Source: a virus
Length of the DNA stretch: 50,447 nucleotides
Virus record (IMG/VR): IMGVR_UViG_3300046484_000036
Span: 1-50,447 of that record
Strand: one strand, 5' to 3'
In this document: piece by piece, positions 1 through 50,447 of the stretch
Position numbering within the stretch: position 1 is the stretch's first letter
How the letters are laid out: every line of letters starts with the position of its first letter
Translations under genes and position numbers: made by a program
Notes under the pieces: generated by a model
Databases searched by the model: none
Told to the model about the DNA's origin: nothing
Seen by the model: only the letters and a program-made list of their open reading frames with translations

Positions 1-356
1 CAGTCGGCGTCCAGCGCGTCACGCTTGGCCTGCCAGTCGGCGTCCAGCGGGGCACGCTTAGCCAGGTAGTCGGCGTCCAGCGGGGCACGCTTAGCCAGTA
101 CCTCGGCGTCCAGCGCGTCACGCTCGGCTCGGTAGTCGGCGTCCAGCGGGGCACGCTCGGCTCGGTAGTCGGCGTCCAGCGGGGCACGCTTGGCCTGCCA
201 GTCGGCGTCCAGCGGGGCACGCTTGGCCTGCCAGTCGGCGTCCAGCGGGGCACGCTTAGCCAGGTAGTCGGCGTCCAGCGGGGCACGCTCGGCTCGGTAG
301 TCGGCGTCCAGCGGGGCACGCTTAGCCAGTACCTCGGCGTCCAGCGCGTCACGCTT
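1..356. repeat. 33-bp tandem repeat array A, left part (about 10.8 contiguous units)
   Basis: Units start at 1, 34, 67, 100 ... 331. Consensus is tagtcggcgtccagcggggcacgcttagccagg, with a few variable positions. There are no spacers between units. Confidence 0.95.
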
Positions 357-575
357 GTCACATGTCGAGGCAATAGCGCCGAGGTAGACCATGTTGTGCA
401 GACGGAGCTTCACCTCGCCTTCGGGTTTGTTCGCCTTGACGTAAGCAATACGTTTGTTCACGTCGTGCGAGGTTTCGAACAGGTCGGAGTGGTGGAGGAG
501 GCCAAACCGGCCGGAAATGGGGCCAGTGTAGTTGGGGCGTCCGGGAAAGAGGACGTTGGGGGTTTCAGTTGTCAT
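1..575 (-). CDS. Hendecad-repeat protein A, N-terminal part (gene runs off the left edge and continues at the right edge of the window)
   Basis: Absent from the ORF track because there is no stop inside the window. ATG at 575-573. Hand translation: MTTETPNVLFPGRPNYTGPISGRFGLLHHSDLFETSHDVNKRIAYVKANKPEGEVKLRLHNMVYLGAIASTCDKRDALDAEVLAKRAPLDADY... The frame stays open to base 1. From about 356 downward it reads 11-aa units K-R-A-P-L-D-A-D-(Y/W)-x-A. Confidence 0.7.
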   Translation of the reverse strand, partial: MTTETPNVLFPGRPNYTGPISGRFGLLHHSDLFETSHDVNKRIAYVKANKPEGEVKLRLHNMVYLGAIASTCDKRDALDAEVLAKRAPLDADYRAERAPLDADYLAKRAPLDADWQAKRAPLDADWQAKRAPLDADYRAERAPLDADYRAERDALDAEVLAKRAPLDADYLAKRAPLDADWQAKRDALDAD

Positions 576-579
576 AAGA

Positions 580-714
580 TTAAAGGGGGATTGGTACGTT
601 AAATGTCCAAAGCTCAATCGGGGTTTCGTATCCAAGGGAGGTGGGGAAGTCCGGGTTATGGACGCAATAATCAGTAAGCTCTAAAAGCGAGCGGAAGAGG
701 GTGCGGATTTTCAT
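580..714 (-). CDS. Small hypothetical protein (44 aa)
   Basis: Below the track cut-off. ATG at 714-712, TAA at 582-580. Hand translation: MKIRTLFRSLLELTDYCVHNPDFPTSLGYETPIELWTFNVPIPL. It fills the gap between 719..1015 and the ATG at 575 with 4-nt spacers on both sides. Confidence 0.35.
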   Translation of the reverse strand: MKIRTLFRSLLELTDYCVHNPDFPTSLGYETPIELWTFNVPIPL

Positions 715-718
715 GGGG

Positions 719-1015
719 TCACTTCTTCGGGGATTTCAGGGAAGCGTAATACGCATCGTTACGCGCCTTGGCTTTCGCCTTCTCGATCTCCCACGGGTCT
801 GGAGCGGCCTGGTCGCCGTGCAGGTAGATCTGCACCAGGTCTGAAGCCTTGCAGTTCTGGCCAGCGACAACGATCCGCATATTGCCCTGGCGGTCTGTAT
901 GGCCTGCACGTCTCCAGCAACGGACAGAATCCGGGGTGGGGCTACGCCAGAAGAACAGGCCGGTCTCCGGGCGGTACTCTAACAGGCGTTTCAGCATTTC
1001 TTGTGTCGGTATCAT
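719..1015 (-). CDS. Paralog of the HNH-endonuclease N-terminal domain, lacking the HNH catalytic block
   Basis: 98 aa. MIPTQEMLKRLLEYRPETGLFFW matches the N-termini of the intact HNH-AP2 genes here (MIPLTQAELQEYLHYNPLTGVFIW at 48814..49308; LKELLSYDPETGVFT at 22560..23069). No DHINGxxxDNRxxNL block is present. Confidence 0.6.
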   Translation of the reverse strand: MIPTQEMLKRLLEYRPETGLFFWRSPTPDSVRCWRRAGHTDRQGNMRIVVAGQNCKASDLVQIYLHGDQAAPDPWEIEKAKAKARNDAYYASLKSPKK

Positions 1016-1019
1016 AAAA

Positions 1020-1553
1020 TCAGGGGTTGAGGGCTGTCCATGCGAGTTTGTTCAGTTCCTCTTCAGCCAAGCGGCGGAACTGAGTGAGGTTCTTAACCGC
1101 CTCGCGGTAGTCATAGTCGAGGCCGCGGATCTCCCGCTGGCAGCGCTCGCGTGCCTCTGCGCGGTCGTTCTGTAGCTGTAGGCGCAGTTCCAGTCGATCG
1201 ATGGCGTTCTGCTGGTGGAGGAGGGCCGTGCGCCCTGGCAGGTCAACGGGCGGGGTGGCGGGCAGCGCAGCACGTAAGATGGCGAGCTGGTGTGCAAGCG
1301 GTGTTCGGTCGCGGGGCAGGAAAGGAGAAGTTTCAGCATCCGACCAGATGCCGTGCAAGTAGAGGCGGGCGAGCTTGTGCGCCGGGTAGACAACCCCATC
1401 GATCTTGATCTGCCAGGGGCCGCCGGTACCAGCACAGCCCGCAGTCGCGCCGGGCTTCAAACGGCGTCCGGGAGGGCTGACCCAGGTAAACCGATTCGTC
1501 TCAGGGTCGTAGTGAAGAACTTCTTTGAGGTACTTTTGGGTTATTTTGGGCAT
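1020..1553 (-). CDS. HNH-endonuclease N-terminal-domain paralog fused to a coiled-coil tail; no HNH block
   Basis: 177 aa. YLKEVLHYDPETNRFTW and YPAHKLARLYLHGIW parallel YQAHRLAWLYTHGTW of the 48814 gene. There is no DHING/DNR motif. The C-terminal half is heptad-like (LELRLQLQNDRAEARERCQREI). Confidence 0.6.
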   Translation of the reverse strand: MPKITQKYLKEVLHYDPETNRFTWVSPPGRRLKPGATAGCAGTGGPWQIKIDGVVYPAHKLARLYLHGIWSDAETSPFLPRDRTPLAHQLAILRAALPATPPVDLPGRTALLHQQNAIDRLELRLQLQNDRAEARERCQREIRGLDYDYREAVKNLTQFRRLAEEELNKLAWTALNP

Positions 1554-2233
1554 TTTGAAATAAACTTGAGGGCTATGGGATGCGACGGGTTTGTGATATC
1601 TCTTCGTGTTTTTGCCTCAAGATCGAAAGTCGGCAGCGGGGCAGATATTAGATGGGGAAATGGGGTGTTGTGTAAGTGGCGCAGTTTGCCAAGTTTGTGG
1701 AAAAGTGGCTGTTGGTGCCATTAGAGACCATTATGCGATTTTGGCCGGGTTATGGCCAGGCAAGAAACATATCAATTGGTTATGCTCGAATGCTCTGTCA
1801 ACGGGTTACGTAATTCTGTCCTTAATACCAGATGAAAACTACAACTGAGGAAATTAGTGGAAATATGTAGATGTAAGGAGTAACGAAATGGGGAGAAGTA
1901 TAATATAGATAGGGGGGGTCTGGCCTACTCTCTGGCCAAAGGGGGGGGTGCAGTGGTTCAAGTTGTTGCCGGTTTGTATGGTTGCAGAAGTCGAGTTTTG
2001 GCCAGAGGAAAACCTATTTGATAGTTCGGTGGTTAGCATTTCTGTAAGACGTTATGTAGCGTCGCTATGTGAAGGAAAGCGTTTAGTCCTTTTTGGGCTT
2101 GGTTAAGGATCTTCAGAGGTGGCCAGTGGCCGAATTGCTTGGACAACCAGAGGTGTAAGCCTTCGGGAGGCCGGTCATGCATGGTTAAAATCACGCACTT
2201 TTCCTTAGAATGATTCTAAGTCTCAATAAGGAC

Positions 2234-2764
2234 TTAACTATTTTGGGGCATTACCGGGAATATTTCTCGCATCAGGTCGGCACGCTTGGCCGCGTAGTCG
2301 GCGAGCAGCGGGGCATGCTTGGCCGCGTAGTCGGCGAGCAGCGGGGCATGCTTGGCCGCGTAGTCGGCGAGCAGCGGGGCACACTTGGCCGCGTAGTCGG
2401 CGTACAGCGCGTCACGCTTGGCCACGTAGTCGGCGTACAGCGGGGCACACTTGGCCTCGTAGTCGGCGAGCTTAGATGGGTTGGCGTTGCGTTTATCTGC
2501 CAGCCATTCCATCCAGTCGCCACGAGGGCATTTCGCCCAGGCAGTTTCGAGATCCGGCATGGAGTTTTTACGGCACCATGCGAGAGCGTCATGGCAAGCG
2601 CCAAGTTTTACGAGAGTAGAGATAGGGGTGTTCATCTTAAACAAAATAAGTTGGGTTGAGGTGTGAAAGGATTCTGTGTGCACGGTCGCAGCTCCAGGGA
2701 ACCGCGTTGAACGTGTAGACGGCGTTATTGACTGGGGGAGGCGAACAGACCAGGAGAAGGGCAA
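2234..2764 (-). CDS. Hendecad-repeat protein B (unique N-terminal domain plus about 6 x 11-aa repeats)
   Basis: 176 aa. This is the only frame that extends out of the array into a non-repetitive N-terminal domain (MNTPISTLVKLGACHDALAWCRKNSMPDLETAWAKCPRGDWMEWL is the more likely start). Repeats read ADYAAK(H/C/R)APLL. The C-terminal tail is REIFPVMPQNS. Confidence 0.75.
   Translation of the reverse strand: MPFSWSVRLPQSITPSTRSTRFPGAATVHTESFHTSTQLILFKMNTPISTLVKLGACHDALAWCRKNSMPDLETAWAKCPRGDWMEWLADKRNANPSKLADYEAKCAPLYADYVAKRDALYADYAAKCAPLLADYAAKHAPLLADYAAKHAPLLADYAAKRADLMREIFPVMPQNS
2272..2473. repeat. 33-bp tandem repeat array B (5 full units at 2294, 2327, 2360, 2393, 2426, plus partial flanking units)
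   Basis: Unit is gtagtcggcgagcagcggggcatgcttggccgc. About 27/33 positions match the array A consensus. The segment agcgcgtcacgcttggcc is shared exactly with array A units. Confidence 0.95.
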
Positions 2765-2788
2765 GAGTTAGCATGGCGGGTTAAACGG

Positions 2789-2932
2789 TTAAGACTTGGC
2801 CCTTTCCGCTTCGATAAGTGCGAGTGCTTCAATGCAGGTCATTCCGTAGTACTCGGCGAATCTCGCGACAGTGAGAAAGTCATTAACGTAGGAGAGGTAT
2901 AATTCCCGGCGGGTTTTAGTGGATGTTTTCAT
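2789..2932 (-). CDS. Small hypothetical protein (47 aa)
   Basis: Internal ATG at 2932 of track ORF 2789..2998 gives MKTSTKTRRELYLSYVNDFLTVARFAEYYGMTCIEALALIEAERAKS. A purine-rich aaaggaa lies upstream. A start at 2998 would overlap the previous gene. Confidence 0.5.
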   Translation of the reverse strand: MKTSTKTRRELYLSYVNDFLTVARFAEYYGMTCIEALALIEAERAKS

Positions 2933-2967
2933 AGGTGGTTTAATTCCTTTTGATTGGTTTTGGTTGC

Positions 2968-3255
2968 TCAAGCGGTTTCCAGTTGATCGGAAAGCCATGG
3001 GCTTGCATCCAATCGCTTAGCATCCTTCGCAACGCGCAGACCGTATTGGACTAATAGCCGACGAAACTCAGGTTTGACGGGCTCCCCAATCTCGCAAAAG
3101 AGTGAAGAGCAAAACCCGATGCGTCCACCGCCGGGAATAGTGTAACGGAAGCGAATAGAGCCATCGCTCAGGACGGCAATGGTGGCACTGTATTCCGTTG
3201 TGTGGTTAAAAAGAAACGTGCGGACTACTTTGGGCTGACTGATGTCTGTTTTCAT
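2968..3255 (-). CDS. Hypothetical early protein (95 aa)
   Basis: Track ORF, co-oriented and tightly spaced with its neighbours. No motif recognised. Confidence 0.55.
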   Translation of the reverse strand: MKTDISQPKVVRTFLFNHTTEYSATIAVLSDGSIRFRYTIPGGGRIGFCSSLFCEIGEPVKPEFRRLLVQYGLRVAKDAKRLDASPWLSDQLETA

Positions 3256-3282
3256 GGTGAATTAAGAGCTAGTGGATCTGAG

Positions 3283-3783
3283 TTACTGATTGGTAAACGC
3301 GTCTGCGAATGCGGTGGCCTTGGCTTCGTCGTAGGCTTTCCACGCGGGGGCCTTGGCTTCGTCGTAGGCTTTCCACGCGGGGGCCTTGGCTTCGTCGTAG
3401 GCTTTCCACGCGGTGGCCGTGGCTTCGTCGTAGGCTTTCCACGCGGGGGCCTTGGCTTCGTCGTAGGCTTTCCACGCGGTGGCCTTGGCTTCGTCGTAGG
3501 CTTTCCACGCGGGGGCCTTGGCTTCGTCGTAGGCTTTCCACGCGGTGGCCGTGGCTTCGTCGTAGGCTTTCCACGCGGTGGCCGTGGCTTCGTCGTAGGC
3601 TTTCCACGCGGGGGCCGTGAGCAAGTGGCCTGCTGCCCAACCCCAATCAAAAACGGAGGCATGTTTGAGGCACAGCTCGCGGGTCGGGGTTATCGAGGAG
3701 TTTCCGAAAAGTTCGGAGAACTTGGCTACTTGCGCAGAGCACGCGTCTAGGCGTTTTAGGGTTTTTAGGGATATGGCTTTCAT
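3283..3783 (-). CDS. Hendecad-repeat protein C (57-aa N-terminal domain plus about 9.5 x AWKAYDEA(K/T)A(P/T))
   Basis: 166 aa. This is the only frame leaving the array into unique sequence (MKAISLKTLKRLDACSAQVAKFSELFGNSSITPTRELCLKHASVFDWGWAAGHLL). The N-terminal pattern L..L.AC...C...W.W resembles protein B. Confidence 0.75.
   Translation of the reverse strand: MKAISLKTLKRLDACSAQVAKFSELFGNSSITPTRELCLKHASVFDWGWAAGHLLTAPAWKAYDEATATAWKAYDEATATAWKAYDEAKAPAWKAYDEAKATAWKAYDEAKAPAWKAYDEATATAWKAYDEAKAPAWKAYDEAKAPAWKAYDEAKATAFADAFTNQ
3311..3618. repeat. 33-bp tandem repeat array C (9 full units from 3322 plus a leading partial unit)
   Basis: Unit is ggcttcgtcgtaggctttccacgcg(g/t)gggcc(t/g)t. Units are identical except at two biallelic positions. 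Confidence 0.95.
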
Positions 3784-3879
3784 GGTGGCTTTTTATTTTG
3801 TATGTACGTTGATAGTTACATAGTTACAGTAGAAATGAAGGGAGGTTTCATAGCGTTAGTTTAAGGGCTAGGTTGACGG

Positions 3880-4101
3880 CTAAAGGCAGAATCCTACCCA
3901 TGAAGGCTTGCGGAGTGCTTTGTTGAATTTGCGTTTGTCGTAATTGGCTCCAGTGAGTTGGTCGGACGTATTCTGTGAGTTGAATGCGCCCCAACAAATC
4001 CGGTAAGGGAAATGCGCCTTTAGGTGTCGCACCTCGGCAATTAAAGATTCTGGCGGGTTAATTAGTACGGCTTCAGTTTTCATGAGTAAGCGTCGCGACA
4101 T
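3880..4101 (-). CDS. Hypothetical protein, first gene of the leftward early block (73 aa)
   Basis: Track ORF directly downstream of the AT-rich divergent intergenic region 4102-4287. No motif recognised. Confidence 0.5.
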   Translation of the reverse strand: MSRRLLMKTEAVLINPPESLIAEVRHLKAHFPYRICWGAFNSQNTSDQLTGANYDKRKFNKALRKPSWVGFCL

Positions 4102-4168
4102 TTAACGACCTGCGTCCGGTCTGTGTTTGTTTCTGTTCTCTTTCGACGTGCCTAATATCGTCTTTTCT

Positions 4169-4207
4169 CTGAAAACAATCAATAGAAATTTTCTATTTAA
4201 TTGCCAA
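4169..4207. promoter_or_regulatory. Overlapping divergent sigma70-like promoters around a 17-bp palindrome (candidate operator)
   Basis: Minus strand: TTGGCA (4207-4202), 17-nt spacer, TATTGA (4184-4179). Plus strand: cTGAAA (4169-4174), 18-nt spacer, TATTTA (4193-4198). The palindrome aatagaaa-t-tttctatt at 4181-4197 lies in both spacers. The region is AT-rich and sits between divergent gene starts at 4101 and 4288. Confidence 0.4.
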
Positions 4208-4287
4208 TTGCTAGATAATAGGAAGTTAAGAAGTGTTTTTGTTTCAATAGGTTGACCTTTTCAGTTTAAATATCCATTTGATTGCGC

Positions 4288-4851
4288 ATGATAGCTACAG
4301 TCGAAAGCCCCGCAGTTAAGCTGAAGCAGCGCAAATGGAACTATGGCCCCGCTGGCATGCTTACGCCCGATCAAAAGATTCAGGCGCGCACTCTTTATTT
4401 AGTCGGCAACCAAGGGCCAAAGCAGATTGCAGCGTCATTAGGCGTGCCAAGTAAACCCGTTGAGCAACTCATAAGCCGTGCGGGCTGGTCAAAGATACGC
4501 AATGCCAACTGGCAGAAGTCAGAGGCTGAGGTTGTGGCGAAAGTAGAGGATGACATCGCCCAAGTAACCCAAAGAATAGCGGTTGAGAGTGAAGAATTAA
4601 CCCTTGGATCACTGAGGGTTTTGAGAGACTCAGTCGCAAGAGGCTGCGCGAAAGATATGCAAATGGCTAGTGGAGCAGCACGTAACCTCGTCGATATATT
4701 TCGCAAATGCCGTGGAATGGATAACAAGATCGACACTAACCAAGGGTCATCGACAAACGTGAACATGTTTGTGTTCGCCACACCAGCAGCCGCTAAGACC
4801 GAACGCAACGTAACTCCTAATCCTGTACAGATAGCGAGTAGTTCGGTCTAA
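4288..4851 (+). CDS. HTH DNA-binding protein (candidate small terminase subunit or regulator)
   Basis: ATG at 4288, in frame with the track TTG at 4282. Helix-turn-helix-like segment LTPDQKIQARTLYLVGNQGPKQIAASLGVPSKPVEQLISRAGW, followed by a helical region. No other TerS candidate lies next to TerL. The functional assignment is inference. Confidence 0.4.
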   Translation: MIATVESPAVKLKQRKWNYGPAGMLTPDQKIQARTLYLVGNQGPKQIAASLGVPSKPVEQLISRAGWSKIRNANWQKSEAEVVAKVEDDIAQVTQRIAVESEELTLGSLRVLRDSVARGCAKDMQMASGAARNLVDIFRKCRGMDNKIDTNQGSSTNVNMFVFATPAAAKTERNVTPNPVQIASSSV

Positions 4852-5177
4852 TTTCTGACAGGAACGTGACAGGAATGCGCCCGTAAGCCGGCGTTTACCT
4901 CTGACGAGGTGGCGGGTAATGAAACCGGTTATGACTGTTGCTCCGCATATGCGGAGTTGATTGCGTTTGCTTAGTGCGTGCGTGCTGTAGTGCTTACGTG
5001 GATACGTTATGCTGTGCATGACAACAGTAGTGCTTACGTGCTCGCCCCCTCCGGGGGTGGAGGGGGACACCGCGATCTGTGAGCCGGTCGAATCCCTCGA
5101 TAGAGCAGCCAACAAATCTGCTCCACGGGTGACGGGAACCGTGAGTTAATCCGGGGGTCTGTCTGTCGAAAACGAAG

Positions 5178-5210
5178 CGCCATGGCTTAGGCTGTGGCGC
5201 TTTTCTATTT
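5178..5210 (+). terminator. Rho-independent terminator
   Basis: Stem agcgcca (5178-5184) pairs with tggcgct (5197-5203), 12-nt loop, then tttt-c-tattt. Confidence 0.6.
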
Positions 5211-5244
5211 ACTAAGTCCCCCCAACTAAATATGGATTTTACCC

Positions 5245-5475
5245 ATGGGGAACAAACCTATGCACCCGATCACGTCAGCGGTTATATCCTCCAGCGTCGC
5301 AGACGCCAACTACGACGAGGGTACAAAGATTTTTACCGTAAAGTTTCATTCCGGTTCCACCTATGCCTACCGGCATGTCCCCCTGGACATCGTTAAGGAC
5401 TTTTTTTCCAGTACCAGTAAGGGCCAATTTATTCACACCCAGTTGAAGGGTAAATTCGAGCACCGGAAAGTATAG
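5245..5475 (+). CDS. KTSC-domain protein
   Basis: 76 aa. ANYDEGTKIFTVKFHSGSTYAYRHVPLDIVKDFFSSTSKGQFIHTQLKGKF fits the KTSC pattern (Y-d...L.V.F..G..Y.Y..VP..v...f....SKG.f....). Confidence 0.7.
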   Translation: MGNKPMHPITSAVISSSVADANYDEGTKIFTVKFHSGSTYAYRHVPLDIVKDFFSSTSKGQFIHTQLKGKFEHRKV

Positions 5476-5476
5476 A

Positions 5477-5740
5477 ATGAGATTTTTATCACGAGACCCT
5501 TACGATCTTACTGAGAAAGAGTGGGTGGATTTGCGCGAATGGTTTAAGACATCCGACACTTGGAATAGAACTTTGGTGCCTCCAGGAGTGCACGATACTG
5601 GGACAGGACTACATTTCGTTCTGCACGGCTTTGAGGTAAAGGTGGGTGGGGACGATAAGCATCATTGGGCGATGGCGTTTACCCCCTGGTCTTCTCGTGT
5701 GCGTGAAGGGGCGGATTTGCTTATCGAGGTGCCATATTAA
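5477..5740 (+). CDS. Hypothetical protein (87 aa)
   Basis: Track ORF starting 2 nt after the previous stop. No motif recognised. Confidence 0.55.
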   Translation: MRFLSRDPYDLTEKEWVDLREWFKTSDTWNRTLVPPGVHDTGTGLHFVLHGFEVKVGGDDKHHWAMAFTPWSSRVREGADLLIEVPY

Positions 5741-5776
5741 AATTGACTCCACGCGGGTAACGGGACAAGGAAACCT

Positions 5777-5965
5777 ATGAGCCCGAAACTTCATCTGCAC
5801 CTCAAGAAGGGTGCGTTGCACGAGGAAGAGAATGTGCCGGAGGGCAAACCGATTCCCGGCTACAAATTAGCAGAAGCCCTCCATTCGAAGAATGAACACG
5901 TCAGAAAGATGGCCCAATTTGCGAAGAACGCCAAGAAATGGCACCACCCCAAAAAGAAAAAGTAA
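5777..5965 (+). CDS. Small basic hypothetical protein (62 aa)
   Basis: Track ORF with a Lys/His-rich C-terminus (KKWHHPKKKK). Co-oriented with its neighbours. Confidence 0.45.
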   Translation: MSPKLHLHLKKGALHEEENVPEGKPIPGYKLAEALHSKNEHVRKMAQFAKNAKKWHHPKKKK

Positions 5966-5975
5966 ATTTCACTCT

Positions 5976-6281
5976 ATGAAACTCCGCGAAAAAGTCTATA
6001 CCCCCGTTGCCGATTCACTCTGGATTGATTTCAACTTGGAAGAAATGTATGCTCCCGGTAAAATTATTCTGCCCAACAATACGGCGTTACCTCCGTTCAT
6101 CGAAGTGACGGTGCTCGCTGTCGGCCCTAAATGTACTCAGGTCAAGAAGGGCGACCGGGTTATCCTCAATTCGAATGCCGTGATGAAGATCAAAGTCGGC
6201 AGCGAAGAACCCCAGTTTTTCACCAAGGAAGATCGTGTGGTTGCGGTGCTCACCGATCCGTTCGATTCGGACCCAGTGTAA
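5976..6281 (+). CDS. GroES/Cpn10-like co-chaperonin
   Basis: Internal ATG at 5976 of track ORF 5892..6281. MKLREKVYTPVADSLWIDF...GKIILPNNTALPPFIEVTVLAVGPKCTQVKKGDRVILNS...KEDRVVAVL parallels GroES landmarks (P-l-x-D-r-v, GGIvLp, evlAVG.G, vkvGD.Vi, e.dIlAvv). Confidence 0.6.
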   Translation: MKLREKVYTPVADSLWIDFNLEEMYAPGKIILPNNTALPPFIEVTVLAVGPKCTQVKKGDRVILNSNAVMKIKVGSEEPQFFTKEDRVVAVLTDPFDSDPV

Positions 6282-6287
6282 TTTTCC

Positions 6288-7337
6288 ATGATTCAAATAA
6301 CTTATGGGCAGGCAAAAGCAGAAATTGCCCGCGTGTGCGGGGTTAGCGGCATGGCCGTCACCGACCCTCGTGTGCTGGTCCGTACCAATGCGGCCATCCA
6401 AGAGCTGGCAAACGAAGGCGAATATCCGAACATTGTCGATAGGTGGCACATCATCGCCACCGATGGCCATATAGTGCTGCCCTCATTTTTAGATCGTCTG
6501 ATGCAGATCAACATCAAGGGCGTCCCGCAGACGATCAGTTCCCCTTGGTATCAGTTTTGTGCATACGGACCAGGTACACCTTCCGACTGTCCGCAACCGG
6601 AGTTCGGTCGTTTCTGGTGCGATGAACGCATGATCGAAGACTGGGGCGAGTTCCCCACGCAAGTTCGTCTTCCGGAGACCGGTGGCCCCTGGAACTTGCG
6701 TGTCTACACCGCCGTCGATGAGAATATCTTGACTGATGGTACGAGTACTCCGCCCGTGTGTACGCTTCAAGGTACCGATAGCACAGGTCAGATCATTCGT
6801 ACTTCGGATGGCACCTCGGACTACACCAACGGCGAGCCCGTGGCGCTCGACTGGACGACTCCCTACGTACAGACGACCCAGCAGTTCTCCACGCTTGCCA
6901 CTTTCACCAAACCCGTCACCCGTGGGCCGATCAAGTTGACCGCCTGGGACGGCACGACGGAGACAGTACTCGCCAACTACATTTTCTCCGACACCACGCC
7001 CTCGTATCATCACTACTTCTCGAATTGGCTCCAGACCCTCACTCGGTTCGACACCATAACGACTAAGATCGTGCGGGCGCGTTGCCGCAAGCGGTTCGTG
7101 CCGGTTGTTGAGGATACCGATGTGCTTATTATTTCGAACCTGCCCGCGCTGAAGGAGATGGTCATAGCGCAGTGGAAGCGGGACGCCGACAACTTGCAAA
7201 GTTACATGGCGCATAAGCAGACCGCTATTTCGCTGATGAACAAAGAAGCGGATGCCTACCGGGGCAAGTCCAGGATACCGGGGTTGACATTCCAACGCGG
7301 GTTCGCCATCGGAAGCAACATCGCCTCACTTCGATGA
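6288..7337 (+). CDS. Hypothetical virion protein (349 aa)
   Basis: Track ORF, first large ORF of the tail block. No motif recognised. A structural role is inferred from position only. Confidence 0.5.
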   Translation: MIQITYGQAKAEIARVCGVSGMAVTDPRVLVRTNAAIQELANEGEYPNIVDRWHIIATDGHIVLPSFLDRLMQINIKGVPQTISSPWYQFCAYGPGTPSDCPQPEFGRFWCDERMIEDWGEFPTQVRLPETGGPWNLRVYTAVDENILTDGTSTPPVCTLQGTDSTGQIIRTSDGTSDYTNGEPVALDWTTPYVQTTQQFSTLATFTKPVTRGPIKLTAWDGTTETVLANYIFSDTTPSYHHYFSNWLQTLTRFDTITTKIVRARCRKRFVPVVEDTDVLIISNLPALKEMVIAQWKRDADNLQSYMAHKQTAISLMNKEADAYRGKSRIPGLTFQRGFAIGSNIASLR

Positions 7338-7801
7338 GTCACGTCGCCCGAGCCGACTGGGCAGCGCAAGTTCCCGCCAGTGGGATACAGGGCGTAATCC
7401 CCGCGACAAACCTTCCGGCGACTCCAACGGGGTCGATAGATATCAGCCAGGTTAAGGCTGCTGGGTATGCTCCAGGGCAGATCCCGGTGTGGAACGGGAG
7501 TCGGTTTGTGCCCGGTAACTTGCCGGTGACTCCTCCAGGGGGCTCGGGGATGACCTTTGTCACACCGGTCATCACCTGGGGGGCGACACTTCGCCCTTTG
7601 GAATCGACTGAGCAGAGTCTTTTGCTGCCTGGCGTGCTGGCGAACAGTCAAGTTTTTGTACCCGCGCCTGCCGGACAGGACTATTTATTCTTCAGGGCGA
7701 AAGTTACCGCCGCGCCGACCGTACTTATCACCGTCACCAATATGAGTGGGTCTAATGTGACTTTGATTGACGGAGGGTATAAAATTTTCGTAGTTAACTA
7801 G
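7334..7801 (+). CDS. Hypothetical virion protein (155 aa)
   Basis: Track ORF with a 4-nt overlap on the previous gene. No motif recognised. Confidence 0.5.
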   Translation: MSHVARADWAAQVPASGIQGVIPATNLPATPTGSIDISQVKAAGYAPGQIPVWNGSRFVPGNLPVTPPGGSGMTFVTPVITWGATLRPLESTEQSLLLPGVLANSQVFVPAPAGQDYLFFRAKVTAAPTVLITVTNMSGSNVTLIDGGYKIFVVN

Positions 7802-7803
7802 CC

Positions 7804-9918
7804 ATGGATAACACCTGGCTGCCCTATAACCTCGAAACATACTCGGGTGGGGTATCGTCAGCCGTCTCGCCTGATTTACTGCCCCCTAATCAGACTGCCT
7901 GGGGGATGAACGTAAATTTCCGGGGAAGCAAGGTGCAGACTCGACCCAATATCGCGCAGCGGATGTACCTCCCGTCGGGTAAGATTCAGGGATTAGGATA
8001 TTTCAATGTACAAGGGGGGATGATAATCGTGGTGATCGCTGGAGTGCCCTATCGCATCCGTGTTGGTCCGCGTAACAGTAATTTTGTGGTCGAACAGATC
8101 ACCCTTCCGTTTTATAACAGCCCGATCATTGACCAAGTTTGGATGTGCCAAACAGTGGAGTCGTTTATCATTCAAGACGGGCAATCGGCGGCAATTATCT
8201 ATGATGGCACCACGGCGCGCCGGGCGGATTCGAGTGTACCGGAGGTTCCGATCGGACAACAGATGGCTTACGGGAACGGGCGGCTATGGGTGGCGATTCA
8301 AGGGACTCAACTCGTGGCGGGGGACATTCGTACTGATACGCCTGGCAGTGAGTTGAGTTTTACCGAGACGCAATACCTCTCTGGAGGTGGGACGATTTCT
8401 TTCAGTACGCCGATCACCGGGTTAGCATTTATCCCGGTGACTAACACGAGCGACTATGGGGCACTGGCCGTGCTGGGGCGTAACTATGTGGAAACAGTAC
8501 GCGCTGACATCACGCAACGCGACTCTTGGGCGTCGTATCCTGGGTTTGTCACCAACGCTATGCGCAACGTAGGAACGCCTTCGGGCTGGACGATTACGCA
8601 GGTAAACCAGGACATTTTCTTTCGGGATGCGCTCGGTGGTATTCGGAGTTTGAATACTGGACTTAGTTCGGCTTACTACGCCCAGTATCGGGGTGCGCAG
8701 TCGGACGCCAATATCTCCATTTCCCGCGAGGTTAGTCGATTGGTGGATTTCGACAGCCAGCAACTACTCAACTTTTCCTCGGGGGTGTACTTCAACAACC
8801 GACTGTTGATGACTAGTTCGCCTTTCCTGAACGTGTCAGGCGGGGTATCGCATCGGGATATAGTCTGCCTGGATTTTGCTCCTATCGCCACGATGCAAGG
8901 GCAGTCGCCACCGGCGTACAACGGCACTTGGCAAGGGTGCGACTTTGTGAAACTGATCGGAGGGGAGTTCAACCTCCAGACTCGGGCGTTTGGGGTTTCC
9001 TCGGACACGGATGGGTTTAATCGGTTGTACGAGTTCGACAGTGGGGATGTAGTGGATTTGTATATAAGTGATGGTACGGGTATGACCGATGGTACGGCGT
9101 TACCGGTAGCCGAATCCCCAATCGAGAGTTTTGTTGAGTATCCCCGCATCGACTTTCAAGAACCAAAACGGCGCAAGCGGCTTACCCGGTGCGACGTGTG
9201 GCTATCTAACATTTCTGGCGAGGTAGCCGTAACCGCCTATTGGCGGCCCGACAACAGTCAGAAGTGGCAACTGTGGGACTCGACAACGCAATGCGCGACG
9301 ATGACCGACCCGGCTACGACAAGTCCACACATTTGGAAGAACCTATTACCCGAGCAACGCCCGCTTATTAAGTCGTTCTCGATCCCAGATACCATCGACG
9401 ACATTACTACCTACGCTCTCTCAACTGGTTTTGGGTTCCAGATCAGACTTGCCTGGACAGGTTCGCTAAAGGTGGAACGTGTAGTGCTCTGGGCCACCCC
9501 AGTTGACGATTCCGACTACGTGATTCGTGAAGGTCAGGACGGGACATGCGTGCCAAACGACGTTTCAGGGAACGAGATTCGGTATGAGATACCCCTAGGG
9601 CAACCCGTTCCACCTACCCCCCCACTAGTCAACGCGGATTTAGGTATCAACGAGGGTAATTTTATATCCTATGATAACCCAAATAACCTCGACTCCCCTG
9701 CTATTGGGGTACAGTTCATTAATTTTGTTACGAGTAATTCGCAGGATTTAGTTATTATCGCGGTTAACTTTTCCGGGGGCGTTTCGCAAGAAGATACCCC
9801 ACCCATAACGATTCATAACTCAATCAATAACGCCTTCCATTTCAACTTTGCCTCGCCTGGGTCTATCAGTGTGGTTCATAATGGGCTAAATTCCCCCTTC
9901 GTCATAAACTACACCTAA
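7804..9918 (+). CDS. Large hypothetical virion protein, possibly nozzle/tail-tubular-B-like (704 aa)
   Basis: Size and position resemble podovirus tail tubular B. No diagnostic motif read. The function is inference. Confidence 0.45.
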   Translation: MDNTWLPYNLETYSGGVSSAVSPDLLPPNQTAWGMNVNFRGSKVQTRPNIAQRMYLPSGKIQGLGYFNVQGGMIIVVIAGVPYRIRVGPRNSNFVVEQITLPFYNSPIIDQVWMCQTVESFIIQDGQSAAIIYDGTTARRADSSVPEVPIGQQMAYGNGRLWVAIQGTQLVAGDIRTDTPGSELSFTETQYLSGGGTISFSTPITGLAFIPVTNTSDYGALAVLGRNYVETVRADITQRDSWASYPGFVTNAMRNVGTPSGWTITQVNQDIFFRDALGGIRSLNTGLSSAYYAQYRGAQSDANISISREVSRLVDFDSQQLLNFSSGVYFNNRLLMTSSPFLNVSGGVSHRDIVCLDFAPIATMQGQSPPAYNGTWQGCDFVKLIGGEFNLQTRAFGVSSDTDGFNRLYEFDSGDVVDLYISDGTGMTDGTALPVAESPIESFVEYPRIDFQEPKRRKRLTRCDVWLSNISGEVAVTAYWRPDNSQKWQLWDSTTQCATMTDPATTSPHIWKNLLPEQRPLIKSFSIPDTIDDITTYALSTGFGFQIRLAWTGSLKVERVVLWATPVDDSDYVIREGQDGTCVPNDVSGNEIRYEIPLGQPVPPTPPLVNADLGINEGNFISYDNPNNLDSPAIGVQFINFVTSNSQDLVIIAVNFSGGVSQEDTPPITIHNSINNAFHFNFASPGSISVVHNGLNSPFVINYT

Positions 9919-10520
9919 TGGTTAAGAGGATACACTTTATATGGGTTAACCGGGGGGACAACCCTCCGCCTCCCCGGTGTTTGGGGTATATAAATTCCTG
10001 GCGTAGATTATACCCTGGCTTCCAGATAAAACTTTGGGGGGTAGATGATATGTTTGGGTTTAGGGACCCAAAAATAGACGAAGCCTGGAAAAACCCAGAC
10101 TACGATGAAGCCTGTATCTCTAATCGTATGCGGTTCTTAATTGTGCAGAAAGAAGGTGGGCTTTATGCGGACGTAGATACTAAACCCGTAAAACCCATCA
10201 CTGAGGAATTGATAGGTATGGATAATTTCGCGGTTGGTCAGGTCAGAAATCTTACCCGACCAGATAAAATTTCTGTAGAAACCAATATATTTTACGCCGA
10301 GGCAAACCACCCTATTTTGTCGGATCTTCTGGATCGCTTCGATTGCTGTCCGGGCCGATTCATCAATGCCTATTTGGCGGACACCTACGCAAGAGACATA
10401 AAAATCCTCCCGGAAGAGTGTTTTCACGGGCATACGGTAACTCCGAACACCTATACTCTCCACCACTCGTTAGGGTCCTGGGTCTCTAATCAGCATTCCC
10501 CGGTGAGGAAGCGTAAATAG
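9918..10520 (+). CDS. Glycosyltransferase with DXD sugar-binding region (GT32 / Gly_transf_sug-like)
   Basis: 200 aa. IHFIWV at the N-terminus, then RFLIVQKEGGLYADVDTKPVKPI (GG.Y.D.D motif typical of the OCH1/TcdA-like DXD family). Confidence 0.65.
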   Translation: MVKRIHFIWVNRGDNPPPPRCLGYINSWRRLYPGFQIKLWGVDDMFGFRDPKIDEAWKNPDYDEACISNRMRFLIVQKEGGLYADVDTKPVKPITEELIGMDNFAVGQVRNLTRPDKISVETNIFYAEANHPILSDLLDRFDCCPGRFINAYLADTYARDIKILPEECFHGHTVTPNTYTLHHSLGSWVSNQHSPVRKRK

Positions 10521-10564
10521 TTTTCGCGTGACATCCCCATTAAACGGGCTTATCTCCAATTCAC

Positions 10565-11317
10565 ATGGGTCTTAACCTCCAACTTCAGGCGTTATCTCTT
10601 CCTTCTGGGGCCGAATTTGAGGGTACCCGTCAACTCCTGCAAAACTCAATCGCCCAGTATATGGCGATTACGGGCGAGGAAAATTTTAACGGAATAAATT
10701 TTGGCCCGACAACCCCACTTCCTGCCGATCAGGATAAACCTTGGTTCAAAACGGACGGGTCTTTCCACGCCATTGGTTGGTTTGCCTGGAGTGGGTCGGC
10801 CTGGACCCCTAGCCCGCTTATTCCGCAGTACGGCACTTTCTCCGCCGCGCCGACTGGCACTTCTCCAGGACAACTCTACTACGCGACGGATATTAATCGG
10901 CAATGCCAGTGGAACGGTTCGGCCTGGGTGACTGCCGATGGCGGCCAAGGTGAGGTGCGGTTTGTACGCGGAACGAACATCACGACCATTTTGACGAATA
11001 ACCCCGGCTGGGCGCAAGTAACCGACGCCGCCGCTACGGTACTTGGCGTGGCCGGGGATGGTACCGCCAACGGCTGGTCTAATCGCTCCCCCGAGACCCA
11101 TCTCGGCGAGGAGCAGCACACCCAAACGCTCGACGAACTTGTTGAGCATGGCCATACCGCAGATGTGAATAACCCCGCAGGTGTAGCCGGGGCGCAGGCG
11201 GGCTCCAACTCGGCGATTAAGCAGGACACGACTATTACCACTTCACTCGTGGGTGGAGGGCTCCCTTTCAACGTCATGCAACCTACCTGGTTCCTCTACG
11301 CGATCCAAAAACTATGA
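10565..11317 (+). CDS. Tail fibre protein with phage tail-collar domain
   Basis: 250 aa. The C-terminal EEQHTQTLDELVEHGHTAD...GGGLPFNVMQPTWFLYAIQKL matches the Collar-domain signature (H.H......GG.qPhnn.QP.l.l...I). Confidence 0.7.
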   Translation: MGLNLQLQALSLPSGAEFEGTRQLLQNSIAQYMAITGEENFNGINFGPTTPLPADQDKPWFKTDGSFHAIGWFAWSGSAWTPSPLIPQYGTFSAAPTGTSPGQLYYATDINRQCQWNGSAWVTADGGQGEVRFVRGTNITTILTNNPGWAQVTDAAATVLGVAGDGTANGWSNRSPETHLGEEQHTQTLDELVEHGHTADVNNPAGVAGAQAGSNSAIKQDTTITTSLVGGGLPFNVMQPTWFLYAIQKL

Positions 11318-11799
11318 TCGTCGAGTCTATCCCCTCTTACCTCGCCAAGAACGAACCTCTATACGAGAAGTTCGACCGGGCAGAGGCTGAGATTGTGCAG
11401 CGGTTTGTCCCCGTGGAGATGCCGATTCACCACCACTTCATCAGTTCTCCTAATATGAAGATGTATATTCGGGAGATTTTCATCCCGAAGGGCACGATTC
11501 TCACGTCCCGCATTCATAAAGTCCCTAGCCCCTTCTCCATACTTGAGGGTGAAGTTCTCGTCGGGGATTCGCACGGTATTACCCATATAAAAGCCCCCTT
11601 TCATGGCGTGAACGAGCCTGGTGTGAAACGATTGGTAGAAACGCTGAAGGATACCGTCTGGGTGGCGTTTTACGCGACAGATAAAACCGATCTAGCGGAA
11701 ATCGCCAACGATATTATTTTTGAGCGCGAGAATGATCTACTGACCGACGAGGAAAAACTTCGCTGGGTGGATCTGACCAAAGGAGTTCTTTTACAGTGA
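11314..11799 (+). CDS. Hypothetical protein, possibly cupin-like beta-barrel (161 aa)
   Basis: HHHF...MYIREIFIPKGTILTSRIHKVPSPFSILEGEVLV...IKAPFHGVNEPGVKRL has a cupin-like strand pattern. The fold call is weak. Confidence 0.4.
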   Translation: MIVESIPSYLAKNEPLYEKFDRAEAEIVQRFVPVEMPIHHHFISSPNMKMYIREIFIPKGTILTSRIHKVPSPFSILEGEVLVGDSHGITHIKAPFHGVNEPGVKRLVETLKDTVWVAFYATDKTDLAEIANDIIFERENDLLTDEEKLRWVDLTKGVLLQ

Positions 11800-12671
11800 T
11801 ACCCAACTTTGAATTTTTCGGCGGTCGAAATACCCTGAAACTAATTCCGCAACCCCGGTACGTGTGGGCAGCGGTTGCTGGCGCGGTTGTGTCTGCTGGC
11901 ACGGCGATTTATTCCGCCTCGAAGAATAAAAAAGTCGCGCCGGGTCAGGCTCCACAGATCGATCCTCAGGCTGTGCAGGACCAGACGATCCAGGGGAACA
12001 TAAAAAACCAGGCGGATATTGAGAAACTCACTGCCAGCACCAACTCTTTCGACCAGTCGCAGGCTATCAGTCTGATGAACCAAGCAATGCCGGGGTATAG
12101 TTCGCTCGCGGGTAAACTCACCTCTCGGGCCAGCGATCTAGCGAGCAATCCGTACTCGGTTCCCGCTGATGTGCAGCAAAATCTTAGTCGTCTTGCGGCT
12201 GAGAAGGGCGTATCGACCGGGCGCTCGGGTCAGGCCGGACAGTTTTCACTTTTGCGTGATCTTGGGGTGAACGAACTTCAATACGGGCAGTCCAACTTGA
12301 ATCAGGCGTCGGGTTTGACCAGTCTCCTTTCGTCTATTGCCCCGAAAGTGAATCCGATGTCCCCGATGTCGATGTATTTGAGCCCCGCTCAAGCCCTTGG
12401 ACAGGCCAACGAGAATGCCGACCGTGCGCAAGGCGGTCTCAACGCCGCGGCAGCCGCCCAGAATGCAAACGCCCAAACGAACGCCAACATGTGGGGGCAG
12501 ATCGGTGGGGCAGCCAGTGGGCTTCTGAGTAATTCCTCCGCTATGGGCAGCATCGGGTCGATGCTTAACAGCAACCCTTCTGGTGCAGATATGAGCGCCA
12601 CAGGGGCTTACACGGATATGCTTGCCGCGACTAAGAACGGTATCGCTACAGGTAACCAAAACCCTAAATAA
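11796..12671 (+). CDS. Putative internal virion protein (291 aa, N-terminal TM, Q/N/S/A-rich)
   Basis: Hydrophobic segment YVWAAVAGAVVSAGTAIY, then a low-complexity polar sequence. It lies upstream of the giant protein, like podovirus ejection proteins (inference). Confidence 0.5.
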   Translation: MIPNFEFFGGRNTLKLIPQPRYVWAAVAGAVVSAGTAIYSASKNKKVAPGQAPQIDPQAVQDQTIQGNIKNQADIEKLTASTNSFDQSQAISLMNQAMPGYSSLAGKLTSRASDLASNPYSVPADVQQNLSRLAAEKGVSTGRSGQAGQFSLLRDLGVNELQYGQSNLNQASGLTSLLSSIAPKVNPMSPMSMYLSPAQALGQANENADRAQGGLNAAAAAQNANAQTNANMWGQIGGAASGLLSNSSAMGSIGSMLNSNPSGADMSATGAYTDMLAATKNGIATGNQNPK

Positions 12672-12672
12672 T

Positions 12673-13692
12673 ATGCCCGTCTATTCCGAATTTCAAAGCG
12701 AGGGCGATGCCGGTCAGGCTTTTAACCAGGGCCAAAACGCGGGTATGTCCATGATGGAACGCGCTCAACAGATGGAGCAACGCGGCGCGCAGGAAGAGCG
12801 GCAGAAGGCGATTTTTCAAGCCGCGATGCCGGTGATACAGGCCAAGAATCAGGCGGATCTCGCAACTGCCCATGAGACAATTCAGAATGCGGTTTCTGTT
12901 CAGAACCAGAGACAGCAAATACTCCCTATCTTAGCCCAAGCGCGGACAGAGTTTCACAACAACCAGTTTATTCCTGACATCAATGAGCGGGCTGCGGCGA
13001 ATACGCAGTGGCTTGGGAAGTATGCCCAAATCGCTAATATACCGGATTACAAGGGCGAATTCGATACGTATAACCACCTATCTACCCAAACGACTCAGGA
13101 TCAGATGAAGATCGCCACACTGGCTAATCAGAACGATATGATGAGTCAGAAGTTGAAAATGAGTGAGACTTTAATGGGGGATAAAGTCGCATCTTCAGAG
13201 AAAATTGCAGGGCTAAAATACCAGACTAATTTAGATATAGCCAACGCCAATATTGCTTCACGCAATCTGATTGCTAGTGGTAAACAAGGTGACGCGGCTG
13301 CGATTCAGAATGATATGAATGCGATCAATCAAAATCTAGCCGCAGGGAATCAGGGTACGGCGGATACGATTGCTCAGGCAATGCAGACAAAATATGGGCT
13401 TAAGCCTAATCAGATCGCCGATAGTCTCTCTAAACTAGCCGATGGGGATGATCGGTCTGCTGCAGTTGCGAAAGCTACAGGTAACGAGGAGAATTTTCAG
13501 AAGTACTCCGCAAAAGCTCAACTTCTCCGCACCCAAGCGGAAGGGATACTAAGCAAGGCCACTACGCCAGTGACGGCAGCACCTGTCACGGCAACCACTT
13601 CACAGCCAAAGAATGTCACCCCTGAAGAGTATGCGAAAATCCCTTCGGGCGGAAAATACATGTGGAACGGGCAGGAAATAACCAAAAAATAA
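12673..13692 (+). CDS. Putative internal virion protein (339 aa, Q/A/N-rich helical)
   Basis: ATG at 12673, one nt after the previous TAA (12669-12671). The track start at 12622 would overlap. No enzymatic motif found. Confidence 0.5.
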   Translation: MPVYSEFQSEGDAGQAFNQGQNAGMSMMERAQQMEQRGAQEERQKAIFQAAMPVIQAKNQADLATAHETIQNAVSVQNQRQQILPILAQARTEFHNNQFIPDINERAAANTQWLGKYAQIANIPDYKGEFDTYNHLSTQTTQDQMKIATLANQNDMMSQKLKMSETLMGDKVASSEKIAGLKYQTNLDIANANIASRNLIASGKQGDAAAIQNDMNAINQNLAAGNQGTADTIAQAMQTKYGLKPNQIADSLSKLADGDDRSAAVAKATGNEENFQKYSAKAQLLRTQAEGILSKATTPVTAAPVTATTSQPKNVTPEEYAKIPSGGKYMWNGQEITKK

Positions 13693-16600
13693 ATGCCCGC
13701 CAATGATACTTGGACCCCACCTGAAGTCTCGGCAATAGGGCAAGCGCCGGATACCGGAACTCAGACCGCTTGGCAGCCCCCCGAAGTGGCTGAAACGAAA
13801 TCTTCATGGGTTCCCCCCGAGGTGGCGAGTCTGAGTAAGCCTGCCGCTGATGAAGGCCCGCAACTTCGCGCCGCTACACCGGGGGATGAAACCCGCTGGG
13901 CATCACAAGATACTTGGATGGGGCGTATAGAATCCTCGATTAGGGGTACTGCAACTGATCTCGGCGCGTCTATACAAGGCCGCTATACCGCTGCGCAGAA
14001 GGCTTTTGATACTCGGTATTCTGCGACTCCAGGGGATGGAGCTAAACCGGTATTTCCCGCCCTATTGAGCGCCGCTGGAGCGGCAGTATCGCCTTCGCCC
14101 GGCGAAGCCTTGAACTCTCAGCGGAAAGCAGAATTGGCGGTAGGTGGGGCACAGTCGCTTAAAGAGGCGCAAGAACTCAAAGATGTTCAGGGTAACTATG
14201 AGCACCAGTGGCTCCCGATAGCGGAACCCGGGCAGACTAATTTCTTGGGCCACAGTGATGCAGTTCAGGCGTTGATGAAGCCAATCACTAAAGAAGATGA
14301 CGACACTAAAGTACCTTTTACCGGGGGTACGATCCCCCTAAGTGCAGTAAAGGCGGTATATCAGCCAGTGGCTAAAACAGTAAATTCTCTAGTCACGCCG
14401 GAAAACGCGTTAATAACCGGGCTTACCGCTGGGGCAGGAGAAATTCCGGCAATAGGGAAAGCGGTATCTACATTTTTCGGAGTGCAGATGGGGGCGGGTT
14501 CTCTCCAAGCGGTCAAACATCTTCAGGAGTTAAACTCGGACCCCAATGCCACAGGGGCACAAAAAGTCTCGGCGGGTATAGAAGCGGGGATTGGAGTGGC
14601 AATGGCCAAGTCACTATTAACTCATGCAATTTCTGGGGAGGCGAAGGCGCAGATAGAAACCCTCCCCCCGGAGCAACAATTAGCTGCGGTATCTAAAGAG
14701 GTAGGCACGTCCCCCGAGCAACTACTCAAGGATGCCTCAGATCAGATGGAATTAGACTTCAAAAATAGCAAAGTCGAAGTCCCACCAGAGCATGTCCCCG
14801 TTACGATTCGCCGGGAAGATGGAACGGAGTATCAAGCCGGAATGGCCGGATACCAAGATGGCGTGCCGGTCATCACGAATTTAGAGACGCATTCCACCAC
14901 GCTTTTAGGTGATAAGGAAAATATCGTCGGGGATATGCCTGCGCCAGAACTATGGGAGCGTACCTCCGCGGGTAATAAACTTTCTACTTCTCCGTTTGAG
15001 GAGTGGGTTCCCCCTGAAGTGAGGGGGGAAACTACTCCTACCGCCAACGTGACGGTGATGGGCAGCCATACCCAGGTTGAAATTCCCGGCGAAGGGGATC
15101 GTCCGGCATTCTCCGGTACGCCCGAGCAGGCGCGAGATGCGGGCTTCGACGTGCCGACAGATGGGCTAGAGGACGGGTCGCATAAAGTACCGATTGAGCC
15201 CCCACTCGACCCGAACATAATAGGTATAACCAAGAAGCTCATGAACCAGCGGCGCGTAGCAGCCGGACTCCCGGAGTTTGAACCCTTAGAAGTCCGGTCA
15301 GATCAAGTAACTTGGGACAAGACCTTAGCAAAAGTCGCTGCGGACCCCACTCTCCCAGCGCGCAACATCGAGGAACTTAGGTCGGGTAATCGAGTGCCTA
15401 CGGATGCTGACGAAGCGTTAAACCGATACCGCATTGCAGAACTGGAAGTTGAGAAAACCGAGGCTACTAATCGAGTGAACTCCGCTATAGAGAAGGGCGA
15501 AGTGCCTGATATGGCGGACCGGCAAAAAGTGGAAGAGCTTCTAACCAAGCAAGTGGACGCGATGGATGTCATTCGCGCAAGTCACGCTGAAACGGGACGC
15601 AGTTTACGGGCCATCCAGCTGATGACCGACTTGGATTTTTCCGCCCCGAAACTGATCTCCGAACGTCAGGCGCTCTCCGGGGAAAAACTAACGCCTGAGA
15701 AGATGGCCGAGACTCGCGATATTGCCGAACGAGTCAAGACGACCCAAGCCGCGCTGGAGAAAATCACGGCAGAGCGGGATGCCCTCCTTGCTGAGAAAAC
15801 GTCCAAAGCGGCACACGAAGAGTTGGTCAAGAAAGTCGCGGAGGAAACGGAAGCGCCAGAAGCCGAGAAGCCCGCAAGGGCCAAAACCCCATCGAAACTG
15901 CGCGAGTATATCAAGACCCAGGCCGAAGCCGCCCGGCAGCGTGTGCGCGAGCGTACCGGTGAACTCCATGCGGGTATAGACCCAACACACCTTACCGATT
16001 TGGCGATTATCGGCGTGGAACATCTGACGCGCGCGGGGGAGAACCTCGCTGCCTTCACTAAACGTATGGCGGATGACGTAGGTGAGTGGGTGAAGCCCTA
16101 TATTGAACAGATTTTTGGTGAAGCGAAAAAGATGCGCGATTCGATGGCGAAGGACTTCACCCCGAAAGAAGTGGTGGATGCCATCGGGAAGAAGCTCAGC
16201 ACCGGCGGTGACGTAACCCCTGAATTCCGCAAGTTGGCCCGCGAGGCAATTGAACTCGGCATGACGGATCGCAACCGCGTGATTGACTTCGTGCACGACC
16301 AGATCCGCGAGACCGCTCCCGAGATGGACCGGCGTGCTGTGCAGGACGCTATTTCCGGCTACGGGAAGTTTCGTGAGCTGAGTAAGGACGAGATTACGCA
16401 AAAACTGGCAGACGTATCCGCTCAACTCCGCCTCGTCTCGAAACTGGAGGACATCCTCGCCGGTAAAGAGCCAGAGAAGACCGGGGTTGAGCGCCGGGCT
16501 CCATCGGAAGAGGAGACTGCACTCCGCAACAAGATTGCCGAACTAGAGAAAAAGGCTAATGAAGACGTTGCAGTATCCGCCGCGCTGACTCGTGAGAAAA

Positions 16601-18408
16601 CGGCGATTGAGAAGCAGATCACCGAACTGGAGCGTAAGACTTCAACAGGCGATCTCTCCACCAAAGGACAGAAGGTAAACCGTCCTGCTGCCGATCCTGA
16701 GCTTGAACTTCTGAAACAGCGCCGGGACCAGTTGAACCGCAAGCTGACCGACATGCGTCGTGAGGCCGCGCCGAAAGCAGACCCGAACCAGACTCGGTTG
16801 AAGGCGATGAAGACGCGCCTAGAGAATAGCACGAAAGAGTTTCAGCGTCGCTTGGATGAAGGTGACTTCACCGCGAAGAAACCTCGGGCTCCAATCACCG
16901 ATCCTGCAGTGGAGAAGGCGAAGGCGGAGAACCTAAAAGCTAAACAAGCATATCAGGATGCTTTAGCGCGGGATCGAAACGACAAAGCTGGAATATACGC
17001 TCATGTGGTTAATCGGTTCCTGAAAGTTTACCGTGGATTTATATTAAGTAGTCCTGTGGTGATCGCCAAAATATCGGGCATGTCGGTGTTTCGTGCTATC
17101 TCCCATCAGTTGGATGAGGTTGCGGGGGAAGCTATACATAGACTCCCCGGCGTTTCCCAAGCATCTAAATACGCCCCTATTGAGGGTGGGGGGTACCAGT
17201 TCGATGCTGAGGTACAGGCGTTGACGAAAATTGCCCTGGCGGGCCACGATCTAATAACAAAACTGACTGGTAAGGAGACAGACATCGAGATCCTATGGGG
17301 TAAACACCATGCGGATCTAGCGGACCGCTCCACAACTTTGGGGAAGATAGGTGCGGGGATAGATACCGCGGCCGACTATCCGGGGCAAGTTCATGCCGCA
17401 ATAAAAGCTCCGATTAAACGCCTCGCCTATGAATTTGCAGTAGCGAAGGGGATAAACTGGGCGCGTAATAATGGGTTCGATGTGTACGATCCAGCGGTTA
17501 TAGCCAAGATCAAGATCGCCGCCTATGAGTACGCAAATCGGAATATCGCCATGCAGGATAGTGCTGCATCGAAAAAGATGGGCCAGCTTTTCTCCATTGA
17601 GTATGACAAAGCGACCGGGGAAGCGACCCCCGGTAGCGTAACTGCCCATCTCGTGGGGGGGATAGTTCTCCCAGTGAAAAAAGTACCGGTTAATATCGTA
17701 GCAGAGGCTTTCGAGTACTTAGCCGGGACAGAGACGGGGTCTATTCGGCTGGCTAAAGCCCTTTATCAGGGGGTAGAAACTCTGAAGGATAATCCCGCCC
17801 AGGCGGATATGATTATGCGGGAACTCAAAAAGGGGGTAGTGGGTAAGGCCATACTGCTCCTCGGATTTTTTACCGCAGAATCAATTGGCGGATTGTACGA
17901 CCCGAAGAACAAGAAGCGTCCGGACGAAACTCAGGCGGGCGAGGTACGCATACCCTGGCTATCGGGACTGGTTAAAAACGGGGATGTTCCGGCATACCTA
18001 CTCCATCACCCAATGATGGAGGATCTACAATTCTCAGCCTCTATTTTTCATGGACTTAATGCCCCTCTCCGCATCCCGACCACCCATAAAGGTATGCTTG
18101 CCGCTCTCGCTAAAGGGGAGGCTACGCCTCTTGAAGTTACGGCAAATGCTTTATTTGATCTCGCGGCAGAAGTGCCTTTGGCCCGAACCGCAACGACGGT
18201 GGCGAAGTTAGCGAACTCGAATACTCGTCCAGCAGCGGCGAAAGACATTCTCCAGGGCATCGTCGTTCCCCAGGGGCTCTCTTGGGTCGCTCGGTACACG
18301 GACAAGAACGCTCAAGGCGAGCCGATCAAGCGTGAGGCCACGACAACCGTGGAGCACATCAAGGAAGCGGTCCCCGGATTGCGCGAAACACTGCCGGTCA
18401 AAAAATAA
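13693..18408 (+). CDS. Giant internal virion / ejection protein (1571 aa)
   Basis: Longest ORF in the window, with a long Glu/Lys/Ala coiled-coil centre. Four W-x-P-P-E-V motifs occur in the first 440 aa. Its size and its position after two smaller low-complexity proteins resemble T7 gp14-16 logic (inference). Confidence 0.55.
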   Translation: MPANDTWTPPEVSAIGQAPDTGTQTAWQPPEVAETKSSWVPPEVASLSKPAADEGPQLRAATPGDETRWASQDTWMGRIESSIRGTATDLGASIQGRYTAAQKAFDTRYSATPGDGAKPVFPALLSAAGAAVSPSPGEALNSQRKAELAVGGAQSLKEAQELKDVQGNYEHQWLPIAEPGQTNFLGHSDAVQALMKPITKEDDDTKVPFTGGTIPLSAVKAVYQPVAKTVNSLVTPENALITGLTAGAGEIPAIGKAVSTFFGVQMGAGSLQAVKHLQELNSDPNATGAQKVSAGIEAGIGVAMAKSLLTHAISGEAKAQIETLPPEQQLAAVSKEVGTSPEQLLKDASDQMELDFKNSKVEVPPEHVPVTIRREDGTEYQAGMAGYQDGVPVITNLETHSTTLLGDKENIVGDMPAPELWERTSAGNKLSTSPFEEWVPPEVRGETTPTANVTVMGSHTQVEIPGEGDRPAFSGTPEQARDAGFDVPTDGLEDGSHKVPIEPPLDPNIIGITKKLMNQRRVAAGLPEFEPLEVRSDQVTWDKTLAKVAADPTLPARNIEELRSGNRVPTDADEALNRYRIAELEVEKTEATNRVNSAIEKGEVPDMADRQKVEELLTKQVDAMDVIRASHAETGRSLRAIQLMTDLDFSAPKLISERQALSGEKLTPEKMAETRDIAERVKTTQAALEKITAERDALLAEKTSKAAHEELVKKVAEETEAPEAEKPARAKTPSKLREYIKTQAEAARQRVRERTGELHAGIDPTHLTDLAIIGVEHLTRAGENLAAFTKRMADDVGEWVKPYIEQIFGEAKKMRDSMAKDFTPKEVVDAIGKKLSTGGDVTPEFRKLAREAIELGMTDRNRVIDFVHDQIRETAPEMDRRAVQDAISGYGKFRELSKDEITQKLADVSAQLRLVSKLEDILAGKEPEKTGVERRAPSEEETALRNKIAELEKKANEDVAVSAALTREKTAIEKQITELERKTSTGDLSTKGQKVNRPAADPELELLKQRRDQLNRKLTDMRREAAPKADPNQTRLKAMKTRLENSTKEFQRRLDEGDFTAKKPRAPITDPAVEKAKAENLKAKQAYQDALARDRNDKAGIYAHVVNRFLKVYRGFILSSPVVIAKISGMSVFRAISHQLDEVAGEAIHRLPGVSQASKYAPIEGGGYQFDAEVQALTKIALAGHDLITKLTGKETDIEILWGKHHADLADRSTTLGKIGAGIDTAADYPGQVHAAIKAPIKRLAYEFAVAKGINWARNNGFDVYDPAVIAKIKIAAYEYANRNIAMQDSAASKKMGQLFSIEYDKATGEATPGSVTAHLVGGIVLPVKKVPVNIVAEAFEYLAGTETGSIRLAKALYQGVETLKDNPAQADMIMRELKKGVVGKAILLLGFFTAESIGGLYDPKNKKRPDETQAGEVRIPWLSGLVKNGDVPAYLLHHPMMEDLQFSASIFHGLNAPLRIPTTHKGMLAALAKGEATPLEVTANALFDLAAEVPLARTATTVAKLANSNTRPAAAKDILQGIVVPQGLSWVARYTDKNAQGEPIKREATTTVEHIKEAVPGLRETLPVKK

Positions 18409-19147
18409 CCTGCCGTAAGTTCGGCAGAATCCCATTCCGCTTATTCATACTAGCGGTACGTCCGTCGCACTGATGCCCCCAGCCCATCTTATGGTTGATC
18501 GGCAACTGGCGTGCGTACACCTCGTCGTACCGCTTCGCCAGCCGCTCTACGCCGCCAAGATGCTTGAAATGGAGTAGGAAAGTCTCGGGGGTCGAGTAAG
18601 CGGTAGGGTTTGAGAACGAAGCCCCGGAAATGAGCTTCCCGGAGCATCCGTGAGCCCCGAGGCCATAATAGATCTCTTTCACCCGTTTCGCCGAGAACAT
18701 CGCTGGTTTAGCGTACCATTGATTGTCCGGCGCGCCCATCTTCACTTCATCGTAAATCTGGCCGTCAGTTGTGGGGAAGGTGTCCGTGAACATCTCGTAC
18801 CCGTAAGGCTTCACCACGTTCACGCCCTGACGCTCATATTCTGCGATCGTCTGCTCCGTTCCTTTTGGGAAGTAGATCAGCTCGTCCGCATCGACAACGA
18901 TCACCCAGTCAGCCGTGGTGCCTTTCCAGCTCTCGTCCTTCACCCGGCAATACTCGTGCTCGTCAATCACGCCGCCCGTGTGTCGATCCGCCCGCTCCAC
19001 GCCTGCCGCTTTGATGATCTCACGGGAGCCGTCGGTGCTCTGGTCGTCATGGACGACGATACGAGAGCAGAAGGTTTTGTAGTGGCGAAGTGAATACCCG
19101 ATAATGTCGGCTTCGTTCCAGCAGAGGATATGGGCTTCTACGTTCAC
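18398..19147 (-). CDS. Glycosyltransferase family 2-like (Glyco_tranf_2_4-type)
   Basis: 249 aa. HILCWNEADIIGYSLRHYKTFCSRIVVHDDQSTDGSREII and WVIVVDADELIY are classic GT-A landmarks. The ATG overlaps the upstream stop as ATGA (19147-19144). Confidence 0.7.
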   Translation of the reverse strand: MNVEAHILCWNEADIIGYSLRHYKTFCSRIVVHDDQSTDGSREIIKAAGVERADRHTGGVIDEHEYCRVKDESWKGTTADWVIVVDADELIYFPKGTEQTIAEYERQGVNVVKPYGYEMFTDTFPTTDGQIYDEVKMGAPDNQWYAKPAMFSAKRVKEIYYGLGAHGCSGKLISGASFSNPTAYSTPETFLLHFKHLGGVERLAKRYDEVYARQLPINHKMGWGHQCDGRTASMNKRNGILPNLRQVIF

Positions 19148-20445
19148 GACGTTTTAACTGCCGCCACCTGCCAGGCTTTGTGGATGACATTGAGGTGCGC
19201 AGCGTAGGTTTTGAGGAAGAAGTCGATGGCGAACTTGGGCCGGTCAATCTCGTTCGGCGTGAGAGTCCAGCCGTAGTCGTCCCAGATCATCACTCCGCCG
19301 ACCTTCAGAAGGTCGAAAGCCATGACCGAATCCCTGATGACATTGAGCGAGTCATGGCAGCCATCAATGTAGACGGTATCCAGGGGGGTCTTGAACTTCT
19401 TCAACATTTCGTTGGATTGCCCTTTTAGGATAGCGATCTGCTTGAAGCCCTTCAGTCGCTCGCGGGCGGCGGCTTCCACCTCGGAGAACTTGACCGACTT
19501 ATCGTACTCGGGCGAGCCCTCGAACGTGTCTACGCAATAATAGAGCGACTTCGGGTCGGTGAAGATGCGCGTACACATCGACTCGGCGGACTCGCCGCGA
19601 CAGGTGCCAATCTCCAGACCGACAGCGGGTTTCCCCTTCAGGTGGGCAAGCCACTGCTCCCACTTGGGGCCGTGGACTTCATCAGTCTCAGATAGACGTG
19701 GGGGTTGTATACTCATAGGTGTTTCGATTGGTTTAGGTTCTCCGAAGATGCGGTACGCCTCGGCATTCGGGCCGAGCATGGCGGTGAGTTTCGTCAGTTG
19801 GGGGTCGAGTTGTACGCCGCGTCCGGGCGACATGATATGGCCAGCCCCGTAGCCGAACTTGCCCGGCATCCCTTTGATTCCTACCACGAGGCGAGTTGAT
19901 TGCGGGTAGTCCTGCGGGCGGACAACGAGTTTCTTGAATGGGTGCTGCACGTAGTTCCAAAGGCGGATGTCGATGTACGGGCAATCCGTGGTGGCGGCGC
20001 GCAGTAATTGCGGGAAGAGCGACACCTTGAAAGACGTGGAGCAAAAACTGGAGTGCTGGGAATTTCGATGGGAGAACCAAGTGCGAGAGTTGACGTTGTA
20101 GTAGGTCGCATCACCTTCGCCTACCAAGTCGGCAGAGCCAAGCCACTTCTCTACGTTCTCAAGGTAGGTTGGGGCATACCCGTCGTCATTTTCCCAAATT
20201 ACTACGGCATCGCCCTTTACGAGATTATCTTTAACCATTCGCCGGATTTTCGCGGCGAGACTACCTTTCCCTCTGTACTCCGGCCAGAAGTGATACTCTT
20301 GCCCCCGTGTGCAGACCGTTTGCGGGTCATCGTCATCTAGGCATAACCACTGGTCGGGCTGGCGCGTTTGCTGGGAGACGTATTTTTCGCAGAGTGCCCA
20401 GGCTTCGGGGCGATAAACAGCCGTGGTGACTAGGGTGAGTTTCAT
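19144..20445 (-). CDS. Bifunctional glycosyltransferase-like / class I SAM-dependent methyltransferase (Methyltransf_24/TylF-like C-terminal domain)
   Basis: Start moved to MKLTLVTTAVY (ATG 20445-20443, ATGA overlap with the upstream stop). The N-terminal half has a GT-A-like acidic motif (IWENDDGY). The C-terminal half has GLEIGTCRGES, VYIDGCHD and GGVMIWDDY. Confidence 0.6.
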   Translation of the reverse strand: MKLTLVTTAVYRPEAWALCEKYVSQQTRQPDQWLCLDDDDPQTVCTRGQEYHFWPEYRGKGSLAAKIRRMVKDNLVKGDAVVIWENDDGYAPTYLENVEKWLGSADLVGEGDATYYNVNSRTWFSHRNSQHSSFCSTSFKVSLFPQLLRAATTDCPYIDIRLWNYVQHPFKKLVVRPQDYPQSTRLVVGIKGMPGKFGYGAGHIMSPGRGVQLDPQLTKLTAMLGPNAEAYRIFGEPKPIETPMSIQPPRLSETDEVHGPKWEQWLAHLKGKPAVGLEIGTCRGESAESMCTRIFTDPKSLYYCVDTFEGSPEYDKSVKFSEVEAAARERLKGFKQIAILKGQSNEMLKKFKTPLDTVYIDGCHDSLNVIRDSVMAFDLLKVGGVMIWDDYGWTLTPNEIDRPKFAIDFFLKTYAAHLNVIHKAWQVAAVKTS

Positions 20446-21128
20446 GTCTCGTGCGCGAACCGATGCGTCTGTAAATATGTCGCCCACTTCTGGCGGAGAT
20501 AGTTGTGGTTCTGGGCGAAAAACTTTTTCACCTCGGGCACTAGATAGCTTGTACTTCCCGGTTTGTGGTGGATCGGGAAGTCGGCGATGTGGATGGTGTA
20601 TCCTAACGAACGCATCCGTATGCACAAATCTGCATCCTCCGCGTAAGCCCACTTTAAGTTCGGATCAAAGAGCCCGTGTTTCTTCACGAGGTCAGTACGC
20701 ACCACGAGGCAAACGCCCTCGATGTACTCCACCACACCCCCCTCCAGCCCACCGACGAAATTATCCCGCAGTCTACAGCCTTTCGGCCCGACAACCGCCG
20801 CTTTCGGGTTGATCGCGAACTGCCGTTTGATTTTGCCCAGCCAACCCAGGGGCAGGACGCAATCGTCATTAACCATAGCAAACAGCGGAGTATCCGTCAT
20901 ATGGAGCGCCCGTTTGTTGGGCTCGATGAAGCCTTCGTTTGTTTCGTTTACGACCATGCGGACATTGGTGTAGGTATCCGCGAGGATCTGGAAATATGCC
21001 GCTGCCTCGATATTACCATTGGCGGTTAGGATTAGGTCGAATTGCCCGCCACCGTTCAAGACGGACTTAATGCAGAGCTTGGCTTTCTCCAGTTGGGTGT
21101 AGGTGATGATTGAGATAGTGGTTCTCAT
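20442..21128 (-). CDS. Glycosyltransferase family 2
   Basis: 228 aa. ISIITYTQ...CIKSVL... and LFAMVNDDCVLPLGW are typical GT2 N-terminal and DxD regions. ATGA overlap at 21128-21125. Confidence 0.75.
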   Translation of the reverse strand: MRTTISIITYTQLEKAKLCIKSVLNGGGQFDLILTANGNIEAAAYFQILADTYTNVRMVVNETNEGFIEPNKRALHMTDTPLFAMVNDDCVLPLGWLGKIKRQFAINPKAAVVGPKGCRLRDNFVGGLEGGVVEYIEGVCLVVRTDLVKKHGLFDPNLKWAYAEDADLCIRMRSLGYTIHIADFPIHHKPGSTSYLVPEVKKFFAQNHNYLRQKWATYLQTHRFAHET

Positions 21129-21313
21129 GGCGTATGCCTATTGTTAAGTTTATTCAGCTCTTCGGTAAAACCCCGCCAAGGATTCCCCATTAGGTCATTG
21201 AACCGAACCTGTAGGTTTGCCTGCTCTATTTTTCGCGCACGGCTTGATTTGATATACATCAGAATCACGAGAAACCATGTGACGGGGGCTAGAATTGCGA
21301 ATAAGATTATCAT
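21125..21313 (-). CDS. Small membrane protein (62 aa)
   Basis: Internal ATG at 21313 of track ORF 21125..21448. MIILFAILAPVTWFLVILMYIKSSRARK... has one TM helix. ATGA overlaps at both ends. Confidence 0.5.
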   Translation of the reverse strand: MIILFAILAPVTWFLVILMYIKSSRARKIEQANLQVRFNDLMGNPWRGFTEELNKLNNRHTP

Positions 21314-22413
21314 GGCCTCAGCGCATCTACCTTGCTCACGATTCGTTCCGGCGTGATCGACGCGAGGACGGAGCAGAACTGCTCCTGGCGGCAGGGCATC
21401 GGGGGGAAATGGAGGCCGTTCTTCGCGTGCCACCGGCAGTTCTTGCACTCACCTTCACCGGTGATGGCGTGCGTGAGCGGGGCTTTAGCCGTGCGGGTTT
21501 GCCAGGAGAACGCCCCGAACAAACCGACCGCGGGGACGTCGAGAGCATGGCAGAGGTGAAGGAGTGCGGAGTCCACGCCAACGAAGGCGTTGCACTGCGA
21601 AAGGAGCGCGGCGGACTCGCGGAAGGTCAGTTTCTCCGTGGTCATGTTGTGGACATAGGTCCGCTTCATGTTCGGCGCAAACTCTGGGATCTGTCCCGGA
21701 TGCCCGAATAGGAAAACTTCCCATCCCCGATCGTCCAGACCGAAGATTACTTTTGCCCATAGGTCTAGCGGATAGTTGCGGTTCTTCACTGACGCGGCGA
21801 GTTGGATGCCGACGCGGGGCCGGTTGCTCGTGATCCAGTTCTTCGCGAGGGATTTCTCGTCGTCTGTGGCTACGTACACGGGTTTGTAGTCTGTGACTGT
21901 GACGCCGAGGGCGTTTGCGAAGGCATCGGTGGCGTGTTCGGTGTTGGCCAACTCCATTACGTTTTCGAGAGATTGAATGAACCAATAGTTCTTCACCTCG
22001 GAAGCGTTCAGCGGGTAGGGAACGAGGGAATCAAAAAGCGCGGTGTTCTCGAAAAGAGGGAAATGCTCTTTCCGGCAGCAGAGGTGGAAGGTGCATTTTG
22101 GCTGAGTCTTTTTATATGCCTCGATTACTGGGGTGAGGAAGAGGAGGTCTCCGATTGCGCCGGAGCGCATTAGCATGATCTTCGCTGGTTCGGTTTCAAT
22201 GGCACCAAAAACTACCGTGCCTTTGTTCTCTAGGCGAGCCTTGTCCCGATCCGACATGAGAGCTAACTCGAAGGCGTTTTGGTCCTGGAGTATCCACTCG
22301 CCGGGTTGTAGCATGCCGATGGAGCCGCCAACGTGTAGCGGGGCGCTGAGATTTAAGATGTGCATTTTACGTCGTAGGGGTTTGGATTGATCGTGGGAGG
22401 GCATAGTGCCCAC
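21310..22413 (-). CDS. Glycosyltransferase family 9 (heptosyltransferase-like)
   Basis: LMRSGAIGDLLFLTPVIEAYKK, GIQLAASVKNRNYP and FVGVDSALLHLCHALDVPAVGLFG match RfaC/RfaF-type GT9 landmarks. The start is uncertain (ATGs at 22413, 22365, 22314). Confidence 0.75.
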   Translation of the reverse strand: MGTMPSHDQSKPLRRKMHILNLSAPLHVGGSIGMLQPGEWILQDQNAFELALMSDRDKARLENKGTVVFGAIETEPAKIMLMRSGAIGDLLFLTPVIEAYKKTQPKCTFHLCCRKEHFPLFENTALFDSLVPYPLNASEVKNYWFIQSLENVMELANTEHATDAFANALGVTVTDYKPVYVATDDEKSLAKNWITSNRPRVGIQLAASVKNRNYPLDLWAKVIFGLDDRGWEVFLFGHPGQIPEFAPNMKRTYVHNMTTEKLTFRESAALLSQCNAFVGVDSALLHLCHALDVPAVGLFGAFSWQTRTAKAPLTHAITGEGECKNCRWHAKNGLHFPPMPCRQEQFCSVLASITPERIVSKVDALRP

Positions 22414-22538
22414 AAAAGAACTTCCGATGCTGCCCGACTATAGGAGTACCCGTGTCTCTTTGCGTATACCTTAACCTCTCGGGACACTTCCGGGTCCAAT
22501 CGAACTTGGAGCTTGCTTTTCTTTTTCACGTGGGGCAT
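22353..22538 (-). CDS. Possible ribbon-helix-helix (CopG/Arc-like) regulator
   Basis: 61 aa. KSKLQVRLDPEVSREVKVYAKRHGYSYSRAASEVLLWAL has a beta-strand, helix, helix pattern. It heads the GT operon. It overlaps the longest version of the GT9 ORF. Confidence 0.4.
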   Translation of the reverse strand: MPHVKKKSKLQVRLDPEVSREVKVYAKRHGYSYSRAASEVLLWALCPPTINPNPYDVKCTS

Positions 22539-22559
22539 TCGTGGGGCACGAAAGAATTG

Positions 22560-23069
22560 ATGTCAACCATGAAAAAAGATCTCACGCAGGAAAGACTCAA
22601 AGAATTGTTGAGCTATGACCCGGAGACGGGGGTGTTTACTCGTCGAGTGGATCACGGGAAACTCTTTAAGGCCGGAGACGTAGCCGGGGGGTTGCGCGGG
22701 GGCAAGTATTGTACTGTAGGTGTGGATTACCACAGATACCAGATGCACCACGTAGTTTGGCTTTATGTTTACGGTGTATGGCCCACCGAAGAGATGGATC
22801 ACATAAACGGAGACCCTTTCGATAACCGTCTAGCGAATCTACGCCCGGCAACTAGGCAGGAGAACGCCCGGAATTTAAGACTGCCTAGGCATAATACCTC
22901 CGGAGCGAAAGGAGTGTATTGGGCTAAACGCGCAAAGAAATGGGTGGCCAATATCCAGACGGGGGGTAAATGCCGGTATCTGGGGTCTTTCGACCTACTT
23001 GAATCCGCGAAGCTGGCGTATGAAGCCGCAGCCGAAAAATATTTCGGCGAATTTAGGAGGACTGCCTAA
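22560..23069 (+). CDS. HNH endonuclease with AP2-type DNA-binding domain, adjacent to large terminase
   Basis: ATG at 22560 (MSTMKKDLTQERLKELLSYDPETGVF). HNH block MDHINGDPFDNRLANLRPATRQEN. AP2-like block GVYWAKRAKKWVANIQTGGKCRYLGSFDLLESAKLAYEAAAEKYFGEF. The track start at 22452 would run antisense through the RHH ORF. Confidence 0.85.
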   Translation: MSTMKKDLTQERLKELLSYDPETGVFTRRVDHGKLFKAGDVAGGLRGGKYCTVGVDYHRYQMHHVVWLYVYGVWPTEEMDHINGDPFDNRLANLRPATRQENARNLRLPRHNTSGAKGVYWAKRAKKWVANIQTGGKCRYLGSFDLLESAKLAYEAAAEKYFGEFRRTA

Positions 23070-23070
23070 T

Positions 23071-24828
23071 ATGCCAGCCAAGGAGTCGGATTGTATAGAA
23101 AAATACGGATTGCTATGGAAGAAATCCGAGGGCGCGAATCTGCTCAATATCGAACTCGCCGCGTACCGCGATCCGGTGATGTATAAAACCGGGATGTCGA
23201 GGGAACACCATTTCCGTCAGGCGTTCTCCTACATGTGGCCGGAGAGCGTATTTACTTGGAACGACTGGGCTCAGCTCATGTGTTGGAGCTGGTGCGAATA
23301 CAATTTCATATCCATCATGGGCCATGCGAGTGCGGGTAAGACCTTCAACACGGCGCATTTTGTCCTGCTGGATTACCTGTGCGCCCCCCAGGCTACCGCC
23401 ACGAGTCTTGTGACGACCAAGTTCGATGCTCTAAAGGGGCGGCTTTGGGGCGATTTTCTGATAGCCATAAATAACGCTAAAACACGGGACGTTATAAACA
23501 ACACCTTTCGAGTTACCAGCACTACCAATGAGCTTAAATTCTATTTACGAGGGGATGCAGTAGACCAGAAATTCTTGGTACAGGGAGTAGCGATTGATAG
23601 GGGGGATTCTAACGCCGGAAAAATCCGTGGTCACCATGTACCTCGTCGCCGTATCATCGTGGATGAAAGTCAGGACGTAAGCGACGGCATATATCTCGCT
23701 ATAGATAACGCCATGACGGGTGGAGAGTTCAAAGGCGTATTGCTTACGAACCCCGTAGAGAAGCAGTCAAGTTACGGCGAGTGGAGTAAGCCAAAAGAAG
23801 GTTGGGGGTCTATCGACGACTCTACGCTATTCTGGGAGAACAAAAGGGGGATAACTCTTCACCTCGACGGTCGGCAGTCACCAAACGTGAAAGCCCGAAA
23901 GACGGTGAACCCCAACCTGATGTCGTATGAATATTTCGAGAAGCTAGATTTGTCTACAGTAGAAGGTTGGATGTTCGGTATCGGTTTCTTCCCACCGGAC
24001 GGGACCATTGCGAAGATCTGGCCATCGAACACCATCGAGAAAGCCCGTCGGAGTGAAGCCTTCGACTTCGCCGCCACCCCATGCGCTACTCTCGATCCTG
24101 CTTTCGATAGCGATGATTGCTTCTTTATCGTCGGAGAACTCGGTACGTTACGCGACGGAAAGCCTTGTTGCTGTGCTCGGGAGTCTATCATCATCCAGAC
24201 CAAAGTAGGCCCGGGTTTTCCTGAGAAAGACTTTCAAATCGCCCGTGAGTGTATCCGTCTGTGCAAAGAGCGTGGCATTCAGCCGGAGAACTTTATTCAA
24301 GATCTTACCGGCAATGCCAGAGGCGTTTACGCTATTATGCGCAATGAGTGGACCCCAATGCCGGGGCGCGGGCAAGTGCAGGGCATATATTACGGTGGCG
24401 AAGCGACGGATCGCCCGCTCCGTACCGACGACCCCCTTGGCGCAAACGAGCAGGTTAAACGCTTCGTGACGGAGCTGTGGCTTCGTGCATCGTATCTAGC
24501 CCGCGACGGAATGCTCTGTGGCCTCGATAATATTGACCCGAAAGTTACCGTAGATTTAGACGCTAGGCGGTACACATTGGTTCAGGAGAGCGACGGTAAA
24601 CGCATGGTCGCAGAAACGAAGAAGGATTTGAAGGCGCGCATCGGTCGGTCCCCAGACGGAGGTGATGCCTTCTGCCAATTTGCCGAGCTGATGGTCCGCA
24701 AAGGTCTGCTCGGCGGCAAAGTCGCAGGTCTAGCCATCAACAATTGGGACCAGATGCGCGCCCGCGCTAAATTTCATCAGAAACGTCACATCAACGAATT
24801 TTCACATGGATCTACCGCAACTAAATAA
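23071..24828 (+). CDS. terL: Terminase large subunit
   Basis: ATG at 23071, preceded by aggagg at 23055-23060. Walker A GHASAGKT, Walker B IIVDESQD. 585 aa. Confidence 0.85.
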   Translation: MPAKESDCIEKYGLLWKKSEGANLLNIELAAYRDPVMYKTGMSREHHFRQAFSYMWPESVFTWNDWAQLMCWSWCEYNFISIMGHASAGKTFNTAHFVLLDYLCAPQATATSLVTTKFDALKGRLWGDFLIAINNAKTRDVINNTFRVTSTTNELKFYLRGDAVDQKFLVQGVAIDRGDSNAGKIRGHHVPRRRIIVDESQDVSDGIYLAIDNAMTGGEFKGVLLTNPVEKQSSYGEWSKPKEGWGSIDDSTLFWENKRGITLHLDGRQSPNVKARKTVNPNLMSYEYFEKLDLSTVEGWMFGIGFFPPDGTIAKIWPSNTIEKARRSEAFDFAATPCATLDPAFDSDDCFFIVGELGTLRDGKPCCCARESIIIQTKVGPGFPEKDFQIARECIRLCKERGIQPENFIQDLTGNARGVYAIMRNEWTPMPGRGQVQGIYYGGEATDRPLRTDDPLGANEQVKRFVTELWLRASYLARDGMLCGLDNIDPKVTVDLDARRYTLVQESDGKRMVAETKKDLKARIGRSPDGGDAFCQFAELMVRKGLLGGKVAGLAINNWDQMRARAKFHQKRHINEFSHGSTATK

Positions 24829-25036
24829 CCTATTGATAGATACTAAAGCCTTCGAGTGGATACGCCAGAATTATATTAGCATGGCCGGGTTCACGTCGGC
24901 CGTGAAATGCAGAAACCGATCCGCCCGACAGTTCCTCTACCATGCTTTCTTTAGCCGCAATCGCACCCCCCGTTGGGACGCGTCTTTTAGTGTAAAAAAA
25001 CAAGAATACAAAAATTTCATGTCATGGCCCTACTAA
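24806..25036 (+). CDS. Hypothetical protein (76 aa)
   Basis: Track ORF bridging TerL and the next gene with short overlaps. No motif recognised. Confidence 0.35.
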   Translation: MDLPQLNNLLIDTKAFEWIRQNYISMAGFTSAVKCRNRSARQFLYHAFFSRNRTPRWDASFSVKKQEYKNFMSWPY

Positions 25037-25653
25037 GATTCAAAAATGAGAAGCCTGCGTATTCAGGATTCAACTACCTCCAGAAAGAAACTGCGTTAAT
25101 CCTCACCGGGGATTCCCTGGGCGAGCTAACCCGCAAAGTAATCGACCACCGTAAGCACAAGAATCTGCCGTTCGGCTCCGAGGCTGACGTGCAGAAAGAA
25201 ATCGAGCGGTGGATCTGTGGCCGGCTTGGGAACAACGAGTGCATAGCTGAAGGTCCGGACGACTCTTGGGTACCCACGCCTCAGGACAGCAACGTAATGA
25301 GCCTGGAGAAGATTGTCGGCTTTAGCACCGCCGCCTGGACCTGGCTGAAGAGCGGGGGAGAGTTCGTGGCGAAAGAAGAAGCTCAACGTCGGGCCGCGAT
25401 CTGCTGGGGGTGCGCAGCAAACGTCGATCAAGGGCACGAGTGCTTTACGTGCTCACTCAGCAAGCTCGTCCGCTCAGCGGTGCCCGACGACCGCAGGATA
25501 GCCGGTCTTCACAGCTGTCAATTCTGCGGCTGTGATCTTGTGAGCAAGGTCAATTTGCCTGATGCGGCTATCATCGCCTCTAATGCCAATCGGGGTTTAA
25601 TCTTCCCTAGCTGGTGCTGGCAAGTTAGTCTTGCAAAGAAACCCGATGCCTGA
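25024..25653 (+). CDS. Cys-rich hypothetical protein (209 aa)
   Basis: Cys cluster CWGCAANVDQGHECFTCS ... SCQFCGCD suggests Zn binding. No family recognised. Confidence 0.55.
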   Translation: MALLRFKNEKPAYSGFNYLQKETALILTGDSLGELTRKVIDHRKHKNLPFGSEADVQKEIERWICGRLGNNECIAEGPDDSWVPTPQDSNVMSLEKIVGFSTAAWTWLKSGGEFVAKEEAQRRAAICWGCAANVDQGHECFTCSLSKLVRSAVPDDRRIAGLHSCQFCGCDLVSKVNLPDAAIIASNANRGLIFPSWCWQVSLAKKPDA

Positions 25654-25885
25654 CAGTAGCAATCTCATGGCATCCTACCGCCCACGTTTTGCCGGTCGCC
25701 CAGCCGCGCCGCGAGTTGAAAACCTCAACGGCCAAAAAGAGGCATTCCCGCAGGGGGCATCTCCTGCTCGTCCTGAAAAGTACGATGTAGTTTCCGGCCC
25801 GGCTCCGATGAAGACCACGAATGCTTTCCACGCCAGCGGACCGACCACTTCTACTCCGAAAATCGGCCTCGGGCTTGGTTTCTGA
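25646..25885 (+). CDS. Hypothetical protein (79 aa)
   Basis: ATG at 25646 overlaps the previous stop (ATGCCTGA). Pro/Ala-rich. Confidence 0.4.
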   Translation: MPDSSNLMASYRPRFAGRPAAPRVENLNGQKEAFPQGASPARPEKYDVVSGPAPMKTTNAFHASGPTTSTPKIGLGLGF

Positions 25886-26121
25886 TGCAACTGCGCCCCT
25901 ACAGATCTCCGACCATAGGGGCTTCTCGAAGCCAGCAGAAGTTCATGCGCCAATTCGTGCAAAATAGACTCAGGGTATTGACCCCTCAGTTGGGGCTTAA
26001 TCTAGGCTTCGATTCCGTTGGGCGCGGGGTAGTCCCGCCGCCGAGCGGTAATACTTACCTTAACCCTTCAGGATTTAGCTACTTTCGACCAGATGGGGCG
26101 TCTATATACCTACGACCATGA
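25885..26121 (+). CDS. Hypothetical protein (78 aa)
   Basis: TGATG overlap with the previous ORF and ATGA overlap with the next one. Confidence 0.4.
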   Translation: MQLRPYRSPTIGASRSQQKFMRQFVQNRLRVLTPQLGLNLGFDSVGRGVVPPPSGNTYLNPSGFSYFRPDGASIYLRP

Positions 26122-27551
26122 GCGATTTAACCACGAGTACTGCCGTCGATACCTTTATGCAGTCAGCGAGTGTCGCCGCTGCGCGTACCTCGCTTGGTCT
26201 TCCTATCGCTAATATAGGGTCAACATCGTTCACTTCTTTTAATAATATAGCGATAAATCCCCATGCTACTATTATTTATAAGGGGTATTTTTATGTATTC
26301 GATGTAGCCTTAGCATCGGCCTGTAAGATAAATGCTATTGATTTTTCCGATGTTATATATAGTACTGCTACTCACCCGATGGCACAGATTTGCGACGGTG
26401 GTGACGGGTTTTTATATGCTGTAAGCAATGTCACTCCCGTTCATATTTATAGGATCGACCCTGTCACGCTGGCTAATACGGACATGGGGAATACTACATT
26501 GGGACTGGGTTCGCGTCCATCTATCTGTTCCGACGGACTAGGCAATTTGTACGTTGTCGCTAGCAACGGTATTCAGAAATGGACTACAGGCGGAGCTCAG
26601 CTTGCCAGTGTCACCAATACGCTGCTCCTGTTGAAGGGCCATTGTATCGTCTATGCTGGCGGGTCTGTTTTTGTTACATCATCGGCAGGCGGTAGTGTCG
26701 TGCTGAAATTGTCTTCTAGTACCTTGACCGGTAGTAGTATCGCCCTTTCTACACCTTTCATCGCTACCGATGATATGGCTTTTGACTCTACTTACTTGTA
26801 TATTTTTTCTGAGTCCGGCGATCAGGGCGGAATCGGAGCGCGTGAACCCAGAATGGCGCGGGTAAAGCAATCTGATTTATCGGCTACTTATTATCATTTG
26901 GATTTGCCTAGCTACGGCGGCGTATTTGACGGAAATCGCACGGTTTGGATTTTATACGGTAGTGATACTACGTTGTCAGGCGGACGCATGGCCGCATTTG
27001 ATACCGTGAACGCGACACTGACTCCGTATGTCACTAACCTTCCGGGCATCCCTAATGAGGTTGCGGTTGTGGGTGGTACGTCATTGATCGTTACTACCTG
27101 GGGTGTGGGCGGAGGGAAGATACTCACCGTGGTCCCGCAGCTAGACGTCAGGGCAGTTGGTTTGGATGGCGTCCAAACGAGGGACTGGTCTGCCCCTTTT
27201 GCTGTGGCTGAAGACATTGATACCGGCAATACCACGCTCTATTTGCAGTCGAGTAATTTGTTTCAGCTTCTCGCGACTGTGCCCGGCGTTATCACCGCAG
27301 ATTTTTCGTTTTTTCCTGCGGCAGGTGTCAACTCATCGACTCTGTTCGTGCTCACGATTGCGAACTACGGCGTGGGCGGTGTGACTAAGACATTCGATCC
27401 TGCGGTTTTTGTTGACTCTAACGGCGTGGTCGTTGCGCCTGTGACAGTGCCTGCGTCGGGCACGGCTGTGTTTCAGTTTATGTTTATCGGTACGGATTTT
27501 GGGAGTACTGGTCCCGTCATCCTAGAAGTATCCAGAAAAATTCTAAGTTAA
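26118..27551 (+). CDS. Hypothetical virion-associated protein, repetitive beta-rich (477 aa)
   Basis: Recurrent segments such as GFLYAVSN, GNLYVVASNG, GSVFVTSS and TYLYIFSE suggest a propeller-like repeat. The function is unknown. Confidence 0.5.
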   Translation: MSDLTTSTAVDTFMQSASVAAARTSLGLPIANIGSTSFTSFNNIAINPHATIIYKGYFYVFDVALASACKINAIDFSDVIYSTATHPMAQICDGGDGFLYAVSNVTPVHIYRIDPVTLANTDMGNTTLGLGSRPSICSDGLGNLYVVASNGIQKWTTGGAQLASVTNTLLLLKGHCIVYAGGSVFVTSSAGGSVVLKLSSSTLTGSSIALSTPFIATDDMAFDSTYLYIFSESGDQGGIGAREPRMARVKQSDLSATYYHLDLPSYGGVFDGNRTVWILYGSDTTLSGGRMAAFDTVNATLTPYVTNLPGIPNEVAVVGGTSLIVTTWGVGGGKILTVVPQLDVRAVGLDGVQTRDWSAPFAVAEDIDTGNTTLYLQSSNLFQLLATVPGVITADFSFFPAAGVNSSTLFVLTIANYGVGGVTKTFDPAVFVDSNGVVVAPVTVPASGTAVFQFMFIGTDFGSTGPVILEVSRKILS

Positions 27552-27555
27552 TATT

Positions 27556-27705
27556 ATGAACTCCACCAAACAAGCGCGTCCTACTTCGACGCCCAAGACC
27601 GTTACCTTCGTGAAGGGTGTCAAGCCTTTCGCTCCGATGTGCAACTCCCGCGTCAGCCCGAAGTCGAAAACCGCCCCGAAGATCTGCGACTGCAACGGGA
27701 AATAA
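27556..27705 (+). CDS. Small basic hypothetical protein (49 aa)
   Basis: Below the track cut-off. ATG 27556, TAA 27703-27705. Hand translation: MNSTKQARPTSTPKTVTFVKGVKPFAPMCNSRVSPKSKTAPKICDCNGK. It fills the gap before the portal gene. Confidence 0.35.
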   Translation: MNSTKQARPTSTPKTVTFVKGVKPFAPMCNSRVSPKSKTAPKICDCNGK

Positions 27706-27711
27706 TCTTCT

Positions 27712-29934
27712 GTGGCCAACAACAAAGGCAAAGCCCCACCCCCAAAGAAGCCTGTAGCGGTATCCAAGACTCCGATACAGAACGATTGGGATCGCGTCAC
27801 TTCGTATCGCCGGGTTGATTCCGTAGGCGGGGCGCGAACGATTTTCAACCGCTTCATCACGGACAACGTGATGCGGTCGAACACGATTGCACAGACACGC
27901 AATCAACTGGAGGGTGGACGGCCTTTCTCCCCGGAGGATCTCGAATCCCAGGGTGCAGCATGGCAGACCAATATCAACTTCGGGGATGCACAGTCGTCTC
28001 GGGATCGCGACTTCCTCCCCTACTGGCAGCTCATTAACGAGGTGCCGCACCGTGCTGCCTTTGAGATAGATTCCACTTCGACCGATTGCGAGAAGTGGAC
28101 GGCCTCTTTCTCGGAGGCCTTTGACGAGTTCCATGAAGATTGGGCGGCAAGCTACTTCGTGGAGTTCATGAAGTTCGCCAAGAACTTCATCGACTTTGGC
28201 CCAGGTATTGTGCAGTGGCAAGACAGCGAAGACCCCCGATACAAATCGGTCAATGTCCAGCGTGTTTACTGGCCTAAAAACACGTCGATGAACCCCGACT
28301 CCTGGGAGGTTATGGCCCTCGTGCGCGATGTAGGGGCGTCAGAACTTTATGGGTACATACGCGATGCTGAAACAACTCGTAAGGCTAAGTACGCCGGTTG
28401 GAATGAGAATGCTATTAAGGCTGCTATCGTTCAAATGGGGCAGGCAGGTAGCGGACAGTTTCCCGACTATCGCGATTACACACGATTCCAGGATCTTCTC
28501 GTCAATAACGACATCGTTATCACAACCCCCTTTCAGCCGATTACGTGTGTCTGGCTCTACGTCAAGAATTTTGACGGTAAGATCGGCTGTTACGTCTTCC
28601 CGCAGAATAAAGGCGTGGAGGAGTTCCTTTTTGAAGACGATGCCTACACCGACGATTGGCGGCATCTGTTAGGTGCGGTTTGGTACGACACCGGCACCGA
28701 CGGAATGATTCACTCCATCAAAGGGTTTGGCATAAAGAATTTCTTCTTCTCTTCGCTCCTCAACCGGATGAAGTGCCGCATGGTAGATGGCGCGGCGATC
28801 TCGTCAGGCCTCACCTTCCAGTACACGGGCGAAAATCTTCCGGCTGAATCCCCACCGGTGGAGAACTTCGGGCCGATGACGATGCTCCCTGGCGGAATGC
28901 AGCAAGTCAGCGTGTACCCTCAGCTTCAACAGGCGATGGAAGTCACGCAGATGCTGAGCAAGAACCGTGATGAAAACAACTCTCTCTACTCCGAACAGCA
29001 ACGTCAGATCGAAAGCACCGACACTGCTACCCAAGCCAAACTCCTGGCTGGTATGCAAGGGCAACTCTCCGTCGCCCAAGCCGCGATCTTCCTTTCGCAA
29101 GTAGGATCCAACATTTACACGGAGCAGGTTCGCCGGATGCGGACAAAGGGGAACAAGTGCGACGACGCTAAGAAATTCGTTGCTCGTCTTCGCGCCCGCT
29201 CGGTCCCGGATGAAGTTATTTTCGACACTCCGATCCGCGTGAAATGTGCCGCTAATGCGGGCATGGCGAACCCTCAGATGATGACGCAGAAGTTCCAAGA
29301 GGGGCTTCAGCTTTCCCAGATGCCGGGCGTAAATGCACGCTGGTTCCTGGAGAGCCTGATCGCGTACAAGTACGGCTCCCAAGCGGTAGCCAAGGCTCTC
29401 CTACCTGAAGGTCAGGATTCCGAGCCTATGCAGCGTCGTGAGGCCATGATCGAAAACTCCCTTTTTGGCCAGGGTATGCCGTTGCCTGTCGCTCCCGAGG
29501 ATGCCCATTTTGAGCATATTCAGGAGCATCTAAAACCGCTTATTCCAATGGTTCAGCAATTCCAGAAGACGCAGAACATCCCACCAGAAGCGGTAGCCGC
29601 GCTCACCATTGGTATCGAGCACACCGGCCAGCACATGGAATATCTCTCCAAGGACGAGACTAAGAAGCAACAGATGCAGGCGATCACGCCCGCTTTCCGG
29701 CAGGTGCAGAGTATCGCTCGCGGCATCCTTAATAAAGTGCAGGCCCAGCAGCAGGGTGGTCAACAGCAGCCTGCCCCACAGGCACAAGGCGGCTCACAGC
29801 AACCACAGAAGTCGGCCAGTGAGTCGATCAGCATTTCTTTCAAGGATCTCGGCATCGAACCGAAGAACGCACTCCTCCAACAATTGGGCTTGCCCCCGAT
29901 GCAGCAGCAACCTATGCCGAACGGTAGAAGCTAA
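27712..29934 (+). CDS. Portal (head-tail connector) protein
   Basis: 740 aa, GTG start. It sits upstream of scaffold and capsid in the T7-like order portal-scaffold-capsid. Gln-rich C-terminal tail. The call rests on size and position. Confidence 0.65.
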   Translation: MANNKGKAPPPKKPVAVSKTPIQNDWDRVTSYRRVDSVGGARTIFNRFITDNVMRSNTIAQTRNQLEGGRPFSPEDLESQGAAWQTNINFGDAQSSRDRDFLPYWQLINEVPHRAAFEIDSTSTDCEKWTASFSEAFDEFHEDWAASYFVEFMKFAKNFIDFGPGIVQWQDSEDPRYKSVNVQRVYWPKNTSMNPDSWEVMALVRDVGASELYGYIRDAETTRKAKYAGWNENAIKAAIVQMGQAGSGQFPDYRDYTRFQDLLVNNDIVITTPFQPITCVWLYVKNFDGKIGCYVFPQNKGVEEFLFEDDAYTDDWRHLLGAVWYDTGTDGMIHSIKGFGIKNFFFSSLLNRMKCRMVDGAAISSGLTFQYTGENLPAESPPVENFGPMTMLPGGMQQVSVYPQLQQAMEVTQMLSKNRDENNSLYSEQQRQIESTDTATQAKLLAGMQGQLSVAQAAIFLSQVGSNIYTEQVRRMRTKGNKCDDAKKFVARLRARSVPDEVIFDTPIRVKCAANAGMANPQMMTQKFQEGLQLSQMPGVNARWFLESLIAYKYGSQAVAKALLPEGQDSEPMQRREAMIENSLFGQGMPLPVAPEDAHFEHIQEHLKPLIPMVQQFQKTQNIPPEAVAALTIGIEHTGQHMEYLSKDETKKQQMQAITPAFRQVQSIARGILNKVQAQQQGGQQQPAPQAQGGSQQPQKSASESISISFKDLGIEPKNALLQQLGLPPMQQQPMPNGRS

Positions 29935-29937
29935 CTT

Positions 29938-30309
29938 ATGCCTAAAACACCCCGGCTGAAAGCGGCACTGGCCCCCCGCATGAACGACGAACCCTTCGTA
30001 CCCGACATAACGCAAGATCTAACCCCCGAGGAAAAGGGCGAACTACGCGCCTTCTTTGCCGGACCGATCTGGAAAAAAGTGCTGGCGAACGCACGTCTAT
30101 CCCGCCCATCTCTCATGCCTCAAGGTTTGGACACTGCCCTCGGTCCGCAGATCGCGATTAACCGGCTGCACGAACTTCGTGGGTGGATGTTTTTAGAGTC
30201 CGCCCTCGCCCAGCCGATTCTAGCCTCCATACCCAAGCGTAAGCAATTGGTAGAAAGCTATCCAGATGCTGGTCGCCCCGACTTTGAAATGAAACCTATC
30301 ACCCCGTAA
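29938..30309 (+). CDS. Hypothetical protein (123 aa)
   Basis: Track ORF, 3 nt after the portal stop. Confidence 0.55.
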   Translation: MPKTPRLKAALAPRMNDEPFVPDITQDLTPEEKGELRAFFAGPIWKKVLANARLSRPSLMPQGLDTALGPQIAINRLHELRGWMFLESALAQPILASIPKRKQLVESYPDAGRPDFEMKPITP

Positions 30310-30313
30310 CCTT

Positions 30314-30577
30314 ATGGAAACGCTACACATAGATACGGTTAATCCCCACCACCATGCTTCAGCTCGTTGGGCATTTTCAGCTAAAAATCCCTCTTTAGAA
30401 AGTAAAAAGCAGACTGAAGAATACCAAAAATTTATGGCGAAAGTATCCGAGCTTGAGGGCGCTACTCCCTCGGAAGAGGAGCAAATTACTTTTTGTCTGA
30501 TGCTGAGAAACCCGAAAAAATTTGGCTACTACTGGAAAGGAAAACTCATTCACCAGTACGAACTATTAACCCCGTAA
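30314..30577 (+). CDS. Hypothetical protein (87 aa)
   Basis: Track ORF, tightly packed with its neighbours. Confidence 0.5.
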   Translation: METLHIDTVNPHHHASARWAFSAKNPSLESKKQTEEYQKFMAKVSELEGATPSEEEQITFCLMLRNPKKFGYYWKGKLIHQYELLTP

Positions 30578-30581
30578 TCTT

Positions 30582-31886
30582 ATGCCTCCTGTACCTCCTG
30601 CCGCGCCAGCCGCGCGCACTCCTACTCCGGTCAATCCGACCTTACAAACCCGCCCCGTCTCGGCTCCCGCGCCCACGACGGCTCGCCCGGCGTCGTCTGC
30701 CGCTACCCCAGACTTCTCGAAGGTCAGGTCCGCTCCCCAGCAGATAAACTCTTCTCTGAAAGATGGGCTTAAGGCCCTTTATGGTCAGGGGGTAACGCCC
30801 CCCGCTGCGGTGGCCGCGCCGGTTGCTGTTACTCCGCCTCCTGTCGCTGCCGAGCCAGTGGTCAAAGTCGAAGCCCCTGTTTCCCCCGTTGAGGCTCCCG
30901 TTGCCCAAGTAACGCCATCCGTCGCCGCCGAGCCGGTAGATCGATTCGCTGATATCGCCGAACCCGAGGGCATCTCTGAGTCCGGCAAAAAAGGCTGGAA
31001 GGCCCTCAAGACCAAGGCGGAAACGGAAATTACGACGGCGCAGAAGAAGCTGGCGGACGCGGAAGCCCAGCTCGCTACCCTGCGCAAGGCCACGCCCGCC
31101 GACGTTGCCGATGTGGAGAAGCTGAAGGGGGAGCATCAGAAAGCCCTTGATCGTCTCGCCATCCTCGATCTCCAAAACCACCCTGACTTCACCCGGCAGT
31201 ACACCGAGCCGAAAGCTAAAGCGCTCGTAGAGGCTGGGGAAGTATTGGCCTACAATAGTAAAGGCGCGGTCGATCCGGCGCTTCTCGGCAAATCTCAGAA
31301 GGATTTCAATGCCGCCGTGGCCGAGATGACCAAGGACATGAACAGCATGGACGCGAGCACGGTCCAAGTGGCGATGCGCAATGCCTACAAGCTGGCGAAC
31401 GATGAACGTTCGGCGCTGGCCAAGGCAGGCGAACTCCGTTCTGGTATCGAGGCGAAGGACGCTCAGCAGCGCACCCAAGCCTTCGAGAAAGTTTACGGGA
31501 AGATCGGCATTGAGGGGGTGATAGCCCAAAGGGAAGCCCCCGCCGATGCCACTGCCGAGCAGAAAGCCGAGGTAGCAAGCTACAATGCTGCACTCGCGCA
31601 AACCCGCGCAATGGCAGAAAAGAATGTTTTTGGCCGGTTGTCCTTAGAGGATACCGCTACGGTGGGTACGAAAGCCGCCTACCTAGACGTGATGGTAGGG
31701 CATGTATTCCCTATGTTGGAACGTGGGTTCTCCAAAGTTACTGCCGAGCGTGATGCCCTGATTAAAGAGCTTCAGGCGATCCGTGGGCTCAAGCAGCCGG
31801 GTAACTTCAACGCGCCGACGGAAGTGGCCCCTCCAGGGAAACCCGACATGAAAGCACTCTTGCAAAAAGCATTTCCGAAGAGATGA
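30582..31886 (+). CDS. Scaffolding protein (putative)
   Basis: 434 aa. Pro/Ala-rich N-terminus, then long Ala/Glu/Lys helical segments. It lies between portal and capsid. Confidence 0.55.
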   Translation: MPPVPPAAPAARTPTPVNPTLQTRPVSAPAPTTARPASSAATPDFSKVRSAPQQINSSLKDGLKALYGQGVTPPAAVAAPVAVTPPPVAAEPVVKVEAPVSPVEAPVAQVTPSVAAEPVDRFADIAEPEGISESGKKGWKALKTKAETEITTAQKKLADAEAQLATLRKATPADVADVEKLKGEHQKALDRLAILDLQNHPDFTRQYTEPKAKALVEAGEVLAYNSKGAVDPALLGKSQKDFNAAVAEMTKDMNSMDASTVQVAMRNAYKLANDERSALAKAGELRSGIEAKDAQQRTQAFEKVYGKIGIEGVIAQREAPADATAEQKAEVASYNAALAQTRAMAEKNVFGRLSLEDTATVGTKAAYLDVMVGHVFPMLERGFSKVTAERDALIKELQAIRGLKQPGNFNAPTEVAPPGKPDMKALLQKAFPKR

Positions 31887-32045
31887 AAATTTCTGCCGCA
31901 AGGTAGTTAGGCCCGGCCAAGTTTTTCTTGCGAAATACTTGGTGGATGTAATTCCCGTAACTGAGGTACCGGTCGGTTGGAACCCGACGATGCGAGCAAC
32001 CTATTCCGGCAGCTTCCGAGGAGTAGGAACGAAGCTAGTCATTTC

Positions 32046-32077
32046 GCCCCCGGGTTTACCCCCTCGGGGGCTTTTTC
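32046..32077 (+). terminator. Rho-independent terminator between the scaffold and capsid genes
   Basis: gcccccggg (32046-32054) pairs with cctcgggggc (32062-32071), giving 7 GC pairs plus 2 more, followed by ttttt (32072-32076). Confidence 0.65.
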
Positions 32078-32258
32078 TTGACAGTAATGTGAACTAATGG
32101 CAGGAGGGATACGTGGATTAAGTCAGGACCGGAGTTGATCCCACCGGGGTAGATCAAAACGGCTTGATAGTAGATCGGCGGCCTCGATCAGAAACGCAAC
32201 ACACCGCGATTATCGCGATGCGTTCAATCGAACCAACGTCAGTCAACTCTCTCCTACC

Positions 32259-33440
32259 ATGCCCGATCTAGCCAATATCAATAACTTTTTCGAACAAGCT
32301 GTTAATCAGTTTGTTGAGCCAATCTATAACTGGATTTGGCGCACTAATCCTTTCATCTCCCTGATCCCTCGCGCTGAGTTTACGCCAATGGACGGTCTCG
32401 TGCCAATGGTCGTTACCACGACTTCGGATCTGCCCACCCTCTACCCTGATGACGCGGGCAGCGGCTGGAACAACCTCGCTATCTCTGATGGGACCGGCTC
32501 GTCCTGCGACGTGACGCCCACTCAAATCAACGACGGTTCTATCAGCCGCAATTATCAGCTCGAAGCGAATGCCTGGACCTCCCGCACGATCTGCTTGACT
32601 GATCTCCAGTTCGACTGGCAGGCCGAACAGATGGTGGCCAACCTCCAGAAAAATCTGGAGCAGTACACCACGGTCGTCTGGTCCGACTGGTATCGCATCA
32701 AAACGGTCGGCGCTTGCGGCACCAAAGTTTCTACGCTTACCGGCGACGGCACTTTCCAGTCAGTTGATGGTAACCAGAACTTCACCGGTCTTGCTGGTCA
32801 TCTCCCGACCGGCCCGCTCACTTGGAATATCCTCAATCCTCTGTATGACTTCCTCATGCAGGCAGGTGCAGAGGCCAACGCCGTCGGTTACTCGGAAGGT
32901 CAGCCGCTCGTCTCGCTTGTGTGTGGCCCCGGCGTCAAACGCTCGCTCTGGCAGGATGACACCAAGATCCGTGATACGGTCAACTGGGGCGATGCGTTCC
33001 AGAACTTCACGGCTCGCGGTATTAACACTTCCATCAACGGTTTTGTACCGAACATGGATCTGTATCCAATTCGGTACGCTGCCGATGGTACGACCAAGAT
33101 CTACCCGACGATCAACGTCGCCGCGTCCAAGGGTAACAAGAACATCCCGAACCCGGACTACAAGACCGTCGCGCGCGGTGGTCTCGCGGTGTACGAGGTG
33201 GCCTACATCCTCCCGAACGACGTGTGGGAAGCCCGGGTGCGTCCGATTGGTGCAACCAACTTCGGTATGGCCGCGTTCAACCCGATCAACTATGTCGGTG
33301 AACTCCAGTGGATCAACAACAAGGACAACGTGAACAATCCTCAGGGAAACAAGGGCTATTACCGCTTGGACATCCAAACGGCTTCTCGCCCGGTCCGCCC
33401 CGAGATCGGCTTCGCGATTTTGACGCAGGCCGTTGACTAA
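32259..33440 (+). CDS. Major capsid protein
   Basis: 393 aa. It follows the scaffold gene, has its own long leader, and is followed by the strongest terminator in the window. The call rests on position and size. Confidence 0.65.
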   Translation: MPDLANINNFFEQAVNQFVEPIYNWIWRTNPFISLIPRAEFTPMDGLVPMVVTTTSDLPTLYPDDAGSGWNNLAISDGTGSSCDVTPTQINDGSISRNYQLEANAWTSRTICLTDLQFDWQAEQMVANLQKNLEQYTTVVWSDWYRIKTVGACGTKVSTLTGDGTFQSVDGNQNFTGLAGHLPTGPLTWNILNPLYDFLMQAGAEANAVGYSEGQPLVSLVCGPGVKRSLWQDDTKIRDTVNWGDAFQNFTARGINTSINGFVPNMDLYPIRYAADGTTKIYPTINVAASKGNKNIPNPDYKTVARGGLAVYEVAYILPNDVWEARVRPIGATNFGMAAFNPINYVGELQWINNKDNVNNPQGNKGYYRLDIQTASRPVRPEIGFAILTQAVD

Positions 33441-33462
33441 GCGCAATTGAGTTGAAAATTCG

Positions 33463-33497
33463 AGGGCCTGCTCCGTAGTTGGTGCAGGCCCTTTTTA
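33463..33497 (+). terminator. Rho-independent terminator after the capsid gene
   Basis: agggcctgc (33463-33471) pairs with gcaggccct (33484-33492), 12-nt loop, T5 run. Confidence 0.8.
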
Positions 33498-33499
33498 AA

Positions 33500-34519
33500 A
33501 TGTCCTCTGGTCTTTTTGCTACCCCTACTCCGACGCCTTTCGGGATACCTCAATCCGATGGCAGCGGGTTTATCGACCCAGAGTGGTTAGTCACGAACGG
33601 GACAGGGGTATTGCAAAACGATGGGGTGGGCAACCTAGCTTGGGTCCCCAGTGGTGGAGGTGGATCTAACCCTCTGACAACTTTGGGTGACACACTATAC
33701 GGAGCAGTAGCAGGAGTGCCAACCCGTCTCGCTGGAAATACGACAACCGGCGTGCAATTTTTGACCCAAGTTGGCGATGGAATAAACTCAGCCGCTCCTA
33801 GTTGGGAGTTGTTCCCAACTGAGTTTCGTTTTGATAGACTTGGAGTAGCTCAAGATCCAGATTCAAGCTACTCGCTTGCCGTCACTGGGCCGGCTCTTTT
33901 TACTGGAACAGTAAAGGCTACCGACTTCTTTTCTATAGTAACTGGAGGGAAAGCCTTAAGTTTTGGTATATTATCGGACGCAACAGATTTTGTAGGATTT
34001 GCGGGTAGCCCCGCTGCGCCTAGTATCAGCAACTATATAGTTGCTTCGAATGGGATTGATTCGGGCGACTACACTTTCCTTAATAACCCTAATGGCATAG
34101 TAGCGATACGAACCCAAAATGTTGACAGAATTTATGTGGCTAATACCGGAAAGGTCGGAATAGGCGTAACCTATGAGCCTGCGACTGCGGCTCTTGTAGT
34201 GGACGCTGGAGCCGGAGGAATTGCCATCGATGTTGCGAGTTCAAATTCTTATCTTGAAGCTAGACTTATTCGTAATTCCTTAAATGGATCAGACCATGAT
34301 CTATACTTAAACTACGCCGCTGGAGCGGGGAGCAGAACGGTGCTGTGTTCTGACGGTGCATTTTCTGCCTATGTTGTAGGAGGAAATTTTGGTATTGGGA
34401 CCTCTACTCCTGGGTCCAAACTTTCTATCGTCGGTCTTCCTACTTCACCATCAGGGCTATCCGCTGGAGACGTATGGTGTGATACTACTGGTGGACTGAA
34501 TATCCTCAAGATTGTATAA
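33500..34519 (+). CDS. Fibre-like / head-decoration structural protein
   Basis: ATG at 33500, just after the terminator. PLTTLGDTLYGAVAGVPTRLAGNTTTGVQFLTQVGDGINSAAPSW is the motif common in phage fibre N-terminal regions (kGDll.g......rL.vG.nGqvL). Confidence 0.55.
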   Translation: MSSGLFATPTPTPFGIPQSDGSGFIDPEWLVTNGTGVLQNDGVGNLAWVPSGGGGSNPLTTLGDTLYGAVAGVPTRLAGNTTTGVQFLTQVGDGINSAAPSWELFPTEFRFDRLGVAQDPDSSYSLAVTGPALFTGTVKATDFFSIVTGGKALSFGILSDATDFVGFAGSPAAPSISNYIVASNGIDSGDYTFLNNPNGIVAIRTQNVDRIYVANTGKVGIGVTYEPATAALVVDAGAGGIAIDVASSNSYLEARLIRNSLNGSDHDLYLNYAAGAGSRTVLCSDGAFSAYVVGGNFGIGTSTPGSKLSIVGLPTSPSGLSAGDVWCDTTGGLNILKIV

Positions 34520-34569
34520 AACAATTAATTTTGGGTTAGAAAAATAACGTCAATAAACAAATAAATAAT

Positions 34570-34737
34570 ATGTCACTACAAGATAAAATTGCTAACGCTT
34601 CGGTGCTAGTACCGGTTCTATTCGAACTGTCTAATAATGTTAATCTCCCAACTGATCTTCGTGCCTCCGCACAAGCTCAAGCCAATCTATTGTTCAATTT
34701 TTTGATCAATACCTCAAACCAGATATTAGCGACTTAA
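34570..34737 (+). CDS. Small hypothetical protein (55 aa)
   Basis: Below the track cut-off. Hand translation: MSLQDKIANASVLVPVLFELSNNVNLPTDLRASAQAQANLLFNFLINTSNQILAT. An AT-rich leader precedes it. A 10-bp-stem hairpin follows (34759-34768 pairs with 34778-34787). Confidence 0.35.
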   Translation: MSLQDKIANASVLVPVLFELSNNVNLPTDLRASAQAQANLLFNFLINTSNQILAT

Positions 34738-34796
34738 TGTAGCATATACAAACTACAGCGGATCGGGAAGTTTTATATCCCGATCCGTAAGACTTT

Positions 34797-34967
34797 ATGA
34801 CCCCAGACCCAAAACAACTGCTCCAGATAATCCACAATCGCGGCGAACAGGCTGCTGTTCCTGCTGCTGTCCATGACCAGGCGCGTGCGGCTGCCCAACA
34901 GCTCGCGCAATGGATCGAAGAACAACTTAAACCCCAAACCACACCCCCCGTCTGTGAAAAACAATAA
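34797..34967 (+). CDS. Small hypothetical protein (56 aa), conflicts with the 5' end of the next ORF
   Basis: Hand translation: MTPDPKQLLQIIHNRGEQAAVPAAVHDQARAAAQQLAQWIEEQLKPQTTPPVCEKQ. It overlaps track ORF 34873..35889 in another frame. Only one of the two can be coding in 34873-34967. Confidence 0.25.
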   Translation: MTPDPKQLLQIIHNRGEQAAVPAAVHDQARAAAQQLAQWIEEQLKPQTTPPVCEKQ

Positions 34968-35889
34968 CCGCGCTGTAGTTGACCCCATAACCTGGGGCAT
35001 CATTGGCCTGATCGCATTAGGCGGCTGGGCCTACGTGAAAGTGTTTGAGCCTGGGAGAAATAAAAAAGTCGCTGATCAGATCGCCGTCGCAACCGCCCAG
35101 GCGAACAAGGAAGCCGAGGCAGCGAAACTCTCGGCGATTGACCTTCAGAAATCGGTTCAAGTTATGGTGGACGCCCACGCTCAGGAGACAAAAACTGAAC
35201 AGCAGATGCGCGCCAATGCCGCCGCTTTCAATGGTCAGAATAAAGCTGTACTGTCTGCTGACCCCAACCCGTCACCCTATACTCTGATCGCTATCGGACT
35301 CTGTGACTCCGTAGACCAATCCCTTGGCATCCAATCCACGCCCGAGCAACGTTTGGAATGGAGCAAGCGGGTCATTCCGCTCCTTCAGCATAACGCCGAA
35401 GTGGAAAAGCAACTCGCCGACGAACAGGCTAAAGCCTCGGCTCTTGCCGCCTCTCTGGAAGCCGAACACGCGCATTCAGTAGCTTCTGACGCCCATGGGT
35501 CTACCTTAGCCAGTCAGAACGCCGCAAACGTGGCTACGATAGCCGCAGTGACGGCTCAGGCGGCGAAGTACGGTGCTGAAAATGCTACTTGGGCGAACGG
35601 AGCCGTTACCCTTATGCAGCGGTTCAAGGCCGCTCTGATCGGGATTGGCGTTCTTCTGGTTCTCCTGTTTATCCTGTCCTGGAAGTACCGGGGCAAAGAC
35701 GCTACGCTCCACGATGCCACGGCTATCGCTGAAGACGCCAAAGCCGCCGCCACTGCTCTCGCCAAAGAAGCGGGTGCCGGAATCAGTGAAGCATCCAAGA
35801 AGGCTATGGATGATCTCCATCAATGGTGGGGTGGCGACAACGGTGCAGAGGCCAAGTACAAGCAGATCGTAACCAATCTTCGTAAGTAA
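34873..35889 (+). CDS. Two-TM membrane protein with Ala-rich helical middle (start uncertain; alternative GTG at 34954)
   Basis: TM segments WGIIGLIALGGWAYV and LIGIGVLLVLLFILSW. No enzymatic motif. A holin, spanin or exclusion role is possible but unproven. Confidence 0.5.
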   Translation: MTRRVRLPNSSRNGSKNNLNPKPHPPSVKNNNRAVVDPITWGIIGLIALGGWAYVKVFEPGRNKKVADQIAVATAQANKEAEAAKLSAIDLQKSVQVMVDAHAQETKTEQQMRANAAAFNGQNKAVLSADPNPSPYTLIAIGLCDSVDQSLGIQSTPEQRLEWSKRVIPLLQHNAEVEKQLADEQAKASALAASLEAEHAHSVASDAHGSTLASQNAANVATIAAVTAQAAKYGAENATWANGAVTLMQRFKAALIGIGVLLVLLFILSWKYRGKDATLHDATAIAEDAKAAATALAKEAGAGISEASKKAMDDLHQWWGGDNGAEAKYKQIVTNLRK

Positions 35890-35910
35890 AACTTAACCTT
35901 GCATATCCCT

Positions 35911-36282
35911 ATGTCCTCCAGCCCCAGCAACGATCCATTCCCGGATGTAGACAGCCGTCACGGACCCTCGCGGGATGTGCTGGTCGTTTACATGCGCCAA
36001 TTACGCGATGGGTTCAAAGACCTATCAACCGAACTTAAAGATCATCGCGAGAACACGTCGAAGGCCTTGGAGGAAATCCGCATTAATATCGCCCGACTCC
36101 CTATAGGCTGTGCCCGCGCAGACCAATGTGAGAGTATGTGGAAAGAGGTAGACGCTCTCCGACTCGAAAAGGCGACGCAGAAGGGCGCGATTTTAGGTGG
36201 TAAGATTGTATTCGGTATGGTCAGCGGGGTGGTAAGTGCTATCTTTACCTTGGCGGTGGCGTACTTCACGCTCCGCAAATAA
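35911..36282 (+). CDS. C-terminally membrane-anchored coiled-coil protein (123 aa)
   Basis: ATG at 35911 (the track used TTG at 35899). The C-terminal TM is ILGGKIVFGMVSGVVSAIFTLAVAYF. Confidence 0.5.
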   Translation: MSSSPSNDPFPDVDSRHGPSRDVLVVYMRQLRDGFKDLSTELKDHRENTSKALEEIRINIARLPIGCARADQCESMWKEVDALRLEKATQKGAILGGKIVFGMVSGVVSAIFTLAVAYFTLRK

Positions 36283-36285
36283 TTT

Positions 36286-36309
36286 CCGAAGGGTAGGGGT
36301 GCCCTTCGG
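36286..36309. terminator. Hairpin at the convergence point of the rightward head block and the leftward replication block
   Basis: ccgaaggg (36286-36293) pairs with cccttcgg (36302-36309), with weak U-tracts on both sides. A second hairpin, tcgccccc (36322-36329) with gggggcga (36351-36358), overlaps the SNF2 gene stop. Confidence 0.45.
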
Positions 36310-36339
36310 TTGCATAAGAGGTCGCCCCCTGGTTGAGCT

Positions 36340-37740
36340 TTATGTTCCTGGGGGGCGATTTCTTGCCTGCAACTCTTTCAGGAGGCGATTATATTCCCGA
36401 GTGTCCGTCTCTCGGCGGCTCAGGACCTTAATTACGTCTTGGTCTATGGTGTCCTTGGCGATAATCCGGTAGATCGTGACAGTTTTCGTCTGCCCTCGTC
36501 GGGACAACCGACCATTCATCTGGAGGTACAGTTCGCGTGACCACGGGGGCGAGAACCAGATCACCGTGTTGCCTCCGCTCTGGAGGTTCAACCCGTGACC
36601 GATAGACGCTGGATGGGCAAGCAGGACTTTCACTTCACCTGTGTTCCACTGACGTAGGAGGGCTTGTTGCTCGGCTTTCGTCTGATCCGGGTCGATGTAG
36701 CGCACCTCGGGGATTTCCTGCCGGATCGCAGCGATGAAGTGACGATACTCGCACGCCACAAGCGCGTTGCCCGGCAGCCCGGCGATTAGTTTCTTCAAGG
36801 CTTTCACCTTCTCCCAGTGTGTAAGCCGGGCCTTACCCAGTTCGTCGTAGACAGAACCACCAGCGTACTGGCGCAACTTATTCACGAGCACCCCGGAGGA
36901 GGCAGCCGAGACCGTGACTTTTCCTTCATCTAATTGTAGAAGGAAGTCTTTTTCCAGTTCATCGTATTCCTCCTGCACGAGTAGCGGAAGCTCAACGGTA
37001 ATATCCACTTCCTCTGGCTCCCCTATTACATTTGCTTCTTCACGGGTGATGGTCAGCGCGAGATCAGAGACCTTGGCTAAAATCTCGTTCTTCTCCGCCT
37101 CCCCCTTCAGTACCCAGTTAAATTTCATGTAGTCGGTTGCTTTGAAGTACCGCTCACGAAATTGGTAGAAACTTTTCCCTAACCTCTTCCCATCGTCAAG
37201 CACCTTGACCTGCATGAAAATCTCCTGAAGATCGTTGGGGTACGCCTCTCCGGTCAGCCCCCAACGATGGGAGAAGCGCGACAGATGGGGCATCAGCGAT
37301 TTAATCCGCGTGCCTTTCGGATTCTTCACCATCGTACTCTCGTCGAAAACCAGCAGATCAAAAGGAAAAGCGCCGCTACGATCAAAAAGCTGTTCGGCGA
37401 GTTTAGGTAGTTGTTCATAGTTCGTAGTGAAAATCTCCGCATCGGTCCGCTTCACGGCAGCCAGATCCACGTCACGCAGATTCTTTACCCGAAGGTGTTT
37501 CGTATGCGCCCACTTCTTAATCTCGTCCGGCCAACTCATGGTGGACACCCGTATCGGTGCGACCACCAGCGCAGTTTCCACTTCACCCAGTACCCTGAGA
37601 CCTTCGAATGCCGTCAGCGCGGTGACGGTTTTGCCCACGCCTACGCCAAACCAGATGGCGGCTTGCGGACGCCCCATCAGCCACTCTATGCCGCGGGTGT
37701 TCGAGTCGTCGGGGGTGAAGATCACAACTTCGGTGAGCAA
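36340..37740 (-). CDS. SNF2-family helicase
   Basis: GVGVGKT (motif I), LLVFDESTMVKN (DExx box), LLAHPASIGHGLNLQ and QMNGRLSRRGQ (motifs V/VI). Confidence 0.85.
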   Translation of the reverse strand: MLTEVVIFTPDDSNTRGIEWLMGRPQAAIWFGVGVGKTVTALTAFEGLRVLGEVETALVVAPIRVSTMSWPDEIKKWAHTKHLRVKNLRDVDLAAVKRTDAEIFTTNYEQLPKLAEQLFDRSGAFPFDLLVFDESTMVKNPKGTRIKSLMPHLSRFSHRWGLTGEAYPNDLQEIFMQVKVLDDGKRLGKSFYQFRERYFKATDYMKFNWVLKGEAEKNEILAKVSDLALTITREEANVIGEPEEVDITVELPLLVQEEYDELEKDFLLQLDEGKVTVSAASSGVLVNKLRQYAGGSVYDELGKARLTHWEKVKALKKLIAGLPGNALVACEYRHFIAAIRQEIPEVRYIDPDQTKAEQQALLRQWNTGEVKVLLAHPASIGHGLNLQSGGNTVIWFSPPWSRELYLQMNGRLSRRGQTKTVTIYRIIAKDTIDQDVIKVLSRRETDTREYNRLLKELQARNRPPGT

Positions 37741-38009
37741 AGCCCATCGATAAAGGCGACGGCCAGATCGTAATTACTCGTCCACAGCGCGCCGACTTTC
37801 CGTTCGCGCAGTTGGACCATGCGATACTCCTGAATCGCTCTCGGCTTCTGCCCCGGCGCTTTGACTTCAAGGAAAGCTACCTCGCCATCGGGCGTGATAA
37901 TAATCCGATCTGGAACGCCCTTGGTGCCTGGCGCGACGAACTTCCAGAAGAAGCAACCCTTCGACTCGGCGTACTTTTTGATACTTTGCTCTAAAGTGGA
38001 TTCACGCAT
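37722..38009 (-). CDS. VRR-NUC domain nuclease
   Basis: GVPDRIIITPDGEVAFLEVKAPGQKPRAIQ carries the PD...(D/E)xK core followed by Q, typical of VRR-NUC. Confidence 0.8.
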   Translation of the reverse strand: MRESTLEQSIKKYAESKGCFFWKFVAPGTKGVPDRIIITPDGEVAFLEVKAPGQKPRAIQEYRMVQLRERKVGALWTSNYDLAVAFIDGLCSPKL

Positions 38010-38250
38010 TGGGATTCACTCCGATGGATTTGAGGTACTCGTCTTTCTTCAACTGGAATAGCCGGGTGACGAGCATCCGAAGCAGATCTTCACGCCGTTT
38101 GCCGTCCTGTTCCCTATCGATCAGGACCATCAGCTCGACTTGCGAGCGTGGCTTCTGTAGGTGGTAGAAGAGTGTGACGTACCCGGCAAGCGGGTTGGTC
38201 TTCGGTTTGGCCTTCGGTTTGGCCTTCGGGCCGGGGGGTTTGGTGCGCAT
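38002..38250 (-). CDS. Hypothetical protein (82 aa)
   Basis: Track ORF with a KAKPKAKPK basic N-terminus. Overlaps the VRR-NUC start by 8 nt. Confidence 0.5.
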   Translation of the reverse strand: MRTKPPGPKAKPKAKPKTNPLAGYVTLFYHLQKPRSQVELMVLIDREQDGKRREDLLRMLVTRLFQLKKDEYLKSIGVNPNA

Positions 38251-38281
38251 AGGTGGGATAGTGAATTTCTATTTTTTAATA

Positions 38282-38587
38282 TCAACTATAAAATTCTTCC
38301 CGCCCACCTTTAACCGCGAGTGGCAGTCCGTCAGCCCAGGGGGGCATCTGTACCATGCACTGCTTGAGCAGTTCGTCCCCTCTACGGTTCGGATCGCGGG
38401 CGAGCATTTGATCGTGTGCCAGTATCTCGGGCTCGAATCCTTCAGCCGTGGCGCGAATCAACCCGTAAGCTATTACGTCCGCCCCGATGCCCTGACAGCA
38501 GTTGGAAACCAGCATTGGTATGCCCGTCTTCCCTCGCACGAGAAACCGGTGTTTAGGCCCAGCGTTTTTTAGATCGTACACTTTCAT
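38282..38587 (-). CDS. DNA polymerase (family A) C-terminal fragment: 29-aa C-intein plus 72-aa C-extein
   Basis: Internal ATG at 38587 (ATGA overlap with the endonuclease stop). MKVYDLKNAGPKHRFLVRGKTGIPMLVSN|CCQGIGADVIAYGLIRATAEGFEPEILAHDQML shows intein blocks F/G ending in Asn, a +1 Cys, then the Q-G-x-x-A-D region and the motif C-like HD. Confidence 0.8.
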   Translation of the reverse strand: MKVYDLKNAGPKHRFLVRGKTGIPMLVSNCCQGIGADVIAYGLIRATAEGFEPEILAHDQMLARDPNRRGDELLKQCMVQMPPWADGLPLAVKGGREEFYS

Positions 38588-39473
38588 CGTTTGAATTTGT
38601 TCGCTAAATTTGGGGTATCGAAAAGGTGGCGACGGGGCACTTTGGCGTATATCCGGTACCACAAAGTTTGTACTCGTATACCACTTGCTCTTGACGCCTG
38701 AGAGACAGTTAGCCGACCCCACGGGGTAATCAGAAAATAGTTATTCCTACAGTTGTTTGCTTGGATTCTACGTGTGGCCCATCGGCAATTACTTTTAGTG
38801 TAGTTCCCGTTGTTATCCTCCCTATCGAGGGAAAGACCGGCCCTATATGTACCGCCCATGTCGGCCCAAAAATTCTCGAATTTACCCCACCGTCTACATA
38901 CTCGTATGCCTCTACCGCCATAGCCACTCCAAGCGTGGTGACTAGGTAGCCGACACCTATCTGTCATAGCCCTCCACACAGTATACCCAGGATGAGAGGA
39001 CATACCGTGTTTGGTGTTCTTAGCCCCTATAAGTTTATTTCGGAGACAGCCGCAACTCTGATACGTCCCGCGTTTCAGTTCTCTCCCGTCTACCACTTTG
39101 GTTTTTCCACAACTGCATAGGCAGTTCCACAGTGACCGGCCATCTTTATCGTTTCCGGCGTCCGCTATCACAGTGAGTGTGAAGAACTTTTGTCCTAATA
39201 GATCTAATCTAGGTTTCGGCACGACTGGTATCCTCGTTTAGCCACATCCGTAGGGCAAGCTTTTTTGGCGGGTAAATCCTCGATCAATCCAAAGACCTTA
39301 TGCTCCGGCGTTAAGTGGACCCCGTTCAGTTCTATGGTGGCCTGCTCACCTTGAAAAAGTAGACCTTCGTGCGACACCCATTTCTCACCGTCCCAAACTC
39401 TATCTGAGGTATCCACTGTTTCGATACGTTTCCAGCCTTTGTCGGTGAGAACCTCAGTACCCTCGCCAATGCA
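38501..39473 (-). mobile_element. Split intein (N-half 39207-39473, C-half 38501-38587) with its intervening endonuclease gene
   Basis: Cys1 codon tgc at 39473-39471 follows ...GGKLLEN. Block A is CIGEGTEVLTDKGWKRIETV. Block B is GVHLTPEHKVF. The C-half ends ...MLVSN, followed by Cys. Confidence 0.75.
38584..39222 (-). CDS. Free-standing Cys-rich endonuclease-like protein inside the split-intein locus (candidate homing endonuclease)
   Basis: 212 aa. Zn-ribbon-like CLCSCGKTKVV...SCGC, then HGMSSHPGYTVWRAMTDRC...YGGRGIRVCRRW...LSLDREDNNGNYTKSNCRWAT. This pattern is often annotated as phage HNH-type endonuclease (family assignment from memory only). Confidence 0.6.
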   Translation of the reverse strand: MPKPRLDLLGQKFFTLTVIADAGNDKDGRSLWNCLCSCGKTKVVDGRELKRGTYQSCGCLRNKLIGAKNTKHGMSSHPGYTVWRAMTDRCRLPSHHAWSGYGGRGIRVCRRWGKFENFWADMGGTYRAGLSLDREDNNGNYTKSNCRWATRRIQANNCRNNYFLITPWGRLTVSQASRASGIRVQTLWYRIYAKVPRRHLFDTPNLANKFKR

Positions 39474-41258
39474 GTTCTCCAGCAGCTTGCCGCCATATGT
39501 AGGGATGCGACCGAAGAAGGATTTGCCAGGGATCTGACCCCAGAAGGAAAGTTCGTCGGTAAAGTCCCCGAAGGACTCTTTGAAGATGTGTTTAATTTCT
39601 GGATACGGATAGACAATGCCCCGCCCTGAGGGCAGTTTCATCACGAGATATGGGATGCCTGAAATGGTCTGGACGATAAAGCGAAGGCGTTTTGCCGTGA
39701 ACCACTGACCGGGGCAGCGTACCGCATCTTTCGCGGCGCGGTCGATCTGGTTCCAGCTCTCCTTCACTTTACCGAATCGAAGACGAAAAGCGGCTATGCC
39801 CGCCTTCGATGCCTCTAAGGTCACGACCATCTTATATGTCTCGGTAAGCATGGTGAAAAACTTGTCTCCACCGACCTGATACTGCCCGGCCAAAATAGAT
39901 TGCTTCCCAAGCATGTAATCCGGCGACTTGTCTTTTATGCCCTCCGCCTTGGTTCGGCAAATGCCTGCCGCCATATTGCGGTACACGTCCACTCCGTCAG
40001 CAAAGTCCTTCAGGATGTCGTCCTGGTGGCAGACCCAACAACATATACGAGCTTCTTCCGCTGAGTAATCATAGTCCCAGAATGGGCCACGGATAAACCG
40101 GCGTATCAGCTTGGCGGCAAGCTCGGAGGGTCCGCCGAACAGCGTCGGGAACGCCTCCAGGTCGAAAGTGGGGTTCTGGAAATAGTCGTACACGTCATCC
40201 GGCACTTTCTCCGCCCCATTGTTCTTCTTGAAGTTCTGAGGCTGCACGGCACGCCCCGACCAGCGCCCGCTCCGGGCACCGTAGAATTGGAATACCCCAT
40301 GCACACGCCCATCAGCGCACGCCATAGCGCGCATAGAGGTCACCTTTTTTGCCGCTGAGTATTGGAGTTGTGAATACAAGCGCAGCAGTTCAGCCGGTTC
40401 GCCGGTAGCCGTTTTGAGGGTTTCCGCTACCGTGTCGGCAGTCATGTCCGGTAAGTCCAACCCCAGTTCTTTTAACTTCCCTTTTACGGCATCCCGTTGA
40501 GTAGGGTTGCATTTTGCACGAGAAAAAAACTCTTCCCGCAATCCGGCTGTCTCGGCTTCGATCAACCTGGAAGCGGTCTCCAGCGCGGGCAGGTCAACTG
40601 CAAACCCCCGCAGGTTCATCAGCCAGTCTGCCTGAAACGCCGCCAGCAGATCGCCCTTAAACTCGAAAGGCTTGAGGCGGGCGTGCGCTTCCTGCTCTGC
40701 GAGTACGTCTGTCCGGTTGTAGGAAACGAAATCCAGCCACTTATCGGGCTCGTCCTTCGGATATACCCGGCGTGCGGGCTGTGGGGCTTCCCCGCGTTTC
40801 TTTCGCGGGGTGTAGGGCATACAGAACAGCTTGATAAGCGCGCTGCCCTTGGCGTCCTTCTTGTTCTTCAGGTCTAGAGCGTCGGAGAGCTTGGCCAGCG
40901 AGTCCGGCAGCGCGGCCCGGCGCGCCAGGGCTTGCGTACAGCGCCACTGATGAGGCTGCGGCGGCGGGAGTCCAAGGTCTTTCAGCGCCCGTGCATTCGT
41001 GATGAACGCCTCGAACATAAAACTGAAGGCATAGATGATGCTCTCAGGGTTAGTGAACGCCTCGGTTAGCAGTTCTACCGCTTTCGGATCAGCCGGGTGG
41101 CCGGTCACACGCGGGTTCTCCCAGACGAAGACTATGCCGTCGTCGCCAGCAATCGCGGCGAGCAGGATCTCGGTAGACGGATCTTCCGCATACCGGGCCG
41201 CGCCGACCTCCTCAAGGTCAGCTTCAGAGAACGTCTCGTAATCGAGGGAGAAGATCAT
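39204..41258 (-). CDS. DNA polymerase (family A) N-terminal fragment: 3'-5' exonuclease, palm/fingers through motif B, plus 89-aa N-intein
   Basis: Exo I MIFSLDYETFSE. Motif A-like WDYDYSAEEARI. Motif B-like LGKQSILAGQYQVGG. It then switches at GGKLLEN to the intein sequence and stops. Confidence 0.85.
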   Translation of the reverse strand: MIFSLDYETFSEADLEEVGAARYAEDPSTEILLAAIAGDDGIVFVWENPRVTGHPADPKAVELLTEAFTNPESIIYAFSFMFEAFITNARALKDLGLPPPQPHQWRCTQALARRAALPDSLAKLSDALDLKNKKDAKGSALIKLFCMPYTPRKKRGEAPQPARRVYPKDEPDKWLDFVSYNRTDVLAEQEAHARLKPFEFKGDLLAAFQADWLMNLRGFAVDLPALETASRLIEAETAGLREEFFSRAKCNPTQRDAVKGKLKELGLDLPDMTADTVAETLKTATGEPAELLRLYSQLQYSAAKKVTSMRAMACADGRVHGVFQFYGARSGRWSGRAVQPQNFKKNNGAEKVPDDVYDYFQNPTFDLEAFPTLFGGPSELAAKLIRRFIRGPFWDYDYSAEEARICCWVCHQDDILKDFADGVDVYRNMAAGICRTKAEGIKDKSPDYMLGKQSILAGQYQVGGDKFFTMLTETYKMVVTLEASKAGIAAFRLRFGKVKESWNQIDRAAKDAVRCPGQWFTAKRLRFIVQTISGIPYLVMKLPSGRGIVYPYPEIKHIFKESFGDFTDELSFWGQIPGKSFFGRIPTYGGKLLENCIGEGTEVLTDKGWKRIETVDTSDRVWDGEKWVSHEGLLFQGEQATIELNGVHLTPEHKVFGLIEDLPAKKACPTDVAKRGYQSCRNLD

Positions 41259-41569
41259 GGGCGAAAACGGAGGGGTAAATTCCTGGGGCCAGAAGTTCTG
41301 AAGACCGAGCCATTCGCAACTAGATCAAACTGATCGGTTCGCCCTTCCGTAGATCGTCTGACCTGCCACTGTGTTTCACCAGTAGCGGCATAGGTGCAGC
41401 CTTCACGGACGAGCTGACCGCGTGCGTCGTCGAGTGCACGCTTGCGAAGTGTGTCGGCGTCGGGCCCGCGCTCTATGCTCTTCTGTTGCTGTACTGCGTT
41501 TGACCGTCTTGCGTATTCCTGCGCAAGGGCACGGCGCTGACTTTTAGGTACTCTGTAAAGTGCTTGCAT
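41255..41569 (-). CDS. Hypothetical protein (104 aa)
   Basis: Track ORF with a 4-nt overlap on the polymerase start. Confidence 0.5.
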   Translation of the reverse strand: MQALYRVPKSQRRALAQEYARRSNAVQQQKSIERGPDADTLRKRALDDARGQLVREGCTYAATGETQWQVRRSTEGRTDQFDLVANGSVFRTSGPRNLPLRFRP

Positions 41570-41572
41570 AAG

Positions 41573-42448
41573 TTATGCTTTCGGGTCGCGAATAGTGATA
41601 TCCGCCTTGTTGGGCGAAGCAAAGAGGTCGTCCTGCGCCTGCTTGATGCGTTCGACTGCTTGGGCGAAGTGGCGCGGGTCTTTCTCTATGCCGATGAATG
41701 TCCGGCCTGCCCGCACGCACGCAATGCCGGTTGACCCGCTGCCCATGAACGGATCAAGAACCCCTTCTTTAGTCGTGGCCTCCAGCACGTTGCTCGGCAG
41801 CGCCACCGGGAATGGTGCGGGGTGCTGATTTCTCTCTGGCGTCATGCGCCACACGTCACCAAGCCCGCTCACGCCTTTTGATTTCAGGCGGAAGGCTGGC
41901 TTTGCCAGCAGCATTATCCATTCGTGCGTGGGCACGAATGCCGTGGGGTTATAGTTTATCCCACCCGGACGCGCCCACACGATGATTTGGCGCAGCACCA
42001 CGGGCCCCGGAATCAATTCGAGCGGAGTCCAGAGCTTCGCGCCGATTACGCGAGGCTTATGGTTATAGAAAATCGCTCCGTCATCTGGCAGTCTATCCCA
42101 CAACATACCGAGCAGTGAGTGCTGCCATGCTACATAGTCAGCCCACGGCATCGAATCATCATGCATTCCATACTGTATTCCAGCCCCAGCATCCGATCCG
42201 TTTTTCCACTTGCTTTTCCCGCCGGCGGAATTACCCGGCTTCCAGTTTCCTAGGTGTGGCCACGGCTCACCTCCCTTGTTGTACGGCGGTGAGGTTATGA
42301 CCAGCCCGAACCTATCGAGCGTCGGTATTATATCCATGCAGTCCGCATTGTAGAGCGTGCAGTTACCGGACACCCAACCAGGCGCCACAGCACAATGACC
42401 ATGCACGGACGTTTCTGCGAGAGCTGGAGTCGGGGAGAGCATGGTCAT
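41573..42448 (-). CDS. DNA methyltransferase (beta-class amino-MTase, N4-C or N6-A)
   Basis: Motif IV VITSPPYNKGG precedes motif I DPFMGSGSTGIAC. No cognate restriction gene is seen. Confidence 0.85.
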   Translation of the reverse strand: MTMLSPTPALAETSVHGHCAVAPGWVSGNCTLYNADCMDIIPTLDRFGLVITSPPYNKGGEPWPHLGNWKPGNSAGGKSKWKNGSDAGAGIQYGMHDDSMPWADYVAWQHSLLGMLWDRLPDDGAIFYNHKPRVIGAKLWTPLELIPGPVVLRQIIVWARPGGINYNPTAFVPTHEWIMLLAKPAFRLKSKGVSGLGDVWRMTPERNQHPAPFPVALPSNVLEATTKEGVLDPFMGSGSTGIACVRAGRTFIGIEKDPRHFAQAVERIKQAQDDLFASPNKADITIRDPKA

Positions 42449-42627
42449 GGCTGATCTGTTTTGATTGAGTCATTCATGGTGTGTGTCGCCTATCGAGTTA
42501 GACGAAAAATACCCCCATGCCGCCGTGGTAATTATACCGTTACATTTTCACTACGGACGCTGCCCCTTTGCAGGGCTGGCCATGTGCTCGGGCGTCAGCC
42601 GTAACGGCGTGGAGGTATAGGTGTTGG

Positions 42628-42846
42628 TTAGCCCTGATTGGACTCCAGATCGTTGATCTGTTTCGTCAGGTCGTTGATCTCAGATTTGAGACCGCCAATC
42701 TCGTCCTCTCGTTCGGAGATGGTGCCCTTGGCTTCGGTAAGTTCAGAGTCCAGTTGTTCGATGATGGCGACAAGATTACTTACGTGATCCAAACTTTGTG
42801 CCGCCTCGATCTCTTTGTCCTGGGCGGCAGTGGTATTATCGTACAT
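42628..42846 (-). CDS. Small coiled-coil protein (72 aa)
   Basis: Heptad-rich. The C-terminal SEINDLTKQINDLESN resembles ENDNLAQQIDELKN of 49908..50138. Confidence 0.5.
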   Translation of the reverse strand: MYDNTTAAQDKEIEAAQSLDHVSNLVAIIEQLDSELTEAKGTISEREDEIGGLKSEINDLTKQINDLESNQG

Positions 42847-42895
42847 AAAAAGGGTACCTCAGATTACGCACTGAGGCGCTGCGGATTGGTGTTAG

Positions 42896-43489
42896 TTAGT
42901 CGAGTACGCTTGTGTCAGCCGGGACTTCGGAGAAGTCATCAGCAGACGCCTTCGCGGCTTTAGTGAACGTCGGGCCGACCTTCACAAGCTGGCAGCCAAG
43001 AAAGGTCGCGTTGATGCGACGGCCCCAGGAGGCGTCGAACTTGGCGTTGAGCTTCGGATCTTGCACCCAAATGTCCAGAAGGACATTATAGAAATATCCA
43101 CTTTGGATGCGATCCTGGTCTTCCACGGTGAGTTGGACCTTCTGCTGGTCGTATATAGCCGGAGCCGTTTTGTTTGTCGAAGGCACAAACATAACCTCGG
43201 GACCGTAGCCATCCATGGCGCTGCCATCGTCTTTCTCGTAGTCAGACCCCTCTCTCAAACAGGATTTGAAATCCTTCGGGATCGTTTTGCCCTTAGCGGT
43301 GTACGTTTCCGCTAGGAGCTTCTTGATGGTCTCTTCGACCAACTTGATGTCCGCCGCGTTGTTCTTTTTAGACAGTATCGAGGTGAACCTAAATTTAAGA
43401 ACCGCTTTCGACGGGTCTTTTTCGCCACCAGCTGTAGGGGTAAAGCAAGCCAGGAACGAACCTCTGACGTTAGACAATTTACATTTCAT
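42896..43489 (-). CDS. Phage ssDNA-binding protein (DUF2815-like)
   Basis: MKCKLSNVRGSFLACFTP N-terminus and acidic C-terminal tail DDFSEVPADTSVLD. It sits between the DUF2800-like nuclease and the polymerase, as in the known DUF2800-DUF2815-PolA module. Confidence 0.6.
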   Translation of the reverse strand: MKCKLSNVRGSFLACFTPTAGGEKDPSKAVLKFRFTSILSKKNNAADIKLVEETIKKLLAETYTAKGKTIPKDFKSCLREGSDYEKDDGSAMDGYGPEVMFVPSTNKTAPAIYDQQKVQLTVEDQDRIQSGYFYNVLLDIWVQDPKLNAKFDASWGRRINATFLGCQLVKVGPTFTKAAKASADDFSEVPADTSVLD

Positions 43490-43743
43490 GATATTTTCGG
43501 ATTTTGGATTTTATTGTTGGTTTGGTTTATTCTGCCTCGGAGGAGGCAGAAAGTGATCTACTACAGAGCAGCATGGAAACCCTCGGTTGGGGTGTTAGCG
43601 ACCCCTCGTTCGGCTTAGAGTTGCGGCGGAGGGTGGCATACGATCCCCCTCTTATTCGTCTCATGGGCCAAGCCCGTCGGATTCGAGGTCCTACTTTACG
43701 GGCGTTTATATTGTGGGTTTGCAATGTCGAAAGGCTACCGCCC

Positions 43744-44925
43744 TTAAGCTTCTGTAGTAGAAATTGGTATAACTTGGAAATCTGAGGCGACAGTTTCGGC
43801 TAAGCTGGGGCGCGAATCTGTCTCGGGTACGAGTGTCGGCGCGCCATCAGCACGGACGATCAGCTTCTCCAGCTTGCCGTAAAGCTCAGCGTCCAGCTCC
43901 ACGGCGGACTTAATCAATTTGTCAGCCTCGGCAACCCCGATCACGTTTATCTCGCGGCAGGACTCGCCGGGAAAGAGCTTGCGGAGCAGGCTGAAGGCTT
44001 TCTTCTCGTCACTCCACTTGCGGTTGCCCTGTCGCCCCGCCACCAGTTTCAGTCCGGGGAACTTCACGCCAGAAGCTGCGCGGCTCTCAACGTAGGACTC
44101 CAGCTTGTTGAAGTATTTCTTCGCGGCGGGAATAGCCCGATACATCTTCGCCAATTTCTCGTCAGTGAGCGAGGCGAAGTCACCCAGGTCGATAGCGCGT
44201 AGTTCGGCCAGTTGAAGGGCTGCTGTTGCTTGCTGAGTCCGAGCGGAACAAAACGACTGGGCCGGACAGAATTGGCAAGCCTCGTCAGACGGCGTAAACG
44301 GCTGGTTGAAGGGATCGGTGAGGATCTTCTTCGCGGCGTCGAGAACGGATATTACCGTATCGTCCGTATCCGTCGCTTTTACCGTGAACACGTCCCGCTT
44401 CTCGCCAGTGTGATGGCGGGGCATGTAGATGTGTAGCGAGACTACCGCCGGGAGCAAACAGTAGTTCCGAGCCGATGCGTATCCATAAAGAAGAAGCTGA
44501 AGATTCTGCTTCGCCTCCACTTCCACACCGATGCCCGCCTTCAGGTCGATGATGTGGAGATGCTTTGCACTCTCGTCGTAAAGCACAGCATCTGGCGTGC
44601 AGGTGCCCGGAGCGTACCCACGAGGGATCGTCTTTTCTACGTGCATCGTCCAATTACCGGTCGGATCCATGTTCACGGATTTAACGTAAGCCACAAAGCC
44701 CATTGCGGCCTCCCACAGCTCTGGCGGGATGTCGGGGTCCTTGGGGTCGATGCCCTTCAGCACGGCAGCGGCGTAGGCGTGGATACGGGTGCCCTCGTCC
44801 TGGTCAGGCGTGGAGAAGGGAACAAGGCGGTCCTGGTTCTGGAAGCAGAAGCCGGGGGAGGCAAGACAGGTTGCCCACGTCTTGGCCCGCGAGGGGCGGA
44901 GAAATTCGGAGAGTTCTTGTTTCAT
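43744..44925 (-). CDS. PD-(D/E)XK nuclease (DUF2800 / Cas4-RecB-like)
   Basis: HIIDLKAGIGVEVEAKQNLQLLLYGY (D...ExK, QxxxY) and a C-terminal Cys cluster CQFCPAQSFC. Confidence 0.75.
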   Translation of the reverse strand: MKQELSEFLRPSRAKTWATCLASPGFCFQNQDRLVPFSTPDQDEGTRIHAYAAAVLKGIDPKDPDIPPELWEAAMGFVAYVKSVNMDPTGNWTMHVEKTIPRGYAPGTCTPDAVLYDESAKHLHIIDLKAGIGVEVEAKQNLQLLLYGYASARNYCLLPAVVSLHIYMPRHHTGEKRDVFTVKATDTDDTVISVLDAAKKILTDPFNQPFTPSDEACQFCPAQSFCSARTQQATAALQLAELRAIDLGDFASLTDEKLAKMYRAIPAAKKYFNKLESYVESRAASGVKFPGLKLVAGRQGNRKWSDEKKAFSLLRKLFPGESCREINVIGVAEADKLIKSAVELDAELYGKLEKLIVRADGAPTLVPETDSRPSLAETVASDFQVIPISTTEA

Positions 44926-45005
44926 CGCATTAGGACTTCCATGATTTTTGCCACTACGGCTAGGAATAAAACGAATAGCATGAATTGTATGTCGTGCGGG
45001 ATCAT
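44922..45005 (-). CDS. Micro-ORF, 27-aa hydrophobic peptide
   Basis: Hand translation: MIPHDIQFMLFVLFLAVVAKIMEVLMR. ATGA overlaps at both ends (45005-45002 and 44925-44922). Confidence 0.35.
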   Translation of the reverse strand: MIPHDIQFMLFVLFLAVVAKIMEVLMR

Positions 45006-45079
45006 TTTAATATGCAACTGAGCACCGTGCCGACGACAAAAAACACTAGGCCGAAGAGCAGTTGCTGTTCAGGTGTCAT
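45002..45079 (-). CDS. Micro-ORF, 25-aa hydrophobic peptide
   Basis: Hand translation: MTPEQQLLFGLVFFVVGTVLSCILK. ATGA overlap with the stop of 45076..45600. Confidence 0.35.
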   Translation of the reverse strand: MTPEQQLLFGLVFFVVGTVLSCILK

Positions 45080-45600
45080 GCGAGTAGGGCAGTAAAAGTC
45101 GCGTTGACGGCCGCATAATTTTCCGGCTTGAGGGCAGAGAGTGTCGTGGCGCCGAACTTGGCGAGCGCGGCCTTCACGTCCGGCAGGCGACCCTTGGCGA
45201 CCAACTTCTCGGCGAGAGCGCGCAAGGACTGACGGGTGATGGGCTCCTCTTTGACTGGCATAGGGGCTTCAGGGGCGACCTCCACACAAGCCCGCTTGCT
45301 GGCGAGGTATTCAGGTGAGTGTTCAATGGGCTCTTCGACGAGCTTTTTGGCGACCGCTTGGATCTGCTCCGGGGGTACGGTAAGGTCGAGTGAAGCAATC
45401 GCTTTCTTAGCCGCCGCTTGAACTTCCGGCGAGTAGGTCAGAACGACCGTAGCACCTAAGTCTGTGCCGGCAGCCGGTAGTTCGGTTTGCTCAGGTTCAA
45501 CGGCGAGGGAGGAAAGGAAGACCGCCATATCGCGCAGGGCTTCCGAGGCTTGCTGGAGTGAATTGGCGAGCAAGCGAACGCCATCGGGTGTGATTTTCAT
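45076..45600 (-). CDS. Hypothetical protein (174 aa)
   Basis: Track ORF. Ala/Glu/Pro-rich. No motif recognised. Confidence 0.55.
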   Translation of the reverse strand: MKITPDGVRLLANSLQQASEALRDMAVFLSSLAVEPEQTELPAAGTDLGATVVLTYSPEVQAAAKKAIASLDLTVPPEQIQAVAKKLVEEPIEHSPEYLASKRACVEVAPEAPMPVKEEPITRQSLRALAEKLVAKGRLPDVKAALAKFGATTLSALKPENYAAVNATFTALLA

Positions 45601-45860
45601 AAGAGAGTAGCTAAATTTTTGTCGTTAAGGATTTGGTTAGTTTCACGCACCTCTTCAACTGTGACGTTCGGTTCGATCAGAACTTCAGGGATGTCGCGCC
45701 ACTCTTCAGACCCGCTGATATTGCGCCATTTTTGCTGGAGGGTACGGACTTGAATAGGGCCAATAACGTCCGGCAGGTATCCGGTAGTTAGCGCCCACCG
45801 GAAAAAGCGGGTGGGGTAAAAAGGGTGGGACTCGTATTCTGGGATTTCGTCGGGGGTCAT
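45597..45860 (-). CDS. Hypothetical protein (87 aa)
   Basis: Track ORF with a 4-nt overlap on the next gene. Confidence 0.55.
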   Translation of the reverse strand: MTPDEIPEYESHPFYPTRFFRWALTTGYLPDVIGPIQVRTLQQKWRNISGSEEWRDIPEVLIEPNVTVEEVRETNQILNDKNLATLL

Positions 45861-45864
45861 AAAC

Positions 45865-46017
45865 TTAGGGTTTTATTTTTCTGGTCAAGTTTGTTACCGC
45901 GTCCCGCAGCCACTCTAAACACCGCCATCCGAAAGAAAGTACTGCCAACATAACACAAAATATGGATAGCCCGAACAAGATTGCAGCGATTGCAGCGAGT
46001 ATTGGATTTGTTATCAT
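45865..46017 (-). CDS. Small membrane protein (50 aa)
   Basis: Hand translation in a different frame from track ORF 45857..46060: MITNPILAAIAAILFGLSIFCVMLAVLSFGWRCLEWLRDAVTNLTRKIKP. It has a clean TM helix plus a basic tail. ATG 46017-46015, TAA 45867-45865. Confidence 0.45.
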   Translation of the reverse strand: MITNPILAAIAAILFGLSIFCVMLAVLSFGWRCLEWLRDAVTNLTRKIKP

Positions 46018-46032
46018 AGGGGTGATTTACTG

Positions 46033-46060
46033 ACAATACAGATTTTCTATTTCTCGTCAA
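46033..46060 (-). promoter_or_regulatory. Sigma70-like promoter candidate upstream of the small membrane protein and replication genes
   Basis: Minus strand: TTGACG (46060-46055), 16 nt, TATTGT (46038-46033). The spacer contains AAATAGAAAAT, identical to the spacer of the 4207-4179 promoter. An A/T-rich tract lies upstream. Confidence 0.35.
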
Positions 46061-46211
46061 TAGATTTTTCGTATTTTCTTTTTTATCGAGGGTAAAACGC
46101 CGATGCGTTGCCTATGCGTAAGTGGGTAGTGACGCTCACTATCTTTAACTATCCAACGAAGAAGAGACATCTCCTTCGGGTTAAATACTAGACAGGTATA
46201 TTCTGAGTTTT

Positions 46212-48836
46212 TCATAGGGAAAGTAATGCACCTCGCTCGTCCAACGTGCTGCCGTTCAACCGGCTGCGGGCGGCGTCCTGCGCGTCACCTTTGAACTTAG
46301 TGAGGTGCGTCCAAAGGGTATGACGGGTTTGCGAGGTCTTGTCGTTGCCCAAGCGTATCCTAGCGTTGGATACGAAACCCATCTCGCGCAGAACAGCGGA
46401 GAGACCCTGGTCGGAGAAGAAGCCGATGCCGCGCTGGGTCTCCAGCAGTGAGTGCAGGCTCTTTAGGCTTACGAGGTCGGGCTGTACGAGGGGATGGTCG
46501 CCGTCCTCCAGGGCTTCACGGATGGCGGCGGCGAGGGGGGAAGCCGACGCGCCGAGCATCTGGAGCAGGTAGTCCGTGACCGGGGCATGGCCGTCCGCAT
46601 CGAACGCGGCGCTGATCTTACGGTTCTCAAGGAAGTGACGCACGCCCGCAGCTTTGTTGAACACGACGTCATACACTTTTTTGTAATACGCAGCGGGGAT
46701 CGCCTGCACCTGCTCGCGGGTCTGTAGTGCTGAGAACAGTACGAAGTAGCGGCGCTCGTCCTCGCTCGGGGCGATGGCGTCCTGATGGTTGGTGAGTAAC
46801 AAATAGTTCGTCGTGTTGGGCTCCTCCACTGCTTCCGTGTTCATCCGGCGTACCGTAATGCGGTCATTCGAGATGCGGGGTTTAAGCATGTTCATCACCT
46901 GATGCCGTGCCGTTCCAATCACTCGGATCTCCTCCACGCACGCGAGCTGACTGCCGGAACTCCAGCCGGTGAACTTATCGAAGAGAGTCGCACCGTCCAC
47001 GAGCTTGACGTTGGTGGGGCCGAGCACCTGGCGCATCATCTCAGCGAACACCGTCTTGCCGCAACCCTGCGCGCCCTGGAGCAGTGGTGCCCAGCGGATC
47101 TTCTTGCCGGGTTGCTGAACCAAGCAACAGCACCAATCGAGGAAGAGTGAGCGGTTCTCTGGTTCAACGATTAACTTATCCAGATGCGTCGATATGACAT
47201 CCTCCGCTTCTGCGGCTAATGCGGGATCGGCTTCGGGATATAATGGGCGATAAGTATTCAAATACCGTTTGCCTGCATCGAGGAGGTATACCTCGTGCGG
47301 ATTTGCTGGGTCATATCTATAACCGTCTACGCGGGGAATGCGCAGGATGTTCAGCAGGAAGTCCTGAGGACGAGTGGCAGGTTTGCCGCTGTCTCCCGGT
47401 TCTTTCTCGCCAACGCCCATAAGTCTCACGCCGTACATGCTGTCCAGCACGTTGGGCGCGAACTGCCGACCACTGGCACGCACGAAAAATTCATTCTCAC
47501 TTGCTACATAGGTCATGCCGCGTGCCCACGGGGGGAGCTGACTATCCGGGAGCGGAGCAACCTTGGCGTCGGGGTCAAAGCCGAGACGAGCTTCCAGCTT
47601 CTTTAATTTGGTCTTGAGGTCCGCTAGCGAGACTCCCATCCCAAGCGCGGTCAGAGATTTCCCTAGATGCTTCAACAATACAAGCCGCTCTAATGGGTCC
47701 AATAAGGGCGCGGAAGCAATGAGCTTCATGCCCTCCCTCATTAGTTCTGCCGACGAGTGATCCCCTTGAATCCACGCTAGTACAGATCGGAAGGTCTTCT
47801 GAGTGAGCACGATGGGCGACATCCCGCCTTCGACGGCGAGATGGAATAGGGAGCGGAGAGTCACGGGGGCTCTGGATGTAGGGTTGGGCACTAGCGATTT
47901 CCACTTGGCCTGCGTTTCCTCCTGCCCAGTATACTTGCTGCCTCCGCTGCTCCATTTGTCAAATGCCTCAAAGGCTGCATGGTCCTCCTCAGAACTTCCG
48001 CTAAACTGGTGGCGGAGAGCCGCAGCTACACTTAACCATGCGGCGTAACCAATATCCGGCGAAATAAATCCGAGGGCGTTTTGGACTTCTGCCAGGGTAA
48101 TATTGCTCATGCGAGGCGTCAAAAAGTCCAACGGATCACCAGATGCCACGGCTCCCGTTTTGCGGGGGCTGACTGAAACGACGCCCCCCGGTGAAACGTC
48201 GGTCGTAACTGGTTCCCCCTCTTCCTCGACGATCAAAAGCGGGGAGTGTATGGCCTCGTCTTCCCCTGCGAATAACACAGGTAAAAACATTGCCTGACAA
48301 CAGGTTAGGCTTTCTGGAGTGACCGCCTTCAACCCCAGTCGGGAGGCGATGTATTTCACTGCGTCTTTATACCCTTCCGGCGGTATCCGGTGAGCGGATA
48401 CGACGATGCGGGCACGTGGAGCCGCCTCAGTCGATGACGCCGTGGTATACATCAAGAATGGGTGCGGAGACAAAGCCGAGCGGAGTAGCTCTGGGTTCGC
48501 CACAAACGGCGCGGCGTCGTGGGCGTCGTCTATATCTATCGCAACCAAATCGCACGCCTCTACGTTTTCCAGGCGGCGCTCCGTAATGCCCGGTTTAAGT
48601 GAACAGGGCACAAAAAAGGGCGTCCTTTTCACCTTGTCCCTGTCCGCTTTCGCAAGTGCAGCATACTGTAATCTCGTGGTGTTTAACAAAACAGACTGGC
48701 CGAAAACTTCCCGGCAAAGTGTGCGCCAATCTTTGGCGGCAAGGGGTTTCACCTTACCCAAATTGCTGGCTTCACCGCCAAAATAGGTACCTGAAATTAG
48801 TTCTGGCATATAGTTACTTACGTTTGAATTCACCAA
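46212..48836 (-). CDS. Primase-helicase (N-terminal prim-pol-like domain plus VirE/D5-type P-loop NTPase)
   Basis: 874 aa. Acidic motif LVAIDIDDAHD, Walker A LLQGAQGCGKTVF, Walker B-like LACVEEI. Confidence 0.8.
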   Translation of the reverse strand: MVNSNVSNYMPELISGTYFGGEASNLGKVKPLAAKDWRTLCREVFGQSVLLNTTRLQYAALAKADRDKVKRTPFFVPCSLKPGITERRLENVEACDLVAIDIDDAHDAAPFVANPELLRSALSPHPFLMYTTASSTEAAPRARIVVSAHRIPPEGYKDAVKYIASRLGLKAVTPESLTCCQAMFLPVLFAGEDEAIHSPLLIVEEEGEPVTTDVSPGGVVSVSPRKTGAVASGDPLDFLTPRMSNITLAEVQNALGFISPDIGYAAWLSVAAALRHQFSGSSEEDHAAFEAFDKWSSGGSKYTGQEETQAKWKSLVPNPTSRAPVTLRSLFHLAVEGGMSPIVLTQKTFRSVLAWIQGDHSSAELMREGMKLIASAPLLDPLERLVLLKHLGKSLTALGMGVSLADLKTKLKKLEARLGFDPDAKVAPLPDSQLPPWARGMTYVASENEFFVRASGRQFAPNVLDSMYGVRLMGVGEKEPGDSGKPATRPQDFLLNILRIPRVDGYRYDPANPHEVYLLDAGKRYLNTYRPLYPEADPALAAEAEDVISTHLDKLIVEPENRSLFLDWCCCLVQQPGKKIRWAPLLQGAQGCGKTVFAEMMRQVLGPTNVKLVDGATLFDKFTGWSSGSQLACVEEIRVIGTARHQVMNMLKPRISNDRITVRRMNTEAVEEPNTTNYLLLTNHQDAIAPSEDERRYFVLFSALQTREQVQAIPAAYYKKVYDVVFNKAAGVRHFLENRKISAAFDADGHAPVTDYLLQMLGASASPLAAAIREALEDGDHPLVQPDLVSLKSLHSLLETQRGIGFFSDQGLSAVLREMGFVSNARIRLGNDKTSQTRHTLWTHLTKFKGDAQDAARSRLNGSTLDERGALLSL

Positions 48837-49308
48837 AAATTTCTGTGGCTTTTGCCTCGTAGACCGCGCTTGCGGCTTCGGGGGTGGGGAAGCATCCTAG
48901 ATACTTAGTTACCCCGCGGACTGATATTTGCGCCTGCCACTTCTTTACCCTTCTGTGCCAGACTACTCCCCGGAAATGTGAAGTATTATCTTTGGGGAGT
49001 TTTACATTGCTGGAGTTCTGGTGTGCCGTAGCCTCCCGAAGGTTTGCTATTCGGTTATCCAACCCGTTCCCGTTTATGTGGTCGATCTGGTCTTTTGGCC
49101 ATGTGCCGTGGGTGTATAGCCAAGCTAGTCGATGCGCCTGATATTTACGTCCGTATATAGATATTATGCGGTAGCCTCGATGATTATTAGTCCCAGCTAT
49201 GTCTCCTGGGGGCATATTACGCGATAGAGCCTCCAGCCAAATAAATACACCTGTAAGCGGATTGTAATGCAAGTACTCCTGAAGTTCGGCTTGTGTTAGT
49301 GGGATCAT
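48814..49308 (-). CDS. HNH endonuclease with AP2-type DNA-binding domain
   Basis: IDHINGNGLDNRIANLREATAHQN (HNH) and FRGVVWHRRVKKWQAQISVRGVTKYLGCFPTPEAASAVYEAKATEIFGEF (AP2). Confidence 0.9.
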   Translation of the reverse strand: MIPLTQAELQEYLHYNPLTGVFIWLEALSRNMPPGDIAGTNNHRGYRIISIYGRKYQAHRLAWLYTHGTWPKDQIDHINGNGLDNRIANLREATAHQNSSNVKLPKDNTSHFRGVVWHRRVKKWQAQISVRGVTKYLGCFPTPEAASAVYEAKATEIFGEFKRK

Positions 49309-49454
49309 CTGGCCCTCCGTTTAGCACAAGCAATTGCGTTCTTCGCCCCATTGATCCGTGCCGCCTGCTGCTGGGCGGGAGAGTTTACACGCCTCCCCTT
49401 GCTGCCGAGCAGGGATAAATAGTGCCTGATATTCTTATCCAGTGTCTTACTCAT
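49305..49454 (-). CDS. Small basic hypothetical protein (49 aa)
   Basis: Internal ATG at 49454 of track ORF 49305..49655 gives MSKTLDKNIRHYLSLLGSKGRRVNSPAQQQAARINGAKNAIACAKRRAR. The longer version would overlap the 49492 gene. ATGA overlap with the HNH start. Confidence 0.4.
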   Translation of the reverse strand: MSKTLDKNIRHYLSLLGSKGRRVNSPAQQQAARINGAKNAIACAKRRAR

Positions 49455-49491
49455 GGGGTGAGGAGAGACCCGATCCGCTCGGGAGTCGAGA

Positions 49492-49911
49492 CTAATCTTT
49501 TTCGTCGTAAAGGTTGCGTACACGTTTGGCGTAGTCCGCCGTTGCCCTAGAGAAATTACCTGTCTGTGCTGCGTGAAACCCGCCGTTCCAGGCCGCAGCC
49601 AGCCGGTAAACCGTCGGATGTTCAAGGTTGCCATAGAGCCAAAGCAGATGCCCATAAGCTACGCTCCGCTGAAGGTCGAGGTCTGCCTGCAGTTCAGACG
49701 ACGCATGCGCGAGGAACGATGTGGAGGTCTGACTAGTCCACACGGCGCGCGTGATTTGGTAGCGCGAGCGTTCACCTGCTTTGCCAATATGCGTTGTTTT
49801 GGTGTTCTCAACCGCTGCGATGGAGTCTACGAGCCGGCCCAAGTCTACGGTATCCTTGGCATGGACAAAACCGAAACCAAAGGGGAGGAGGGATATTAGA
49901 AAGCGTTTCAT
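49492..49911 (-). CDS. Secreted lysozyme-like / lytic transglycosylase-like protein (endolysin candidate)
   Basis: Signal-peptide-like MKRFLISLLPFGFGFVHA. IAAVENTKTTHIGKAGERSRYQITRAVW resembles the catalytic Glu and G-x-G-x-x-Q region of SLT-type folds. Confidence 0.45.
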   Translation of the reverse strand: MKRFLISLLPFGFGFVHAKDTVDLGRLVDSIAAVENTKTTHIGKAGERSRYQITRAVWTSQTSTSFLAHASSELQADLDLQRSVAYGHLLWLYGNLEHPTVYRLAAAWNGGFHAAQTGNFSRATADYAKRVRNLYDEKD

Positions 49912-50138
49912 GGGTTTTTCAGTTCGTCGATCTGTTGCGCCAGGTTGTCGTTCTCGGCTTCAGACGCTTCCAAGGACTCTTCTAACTCTGCAATCCTCTG
50001 CTCCAGGGATTGAACAGTTTCCCCTCTGAAATCAAGAAAGGCAGCTCCGCGGTCTTCCGTGACGCTCTGGACATTAGTATCTGCCAGGGGGTGTAATTTT
50101 AACGCGGTCAGGTCAGAGATTAGTTGTGAATAGGTCAT
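49908..50138 (-). CDS. Small coiled-coil protein (76 aa)
   Basis: Track ORF with a heptad-rich C-terminus (LEQRIAELEESLEASEAENDNLAQQIDELKN). ATGA overlap with the next gene. Confidence 0.5.
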   Translation of the reverse strand: MTYSQLISDLTALKLHPLADTNVQSVTEDRGAAFLDFRGETVQSLEQRIAELEESLEASEAENDNLAQQIDELKNP

Positions 50139-50140
50139 GG

Positions 50141-50447
50141 TCAGTCCTCCGTCCCGGTTAGCTTCTTCCCATTCCAGGCACAGTCTGGCATGACTGTTTT
50201 TATATACGCCAGTACCTCGGCGTCCAGCGCGTCACGCTTGGCCTGCCAGTCGGCGTCCAGCGGGGCACGCTTAGCCAGGTAGTCGGCGTCCAGCGGGGCA
50301 CGCTTAGCCAGGTAGTCGGCGTCCAGCGGGGCACGCTTAGCCTGCCAGTCGGCGTCCAGCGTGCCCCGCTTAGCCTGCCAGTCGGCGTCCAGCGTGCCCC
50401 GCTTAGCCTGCCAGTCGGCGTCCAGCGCGTCACGCTTGGCCTGCCAG
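50141..50447 (-). CDS. Hendecad-repeat protein A, C-terminal part (continuation of the gene starting at 575)
   Basis: In the repeat frame, the hand translation ends ...LDADWQAKRDALDAEVLAYIKTVMPDCAWNGKKLTGTED with TGA at 50143-50141. The frame matches that of 1..575 under either a direct join or a 36-nt overlap. The tail YIKTVMPD resembles EIFPVMPQ of protein B. Confidence 0.7.
   Translation of the reverse strand, partial: WQAKRDALDADWQAKRGTLDADWQAKRGTLDADWQAKRAPLDADYLAKRAPLDADYLAKRAPLDADWQAKRDALDAEVLAYIKTVMPDCAWNGKKLTGTED
50214..50447. repeat. 33-bp tandem repeat array A, right part (7 units plus 3 nt)
   Basis: Units start at 50214, 50247 ... 50412. The last 36 nt (50412-50447) are identical to positions 1-36. 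Confidence 0.95.

Follow-up and report, generated by a model that had tools for sequence, protein, structure and literature searches.

Hendecad (11/3) coiled coils and stalks are known from the RHCC of tetrabrachion, from the undecad stalks of trimeric autotransporters such as NadA, and from Scy/FilP. Three hendecads are also found in the tube formed by the H protein of phiX174 (PMC7354561). The three genes studied here, named A, B and C and located in a viral window of 50,447 nucleotides (the whole stretch analysed), encode proteins that resemble these stalks by an 11-residue period equivalent to three turns, by a predicted long rigid helix acting as the stalk and by an apolar stripe at positions a/d/e/h. 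They differ from them in that the core-like stripe is made of Ala/Pro with Tyr/Trp/Leu beside it instead of Leu/Ile, that the DNA repeats are near-identical, in tandem and polymorphic in copy number, and that the proteins are small, encoded in the early region, presumably cytoplasmic and endowed with interchangeable heads; the likeness comes without demonstrated sequence homology. The weak matches of gene A to the Microviridae pilot protein (PHROG, E = 0.002), of the family members P0003 and P0047 to Scy and of C itself to DivIVA (NCBIfam) reflect common helical character only.

Apolipoprotein A-I, alpha-synuclein, group 3 LEA proteins and perilipins likewise contain tandem 11-mers (or 22-mers) with Pro punctuation, and their hydrophobic moment peaks at about 98°, as it does in arrays B and C. 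A, B and C are distinct from them by their phage origin, their globular heads and tails, their neutral or acidic charge and the lack of homology, and array A, furthermore, is not amphipathic. The 11-residue W/F repeats of siphophage tape-measure proteins (TMPs) are also tandem helical units of a phage that set a physical length, and array C gives weak tblastn matches to TMP repeat regions (E = 1e-3 to 1e-2, 20-24 % identity); however, TMPs exceed 600 residues and belong to the tail module, whereas A, B and C have 133-293 residues, lie upstream of replication genes and carry unrelated heads.

According to the part of PMC3862640 that cites Zhou et al. 2011, hyvI/hyvII from a prophage of 'Candidatus Liberibacter asiaticus' contain in-frame near-identical repeats whose number varies between similar genomes. 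A, B and C share this variation among similar genomes with hyvI/hyvII and other in-frame intragenic VNTR/contingency genes, but their unit and protein families are different, the unit corresponds to a structural period of the alpha-helix and the module is common to many head families. Finally, DUF7666 (PF24703) constitutes an alternative head on a KAY-type repeat (P0004, P0064, P0085 and P0119), and Pfam gave no DUF7666 match in any of the window's three proteins. Precomputed Pfam labels (PF27195 and PF28068) are attached to some relatives, PF27195 being found on P0047 and P0301, both of which have head C; these two families and DUF7666 are without assigned function.

Organization and coding status of the three genes

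Open reading frames and four period-33 rows of Tandem Repeats Finder (TRF), with scores of 302-556 that are far above chance, confirm the first-pass annotation in its description of three minus-strand genes in which an in-frame 33-bp array follows a unique N-terminal part. The units, which had been called perfect, are in fact 86-98 % identical. The reading frame assigned to them is also upheld: in C-type arrays from 23 loci, residues A1, K3, A4, Y5, E7, A8 and A10 are kept while all synonymous codons are used, and in the A-type repeat the annotated frame shows the lowest pN/pS among the open frames.

Gene A (minus strand, 882 nt, 293 residues, about 18 units) would run from 575 to 1 and then from 50447 to 50141 if the window is circular. 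Its head (residues 1-73, 357..575, LFPGRPNYTGP...LLHH...E.SHDV..R..YVK.NKP...RLHNMVYLG in translation) is without match in Pfam, PHROG or PDB, is modelled by AlphaFold, for the orthologue P0122, as an alpha/beta domain of small size, and has H28, H29, E34, R42, K50 and R58 invariant among 189 metagenomic homologues. The first part of the array (units 1 to about 10.8, 1..356) is cut by the window boundary and the second (about 7 units, 50207..50447) runs across the window junction; TRF reports 10.8 copies of period 33 at 2-357 (86 % matches) and 7.0 copies at 50217-50447 (91 % matches), with units of the types KRAPLDADY(R/L)A, KRAPLDADWQA and KRDALDAEVLA. The conserved tail, YIKTVMPDCAWNGKKLTGTED, and the stop codon occupy 50141..50206, and the corresponding motif AE(I/V)LAYIK..IPDCAWNGK.L, whose P, D, W and L never vary, was found in 92 of the classified homologues. 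The window boundary lies in the sole irregular unit of array A, of 36 bp (KRDALDADCWQA); CAG is duplicated exactly at the junction, where GACTG is followed by CTGGCAG, and the frame is continuous only via this 36-bp unit. This casts doubt on the join, on the extra Cys and on the number of units in A; among the array lengths, that of A alone is seriously uncertain.

Gene B had been given a start at TTG 2764. Since the homologues P0241-P0249 begin at an equivalent Met, the start is most likely ATG 2635, which gives a gene of 133 residues spanning 2234-2635 (minus strand). Its head (LVKLGACHDALAWCR...LETAW.KCPRGDWMEWL, 2474..2635) precedes about 6 units of K.APL.ADYAA at 2273..2473 (TRF: period 33, 5.8 copies at 2279-2471, 90 % matches; in full, K(C/R/H)APL(Y/L)ADYAA) and a tail, LMREIFPVMPQNS, that with the stop codon covers 2234..2272 and is kept in P0241-P0243, P0246 and P0249. 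In P0325, the B head is joined to an Imm5_like domain in place of the repeats.

The head of gene C (minus strand, 3616..3783, L..LkrldACsaQV..F..lFG....T.elC..hA..FDWgWAA.hLL) is predicted by AlphaFold as four helices forming a small domain (pLDDT above 90), and a profile of the head alone retrieves 4,217 representative clusters with E<=0.001, of which 1,516 have E<=1e-10. It is followed by 9.3 units of AWKAYDEA(K/T)A(P/T) at 3310..3615 (TRF: period 33, 9.3 copies at 3311-3616, 96 % matches), nine of which vary at two nucleotide positions only, both changes being nonsynonymous. The tail AFADAFTNQ and the stop codon lie at 3283..3309, and tails across the family repeatedly show the motif A(F/Y)..A(F/Y/W).

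The genes are located near the start of the leftward block, as first proposed, and more precisely at the promoter-proximal end of the primase operon, an arrangement shared by relatives. This operon comprises, in order, a 73-residue ORF, C, ORFs of 95 and 69 residues, B, two HNH-N-like ORFs, a 44-residue ORF and A, then ORFs of 76 and 139 residues, HNH and primase; in L005, the closest relative, and in another relative of 45 kb, a homologue of A is likewise found upstream of primase. An A+T-rich divergent intergenic region (4102..4281, no strand assigned) is where the leftward operon and the rightward block presumably begin, as suggested by the ORF layout, which recurs in a relative, and by the sequence, and is a putative promoter region; a sigma-70 scan found no enrichment.

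A repeat module shared by unrelated heads

At E<=1e-3, 364 homologues were retrieved for C, 189 for A and 137 for B. The three families are large and metagenome-only and have in common an architecture composed of a head, n × 11 residues and a short tail; the heads and tails of A, B and C match no family of known function. The repeat module is found widely in metagenomes, with copy-number variants, and its units follow a general consensus x-x-Y-[DE]-x-x-[KR]-A-P-[AL]-[WY]. Six or more heads unrelated to one another carry it; it stands behind heads A, B, C, E, F, DUF7666 and pentapeptide+C, head C being seen with both repeat flavours and an A-like head with the other flavour. The idea of three paralogues holds for the repeat module, which is common, but not for the heads: that of A is an unrelated alpha/beta domain, and those of B and C have only their first ~24 residues in common (hhalign probability 71 %). 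At the DNA level, the consensus unit of array A resembles that of array B at about 82 %, and array C is of a different flavour.

Variation in unit number

Length variation in whole units, predicted from the unit size, is directly seen in relatives. The relatives L005 and L006, 98.9 % identical, have about 8 and about 13 units in gene B and differ there by exactly 165 bp (5 units). Genome-length contigs of 28,062, 28,095, 28,194 and 28,227 bp (+33, +132 and +165 bp) carry alleles of 141, 152, 185 and 196 residues. In clusters at 90 % identity, 258 of the 481 pairs of unequal length are a multiple of 11 apart, for a chance expectation of 9 %, and in the C family, where head-to-tail spacing ranges from 47 to 113 residues, 21 of 22 proteins have the same phase modulo 11. 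Part of this copy-number variation could stem from short-read assemblers collapsing or expanding repeats, and assemblies are often interrupted at arrays of this type. In L005, arrays A and B match each other and the window arrays at 80-93 %, and chimeras that combine the head of B with the tail of A (P0244, P0245 and P0248) reveal recombination within the arrays.

Helix structure and possible role

In line with the proposed 11/3 periodicity, each array is predicted by AlphaFold as one continuous helix (pLDDT 93-96), residues 57-164 of C with a mean pLDDT of 96.1 and residues 75-166 of P0122 with a mean of 93.4 in AlphaFold2 models; these are monomer runs, and such models tend to render long repeats as confident straight helices regardless. 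On an 11/3 helical wheel, an Ala stripe falls at hendecad positions a/d/e/h and the conserved and variable faces are each contiguous, the conserved one combining the Ala stripe, Tyr/Leu and a pair formed by Lys and Asp, and the variable stripe lying adjacent to it. A core-like stripe that is mostly Ala is unusual in stable coiled coils and counts against the reading developed below.

We consider it slightly better than an even bet that A, B and C have a head-stalk-tail design, belong to an uncultivated lytic phage and use the stalk as a rigid, length-tunable spacer or an oligomerisation rod. Each protein would consist of a small conserved head, of three different folds or families, bridged to a short conserved tail by a single helix. 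Three turns of an 11/3 helix take 11 residues, and gain or loss of one 33-bp unit would, by standard helix geometry, lengthen or shorten the stalk by about 1.6 nm while preserving the reading frame and, presumably, the rotational setting of head versus tail. The changes in unit number, whose outcome is seen in the alleles described above, may arise via slipped-strand mispairing or unequal recombination, and arrays A and B are alike enough in DNA to recombine, with heads and tails being swapped as a result. The conserved face may serve for hendecad-type self-association as a coiled coil or for binding along a partner, and the stalk would thereby display the heads. Judging from the position of the genes, which are promoter-proximal in the replication operon, the proteins are probably expressed early and probably have a cytoplasmic target of host or phage origin.

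Alternative explanations

Unlikely, in our view, is that the array is a neutral minisatellite, i.e. a tolerant helical linker undergoing 33-bp slippage without adaptive value, with function residing in head and tail only. Alleles of 1-2 units (P0246, P0248 and P0337) occur naturally alongside alleles of 8-18 units within the same families and clusters, so that a long stalk is dispensable and its length possibly neutral, and the C units are almost identical in DNA, which points to recent expansion. However, the units of many lineages differ from one another in codons and exposed residues while 7-8 conserved positions are kept, which shows that each unit is under purifying selection; the conserved phase modulo 11 and the retention of the module with many unrelated heads also speak against neutrality.

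More doubtful still is the view that the arrays are amphipathic 11/3 helices binding membranes, lipid or other interfaces, lying flat on the host inner membrane and anchoring the head. This analogy, drawn in the first-pass annotation, is weakly supported: the periodicity is punctuated by proline, the hydrophobic moments at 98.2° of arrays C (0.26) and B (0.31) are near those obtained by the same computation for alpha-synuclein (0.26) and apoA-I (0.36), and among PDB folds C comes closest to apolipoprotein A-I (3r2p), albeit at a non-significant E = 4.7. It fails for array A, whose moment is almost nil (0.07), its two apolar stripes being split by conserved Asp and Lys. Furthermore, the net charge is 0 to -5, whereas cationic helices are usual in peripheral binding to anionic bacterial membranes, and conserved residues, charged ones included, cover more than half of the helix circumference. 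No sequence relation of A, B and C to the apolipoprotein, LEA or synuclein families was found, nor, by sequence inspection, any signal peptide or transmembrane segment.

A role at the DNA or RNA level, for instance as replication-origin iterons or recombination hot spots with the protein repeat as a by-product, is very improbable. The arrays lie just upstream of primase, 33 bp is close to three DNA turns, Ala1 is encoded by GCC in 120 of 128 A-family units with codon 5 always NCG, and across 13 A-family genes pS is saturated in head and tail (0.80 and 0.83) versus 0.31 in the consensus unit, a contrast inflated because a consensus sequence evolves slowly by construction. The synonymous turnover of C-type arrays under conserved residues, the lowest pN/pS in the annotated frame, the in-frame arrays with within-cluster length steps of mostly whole units and the presence of the repeat in thousands of proteins in varied contexts speak against such a role.

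That the arrays or their length result from short-read assembly of a much shorter repeat is scarcely credible: the ends of the window do fall within array A, where 3 nt are duplicated at the join, two IMG/VR contigs begin and finish in the same gene and contig ends cut these genes at 20 of 62 IMG/VR loci (about one third), but arrays of 2-17 diverged, non-identical units occur in hundreds of independent assemblies (ENA, JGI, NCBI and Logan), and alleles are recurrent, two alleles of one cluster being represented by 51 and 15 contigs. By inspection, the unit variants of array C make each four-unit stretch unique, so that a k = 141 graph can resolve this array.

Three genes with in-frame 33-bp arrays

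Tandem Repeats Finder returned four rows of period 33 for the window (matches 86-96 %, scores 302-556), all within minus-strand ORFs: array A in two parts, at 2-357 (10.8 copies) and 50217-50447 (7.0 copies), array B at 2279-2471 (5.8 copies), and array C at 3311-3616 (9.3 copies). Together with the ORFs, these rows agree with the first-pass annotation, which had described three genes with in-frame 33-bp arrays behind unique N-terminal parts; its period of 33 stands, while its "perfect" units were an overstatement in view of the match values. We refer below to the unique N-terminal domain as the head, to the array-encoded helix as the stalk, and to the short conserved C-terminus as the tail.

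When the window ends are joined, gene A runs on the minus strand from 575 to 1 and then from 50447 to 50141 (882 nt, 293 residues) and comprises a 73-residue head, 18 units of the types KRAPLDADY(R/L)A, KRAPLDADWQA, KRDALDAEVLA, and KRGTLDADWQA, and the tail YIKTVMPDCAWNGKKLTGTED. These coordinates are those first proposed for the gene; the accompanying count of 17-18 units is unreliable, as is the join itself, because the window boundary lies inside the array, in the sole 36-bp unit (minus strand 26..1 plus 50447..50438), with a CAG duplicated exactly at the join (GACTG|CTGGCAG) and adding a Cys codon. The join is probably an artefact of circularisation or assembly. Gene B (2234-2635, minus strand) encodes 133 residues with about six units of K(C/R/H)APL(Y/L)ADYAA; its array is as previously described, but its start, formerly placed at 2764, is probably at 2635, where homologues use the equivalent ATG. 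Gene C (3283-3783, minus strand) encodes 166 residues with 9.3 units of AWKAYDEA(K/T)A(P/T). Its nine units at 3310-3615 vary at two nucleotide positions only, both nonsynonymous. At both sites the variation is A/C, so that residue 9 of the unit is K or T and residue 11 is P or T, and the combinations KAP, KAT, and TAT are present while TAP never occurs.

The arrays are coding in the annotated frame

Because arrays of this type leave all frames open, the presence of an ORF is no proof, and the evidence on frame was taken from relatives. Across 23 loci with C-type arrays, residues A1, K3, A4, Y5, E7, A8, and A10 are kept while all synonymous codons occur, and at the four-fold Ala codons, numbers 1, 4, 8, and 10 of the unit, third-position entropy is 1.5-1.9 bits. 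For the A-type unit, the annotated frame has a pN/pS of 0.47, the lowest among the open frames. The arrays are thus coding, and in the frame originally assigned. One database protein, P0381, has a normal C-type head followed by the repeat in a shifted frame (CGVPARLRSGR...), and gene callers or assemblies sometimes mis-frame these arrays.

One repeat module behind different heads

Homologues at E<=1e-3 numbered 364 for C, 189 for A, and 137 for B, all of them metagenomic and all built as a head, n × 11 residues, and a tail. Motif classification of 327 retrieved proteins gave 92 with head A and tail A (and 12 more without a recognisable tail), 94 with head C, 13 with a head E and its own tail, 10 with head B, 4 with a DUF7666 head, confirmed with Pfam, and 2 with a head F. 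Behind head C, the ADY-type flavour of arrays A and B and the KAY-type flavour of array C each account for about half of the proteins by a crude motif count that misfiles some of them (e.g., P0037 and P0074); clear ADY-type repeats follow head C in P0254, P0301, P0304, and P0271. Conversely, P0079 has an A-like head with the KAY flavour (BLASTP 37 % over 43 residues, E = 1e-5). Head C is joined to a pentapeptide-repeat region in P0266, and in P0325 the repeats are replaced and head B is joined to an Imm5_like domain. Hence, the stalk module is common to different heads. Since intermediate units link the flavours, such as APAWAEYERVR (P0344), which bridges APAWKAYDEAK of C and APLYADYEAKR of A and B, we treat them by inspection as what appears to be one repeat, with the consensus x-x-Y-[DE]-x-x-[KR]-A-P-[AL]-[WY].

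The heads tell a different story. Head A is unrelated to heads B and C, and the latter two have in common only their first ~24 residues, with an L..L.GAC motif (hhalign probability 71 %). The paralogy proposed for the three genes therefore holds for the stalk and not for the heads. A profile built on head C only matched, at E<=0.001, the representatives of 4,217 clusters formed at 50 % identity (1,516 at E<=1e-10); in nearly all of the best 150, the head leads into an 11-mer helix, degenerate to a varying degree, with an "ARAF..AF" tail behind it. The PF24703 (DUF7666) profile found no match in A, B, or C and matched only other proteins bearing the same repeat; PF27195 and PF28068 are precomputed labels on some heads, the former on P0047 and P0301 only among head-C relatives, and all three families are without assigned function.

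Stalk length is quantised and polymorphic

Head and tail lie 47 to 113 residues apart in the C family, where a single phase modulo 11 is common to 21 of 22 proteins; the corresponding figure for the A family is 46 of 85. Relatives show ladders of whole 11-residue units, with lengths of 90/101/112/134/145/156, 107/118/129/140/162/173/184/195, and 78/111/122/144 within 90 %-identity clusters. Of the 481 pairs of unequal length in these clusters, 258 are separated by whole multiples of 11, where 9 % would be expected, the pairs being non-independent and many of the remaining proteins truncated. The same steps appear in the DNA, where contigs of 28,062, 28,095, 28,194, and 28,227 bp, spaced by 33n bp, carry alleles of 141, 152, 185, and 196 residues.

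The closest relatives of the window are L005, an ENA contig of 11.3 kb, and L006/L020, an IMG/VR record of 49.7 kb (3300031918_000041). L005 and L006 are 98.9 % identical, yet their B genes differ by exactly 165 bp, i.e., five units. Compared with L005, the window has 6 versus about 8 units in B and about 18 versus about 8 in A; A arrays in IMG/VR relatives reach 15-17 units. Stalk length is quantised and polymorphic, and the length-variable proteins anticipated by the first-pass annotation are found both in the five-unit step between L005 and L006 and in the 11n-residue steps within clusters. For the window itself, searches found no exact record of protein C, no identical or near-identical C gene elsewhere, and no exact DNA match in IMG/VR or JGI metagenomes.

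Recombination occurs inside the arrays. Arrays A and B of L005 match each other and the window arrays at 80-93 % at the DNA level, and three genes (P0244, P0245, and P0248) combine a B head with an A tail. One such gene occupies the site of both genes and is followed by the same 72- and 139-residue genes as those behind window A, and another adjoins a complete A gene.

A contig end cuts 20 of the 62 IMG/VR loci with A- or C-family genes, and in three cases one contig has both of its ends in such a gene (of the A family in two, of the C family in one), so that short-read assemblers evidently break at these arrays. The loci concerned include L006/L020, L009/L019, L044/L055, and L070, among others. 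Individual unit counts, that of window A above all, are unreliable without long reads. In short-read assemblies of phages, arrays of this kind are a systematic point of breakage and probably of distortion as well, and at these loci only long reads make a contig end, a "circular" join, or a gene length trustworthy.

A predicted helical stalk and its competing explanations

Structures were predicted with AlphaFold2 as monomers with family alignments, the A family through its orthologue P0122 because gene A spans the window ends. The model of C consists of a small four-helix head (1-54) and one unbroken helix (57-164), with a mean pLDDT of 96.1; in that of P0122 (pLDDT 93.4), residues 1-72 form an alpha/beta head and residues 75-166 one helix, which a short tail follows. 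The arrays are accordingly predicted to be helices, in which the 11-residue periodicity (TRF period 33) runs along continuous stretches of 92-108 residues. On an 11/3 helical wheel, Ala falls at the hendecad a/d/e/h positions in a core-like Ala/Pro stripe, A4-A8-A1-P5 in arrays A and B and A4-A8-A1-Y5 in array C, flanked by larger residues (L6 and Y10, or W2). The conserved positions lie together on a single broad face, A8-A1-D9-K2-L6-Y10 for A and B and A10-K3-E7-A4-A8-A1-Y5 for C, and the variable ones make up a contiguous stripe (3, 7, 11, and 4 in A and B; 9, 2, and 6 in C).

On balance, we lean slightly towards reading A, B, and C as head-stalk-tail proteins in which the array makes a rigid 11/3 helix. 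The conserved Ala/aromatic face might then mediate self-association of stalks, the stalk would serve as a spacer or an oligomerisation rod, and the proteins would act early, in the cytoplasm, on a host or phage target.

The strongest competitor, which we nevertheless find unlikely, is a neutral minisatellite lodged in a tolerant linker. Very short natural alleles are what it would lead one to expect, but purifying selection acting unit by unit and the conservation of phase speak against it.

Less likely still are amphipathic helices that bind membrane or lipid. At 98.2°, the hydrophobic moments of arrays C (0.26) and B (0.31) fit this idea, the same computation giving 0.26 for alpha-synuclein and 0.36 for both apoA-I and tetrabrachion, but array A (0.07) does not fit, and a net charge of 0 to -5 is the wrong one. 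The 11/3 helix of the first-pass annotation is retained as a prediction, with a moment that fits an amphipathic helix in B and C and does not in A. Among lipid-binding 11-mer families, apolipoprotein, LEA_4, synuclein, and perilipin gave no match at E<=1 (Pfam) or E<=0.1 (NCBIfam).

A function of the arrays at the DNA or RNA level, for instance as iterons of a replication origin, would explain one peculiarity of the A-type unit. Among 13 A-family genes (A-type arrays of the window, L005, L007, and L009-L018), pS is 0.80 in the head and 0.83 in the tail versus 0.31 in the consensus unit, with similar pN, and the unit codons are almost fixed as GCC AAG CGN GCC CCG CTG GAC GCC GAC TAC GAG. This low pS is seen in A/B-type units and is absent from C-type arrays, which, with the frame test, point instead to selection on the protein, and we regard a nucleic-acid function as improbable. 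A hidden overlapping ORF was also considered as the cause of the low pS, but no open frame has a lower pN/pS than the annotated one, and on these grounds the idea was rejected. Finally, some alleles recur on 15-51 contigs, and that the arrays are purely an assembly artefact is the least credible proposition of all.

Comparison with known families and systems

Searches of Pfam, PHROGs, NCBIfam, and PADLOC with A, B, C, the isolated heads, and the neighbours gave only low-complexity or coiled-coil noise, with spurious matches to Rpf1_C (25 bits, no domain-level stretch), DivIVA/Wag31, Scy, ATP synthase b, Gam, and Lpp. Foldseek found nothing at E<=0.001 with the C and P0122 models against the PDB or with the C model against BFVD, and profile searches of PDB sequences found nothing. 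The N-terminal domains, already described as unassignable, had no match in these searches; a GIY-YIG match of head A was non-significant (E = 4.6) and was rejected.

Among known systems, hendecad (11/3) coiled coils are alike in the 11-residue periodicity over a long predicted helix. Their apolar core lies at the a/d/e/h positions, and the stripe at these positions is Ala/Pro here, with the larger residues beside it; the stalk would work as hendecad stalks do, and no homology was found. Apolipoprotein-type 11-mers and tape-measure repeats bear a formal likeness, again with no homology found, the latter giving only weak repeat-level tblastn matches. Of the features that define these known kinds, A, B, and C show only a part. 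Whereas a tape-measure protein (TMP) is a large tail-module protein whose length is proportional to the tail, A, B, and C, at 133-293 residues, are encoded upstream of primase in a leftward operon. In-frame VNTR or contingency-type genes have units of a multiple of 3 inside ORFs, as with the 33-bp units here, and unit numbers that differ between near-identical genomes, as in the relatives of the window. A precedent for in-frame variable repeats in phage genes is provided by hyvI and hyvII of Liberibacter prophages (PMC3862640), and hendecads occur in the phiX174 H protein (PMC7354561). We rate A, B, and C as belonging with length-variable tandem-repeat helical proteins, a known kind, while in the literature we found no description of these proteins, of the shared hendecad stalk module, of the diversity of heads, or of the quantised polymorphism.

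Tentatively, and as a possibility rather than a probability, the arrays could be an exchangeable "stalk cassette" of uncultivated phages, in which the head of an early protein is set nearer to or farther from its tail, or from another head where stalks oligomerise into a rod, in steps of ~1.6 nm with orientation kept. The same arrays would provide recombination homology for swapping heads and tails between genes and phages, and the variable stripe and rapid length change would stem from an arms race with a defence sensor or some target in the host, as a phage counterpart of bacterial contingency loci. If so, the phage early-region proteins concerned would make up a class that is very large and so far unstudied (>4,000 clusters at 50 % identity for head C alone), with no member in GenBank phages and almost none in the bacterial genomes searched. 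They would constitute a helical ruler whose DNA unit equals its structural period, so that length evolves in quantised steps with frame and geometry kept, a natural system for how spacer length tunes protein action, and a case of domain shuffling through repeats in phage genomes.

Genomic context and distribution

The phage genome in the window is divergent, and PHROGs recognise in it only primase, DNA polymerase, exonuclease, and helicase, and a weak DarB-like antirestriction match (phrog_10089) at residues 573-1092 of a 1,571-residue ORF (13693-18408, plus strand). GenBank phages gave no DNA or structural-protein match to it, and megablast and tblastn with the region, A, B, C, and consensus-like queries returned only weak TMP-repeat matches; with tblastn, GenBank phages showed no member of the A or C family. 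In 185,579 species genomes, there was no A-family match, and the sole C-family match lies on a 3.6-kb MAG contig. The DNA polymerase gives no clue to the host because it is only ~30 % identical to known phage polymerases. No tRNA or Rfam family was found in the window, and scans for sigma-70 promoters and terminators were uninformative.

Leftward from an A+T-rich divergent region (4102-4281), the minus strand carries a 73-aa ORF, C, ORFs of 95 and 69 aa, and B, then a 680-bp ORF-free stretch, two HNH-N-like ORFs, a 44-aa ORF, and A, followed by ORFs of 76 and 139 aa, an HNH endonuclease, primase, and onward. L005 and a 45-kb relative have the same arrangement, and this position suggests that A, B, and C are early genes. 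The two HNH-N-like ORFs (1020-1553, 177 aa; 719-1015, 98 aa; minus strand) match only the N-terminal 65-70 residues of HNH endonuclease phrog_99, resemble the complete HNH gene (48814-49308) at its N-terminal end, and look like truncated or domain-only paralogues. The stretch between B and the next gene (1554-2233, 680 bp) has no convincing ORF and is 92 % identical to L005 and L006. As a candidate non-coding RNA or origin it was dropped, with no Rfam or tRNA match and a folding z-score of +1.16, and its high identity to L005 is common to the whole mosaic block, so that no special element need be invoked, the flanking coding block being equally conserved.

This block extends from ~2800, shortly upstream of B, down through position 1 to ~50160, at the end of A, and is 75-97 % (mostly 82-97 %) identical to L005. 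The C region is without a counterpart in L005, which has a DUF7222 gene there instead, and the genes beyond A are only ~55-70 % identical. This pattern of identity suggests that the B-to-A segment was exchanged horizontally in recent times. A Shine-Dalgarno-like sequence lies upstream of about 10 of the 45 ORFs inspected, A, B, and C being among those without one, which hints at a host with weak Shine-Dalgarno usage.

Follow-up and report, generated by a model that had tools for sequence, protein, structure and literature searches.

The complete genome of an uncultured phage of ~50 kb carries a cassette of glycosyltransferase and methyltransferase genes that is best read as phage-encoded glycosylation of its own virion proteins with a methylated sugar chain, a reading to which we assign a probability of about 0.5. 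The window, i.e. the whole 50,447-nucleotide stretch of DNA analysed, holds this genome in full, the contig ends being identical over 36 nt and closing on themselves. Six intact catalytic modules, all soluble, are present: a GT-B enzyme of family GT9, three GT-A domains and a Mg-type sugar O-methyltransferase domain in the cassette, and a GT32-like enzyme elsewhere. The modules are kept with their catalytic motifs throughout a large lineage of uncultured phages, and the cassette is physically linked to packaging and head genes. The initial annotation had put forward two candidate roles, glycosylation of virion proteins and remodelling of host LPS, and these stay the two leading explanations.

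The cassette consists of five contiguous minus-strand ORFs (18398–22365) in the order GT9, a 62-aa membrane ORF, GT2, a GT-A/methyltransferase fusion and GT2_4, and it lies antisense between the virion-protein block and HNH-TerL, as initially described. The families named at that stage are borne out by Pfam profile searches, which support both the glycosyltransferase and the methyltransferase folds, and for GT9 and the fusion also by confident AlphaFold models and Foldseek. No integrase, recombinase or repressor family was matched in any ORF of at least 90 aa of the complete genome, in agreement with the proposed lack of lysogeny genes. The description of the cassette as inserted, in the manner of an acquired moron, did not hold up: its GC content is genome-typical, and its anchor position is constant in 12/12 assessable relatives sampled by portal. 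Nor is it a recent insertion, since it is found lineage-wide and at the same anchor position, down to ~45% capsid identity.

Three of the four cassette junctions are ATGA start/stop overlaps; the fourth (19147–19144), previously also listed as ATGA, is GTGA with a GTG start. Overlaps of 4 nt occur at 4/4 junctions in the cassette and at 10/47 elsewhere (Fisher p = 0.004), and with a second run of four at 45076–48836 they are enriched in the cassette but not special to it. Shine-Dalgarno sites are hardly used in this genome (10/45 starts, against a background of 15%), and because of this and the presence of 4-nt overlaps throughout the genome we regard the overlaps as a matter of general compaction and re-initiation, not as an operon property; the coupled, stoichiometric translation suggested earlier goes beyond these data. 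The last cassette gene overlaps the 3' end of the convergent 1571-aa gene by 11 nt (18398–18408), as first reported, and the identical overlap is seen in a relative (L004). This convergent end had been described as having no terminator. A terminator-like hairpin with a T-run is in fact present there on the minus strand (18399–18428), over the last cassette codons and adjoining the stop of the convergent gene, with a 7 bp stem (18428–18409) and the T-run at 18408–18401; the plus-strand reading of the hairpin has no T-run behind it, and the terminator scan overall was not above chance (8 sites against 5.0 expected).

The leading gene encodes a 351-aa GT-B glycosyltransferase of the GT9 family (21310–22365, minus strand; PF01075, Glyco_transf_9, 4.5e-24). 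The longest ORF extends to 22413, the start given initially, but the homologues are 345–355 aa long and open with 'MHIL...', and the start is therefore placed at ATG 22365, from where the gene overlaps the upstream 61-aa ORF by 13 nt. The AlphaFold model (pLDDT 94.7) has a beta-rich N-terminal domain of ~58 aa and a four-stranded N-lobe, and matches WaaF (1e-15), TibC (5e-13) and WaaC (2e-12) in Foldseek. Invariant among 42 homologues are G72, D73 and C307/C310/C325/C331; Asp73 occupies the position of the catalytic base in WaaC and TibC, and the four cysteines follow the last strand and precede the last helix. With WaaC, WaaF and WaaQ (CAZy GT9) the enzyme shares its Pfam family and a catalytic Asp in the same G-D motif, and it is these enzymes that its nucleotide-sugar-binding C-lobe matches best in both sequence and structure (by sequence, WaaF 9e-13 and WaaC 1e-8, as against 7e-3 for TibC). 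It differs from them in scoring far under all LPS heptosyltransferase equivalog cut-offs (75.7 against 185.3 bits), in an N-lobe that is ~45–55 residues shorter in alignments with 3tov or WaaC, in its extra N-terminal and Cys4 elements, and in being phage-encoded next to morphogenesis genes.

TibC transfers heptose to a protein; its structure combines a beta-barrel at the N-terminus with an N-lobe of four strands and a Cys4 iron finger (PMC4358343). The phage GT9 shares with TibC and Aah, which are GT9-related bacterial autotransporter heptosyltransferases (BAHT), the GT-B fold, an added beta domain at the N-terminus, the reduced N-lobe of four strands, and a Cys4 metal finger inserted ahead of the C-terminal helix. 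The cysteine spacing is C-x2-C-x14-C-x5-C in GT9 and C-x2-C-x15-C-x11-C in TibC, the N-terminal domain is shorter than the 97 aa of TibC, no autotransporter substrate is present here, and the score against TIGR04414 (BAHT) is 25.5 bits with a cut-off of 200. The departure from LPS heptosyltransferases towards TibC-like features (short N-lobe, extra beta-domain, Cys4) argues for a protein of the virion as acceptor. Against this, the GT9 sequence is nearer to LPS heptosyltransferases than to TibC, Foldseek does not separate the two, and a profile of the GT9 Cys4 region finds no match to TibC. CxxC...C...C motifs are also found in non-enteric WaaF-like GT9 enzymes, and the Cys4 cluster may not be diagnostic.

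The GT2 gene (20442–21128, minus strand) encodes a 228-aa GT-A enzyme with NDD and ED motifs (Glyco_tranf_2_3 2e-9, Glycos_transf_2 2.4e-7). The fusion protein (433 aa, ORF 19144–20445) begins with a GT-A domain (residues ~1–235; 19741–20445, minus strand) to which a Pfam search gave no match; its fold is assigned from AlphaFold (pLDDT ~90+) and Foldseek (SpsA 1qg8, 1.2e-8, TMt 0.60), and D37/D38 are nearly invariant and E85/D87/D88 invariant. Its C-terminal domain (residues ~250–433 plus stop; 19144–19698, minus strand) is a cation-dependent SAM O-methyltransferase (Methyltransf_24 8.6e-15, residues 277–391) with invariant G276/E278/G280, D306, D361 and D389/D390, matched best in Foldseek by MeT1, a sugar O-methyltransferase of M. 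hassiacum (5e-11), and further by MycE/MycF, SpnH and SpnK. The final gene, read from a GTG start, encodes a 249-aa GT-A enzyme of GT2_4 type (18398–19147, minus strand; Glyco_tranf_2_4 1.8e-14, DAD motif) that is 40–89% identical among relatives. The sixth module, overlooked in the initial annotation, is a 200-aa DXD glycosyltransferase on the plus strand within the tail-gene block (9918–10520; Gly_transf_sug/GT32-like, PF04488 3.4e-8), which also matches the TcdA_TcdB N-terminal motif (1.4e-6) and whose homologues form the final cassette gene in L022, L023 and L030.

Two small ORFs have a less certain place. The 62-aa ORF (21125–21313, minus strand), flanked on both sides by ATGA overlaps, is real and has a strongly hydrophobic N-terminal segment resembling one transmembrane helix (Kyte-Doolittle 2.7, residues 1–19), but it is strain-specific and not a conserved part of the cassette: no homologue was found in any relative, GT9 and GT2 directly abut in L002/L003/L024, even though the fusion protein of L002/L003 is 93% identical, and other relatives have unrelated RHH-like, HNH or DUF559 genes in this slot. 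At the cassette head, the 61-aa ORF proposed as a possible ribbon-helix-helix regulator is present (22353–22538, minus strand), but its assignment as a DNA-binding protein of this class is weak (DUF6364 0.0024, HicB 0.027; best PDB match the RHH regulator ArtA, E = 1.3). In L004 a counterpart with 83% identity stands immediately before GT9; L025 and L027 give only weak matches, and the ORF is not conserved lineage-wide.

Relatives were sampled by independent markers, portal (12 assessable loci) and capsid (3 loci). GT9 and GT2 are present in 12/12 of the portal-sampled relatives and 2/3 of the capsid-sampled loci, and they are the only components in every cassette examined, with GT9 always first. 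The most distant relative, L038, has no cassette in the 21 kb seen; the cassette is therefore not strictly essential to virion design, a point against glycosylation of the particle. The fusion protein has 34 full-length homologues, to 39% identity, on contigs of 40–66 kb. Elsewhere the modules are combined differently: GT2 is fused to a second GT9 domain in some relatives, in L022/L023 the GT-A domain has GT2_4, not the methyltransferase, as its fusion partner, the methyltransferase is a stand-alone gene in L021–L023, L033 and L039, and some relatives carry added NDP-sugar epimerase/dehydratase and SDR genes. Such fusions would tie the modules into a single pathway.

The position of the cassette likewise points to virion proteins. 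In one subclade (L033, L034, L036, L037, L039) it stands in head-gene orientation inside the head genes, in the order TerL-g209-GT9-[GT2-GT9]-GT2_4-MT24-MT11-portal, and the junctions overlap by 1–4 nt, leaving no space for a promoter or terminator of its own. Unrelated HK97-type (pro)phages have distant homologues of the fusion GT-A domain (26–38% identity) within structural modules, ordered TerL, protease-capsid, X, GT-A, portal in L016 and TerL, portal, capsid, ..., GT-A, ..., tail genes in L009 and L017, and upstream of the tape-measure gene in L020. Lineage-wide conservation at a fixed site in the morphogenesis region, embedding in the late operon of the sense subclade and this independent association in unrelated phages would all favour a virion acceptor. 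The lack of export genes points the same way: in the relatives with called-gene Pfam tables, none of the genes beside the cassette is a flippase, polymerase, ligase or transporter. Conversely, in this window cassette and structural genes run in opposite directions, and morons too can occupy structural modules.

A less probable reading is host-envelope remodelling: working from the cytoplasmic side of the inner membrane, the enzymes would modify the LPS core, GT9 serving as heptosyltransferase, or some other glycan attached to lipid, and the altered surface of the infected cell would block superinfection or keep progeny from adsorbing to debris. LPS-core modification needs no additional flippase, as host MsbA does the export. 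The catalytic C-lobe of GT9 is nearest to WaaF, WaaC and WaaQ, but its acceptor-binding N-lobe is shortened and remodelled and its scores lie far under the equivalog cut-offs. The membrane ORF of this genome would suit such a role yet is missing from all relatives, and while the cassette here forms an antisense unit of its own, possibly with its own regulator, the sister-clade genes lie inside the TerL-portal late operon, a poor timing for a surface change, and the GT-A family recurs beside capsid and portal genes. Gtr systems depend on membrane-embedded flippase/glycosyltransferase proteins acting in the periplasm, and are accessory and linked to integration modules. Those seroconversion cassettes, which modify O-antigen in temperate phages, are also phage-borne, whereas here all enzymes are soluble, an integrase was not found in ORFs of at least 90 aa, and the cassette is kept throughout a lineage that lacks lysogeny genes; conversion cassettes typically occur only here and there, as accessories of temperate phages. 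Cyanophage glycosyltransferase clusters are, nevertheless, commonly interpreted as remodelling the envelope (PMC12801897).

We consider it unlikely that the pathway serves host takeover or anti-defence by glycosylating a host protein, a peptide or a small molecule, or by making a methylated oligosaccharide that stays free or lipid-bound. The hints in this direction are weak matches to peptide or small-molecule glycosyltransferases (MftF 3.4e-8, SunS 3e-3), the resemblance of the 9918–10520 gene to protein-glucosylating toxins, and the action of MeT1 on a cytoplasmic methylmannose polysaccharide; all family hints are far under cut-offs, five glycosyltransferase domains and a methyltransferase exceed what inactivation of a host protein needs, and the association with morphogenesis genes seen in unrelated phages would be left unexplained. 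Hypermodification of DNA, absent from the initial annotation, in which a methylated glycan would be added to hydroxylated pyrimidines to evade restriction (as in T4, RB69 and TET/ThyA-linked clusters), is very improbable: multi-glycosyltransferase clusters of this kind exist, with GT-A and GT-B enzymes and heptose and other sugars, sometimes near terminase genes, and this cassette adjoins packaging genes, but all known routes need a ThyA homologue or a C5-methyltransferase plus TET-like dioxygenase for the hydroxyl acceptor (bioRxiv 10.1101/2023.12.21.572611; PMC13326640), whereas our search for a precursor-making enzyme found no ThyA, C5-methyltransferase or TET-type DNA-base hydroxylase family in any ORF of at least 90 aa of the complete genome, the sole DNA methylase among these is of N6/N4 type, and GT9 is like heptosyltransferases, not T4 beta-GT.

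Compared with the glycosyltransferase sets of mycobacteriophages, the cassette is GT9-led, adjoins or sits within the head operon and is kept lineage-wide; its proteins have no detectable homology to those glycosyltransferases (tblastn, 50,697 phage records), a point against the virion reading, and the host is probably not an actinobacterium. Mycobacteriophage sets also contain O-methyltransferases. As a precedent, Che8 (gp110), Corndog (gp38) and Myrna glycosylate virion proteins via their own, likewise multi-gene, glycosyltransferase sets (PMC12363180, citing Freeman et al. 2023); these occur in lytic and temperate phages, and they are shown to modify capsid and tail proteins in the cytoplasm. 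Here such glycosylation is proposed from genes, with acceptor protein and glycan both putative. The GT-A/methyltransferase fusion recalls the architecture of chlorovirus PBCV-1 A064R (with A061L), a GT-A rhamnosyltransferase joined to a second glycosyltransferase and a methyltransferase, which attaches the terminal sugar of the capsid glycan and then O-methylates it (PMC9614988). Both are soluble fusions of GT-A and class I SAM O-methyltransferase domains; A064R, from a eukaryotic giant virus, is built of three domains and modifies an N-glycan, whereas the phage fusion has two domains, which occur unfused or differently fused in relatives.

In metagenomes the lineage counts at least 188 clusters by GT9 and at least 141 by capsid protein. 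Among 50,697 GenBank phages no relative of the structural proteins and GT9 was found, and tblastn searches of these records with GT9, GT2, the fusion and GT2_4 gave only four weak or partial matches, all to uncultured-phage records. The earlier remark that such a set is uncommon in a phage of ~50 kb is thus right for isolates but not for metagenomes, where 'Caudovirales GX15bay' (MK557849.1), a soil phage of ~52 kb, has seven consecutive glycosyltransferase and methyltransferase genes directly upstream of TerL. In TerL, capsid protein and GT9 it shows no relationship to this lineage, the sole match being a weak one of 86 residues to GT2_4.

If the cassette glycosylates virion proteins, a cytoplasmic phage pathway would build a short O-methylated oligosaccharide on at least one particle protein during assembly. 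GT9 would start the chain on the acceptor protein or carry out an early extension, possibly with ADP-heptose from the host pool as donor; the GT-A enzymes would lengthen the chain using host nucleotide sugars; and the methyltransferase domain would cap a hydroxyl of a sugar, probably of the one that its fused GT-A domain has attached. Because the modules are re-fused in relatives and accompanied by extra sugar-nucleotide genes, the glycan would vary by sublineage around a constant GT9–GT2 core, and it may benefit the particle through shielding, stability in soil or adsorption.

Six contiguous minus-strand ORFs occupy positions 22538 to 18398 of the window, and Pfam agrees with the family labels given to the cassette genes in the initial annotation (GT9, GT2, Methyltransf_24 and GT2_4). 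The longest ORF of the GT9 gene spans 21310-22413; its homologues are 345-355 aa long and begin 'MHIL', so the start probably lies at the ATG at 22365, giving a protein of 351 aa. Directly upstream is a 61-aa ORF (22353-22538) for which an RHH nature is indicated by weak family and PDB matches only. Downstream follow a 62-aa ORF (21125-21313), whose product alone carries a membrane-type hydrophobic segment, every cassette enzyme being soluble; a 228-aa GT2 protein (20442-21128; Pfam Glyco_tranf_2_3, 2e-9); a 433-aa fusion protein (19144-20445) with a Methyltransf_24 domain at residues 277-391 (8.6e-15); and a 249-aa GT2_4 protein (18398-19147; Pfam Glyco_tranf_2_4, 1.8e-14). A sixth catalytic module, a 200-aa DXD glycosyltransferase (Gly_transf_sug, 3.4e-8), is encoded at 9918-10520 in the tail block. 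In GC content the cassette does not differ from the genome. A DNA-level search of GenBank phages with the cassette gave no match, and PHROGs contained nothing for the GT9 protein, the small ORFs of the cassette or any structural protein.

The cassette genes were thought to be chained by four ATGA overlaps that impose coupled, stoichiometric translation. Three of these junctions are indeed ATGA, the fourth (19147-19144) being GTGA. Overlaps of 4 nt occur at all four cassette junctions against 10 of 47 elsewhere (Fisher p = 0.004), that is at 14 of the 51 same-strand junctions in the provisional gene list, and a second run of four is found at 45076-48836. Shine-Dalgarno sites are scarce (10 of 45 gene starts, compared with 15% in random 17-mers) and leaders are A/T-rich. 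Given such overlaps throughout the genome and so few Shine-Dalgarno sites, the cassette junctions fit a genome-wide style of compaction and re-initiation and not an operon-specific stoichiometry. The cassette does overlap the convergent 1571-aa gene by 11 nt; the statement that no terminator is present there is inaccurate, because a minus-strand hairpin (18428-18409) and the T-run after it take in the final codons of the last gene. Overall, the terminator scan yielded sites at chance level (8 found, 5.0 expected). A sigma-70 promoter scan of 17800-23200, using a model that may not suit the host of this phage, returned 0 sites where 2.9 were expected. The 1571-aa protein itself has three copies of W-x-PPEV within its first 45 residues (13693-13850) and one more near residue 450. 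The first three are kept in the related locus L004, where the protein is otherwise only ~30% identical. Its PHROG match is weak and DarB-like, and one relative has a T4_Y16D domain.

The first cassette enzyme belongs by profile to the CAZy GT9/Pfam PF01075 superfamily (85.6 bits against a cut-off of 22; Glyco_transf_9, 4.5e-24). An AlphaFold model built from 42 homologues (pLDDT 94.7, pTM 0.90) displays the two-lobed GT-B fold, with the catalytic Asp in an N-lobe Gly-Asp motif whose residues G72 and D73 are invariant in the 42 sequences. Foldseek matched the model to WaaF, 3tov, TibC and WaaC at 1e-15 to 1e-11, with equivalent E-values and TM-scores, such that fold comparison did not tell TibC from WaaC/WaaF. 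The family profile matched WaaF at 9e-13 and WaaC at 1e-8, and TibC only at E = 7e-3. The protein falls outside both characterised functional groups: its best score against the LPS heptosyltransferase I/II/III (WaaC/WaaF/WaaQ) models was 75.7 bits, against an NCBIfam equivalog cut-off of 185.3 (TIGR02193), with the remaining models scoring lower and all cut-offs missed widely, and it reached 25.5 bits against a cut-off of 200 for the BAHT (TibC/Aah) model TIGR04414. GT9-fold proteins are also encoded by other uncultured phages, by Vibrio and Synechococcus phages and by giant viruses; we know of none that has been characterised.

TibC, a heptosyltransferase that modifies autotransporter proteins, is reported to combine a beta-barrel at its N-terminus with an N-lobe of four strands and a Cys4 iron finger (C339/342/358/370) (PMC4358343). 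The phage model shows a beta-rich N-terminal domain (residues 1–58), four strands in the N-lobe and a normal C-lobe, and four invariant cysteines (C307, C310, C325 and C331) in the loop region between the last strand and the C-terminal helix, the same topological position as in TibC to judge from the model. However, this Cys4 finger has no sequence similarity to that of TibC: neither a single sequence of the C-terminal region nor a 24-sequence profile matched TibC or 3tov, and we therefore dropped the idea that the two are homologous and retain only a topological analogy. The predicted architecture thus resembles that of TibC, yet membership of the BAHT family fails, and no autotransporter gene is encoded in the window. 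Pairwise alignments with 3tov and WaaC show the N-lobe to be truncated by 45-55 residues, which argues that the acceptor may be other than that of the LPS heptosyltransferases.

Three cassette genes encode GT2/GT-A enzymes, as judged by profile or fold together with a DXD-type acidic motif. Two of them (20442-21128 and 18398-19147) score above the Pfam cut-off. The third is the fusion protein, whose N-terminal half has no Pfam match. In an AlphaFold model of the fusion from 30 homologues (mean pLDDT 89.1) this domain resembles the GT-A enzyme SpsA (Foldseek 1qg8, 1.2e-8, TMt 0.60), and the acidic motif E85/D87/D88 is invariant in the alignment of the 30. The C-terminal half resembles sugar and natural-product O-methyltransferases, MeT1 of Mycobacterium hassiacum being the best match (5e-11), followed by MycE/MycF, SpnH and SpnK. 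The same homologues all retain its SAM motif (G276/E278/G280), together with the acidic residues D306, D361 and D389/D390. A profile score of 55.9 bits against a cut-off of 26.3, the Rossmann SAM motif I and the conserved acidic residues place it among the cation-dependent class I sugar/natural-product O-methyltransferases (Methyltransf_24; MeT1/MycF/SpnH-like).

For the fusion protein, 34 full-length homologues were found on contigs of 40-66 kb, the most divergent at 39% identity. The GT9 protein is represented by at least 188 clusters and the capsid protein by at least 141. Eight loci found via the fusion protein or the GT9 protein were compared by gene tables and tblastn mapping. In their common layout GT9 comes first and the cassette lies between TerL or g209, a 209-aa protein of the window, and a large virion protein of 1100-1580 aa. 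The GT9-GT2 core is constant and the remaining content is variable. In L022 and L023 it is GT2_4 that is fused to the GT-A domain (487-492 aa), and the methyltransferase has a gene of its own; both loci add an NDP-sugar epimerase/dehydratase and a Gly_transf_sug gene homologous to the tail-block gene at 9918-10520, and L022 alone an SDR. In L021, GT2 is fused to a second GT9 domain. The 62-aa ORF was rejected as a conserved membrane anchor, having no counterpart in any relative: GT9 and GT2 abut in L002 and L003, whose fusion protein is 93% identical, and elsewhere its slot inside the cassette is taken by RHH-like, HNH-type or DUF559 genes. Of the relatives, L004 alone keeps the 61-aa upstream ORF well (83%), and two others keep it weakly. 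A 939-aa gene of L004 was considered as a structural protein fused to a glycosyltransferase and discarded, its extra C-terminus being unrelated to the 9918-10520 enzyme.

To avoid circularity, relatives were also sampled with the portal protein as an independent marker, and GT9 and GT2 were found together in 12 of 12 such loci with enough flanking sequence. Among three loci sampled by capsid protein, two carry the cassette. It is missing from the 21 kb seen of the third, L038, which of all members sampled is the most distant (TerL 37%, portal 43% identity); in this contig (Logan SRR14606466_461, 51,245 bp) no glycosylation genes lie between TerL and the tail genes, and a C5 DNA methylase and an Acb2/Tad1-like gene are found near TerL instead. 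In a sister clade (L033, L034, L036, L037 and L039) the cassette is sense-oriented inside the head operon, in the order TerL-g209-GT9-[GT2-GT9]-GT2_4-MT24-MT11-portal, with junction overlaps of 1-4 nt. The gene for the Cys-rich g209 protein (25024-25653), which has a zinc-ribbon-like C-terminus, neighbours TerL, GT9 or both in all relatives examined, and it overlaps the GT9 start by 1-4 nt in the sense-oriented clade. Between g209 and the portal gene, in a variable slot of the head region, the window encodes a 477-aa Ser/Thr-rich (21%) protein (26118-27551) with no homologue in any relative mapped and no family match.

When one genome of each bacterial species was scanned with the fusion alignment, the only matches were distant homologues of the GT-A domain (26-38% identity). 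Where their surroundings were inspected, these lie inside the structural modules of unrelated HK97-type (pro)phages, in which the GT-A homologue is the only cassette component. In L016 the order is TerL, protease-capsid fusion, a 267-aa gene, GT-A homologue, portal and collagen-like protein, with overlapping junctions; in L009 and L017 the homologue is located between the TerL-portal-capsid genes and the tail genes, and L013 shares flanking genes with both. The homologue of L020 lies just upstream of the tape-measure gene and that of L019 near a ClpP-type protease gene, probably encoding the prohead protease. In a Clostridia MAG contig (L018) the ORF directly upstream of the homologue (4324-5073) resembles a 155-aa structural protein of the window (7334-7801). 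At E = 6e-4 and 20% identity this match, which may be due to chance, was too weak for the neighbour to be taken as an acceptor.

The window closes on itself, with 36-nt identical ends inside a 33-nt tandem-repeat array, and is therefore a complete genome of ~50.4 kb. Its gene products include PolA, a DUF2800 nuclease, an Enc34-type SSB, a PriCT2/DUF5906 primase-helicase, an SNF2 helicase, an N6/N4 DNA methylase and several HNH endonucleases, at least five genes being of HNH type (719-1015, 1020-1553, 22560-23069, 38584-39222 and 48814-49308), two of them with AP2 domains. Immediately upstream of the tail-gene block is a gene (5892-6281) for a GroES-like Cpn10 co-chaperonin. Tandem repeats of 33 nt (11 aa) form three arrays, at 50217-50447 plus 2-357 (over the circular junction), 2279-2471 and 3311-3616; minus-strand ORFs 3283-3783 and 2234-2764 encode the 11-mer repeats 'AWKAYDEAKAP' and 'ADYAAKHAPLL' after a short Cys-containing N-domain and have no family match. 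For the capsid, portal, TerL and tail proteins there is neither a PHROG family nor a tblastn match in 50,697 GenBank phage records, in which GT9 also has no relatives; by this comparison, the lineage has no cultured relative. The generic PolA module alone has relatives among these records, and it says nothing about lifestyle because it occurs in temperate phages too. As to the host, no tRNAs were found in the window, and the GTDB scan of reference genomes brought up nothing beyond the GT-A homologues, all distant, and not a single prophage belonging to this lineage. The source names of GT9-bearing relatives conflict (one MAG bin each of 'Terracidiphilus' and 'Bacteroidia bacterium'), and the sources of capsid-protein relatives include no MAG bin name. 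The scarce Shine-Dalgarno sites and A/T-rich leaders suggest a host such as Bacteroidota.

We propose, with a probability of about one half, that the cassette enzymes work in the cytoplasm, where they would glycosylate at least one protein of the virion and add O-methyl groups to the glycan; what is said of the acceptor, the donor sugars, the sequence of steps and the benefit is inferred. Candidate acceptors are the structural proteins g393 (capsid, 32259-33440), g434 (30582-31886), g740 (portal), g346, g155, g349, g704, g250 and g339. We favour this reading because the cassette is conserved throughout a lineage for which lysogeny genes were not detected (among ORFs of at least 90 aa in the complete genome, none matched an integrase, recombinase or repressor), because it is embedded in the TerL-portal operon of the sister clade, because one GT family recurs beside capsid, portal and tail genes in unrelated phages, because Rosetta-stone fusions tie the modules into one pathway, and because no export or polymerisation gene was found. 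It also has precedents in mycobacteriophages, for which phage-encoded virion glycosylation is described (PMC12363180), and in the chlorovirus protein A064R, which joins GT-A, GT and methyltransferase domains and completes the capsid glycan (PMC9614988). The main rival is that the enzymes remodel host LPS or another lipid-linked glycan, as the WaaF/WaaC-like C-lobe of GT9 and the separate antisense placement of the cassette in this genome would suit; against this, the acceptor lobe of GT9 is remodelled, the membrane ORF is not conserved and the sister clade places the genes in a late operon. Glycosylation of DNA, which had not been raised initially, is set aside because every known phage pathway needs an enzyme forming a hydroxylated base (bioRxiv 10.1101/2023.12.21.572611; PMC13326640) and no ThyA homologue, C5-methyltransferase or TET-like dioxygenase had a Pfam or PHROG match in any ORF of at least 90 aa.

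Set against known systems, the cassette proteins show no detectable sequence homology to the virion-glycosylation glycosyltransferases of the mycobacteriophages Che8, Corndog and Myrna, and tblastn of GT9, GT2, the fusion and GT2_4 against the 50,697 phage records gave no actinophage match. Unlike temperate-phage seroconversion cassettes, with their membrane-embedded Gtr-type proteins, this one consists of soluble enzymes in a window without lysogeny matches; unlike the DNA glycosylation pathways, it is accompanied by no match to an enzyme making an acceptor base. GX15bay ('Caudovirales GX15bay', MK557849.1), an unrelated 52-kb mangrove-soil phage, has seven consecutive annotated glycosyltransferase/methyltransferase genes directly upstream of TerL (13126-18249 of that record); a few kb from them it also encodes a GT2, an endoglucanase and a mannanase. 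Since phage-encoded virion glycosylation is already known and this multi-GT block next to TerL was deposited earlier, the cassette is not a new kind of system. What is new is the GT9-led enzyme set, its standing as a hallmark of a large uncultured lineage, its two genomic configurations and its connection with a GT-A family that is distributed across the structural modules of prophages.

Tentatively, then, a ~50 kb uncultured phage lineage, possibly with Bacteroidota-like hosts, may coat its particles with a heptosyltransferase-led, O-methylated glycan that diversifies by sublineage, and the GT-A family may mark the same process in many unrelated prophages. The shuffling of modules among relatives (GT-A/methyltransferase, GT-A/GT2_4 and GT2/GT9) provides natural Rosetta-stone evidence on the order of steps. 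A GT9 with an extra N-domain and Cys4 cluster, and a ~235-aa GT-A family of head and tail modules, offer two genomic markers by which such systems could be recognised in metagenomes and prophages. Glycans on the phage-particle surface affect antibody recognition, stability and adsorption, and for that reason matter for phage ecology and therapeutic use. If the reading is true, virion glycosylation would not be peculiar to actinobacteriophages and giant viruses; if the particle proteins are glycosylated, its phage-encoded form would extend from mycobacteriophages to a widespread environmental lineage with a different enzyme set.

Follow-up and report, generated by a model that had tools for sequence, protein, structure and literature searches.

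A fractured family A DNA polymerase gene with a predicted split intein and an intervening HNH-like gene in a metagenomic phage genome

Genes broken in two at an intein have been described from phage-like metagenomic DNA by Dassa, London, Stoddard, Schueler-Furman and Pietrokovski in 2009, in the work from which the gp41-1, NrdJ-1 and IMPDH-1 split inteins come (PMC2677866). In such loci two co-oriented ORFs lie together, the upstream one ending in an N-terminal intein part (IntN) and the downstream one starting with a C-terminal part (IntC). A free-standing endonuclease ORF stands between them, at the place where inteins canonically carry an endonuclease; in 15 loci this ORF runs at its 3' end into the beginning of the downstream half. 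The interrupted hosts are gp41 helicase, DnaE, NrdA/NrdJ, IMPDH, terminase and ligase, the endonucleases are GIY-YIG or Vsr-like, and an RNA hairpin lies upstream of the endonuclease in 15 of 16 5' untranslated regions (PMC2677866). Intein halves are missing altogether from some other essential replication genes cut by free-standing endonuclease genes: the HNH gene mobE interrupts Aeh1 nrdA, a GIY-YIG gene interrupts T4-like gp43, and the halves, still adjacent, regain function by non-covalent assembly (PMC2677866). Natural split inteins in replicative polymerases are otherwise represented by Nanoarchaeum equitans PolB (NEQ068/NEQ528) and cyanobacterial DnaE, with halves at distant loci and no endonuclease gene between them. 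The C-part of the Neq split intein is about 30 aa long. Finally, actinobacteriophage inteins are known with out-of-frame homing endonucleases (Vsr-like, endonuclease VII-like or antisense LAGLIDADG, in other hosts), an arrangement attributed by the authors to invasion of the intein by a free-standing endonuclease gene, split inteins being one expected outcome (bioRxiv 10.1101/2025.01.02.630785).

The locus reported here lies in a 50,447-nt stretch of viral DNA (IMG/VR record IMGVR_UViG_3300046484_000036; hereafter the window) and is a genuine fractured gene of the Dassa type, a new member of a kind already known. The original prediction had named that type, and the paper bears this out: the window has the same co-oriented halves at one locus, the same placement of a free-standing, here putative, endonuclease ORF at the canonical insertion point, the same overlap of its 3' end with the downstream half, and the same phage-like metagenomic setting (PMC2677866). 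It departs from the Dassa loci in its host, a family A polymerase, in a middle gene from an HNH-labelled family that has no Pfam model, in an IntC that is shorter, at 29 aa, and in the upstream hairpin, which was not found (91 nt folded around the start of the middle gene gave z-scores of +0.6 in the window and of +0.5 and -0.4 in two further lineages, L001 and L049, discussed below). Like the Neq and cyanobacterial systems it would place a split intein in a replicative polymerase, of family A as against B and C, with adjacent rather than distant halves and only remote similarity in the intein sequence. Relative to the actinobacteriophage inteins, with which it has in common an endonuclease frame different from that of intein and exteins, it represents the split rather than the overlapping contiguous outcome.

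The polymerase locus consists of three minus-strand ORFs, each in a different frame in the ORF list (Table 1), and the JGI gene calls agree on both halves (P0001, 684 aa; P0169, 101 aa). Between the N-half and the middle ORF there is a 19-nt overlap (39222..39204), and an ATGA, in which the TGA of the middle ORF meets the ATG of the C-half, makes a second overlap of 4 nt. Of the conserved motifs, DYETFSE (3'-5' exonuclease), DYSAEEARI (motif A) and KQSILAGQYQVGG (motif B) are on the N-half, and the motif C-like LAHDQ with its HD motif is on the C-half, such that motifs A and C lie on separate polypeptides. The boundary peptides read GGKLLEN-CIGEGTEV.. in the N-half and MKVYDL..MLVSN-CCQGIGAD in the C-half. 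This anatomy had been claimed from the letters alone, and the quoted peptides, the extents of both halves, the overlap and coupling sites and the 89 + 29 aa sizes of the intein parts are all there. The N-extein matches PHROG_17 'DNA polymerase' at 2.2e-49 and Pfam DNA_pol_A at 7.6e-07, under the curated cut-off, and the C-half matches PHROG_7766, PHROG_10285 and PHROG_17, likewise 'DNA polymerase'; judged by sequence, the host protein is a family A DNA polymerase.

Table 1. Parts of the interrupted polymerase locus, in window coordinates
Feature	Position	Strand	Length	Remarks
N-half ORF	39204..41258	(-)	684 aa	595 extein residues + 89-aa IntN
N-extein, family A DNA polymerase	39474..41258	(-)	595 aa	ends ..TYGGKLLEN
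IntN (predicted)	39207..39473	(-)	89 aa	Cys1, block A CIGEGTEVLT, WDG, block B TPEH
TAG stop of N-half	39204..39206	(-)		16-18 nt within middle gene; sequence reading
Shine-Dalgarno-like GAGGA	39231..39235	(-)		8 nt upstream of middle-gene GTG; direct reading
Middle ORF, putative homing endonuclease gene	38584..39222	(-)	212 aa	GTG start
C-half ORF	ATG 38587 to stop 38282	(-)	101 aa	29-aa IntC + 72 extein residues
IntC (predicted)	38501..38587	(-)	29 aa	MKVYDLKNAGPKHRFLVRGKTGIPMLVSN; blocks F/G, terminal Asn
C-extein	38282..38500	(-)	72 aa + stop	begins with +1 Cys, CCQGIGADV..

The point of interruption can be fixed to the codon. The joined exteins amount to 667 aa, exactly the length of each of seven uninterrupted homologues with 82–87% identity, which read ..LEN-(A/F)CQG.. 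across the site and align colinearly with the window exteins. The break falls between Asn595 and Cys596, in the conserved segment ..GGKLxEN-xxQGxAAD.. just before motif C, and comparison with a syntenic, 80% identical genome whose site is empty gives the insert a length of 973 nt exactly and places it between codons 595 and 596. Cys1 (CIGEG..) and Cys+1 (N-CCQG) sit precisely on the junction set by these homologues, which have Ala or Phe at the +1 position. The junction KLLEN-CCQGIGAD of the original prediction agrees with the uninterrupted genes, with the insertion point exact and zero residues missing, and the match to the seven homologues and to the empty-site genome is far outside chance.

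The segments flanking the middle gene are predicted to form a class 1 HINT domain. In the family alignment C1, T55, H58, D94, N118 and C+1 are conserved, with T55 and H58 of block B (T-x-x-H, here TPEH) and the terminal Asn118 invariant; the penultimate residue is Ser in the window instead of the usual His, an ending in Ser-Asn that L001, L049 and several contiguous relatives share. Against PDB sequences the family profile matches inteins only (the Neq Pol split-intein N-part NEQ068, 6e-5; Spl DnaX, 7e-3; Mtu RecA, 0.03). An AF2 model of the IntN+IntC fusion (pLDDT 89.8, pTM 0.81, low pLDDT confined to residues ~61-90) has inteins or HINT domains as all of its best 35 Foldseek matches in the PDB (TMq 0.74 for Mtu RecA, 0.70 for Npu DnaE, 0.65 for gp41-1). 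Single-sequence scans with Pfam and NCBIfam left the intein unrecognised, a lack of Hint similarity that the original prediction had named as counting against it; it is overturned by the profile and the fold comparison, which uphold the intein identity of both segments. The last ~17 residues of IntN are a poorly conserved tail reading into the start of the middle gene, and, because the contiguous mini-inteins of the family measure only 107–110 aa, the 89 + 29 aa may be taken as a complete splicing domain. IntN is acidic (net charge -6) and IntC basic (+5), as in the DnaE inteins; this complementarity is found in three split copies and is absent from contiguous relatives. At least 2000 representative proteins are found with the IntC profile and many database proteins start with this IntC, split forms being common.

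Within that family a known counterpart is the intein in the P45 polymerase of the Hamiltonella phage APSE-1, with its nested ORF P46; inteins of the same type occur in the Caulobacter phages RW, GB2A, RLK and KcrB and the Shewanella phage SFCi1. The APSE intein is already mentioned in the literature. These have in common with the window the blocks C..G..VLT..GW, WDG, T..DH and VYDL.NCGPRNRF...HN-C, the same polymerase family and conserved segment, and, set between the splicing blocks but read in another frame, an endonuclease of the same family (45–48% identity). The APSE-type inteins are contiguous, however, and their polymerase frame runs uninterrupted across the nested gene to give precursors of 961–994 aa, whereas in the window the intein is split and numerous stops block the polymerase frames. 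The endonuclease frame relative to IntN is +1 in those phages and +2 in the window, and the APSE-1 site (GGKS-C...HN-CEN) lies three residues upstream of LEN-C, making the two sites neighbouring and non-allelic. The element of the window is, by these likenesses, a split relative of the APSE-1 polymerase intein.

The fractured layout recurs in two unrelated contig lineages, L001 (7 contigs from several samples, with a polymerase only 38–43% identical to that of the window) and L049, with the ATGA overlap, the M-(K/R)-VYD start and the VSN-C ending retained. Among the three fractured loci, identity is 49–58% for IntN, 48–52% for the middle protein and 66–69% for IntC, as against 28–43% for the exteins; since the parts of the element are better conserved than the polymerases that carry them, mobility of the element is supported. 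In contiguous relatives the endonuclease ORF is out of the intein frame in all 47 cases, and the middle family occupies the canonical endonuclease insertion point in at least 47 related inteins. Since one and the same element is known from alleles of three kinds, empty-site, contiguous-overlapping and fractured, the gene-breaking model of Dassa becomes directly testable.

The middle protein is a putative homing endonuclease. It shows a four-Cys zinc-ribbon-like N-domain, a YGGRGI helical domain and a C-terminal helix-turn-helix, together with an HNH-like beta-beta-alpha motif (LDREDNNGNY..NCRWAT..QANN), for which DSSP on the AF2 model (pLDDT 93) gives strands at 131-134 and 146-149 and a helix at 151-155. 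It matches PHROG_374 'HNH endonuclease' at 6e-61 and has more than 7900 database relatives; its start is conserved (M-P/A-K-P-R-L) in L001 and L049, as ATG there. Pfam and NCBIfam gave no match to the protein, its model had zero matches below E 1e-3 among PDB folds, and the family profile found in the PDB I-HmuI alone, weakly (E 0.043), across the HNH-like motif. The Asn residues expected of an HNH motif (a structural Asn, and an Asn or His that binds metal in the helix) are retained. Arg134, invariant in 44 family members, sits at the position of the HNH general-base His (D-H of I-HmuI, where the first beta-strand ends), and because of this replacement the protein is termed HNH-like, a putative nuclease kept out of the HNH enzymes proper. 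Of the endonuclease-like gene that had been proposed, then, the separate gene with its own frame and its own Shine-Dalgarno sequence stands, and the endonuclease identity stays putative, there being no Pfam match and an Arg for the His. Given also the helix-turn-helix domains of its homologues, the protein might instead bind DNA without cutting it, for example as a regulator or as a relic that is domesticated or inactive, with the element no longer mobile; this we regard as unlikely, though worth keeping in view. It would have to accommodate an intact gene, with its product conserved at the level noted above over three loci, a family placed at the endonuclease site of so many related inteins, thousands of free-standing phage copies distributed as selfish mobile genes are, and Arg134, Asn145 (invariant) and Asn157 (at least 90% conserved), residues that suggest an active site or a binding site under conservation. 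The middle family is best described as a huge, uncharacterised phage family labelled HNH and comprising putative nucleases.

Whether the intein halves splice or only hold the polymerase halves together is a second question. Phage enzymes such as Aeh1 NrdA and T4-like gp43 function when split without splicing (PMC2677866), a PolA split between exonuclease and polymerase exists, and Ser stands in place of the penultimate His; a non-covalent heterodimer with splicing absent or rare is nonetheless improbable. The nucleophiles and the block B Thr and His are all kept, the +1 residue is Cys in place of the Ala or Phe of uninterrupted relatives, the Ser-Asn ending is found also in contiguous members that must splice to yield a working polymerase, and the break falls within a conserved active-site segment.

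The physical interruption of the gene might also mark a decaying pseudogene in a phage that replicates by another polymerase, which is very improbable given that the exteins are full length, colinear with their intact homologues and free of frameshifts and stops, that the IntC start codon and ATGA overlap are kept in three lineages, and that the replication-module genes scanned (primase-helicase, exonuclease, SSB, SNF2 helicase) include no second DNA polymerase. It is scarcely credible, too, that indels in a metagenome assembly broke one continuous polymerase gene with an in-frame endonuclease domain. Two indels would indeed yield three adjacent ORFs in three frames, but they cannot rebuild a single ORF here because 12 stops in the IntN frame and 21 in the IntC frame lie across the insert, the length of which is not divisible by 3; other long genes of the contig are intact (up to 1571 aa), and none of the 47 contiguous relatives has the endonuclease ORF in the intein frame. 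The frameshift artefact is excluded on the stops in both polymerase frames and the recurrence of the layout in two unrelated lineages. A group I or group II intron removed from RNA, frequent as such introns with endonuclease ORFs are in phage polymerase genes, can be dismissed practically outright, as an Rfam search across the window gave no family above threshold and the ORF flanks code for a HINT domain whose Cys1 and Asn/Cys+1 fall precisely on the junction.

We therefore hold it probable that a 973-bp mobile element splits the replicative polymerase, the halves of which trans-splice while the middle protein drives homing, splicing and homing themselves being deduced. The element would comprise, in three different frames, the IntN coding sequence, a separately translated 212-aa HEN-like gene and the 29-aa IntC coding sequence. 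The three ORFs are probably co-transcribed in a replication operon; promoter and terminator signals inside the insert were not above those of shuffles. The middle gene would initiate at its own GAGGA-N8-GTG, with the N-half terminating 19 nt into it. No recognisable Shine-Dalgarno sequence was read upstream of the C-half, and, because its ATG overlaps the middle-gene stop, termination-reinitiation coupling is suggested. The acidic IntN and basic IntC would then come together as a complete class 1 HINT domain, trans-splicing exteins of 595 and 72 aa into a 667-aa polymerase with Cys at residue 596. At co-infection the middle protein may cut intein-less alleles of related phages, repair of which would copy in the whole three-part unit.

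In a wider and more tentative reading, for which the odds seem to us rather against than for, the window exemplifies, in split form, a very large intein family, essentially undescribed and invisible to Pfam and NCBIfam. A widespread intein family and its endonuclease do escape the standard domain libraries, and such polymerases come to be labelled 'partial' or over-long with a spurious linker. On the wider reading the family would also provide the smallest natural splicing domains (107–110 aa when contiguous, with an IntC of 25–29 aa), and we know of none smaller. In practical terms the locus would offer a new small natural split intein of ~72–89 aa + 29 aa with a Cys/Cys junction, the C-part of which is within reach of peptide synthesis, and natural variants for orthogonal pairs number in the hundreds.

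For the biology of the family, the same reading would mean that in-frame fusion of the homing endonuclease does not occur at all, its gene being either overprinted in another frame of a contiguous intein or free-standing between the halves. The endonuclease would represent an HNH fold with novel catalysis, in which Arg takes the place of the general-base His, and the fractured state would be no stage of decay but a stable unit that spreads horizontally and is translationally coupled. The production of one polymerase half appears tied to the translation of a selfish endonuclease gene. If the halves splice, an essential phage replicase would be assembled post-translationally from two genes, and the locus would be a compact natural example of mobile elements entrenching themselves in essential genes.

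The polymerase gene is broken, as observed: the N-half, a middle gene and the C-half form three consecutive minus-strand ORFs in three different frames (see the table), with an overlap of 19 nt between the first two and an ATGA common to the TGA of the middle ORF and the ATG of the C-half. This layout, its coordinates, the overlap and the ATGA coupling site had all been part of the original prediction and are borne out by the ORF list and the sequence, and every peptide string quoted there was found in the window. A GAGGA motif can be read 8 nt 5' of the GTG of the middle ORF, and both the N-half (P0001) and the C-half (P0169) had also been called by JGI on the same 50447-nt contig.

Coordinates of the features discussed (positions in the window unless another locus is named)
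Feature	Position	Strand	Remarks
N-half ORF	39204..41258	-	684 aa, ATG start (ORF list and sequence)
Middle ORF	38584..39222	-	212 aa, GTG start (ORF list and sequence)
C-half	ORF end 38282, internal ATG 38587	-	101-aa product
Insert relative to L003	39473..38501		between codons 595 and 596
IntN (intein N-part, for charge)	39258-39473
IntC (intein C-part, for charge)	38501-38587
IntN tail	39204-39260	-	..AKRGYQSCRNLD
Zinc-ribbon segment of the endonuclease	39025-39075	-	KRGTYQSCGCLRN
Second endonuclease gene	48814-49308	-	free-standing
Primase-helicase gene	46212-48836		start overlapped by the second endonuclease gene by 23 nt
DNA methyltransferase gene	41573-42448		PHROG_67, 4e-57
Segment not conserved with L003	41573-42954		L003 3813-5648
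33-nt tandem-repeat arrays (four)	2-357; 2279-2471; 3311-3616; 50217-50447
L084 (APSE-1)	957-3938		contiguous relative with nested gene
L085 (Caulobacter phage RW)	996-3878		contiguous relative with nested gene
L006	2730-4411		among the multi-piece and multi-intein cases

The N-half matches PHROG_17 'DNA polymerase' (2e-49) and, under the 34.3-bit gathering cut-off, Pfam DNA_pol_A (E 7.6e-07, 28.8 bits). Three PHROG polymerase families match the C-half with their C-terminal ends. The closest cultured relatives are the polymerases of SPO2- and Chi-type phages at about 31-32% identity, and 4 kb around the locus gave no megablast match among GenBank phages. Joining residues 1-595 in silico to those after ..MLVSN yields a spliced product of 667 aa, and a database search recovered seven uninterrupted relatives with 82-87% identity to it, each exactly 667 aa long, along with an eighth (79%) that reaches 695 aa through an N-terminal extension. 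Aligned with the spliced product, these relatives read ..GGKLLEN/ACQGIAADV.. (slashes mark intein boundaries or insertion points) across a junction without a gap, which upholds both the expected length and the claim that no residue is missing. One of them is carried by L003, a syntenic 50-kb contig with about 80% DNA identity to the window, relative to which the insert is exactly 973 nt; the +1 residue is Cys in the window versus Ala or Phe in the empty alleles. Of the polymerase motifs, A and B belong to one fragment and HD to the other. Elsewhere along the synteny with L003, conservation is lost between the SSB-like gene and the polymerase, where the window has its DNA methyltransferase gene. 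The 33-nt repeat arrays at the two contig ends are copies of each other; hence a repeat array is probably where the assembly broke, and the contig may represent a complete, circularly permuted genome.

That the three ORFs are one intein-containing gene split by sequencing error can be rejected: the IntN frame contains 12 stops and the IntC frame 21 across the insert, so that no pair of indels could yield a single ORF, and the insert length is not a multiple of three. The other long genes on the contig are intact, and the arrangement recurs. P0063, a polymerase 38-43% identical to that of the window, likewise ends within the intein, and its contig (L001, 48 kb, found on 7 contigs) encodes the same three genes, again with the ATGA overlap: an N-half of 682 aa, a middle-ORF homologue of 216 aa starting MAKPRL.., and a C-half of 102 aa reading MRVYDIVNAGPRHRF..LLVSN/CTQ... 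A third case with this layout is the IMG/VR locus L049. Programmed -1 frameshifting through all three ORFs fares no better, there being no slippery heptamer at either junction and many stops in both polymerase frames.

The identity of the inserted element as an intein is less immediate. No Hint or intein family was detected by Pfam or NCBIfam in either polymerase half, in the fusion of IntN with IntC, in one contiguous mini-intein or in three contiguous polymerases, with one weak exception, a match to the RtcB intein (E 0.005); hence a family profile and fold comparison were used instead. Three polymerase hits (P0025, P0062 and P0068) bear a contiguous insert at the same site as the window and three others (P0084, P0111 and P0115) one at the motif B site, and conserved blocks are common to all six. 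The family profile retrieved only inteins from among the PDB sequences, namely the N-part of the Nanoarchaeum Pol split intein (6e-5) and the Spl DnaX (7e-3) and Mtu RecA (0.03) mini-inteins. An AlphaFold2 model of the IntN-IntC fusion from a 38-row alignment is confident (pLDDT 89.8, pTM 0.81) in all but the IntN tail (about residues 61-90), and each of its best 35 Foldseek matches in the PDB is an intein or a HINT domain (TMq 0.74 for Mtu RecA, 0.70 for Npu DnaE and 0.65 for gp41-1, with NrdJ-1 and AceL NrdHF also matched). The original prediction had made Hint-domain similarity decisive; on this point the single-sequence scans went against it, and the family profile and the fold comparison overturned that outcome.

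Conserved in the family are Cys1, Thr55/His58 (TPEH), Asp94, Asn118 and Cys+1. The penultimate intein residue in the window is Ser instead of His; the Ser-Asn ending is shared with L001, L049 and several contiguous relatives, and the latter must splice. The family also includes contiguous mini-inteins of 110 aa (P0122, CLAENTRV..LIAHN) and 107 aa (P0126), shorter than any characterised intein known to us (about 123-134 aa); given such lengths, 89+29 aa is enough for a complete domain. In the split copies of the window, L001 and L049, IntN has charges of -6, -12 and -9 and IntC of +5, +5 and +4, respectively; in five contiguous relatives the values are -1 to -5 and -2 to +2. An acidic N-part with a basic C-part is the pattern described for DnaE split inteins (PMC2677866). 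No obvious basic character is seen in the other split IntC sequences of the database, and the pattern may be specific to the sub-clade of the window. The IntN tail resembles a zinc-ribbon segment of the endonuclease with a score reached by 44 of 2000 shuffles, and its RNLD is what the beginning of the endonuclease gene encodes in another frame. This likeness could have arisen by chance or be what is left of a duplicated unit; derivation of KRGYQSCRNLD from that zinc-ribbon unit was not adopted, the score being marginal and the similarity absent in L001 and L049.

The middle ORF matches PHROG_374 'HNH endonuclease' (6e-61) and no Pfam or NCBIfam model. The window also carries a second, canonical homing endonuclease gene (Pfam HNH_3 2e-16, a weak AP2 match, PHROG_99), to which the middle ORF shows no similarity by BLASTP; the PHROG label 'HNH' is therefore not transferable through that gene. 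The family of the middle ORF is very large (7988 of 8000 scored candidates at E <= 1e-5), and the relatives found are all unnamed or 'hypothetical'. Invariant in its alignment are four Cys, arranged like a zinc ribbon, and a YGGRGI segment; the alignment also shows the motif LDRxDNxGNYxPxNCRWATxxEQxxN. The AlphaFold2 model is confident (pLDDT 93), with a strand-strand-helix in residues 131-155 and a helix-turn-helix after it; against the PDB it found no significant Foldseek match, and its matches in BFVD include many phage proteins annotated as a putative HNH/HTH homing endonuclease or an AP2-domain protein. In sequence, one solved protein alone proved related, the HNH homing endonuclease I-HmuI (E 0.42 with the single sequence, 0.043 with the profile), in an alignment that covers the HNH-like motif and places an invariant Arg of the middle-gene family against the catalytic His. 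Thus, the protein can be described as HNH-like and a putative nuclease, and the distribution of its gene is that of a selfish mobile gene.

This distribution leads to inteins of the same family in other phages. The best tblastn matches of the middle protein in GenBank phages are Hamiltonella phages APSE-1 to -7, Shewanella phage SFCi1 and four Caulobacter phages, all within the annotated DNA polymerase gene. The 993-aa polymerase P45 of APSE-1, whose intein is already mentioned in the literature, reads GGKS/CLAKGTLVLT..WDG..TADH....EVYDLINCGPRNRF..IVHN/CEN, with an insertion point three residues upstream of that in the window; a 222-codon ORF in frame +1, the 3' part of which is annotated as P46, 'HNH endonuclease', is the homologue of the middle gene. 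Caulobacter phage RW has the same construction. In IMG/VR the family is encoded at at least 495 loci, the best 80 of which hold 86 intein copies: 32 mini-inteins (330-549 nt), 20 contiguous copies with the endonuclease-family ORF in frame +1 and 27 with it in frame +2, none with it in frame, three fractured copies and four cut by a contig end. The middle-gene homologue is hence out of frame in 47 of 47 contiguous long inteins in this sample, with the polymerase frame open for about 200 codons across the nested gene, and the Arg/Gly/Pro-rich 'linkers' of P0025, P0062 and P0068 probably represent a wrong-frame translation of the endonuclease gene.

The family is also common in split form. Dozens of short database proteins begin M-x-VYD..NCGPRNRF..HN/C, after which comes a polymerase C-terminus, a polymerase starting at motif B or the C-domain of an SNF2-type helicase, and an IntC-only profile finds at least 2000 representative proteins, many with IntC starting at residues 3-20. 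GenBank phages in the collection include none with the fractured form. Some polymerases occur in more than two pieces, with middle fragments bearing an N-terminal IntC and a C-terminal IntN, and other proteins combine a split IntC (HN/S) at the start with one or two further contiguous inteins of the family, which uses at least three insertion sites (TGRF/C, LG/C and EN/C); these cases comprise P0123, P0124, P0125, P0302-P0307, P0313 and L006. Proteins of about 190-230 aa join the same short IntC to the C-terminal domain of an SNF2-type helicase (Pfam PF00271; P0142, P0143, P0145, P0153, P0158, P0161, P0163, P0167 and P0177), which suggests split helicase genes with the same intein family.

As for expression, the simplest reading would be a single transcript for all three ORFs. 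Translation of the N-half would end within the middle gene, which would be translated from a GTG with an SD of its own; the C-half has no SD and would probably be reinitiated at the ATGA overlap, and the halves would then associate and trans-splice into the 667-aa enzyme. The start positions of both internal genes are kept in all three fractured lineages. No Rfam family was found in the window, promoter- or terminator-like sites did not rise above shuffles, and no stable hairpin, including regulatory hairpins like those of Dassa et al., was found at either internal start. Between the three fractured loci identity is 49-58% in IntN, 48-52% in the endonuclease and 66-69% in IntC, against 28-43% in the exteins. 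The element is more conserved than its host polymerases, which fits a horizontal spread of the unit as a whole. Compared with the +1-class contiguous relatives, the frame in the window and in L001 is offset by one nucleotide upstream of the start of the endonuclease, and in both the polymerase frames have long decayed. The fracture may be seen either as the sequel of the overlapping state or as the primary product of invasion, as in the model of Dassa et al. On the whole, we regard this explanation of the locus as quite probable; it is supported in silico, with trans-splicing and homing as inferred components.

In architecture the locus corresponds to the fractured genes described by Dassa et al. 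2009, which were reported in gp41, DnaE, NrdA/J, IMPDH, terminase and ligase with GIY-YIG or Vsr-like endonucleases, HNH being said only to be one that 'could' fracture genes (PMC2677866). Endonucleases that lie out of frame within actinophage inteins are the subject of a 2025 preprint, in which a split intein is among the predicted outcomes (bioRxiv 10.1101/2025.01.02.630785), and Czernecki et al. 2023 reported an intein-less exo/pol split as the first split PolA; the literature searched, mostly open-access, yielded no paper on a split-intein family A polymerase. New here are the host gene, the occurrence of this endonuclease family in such a layout, and a compact split intein akin to that of the APSE polymerase. 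The finding would be of greater weight should both the out-of-frame rule across the family and the endonuclease with Arg in place of His turn out to be real and new.
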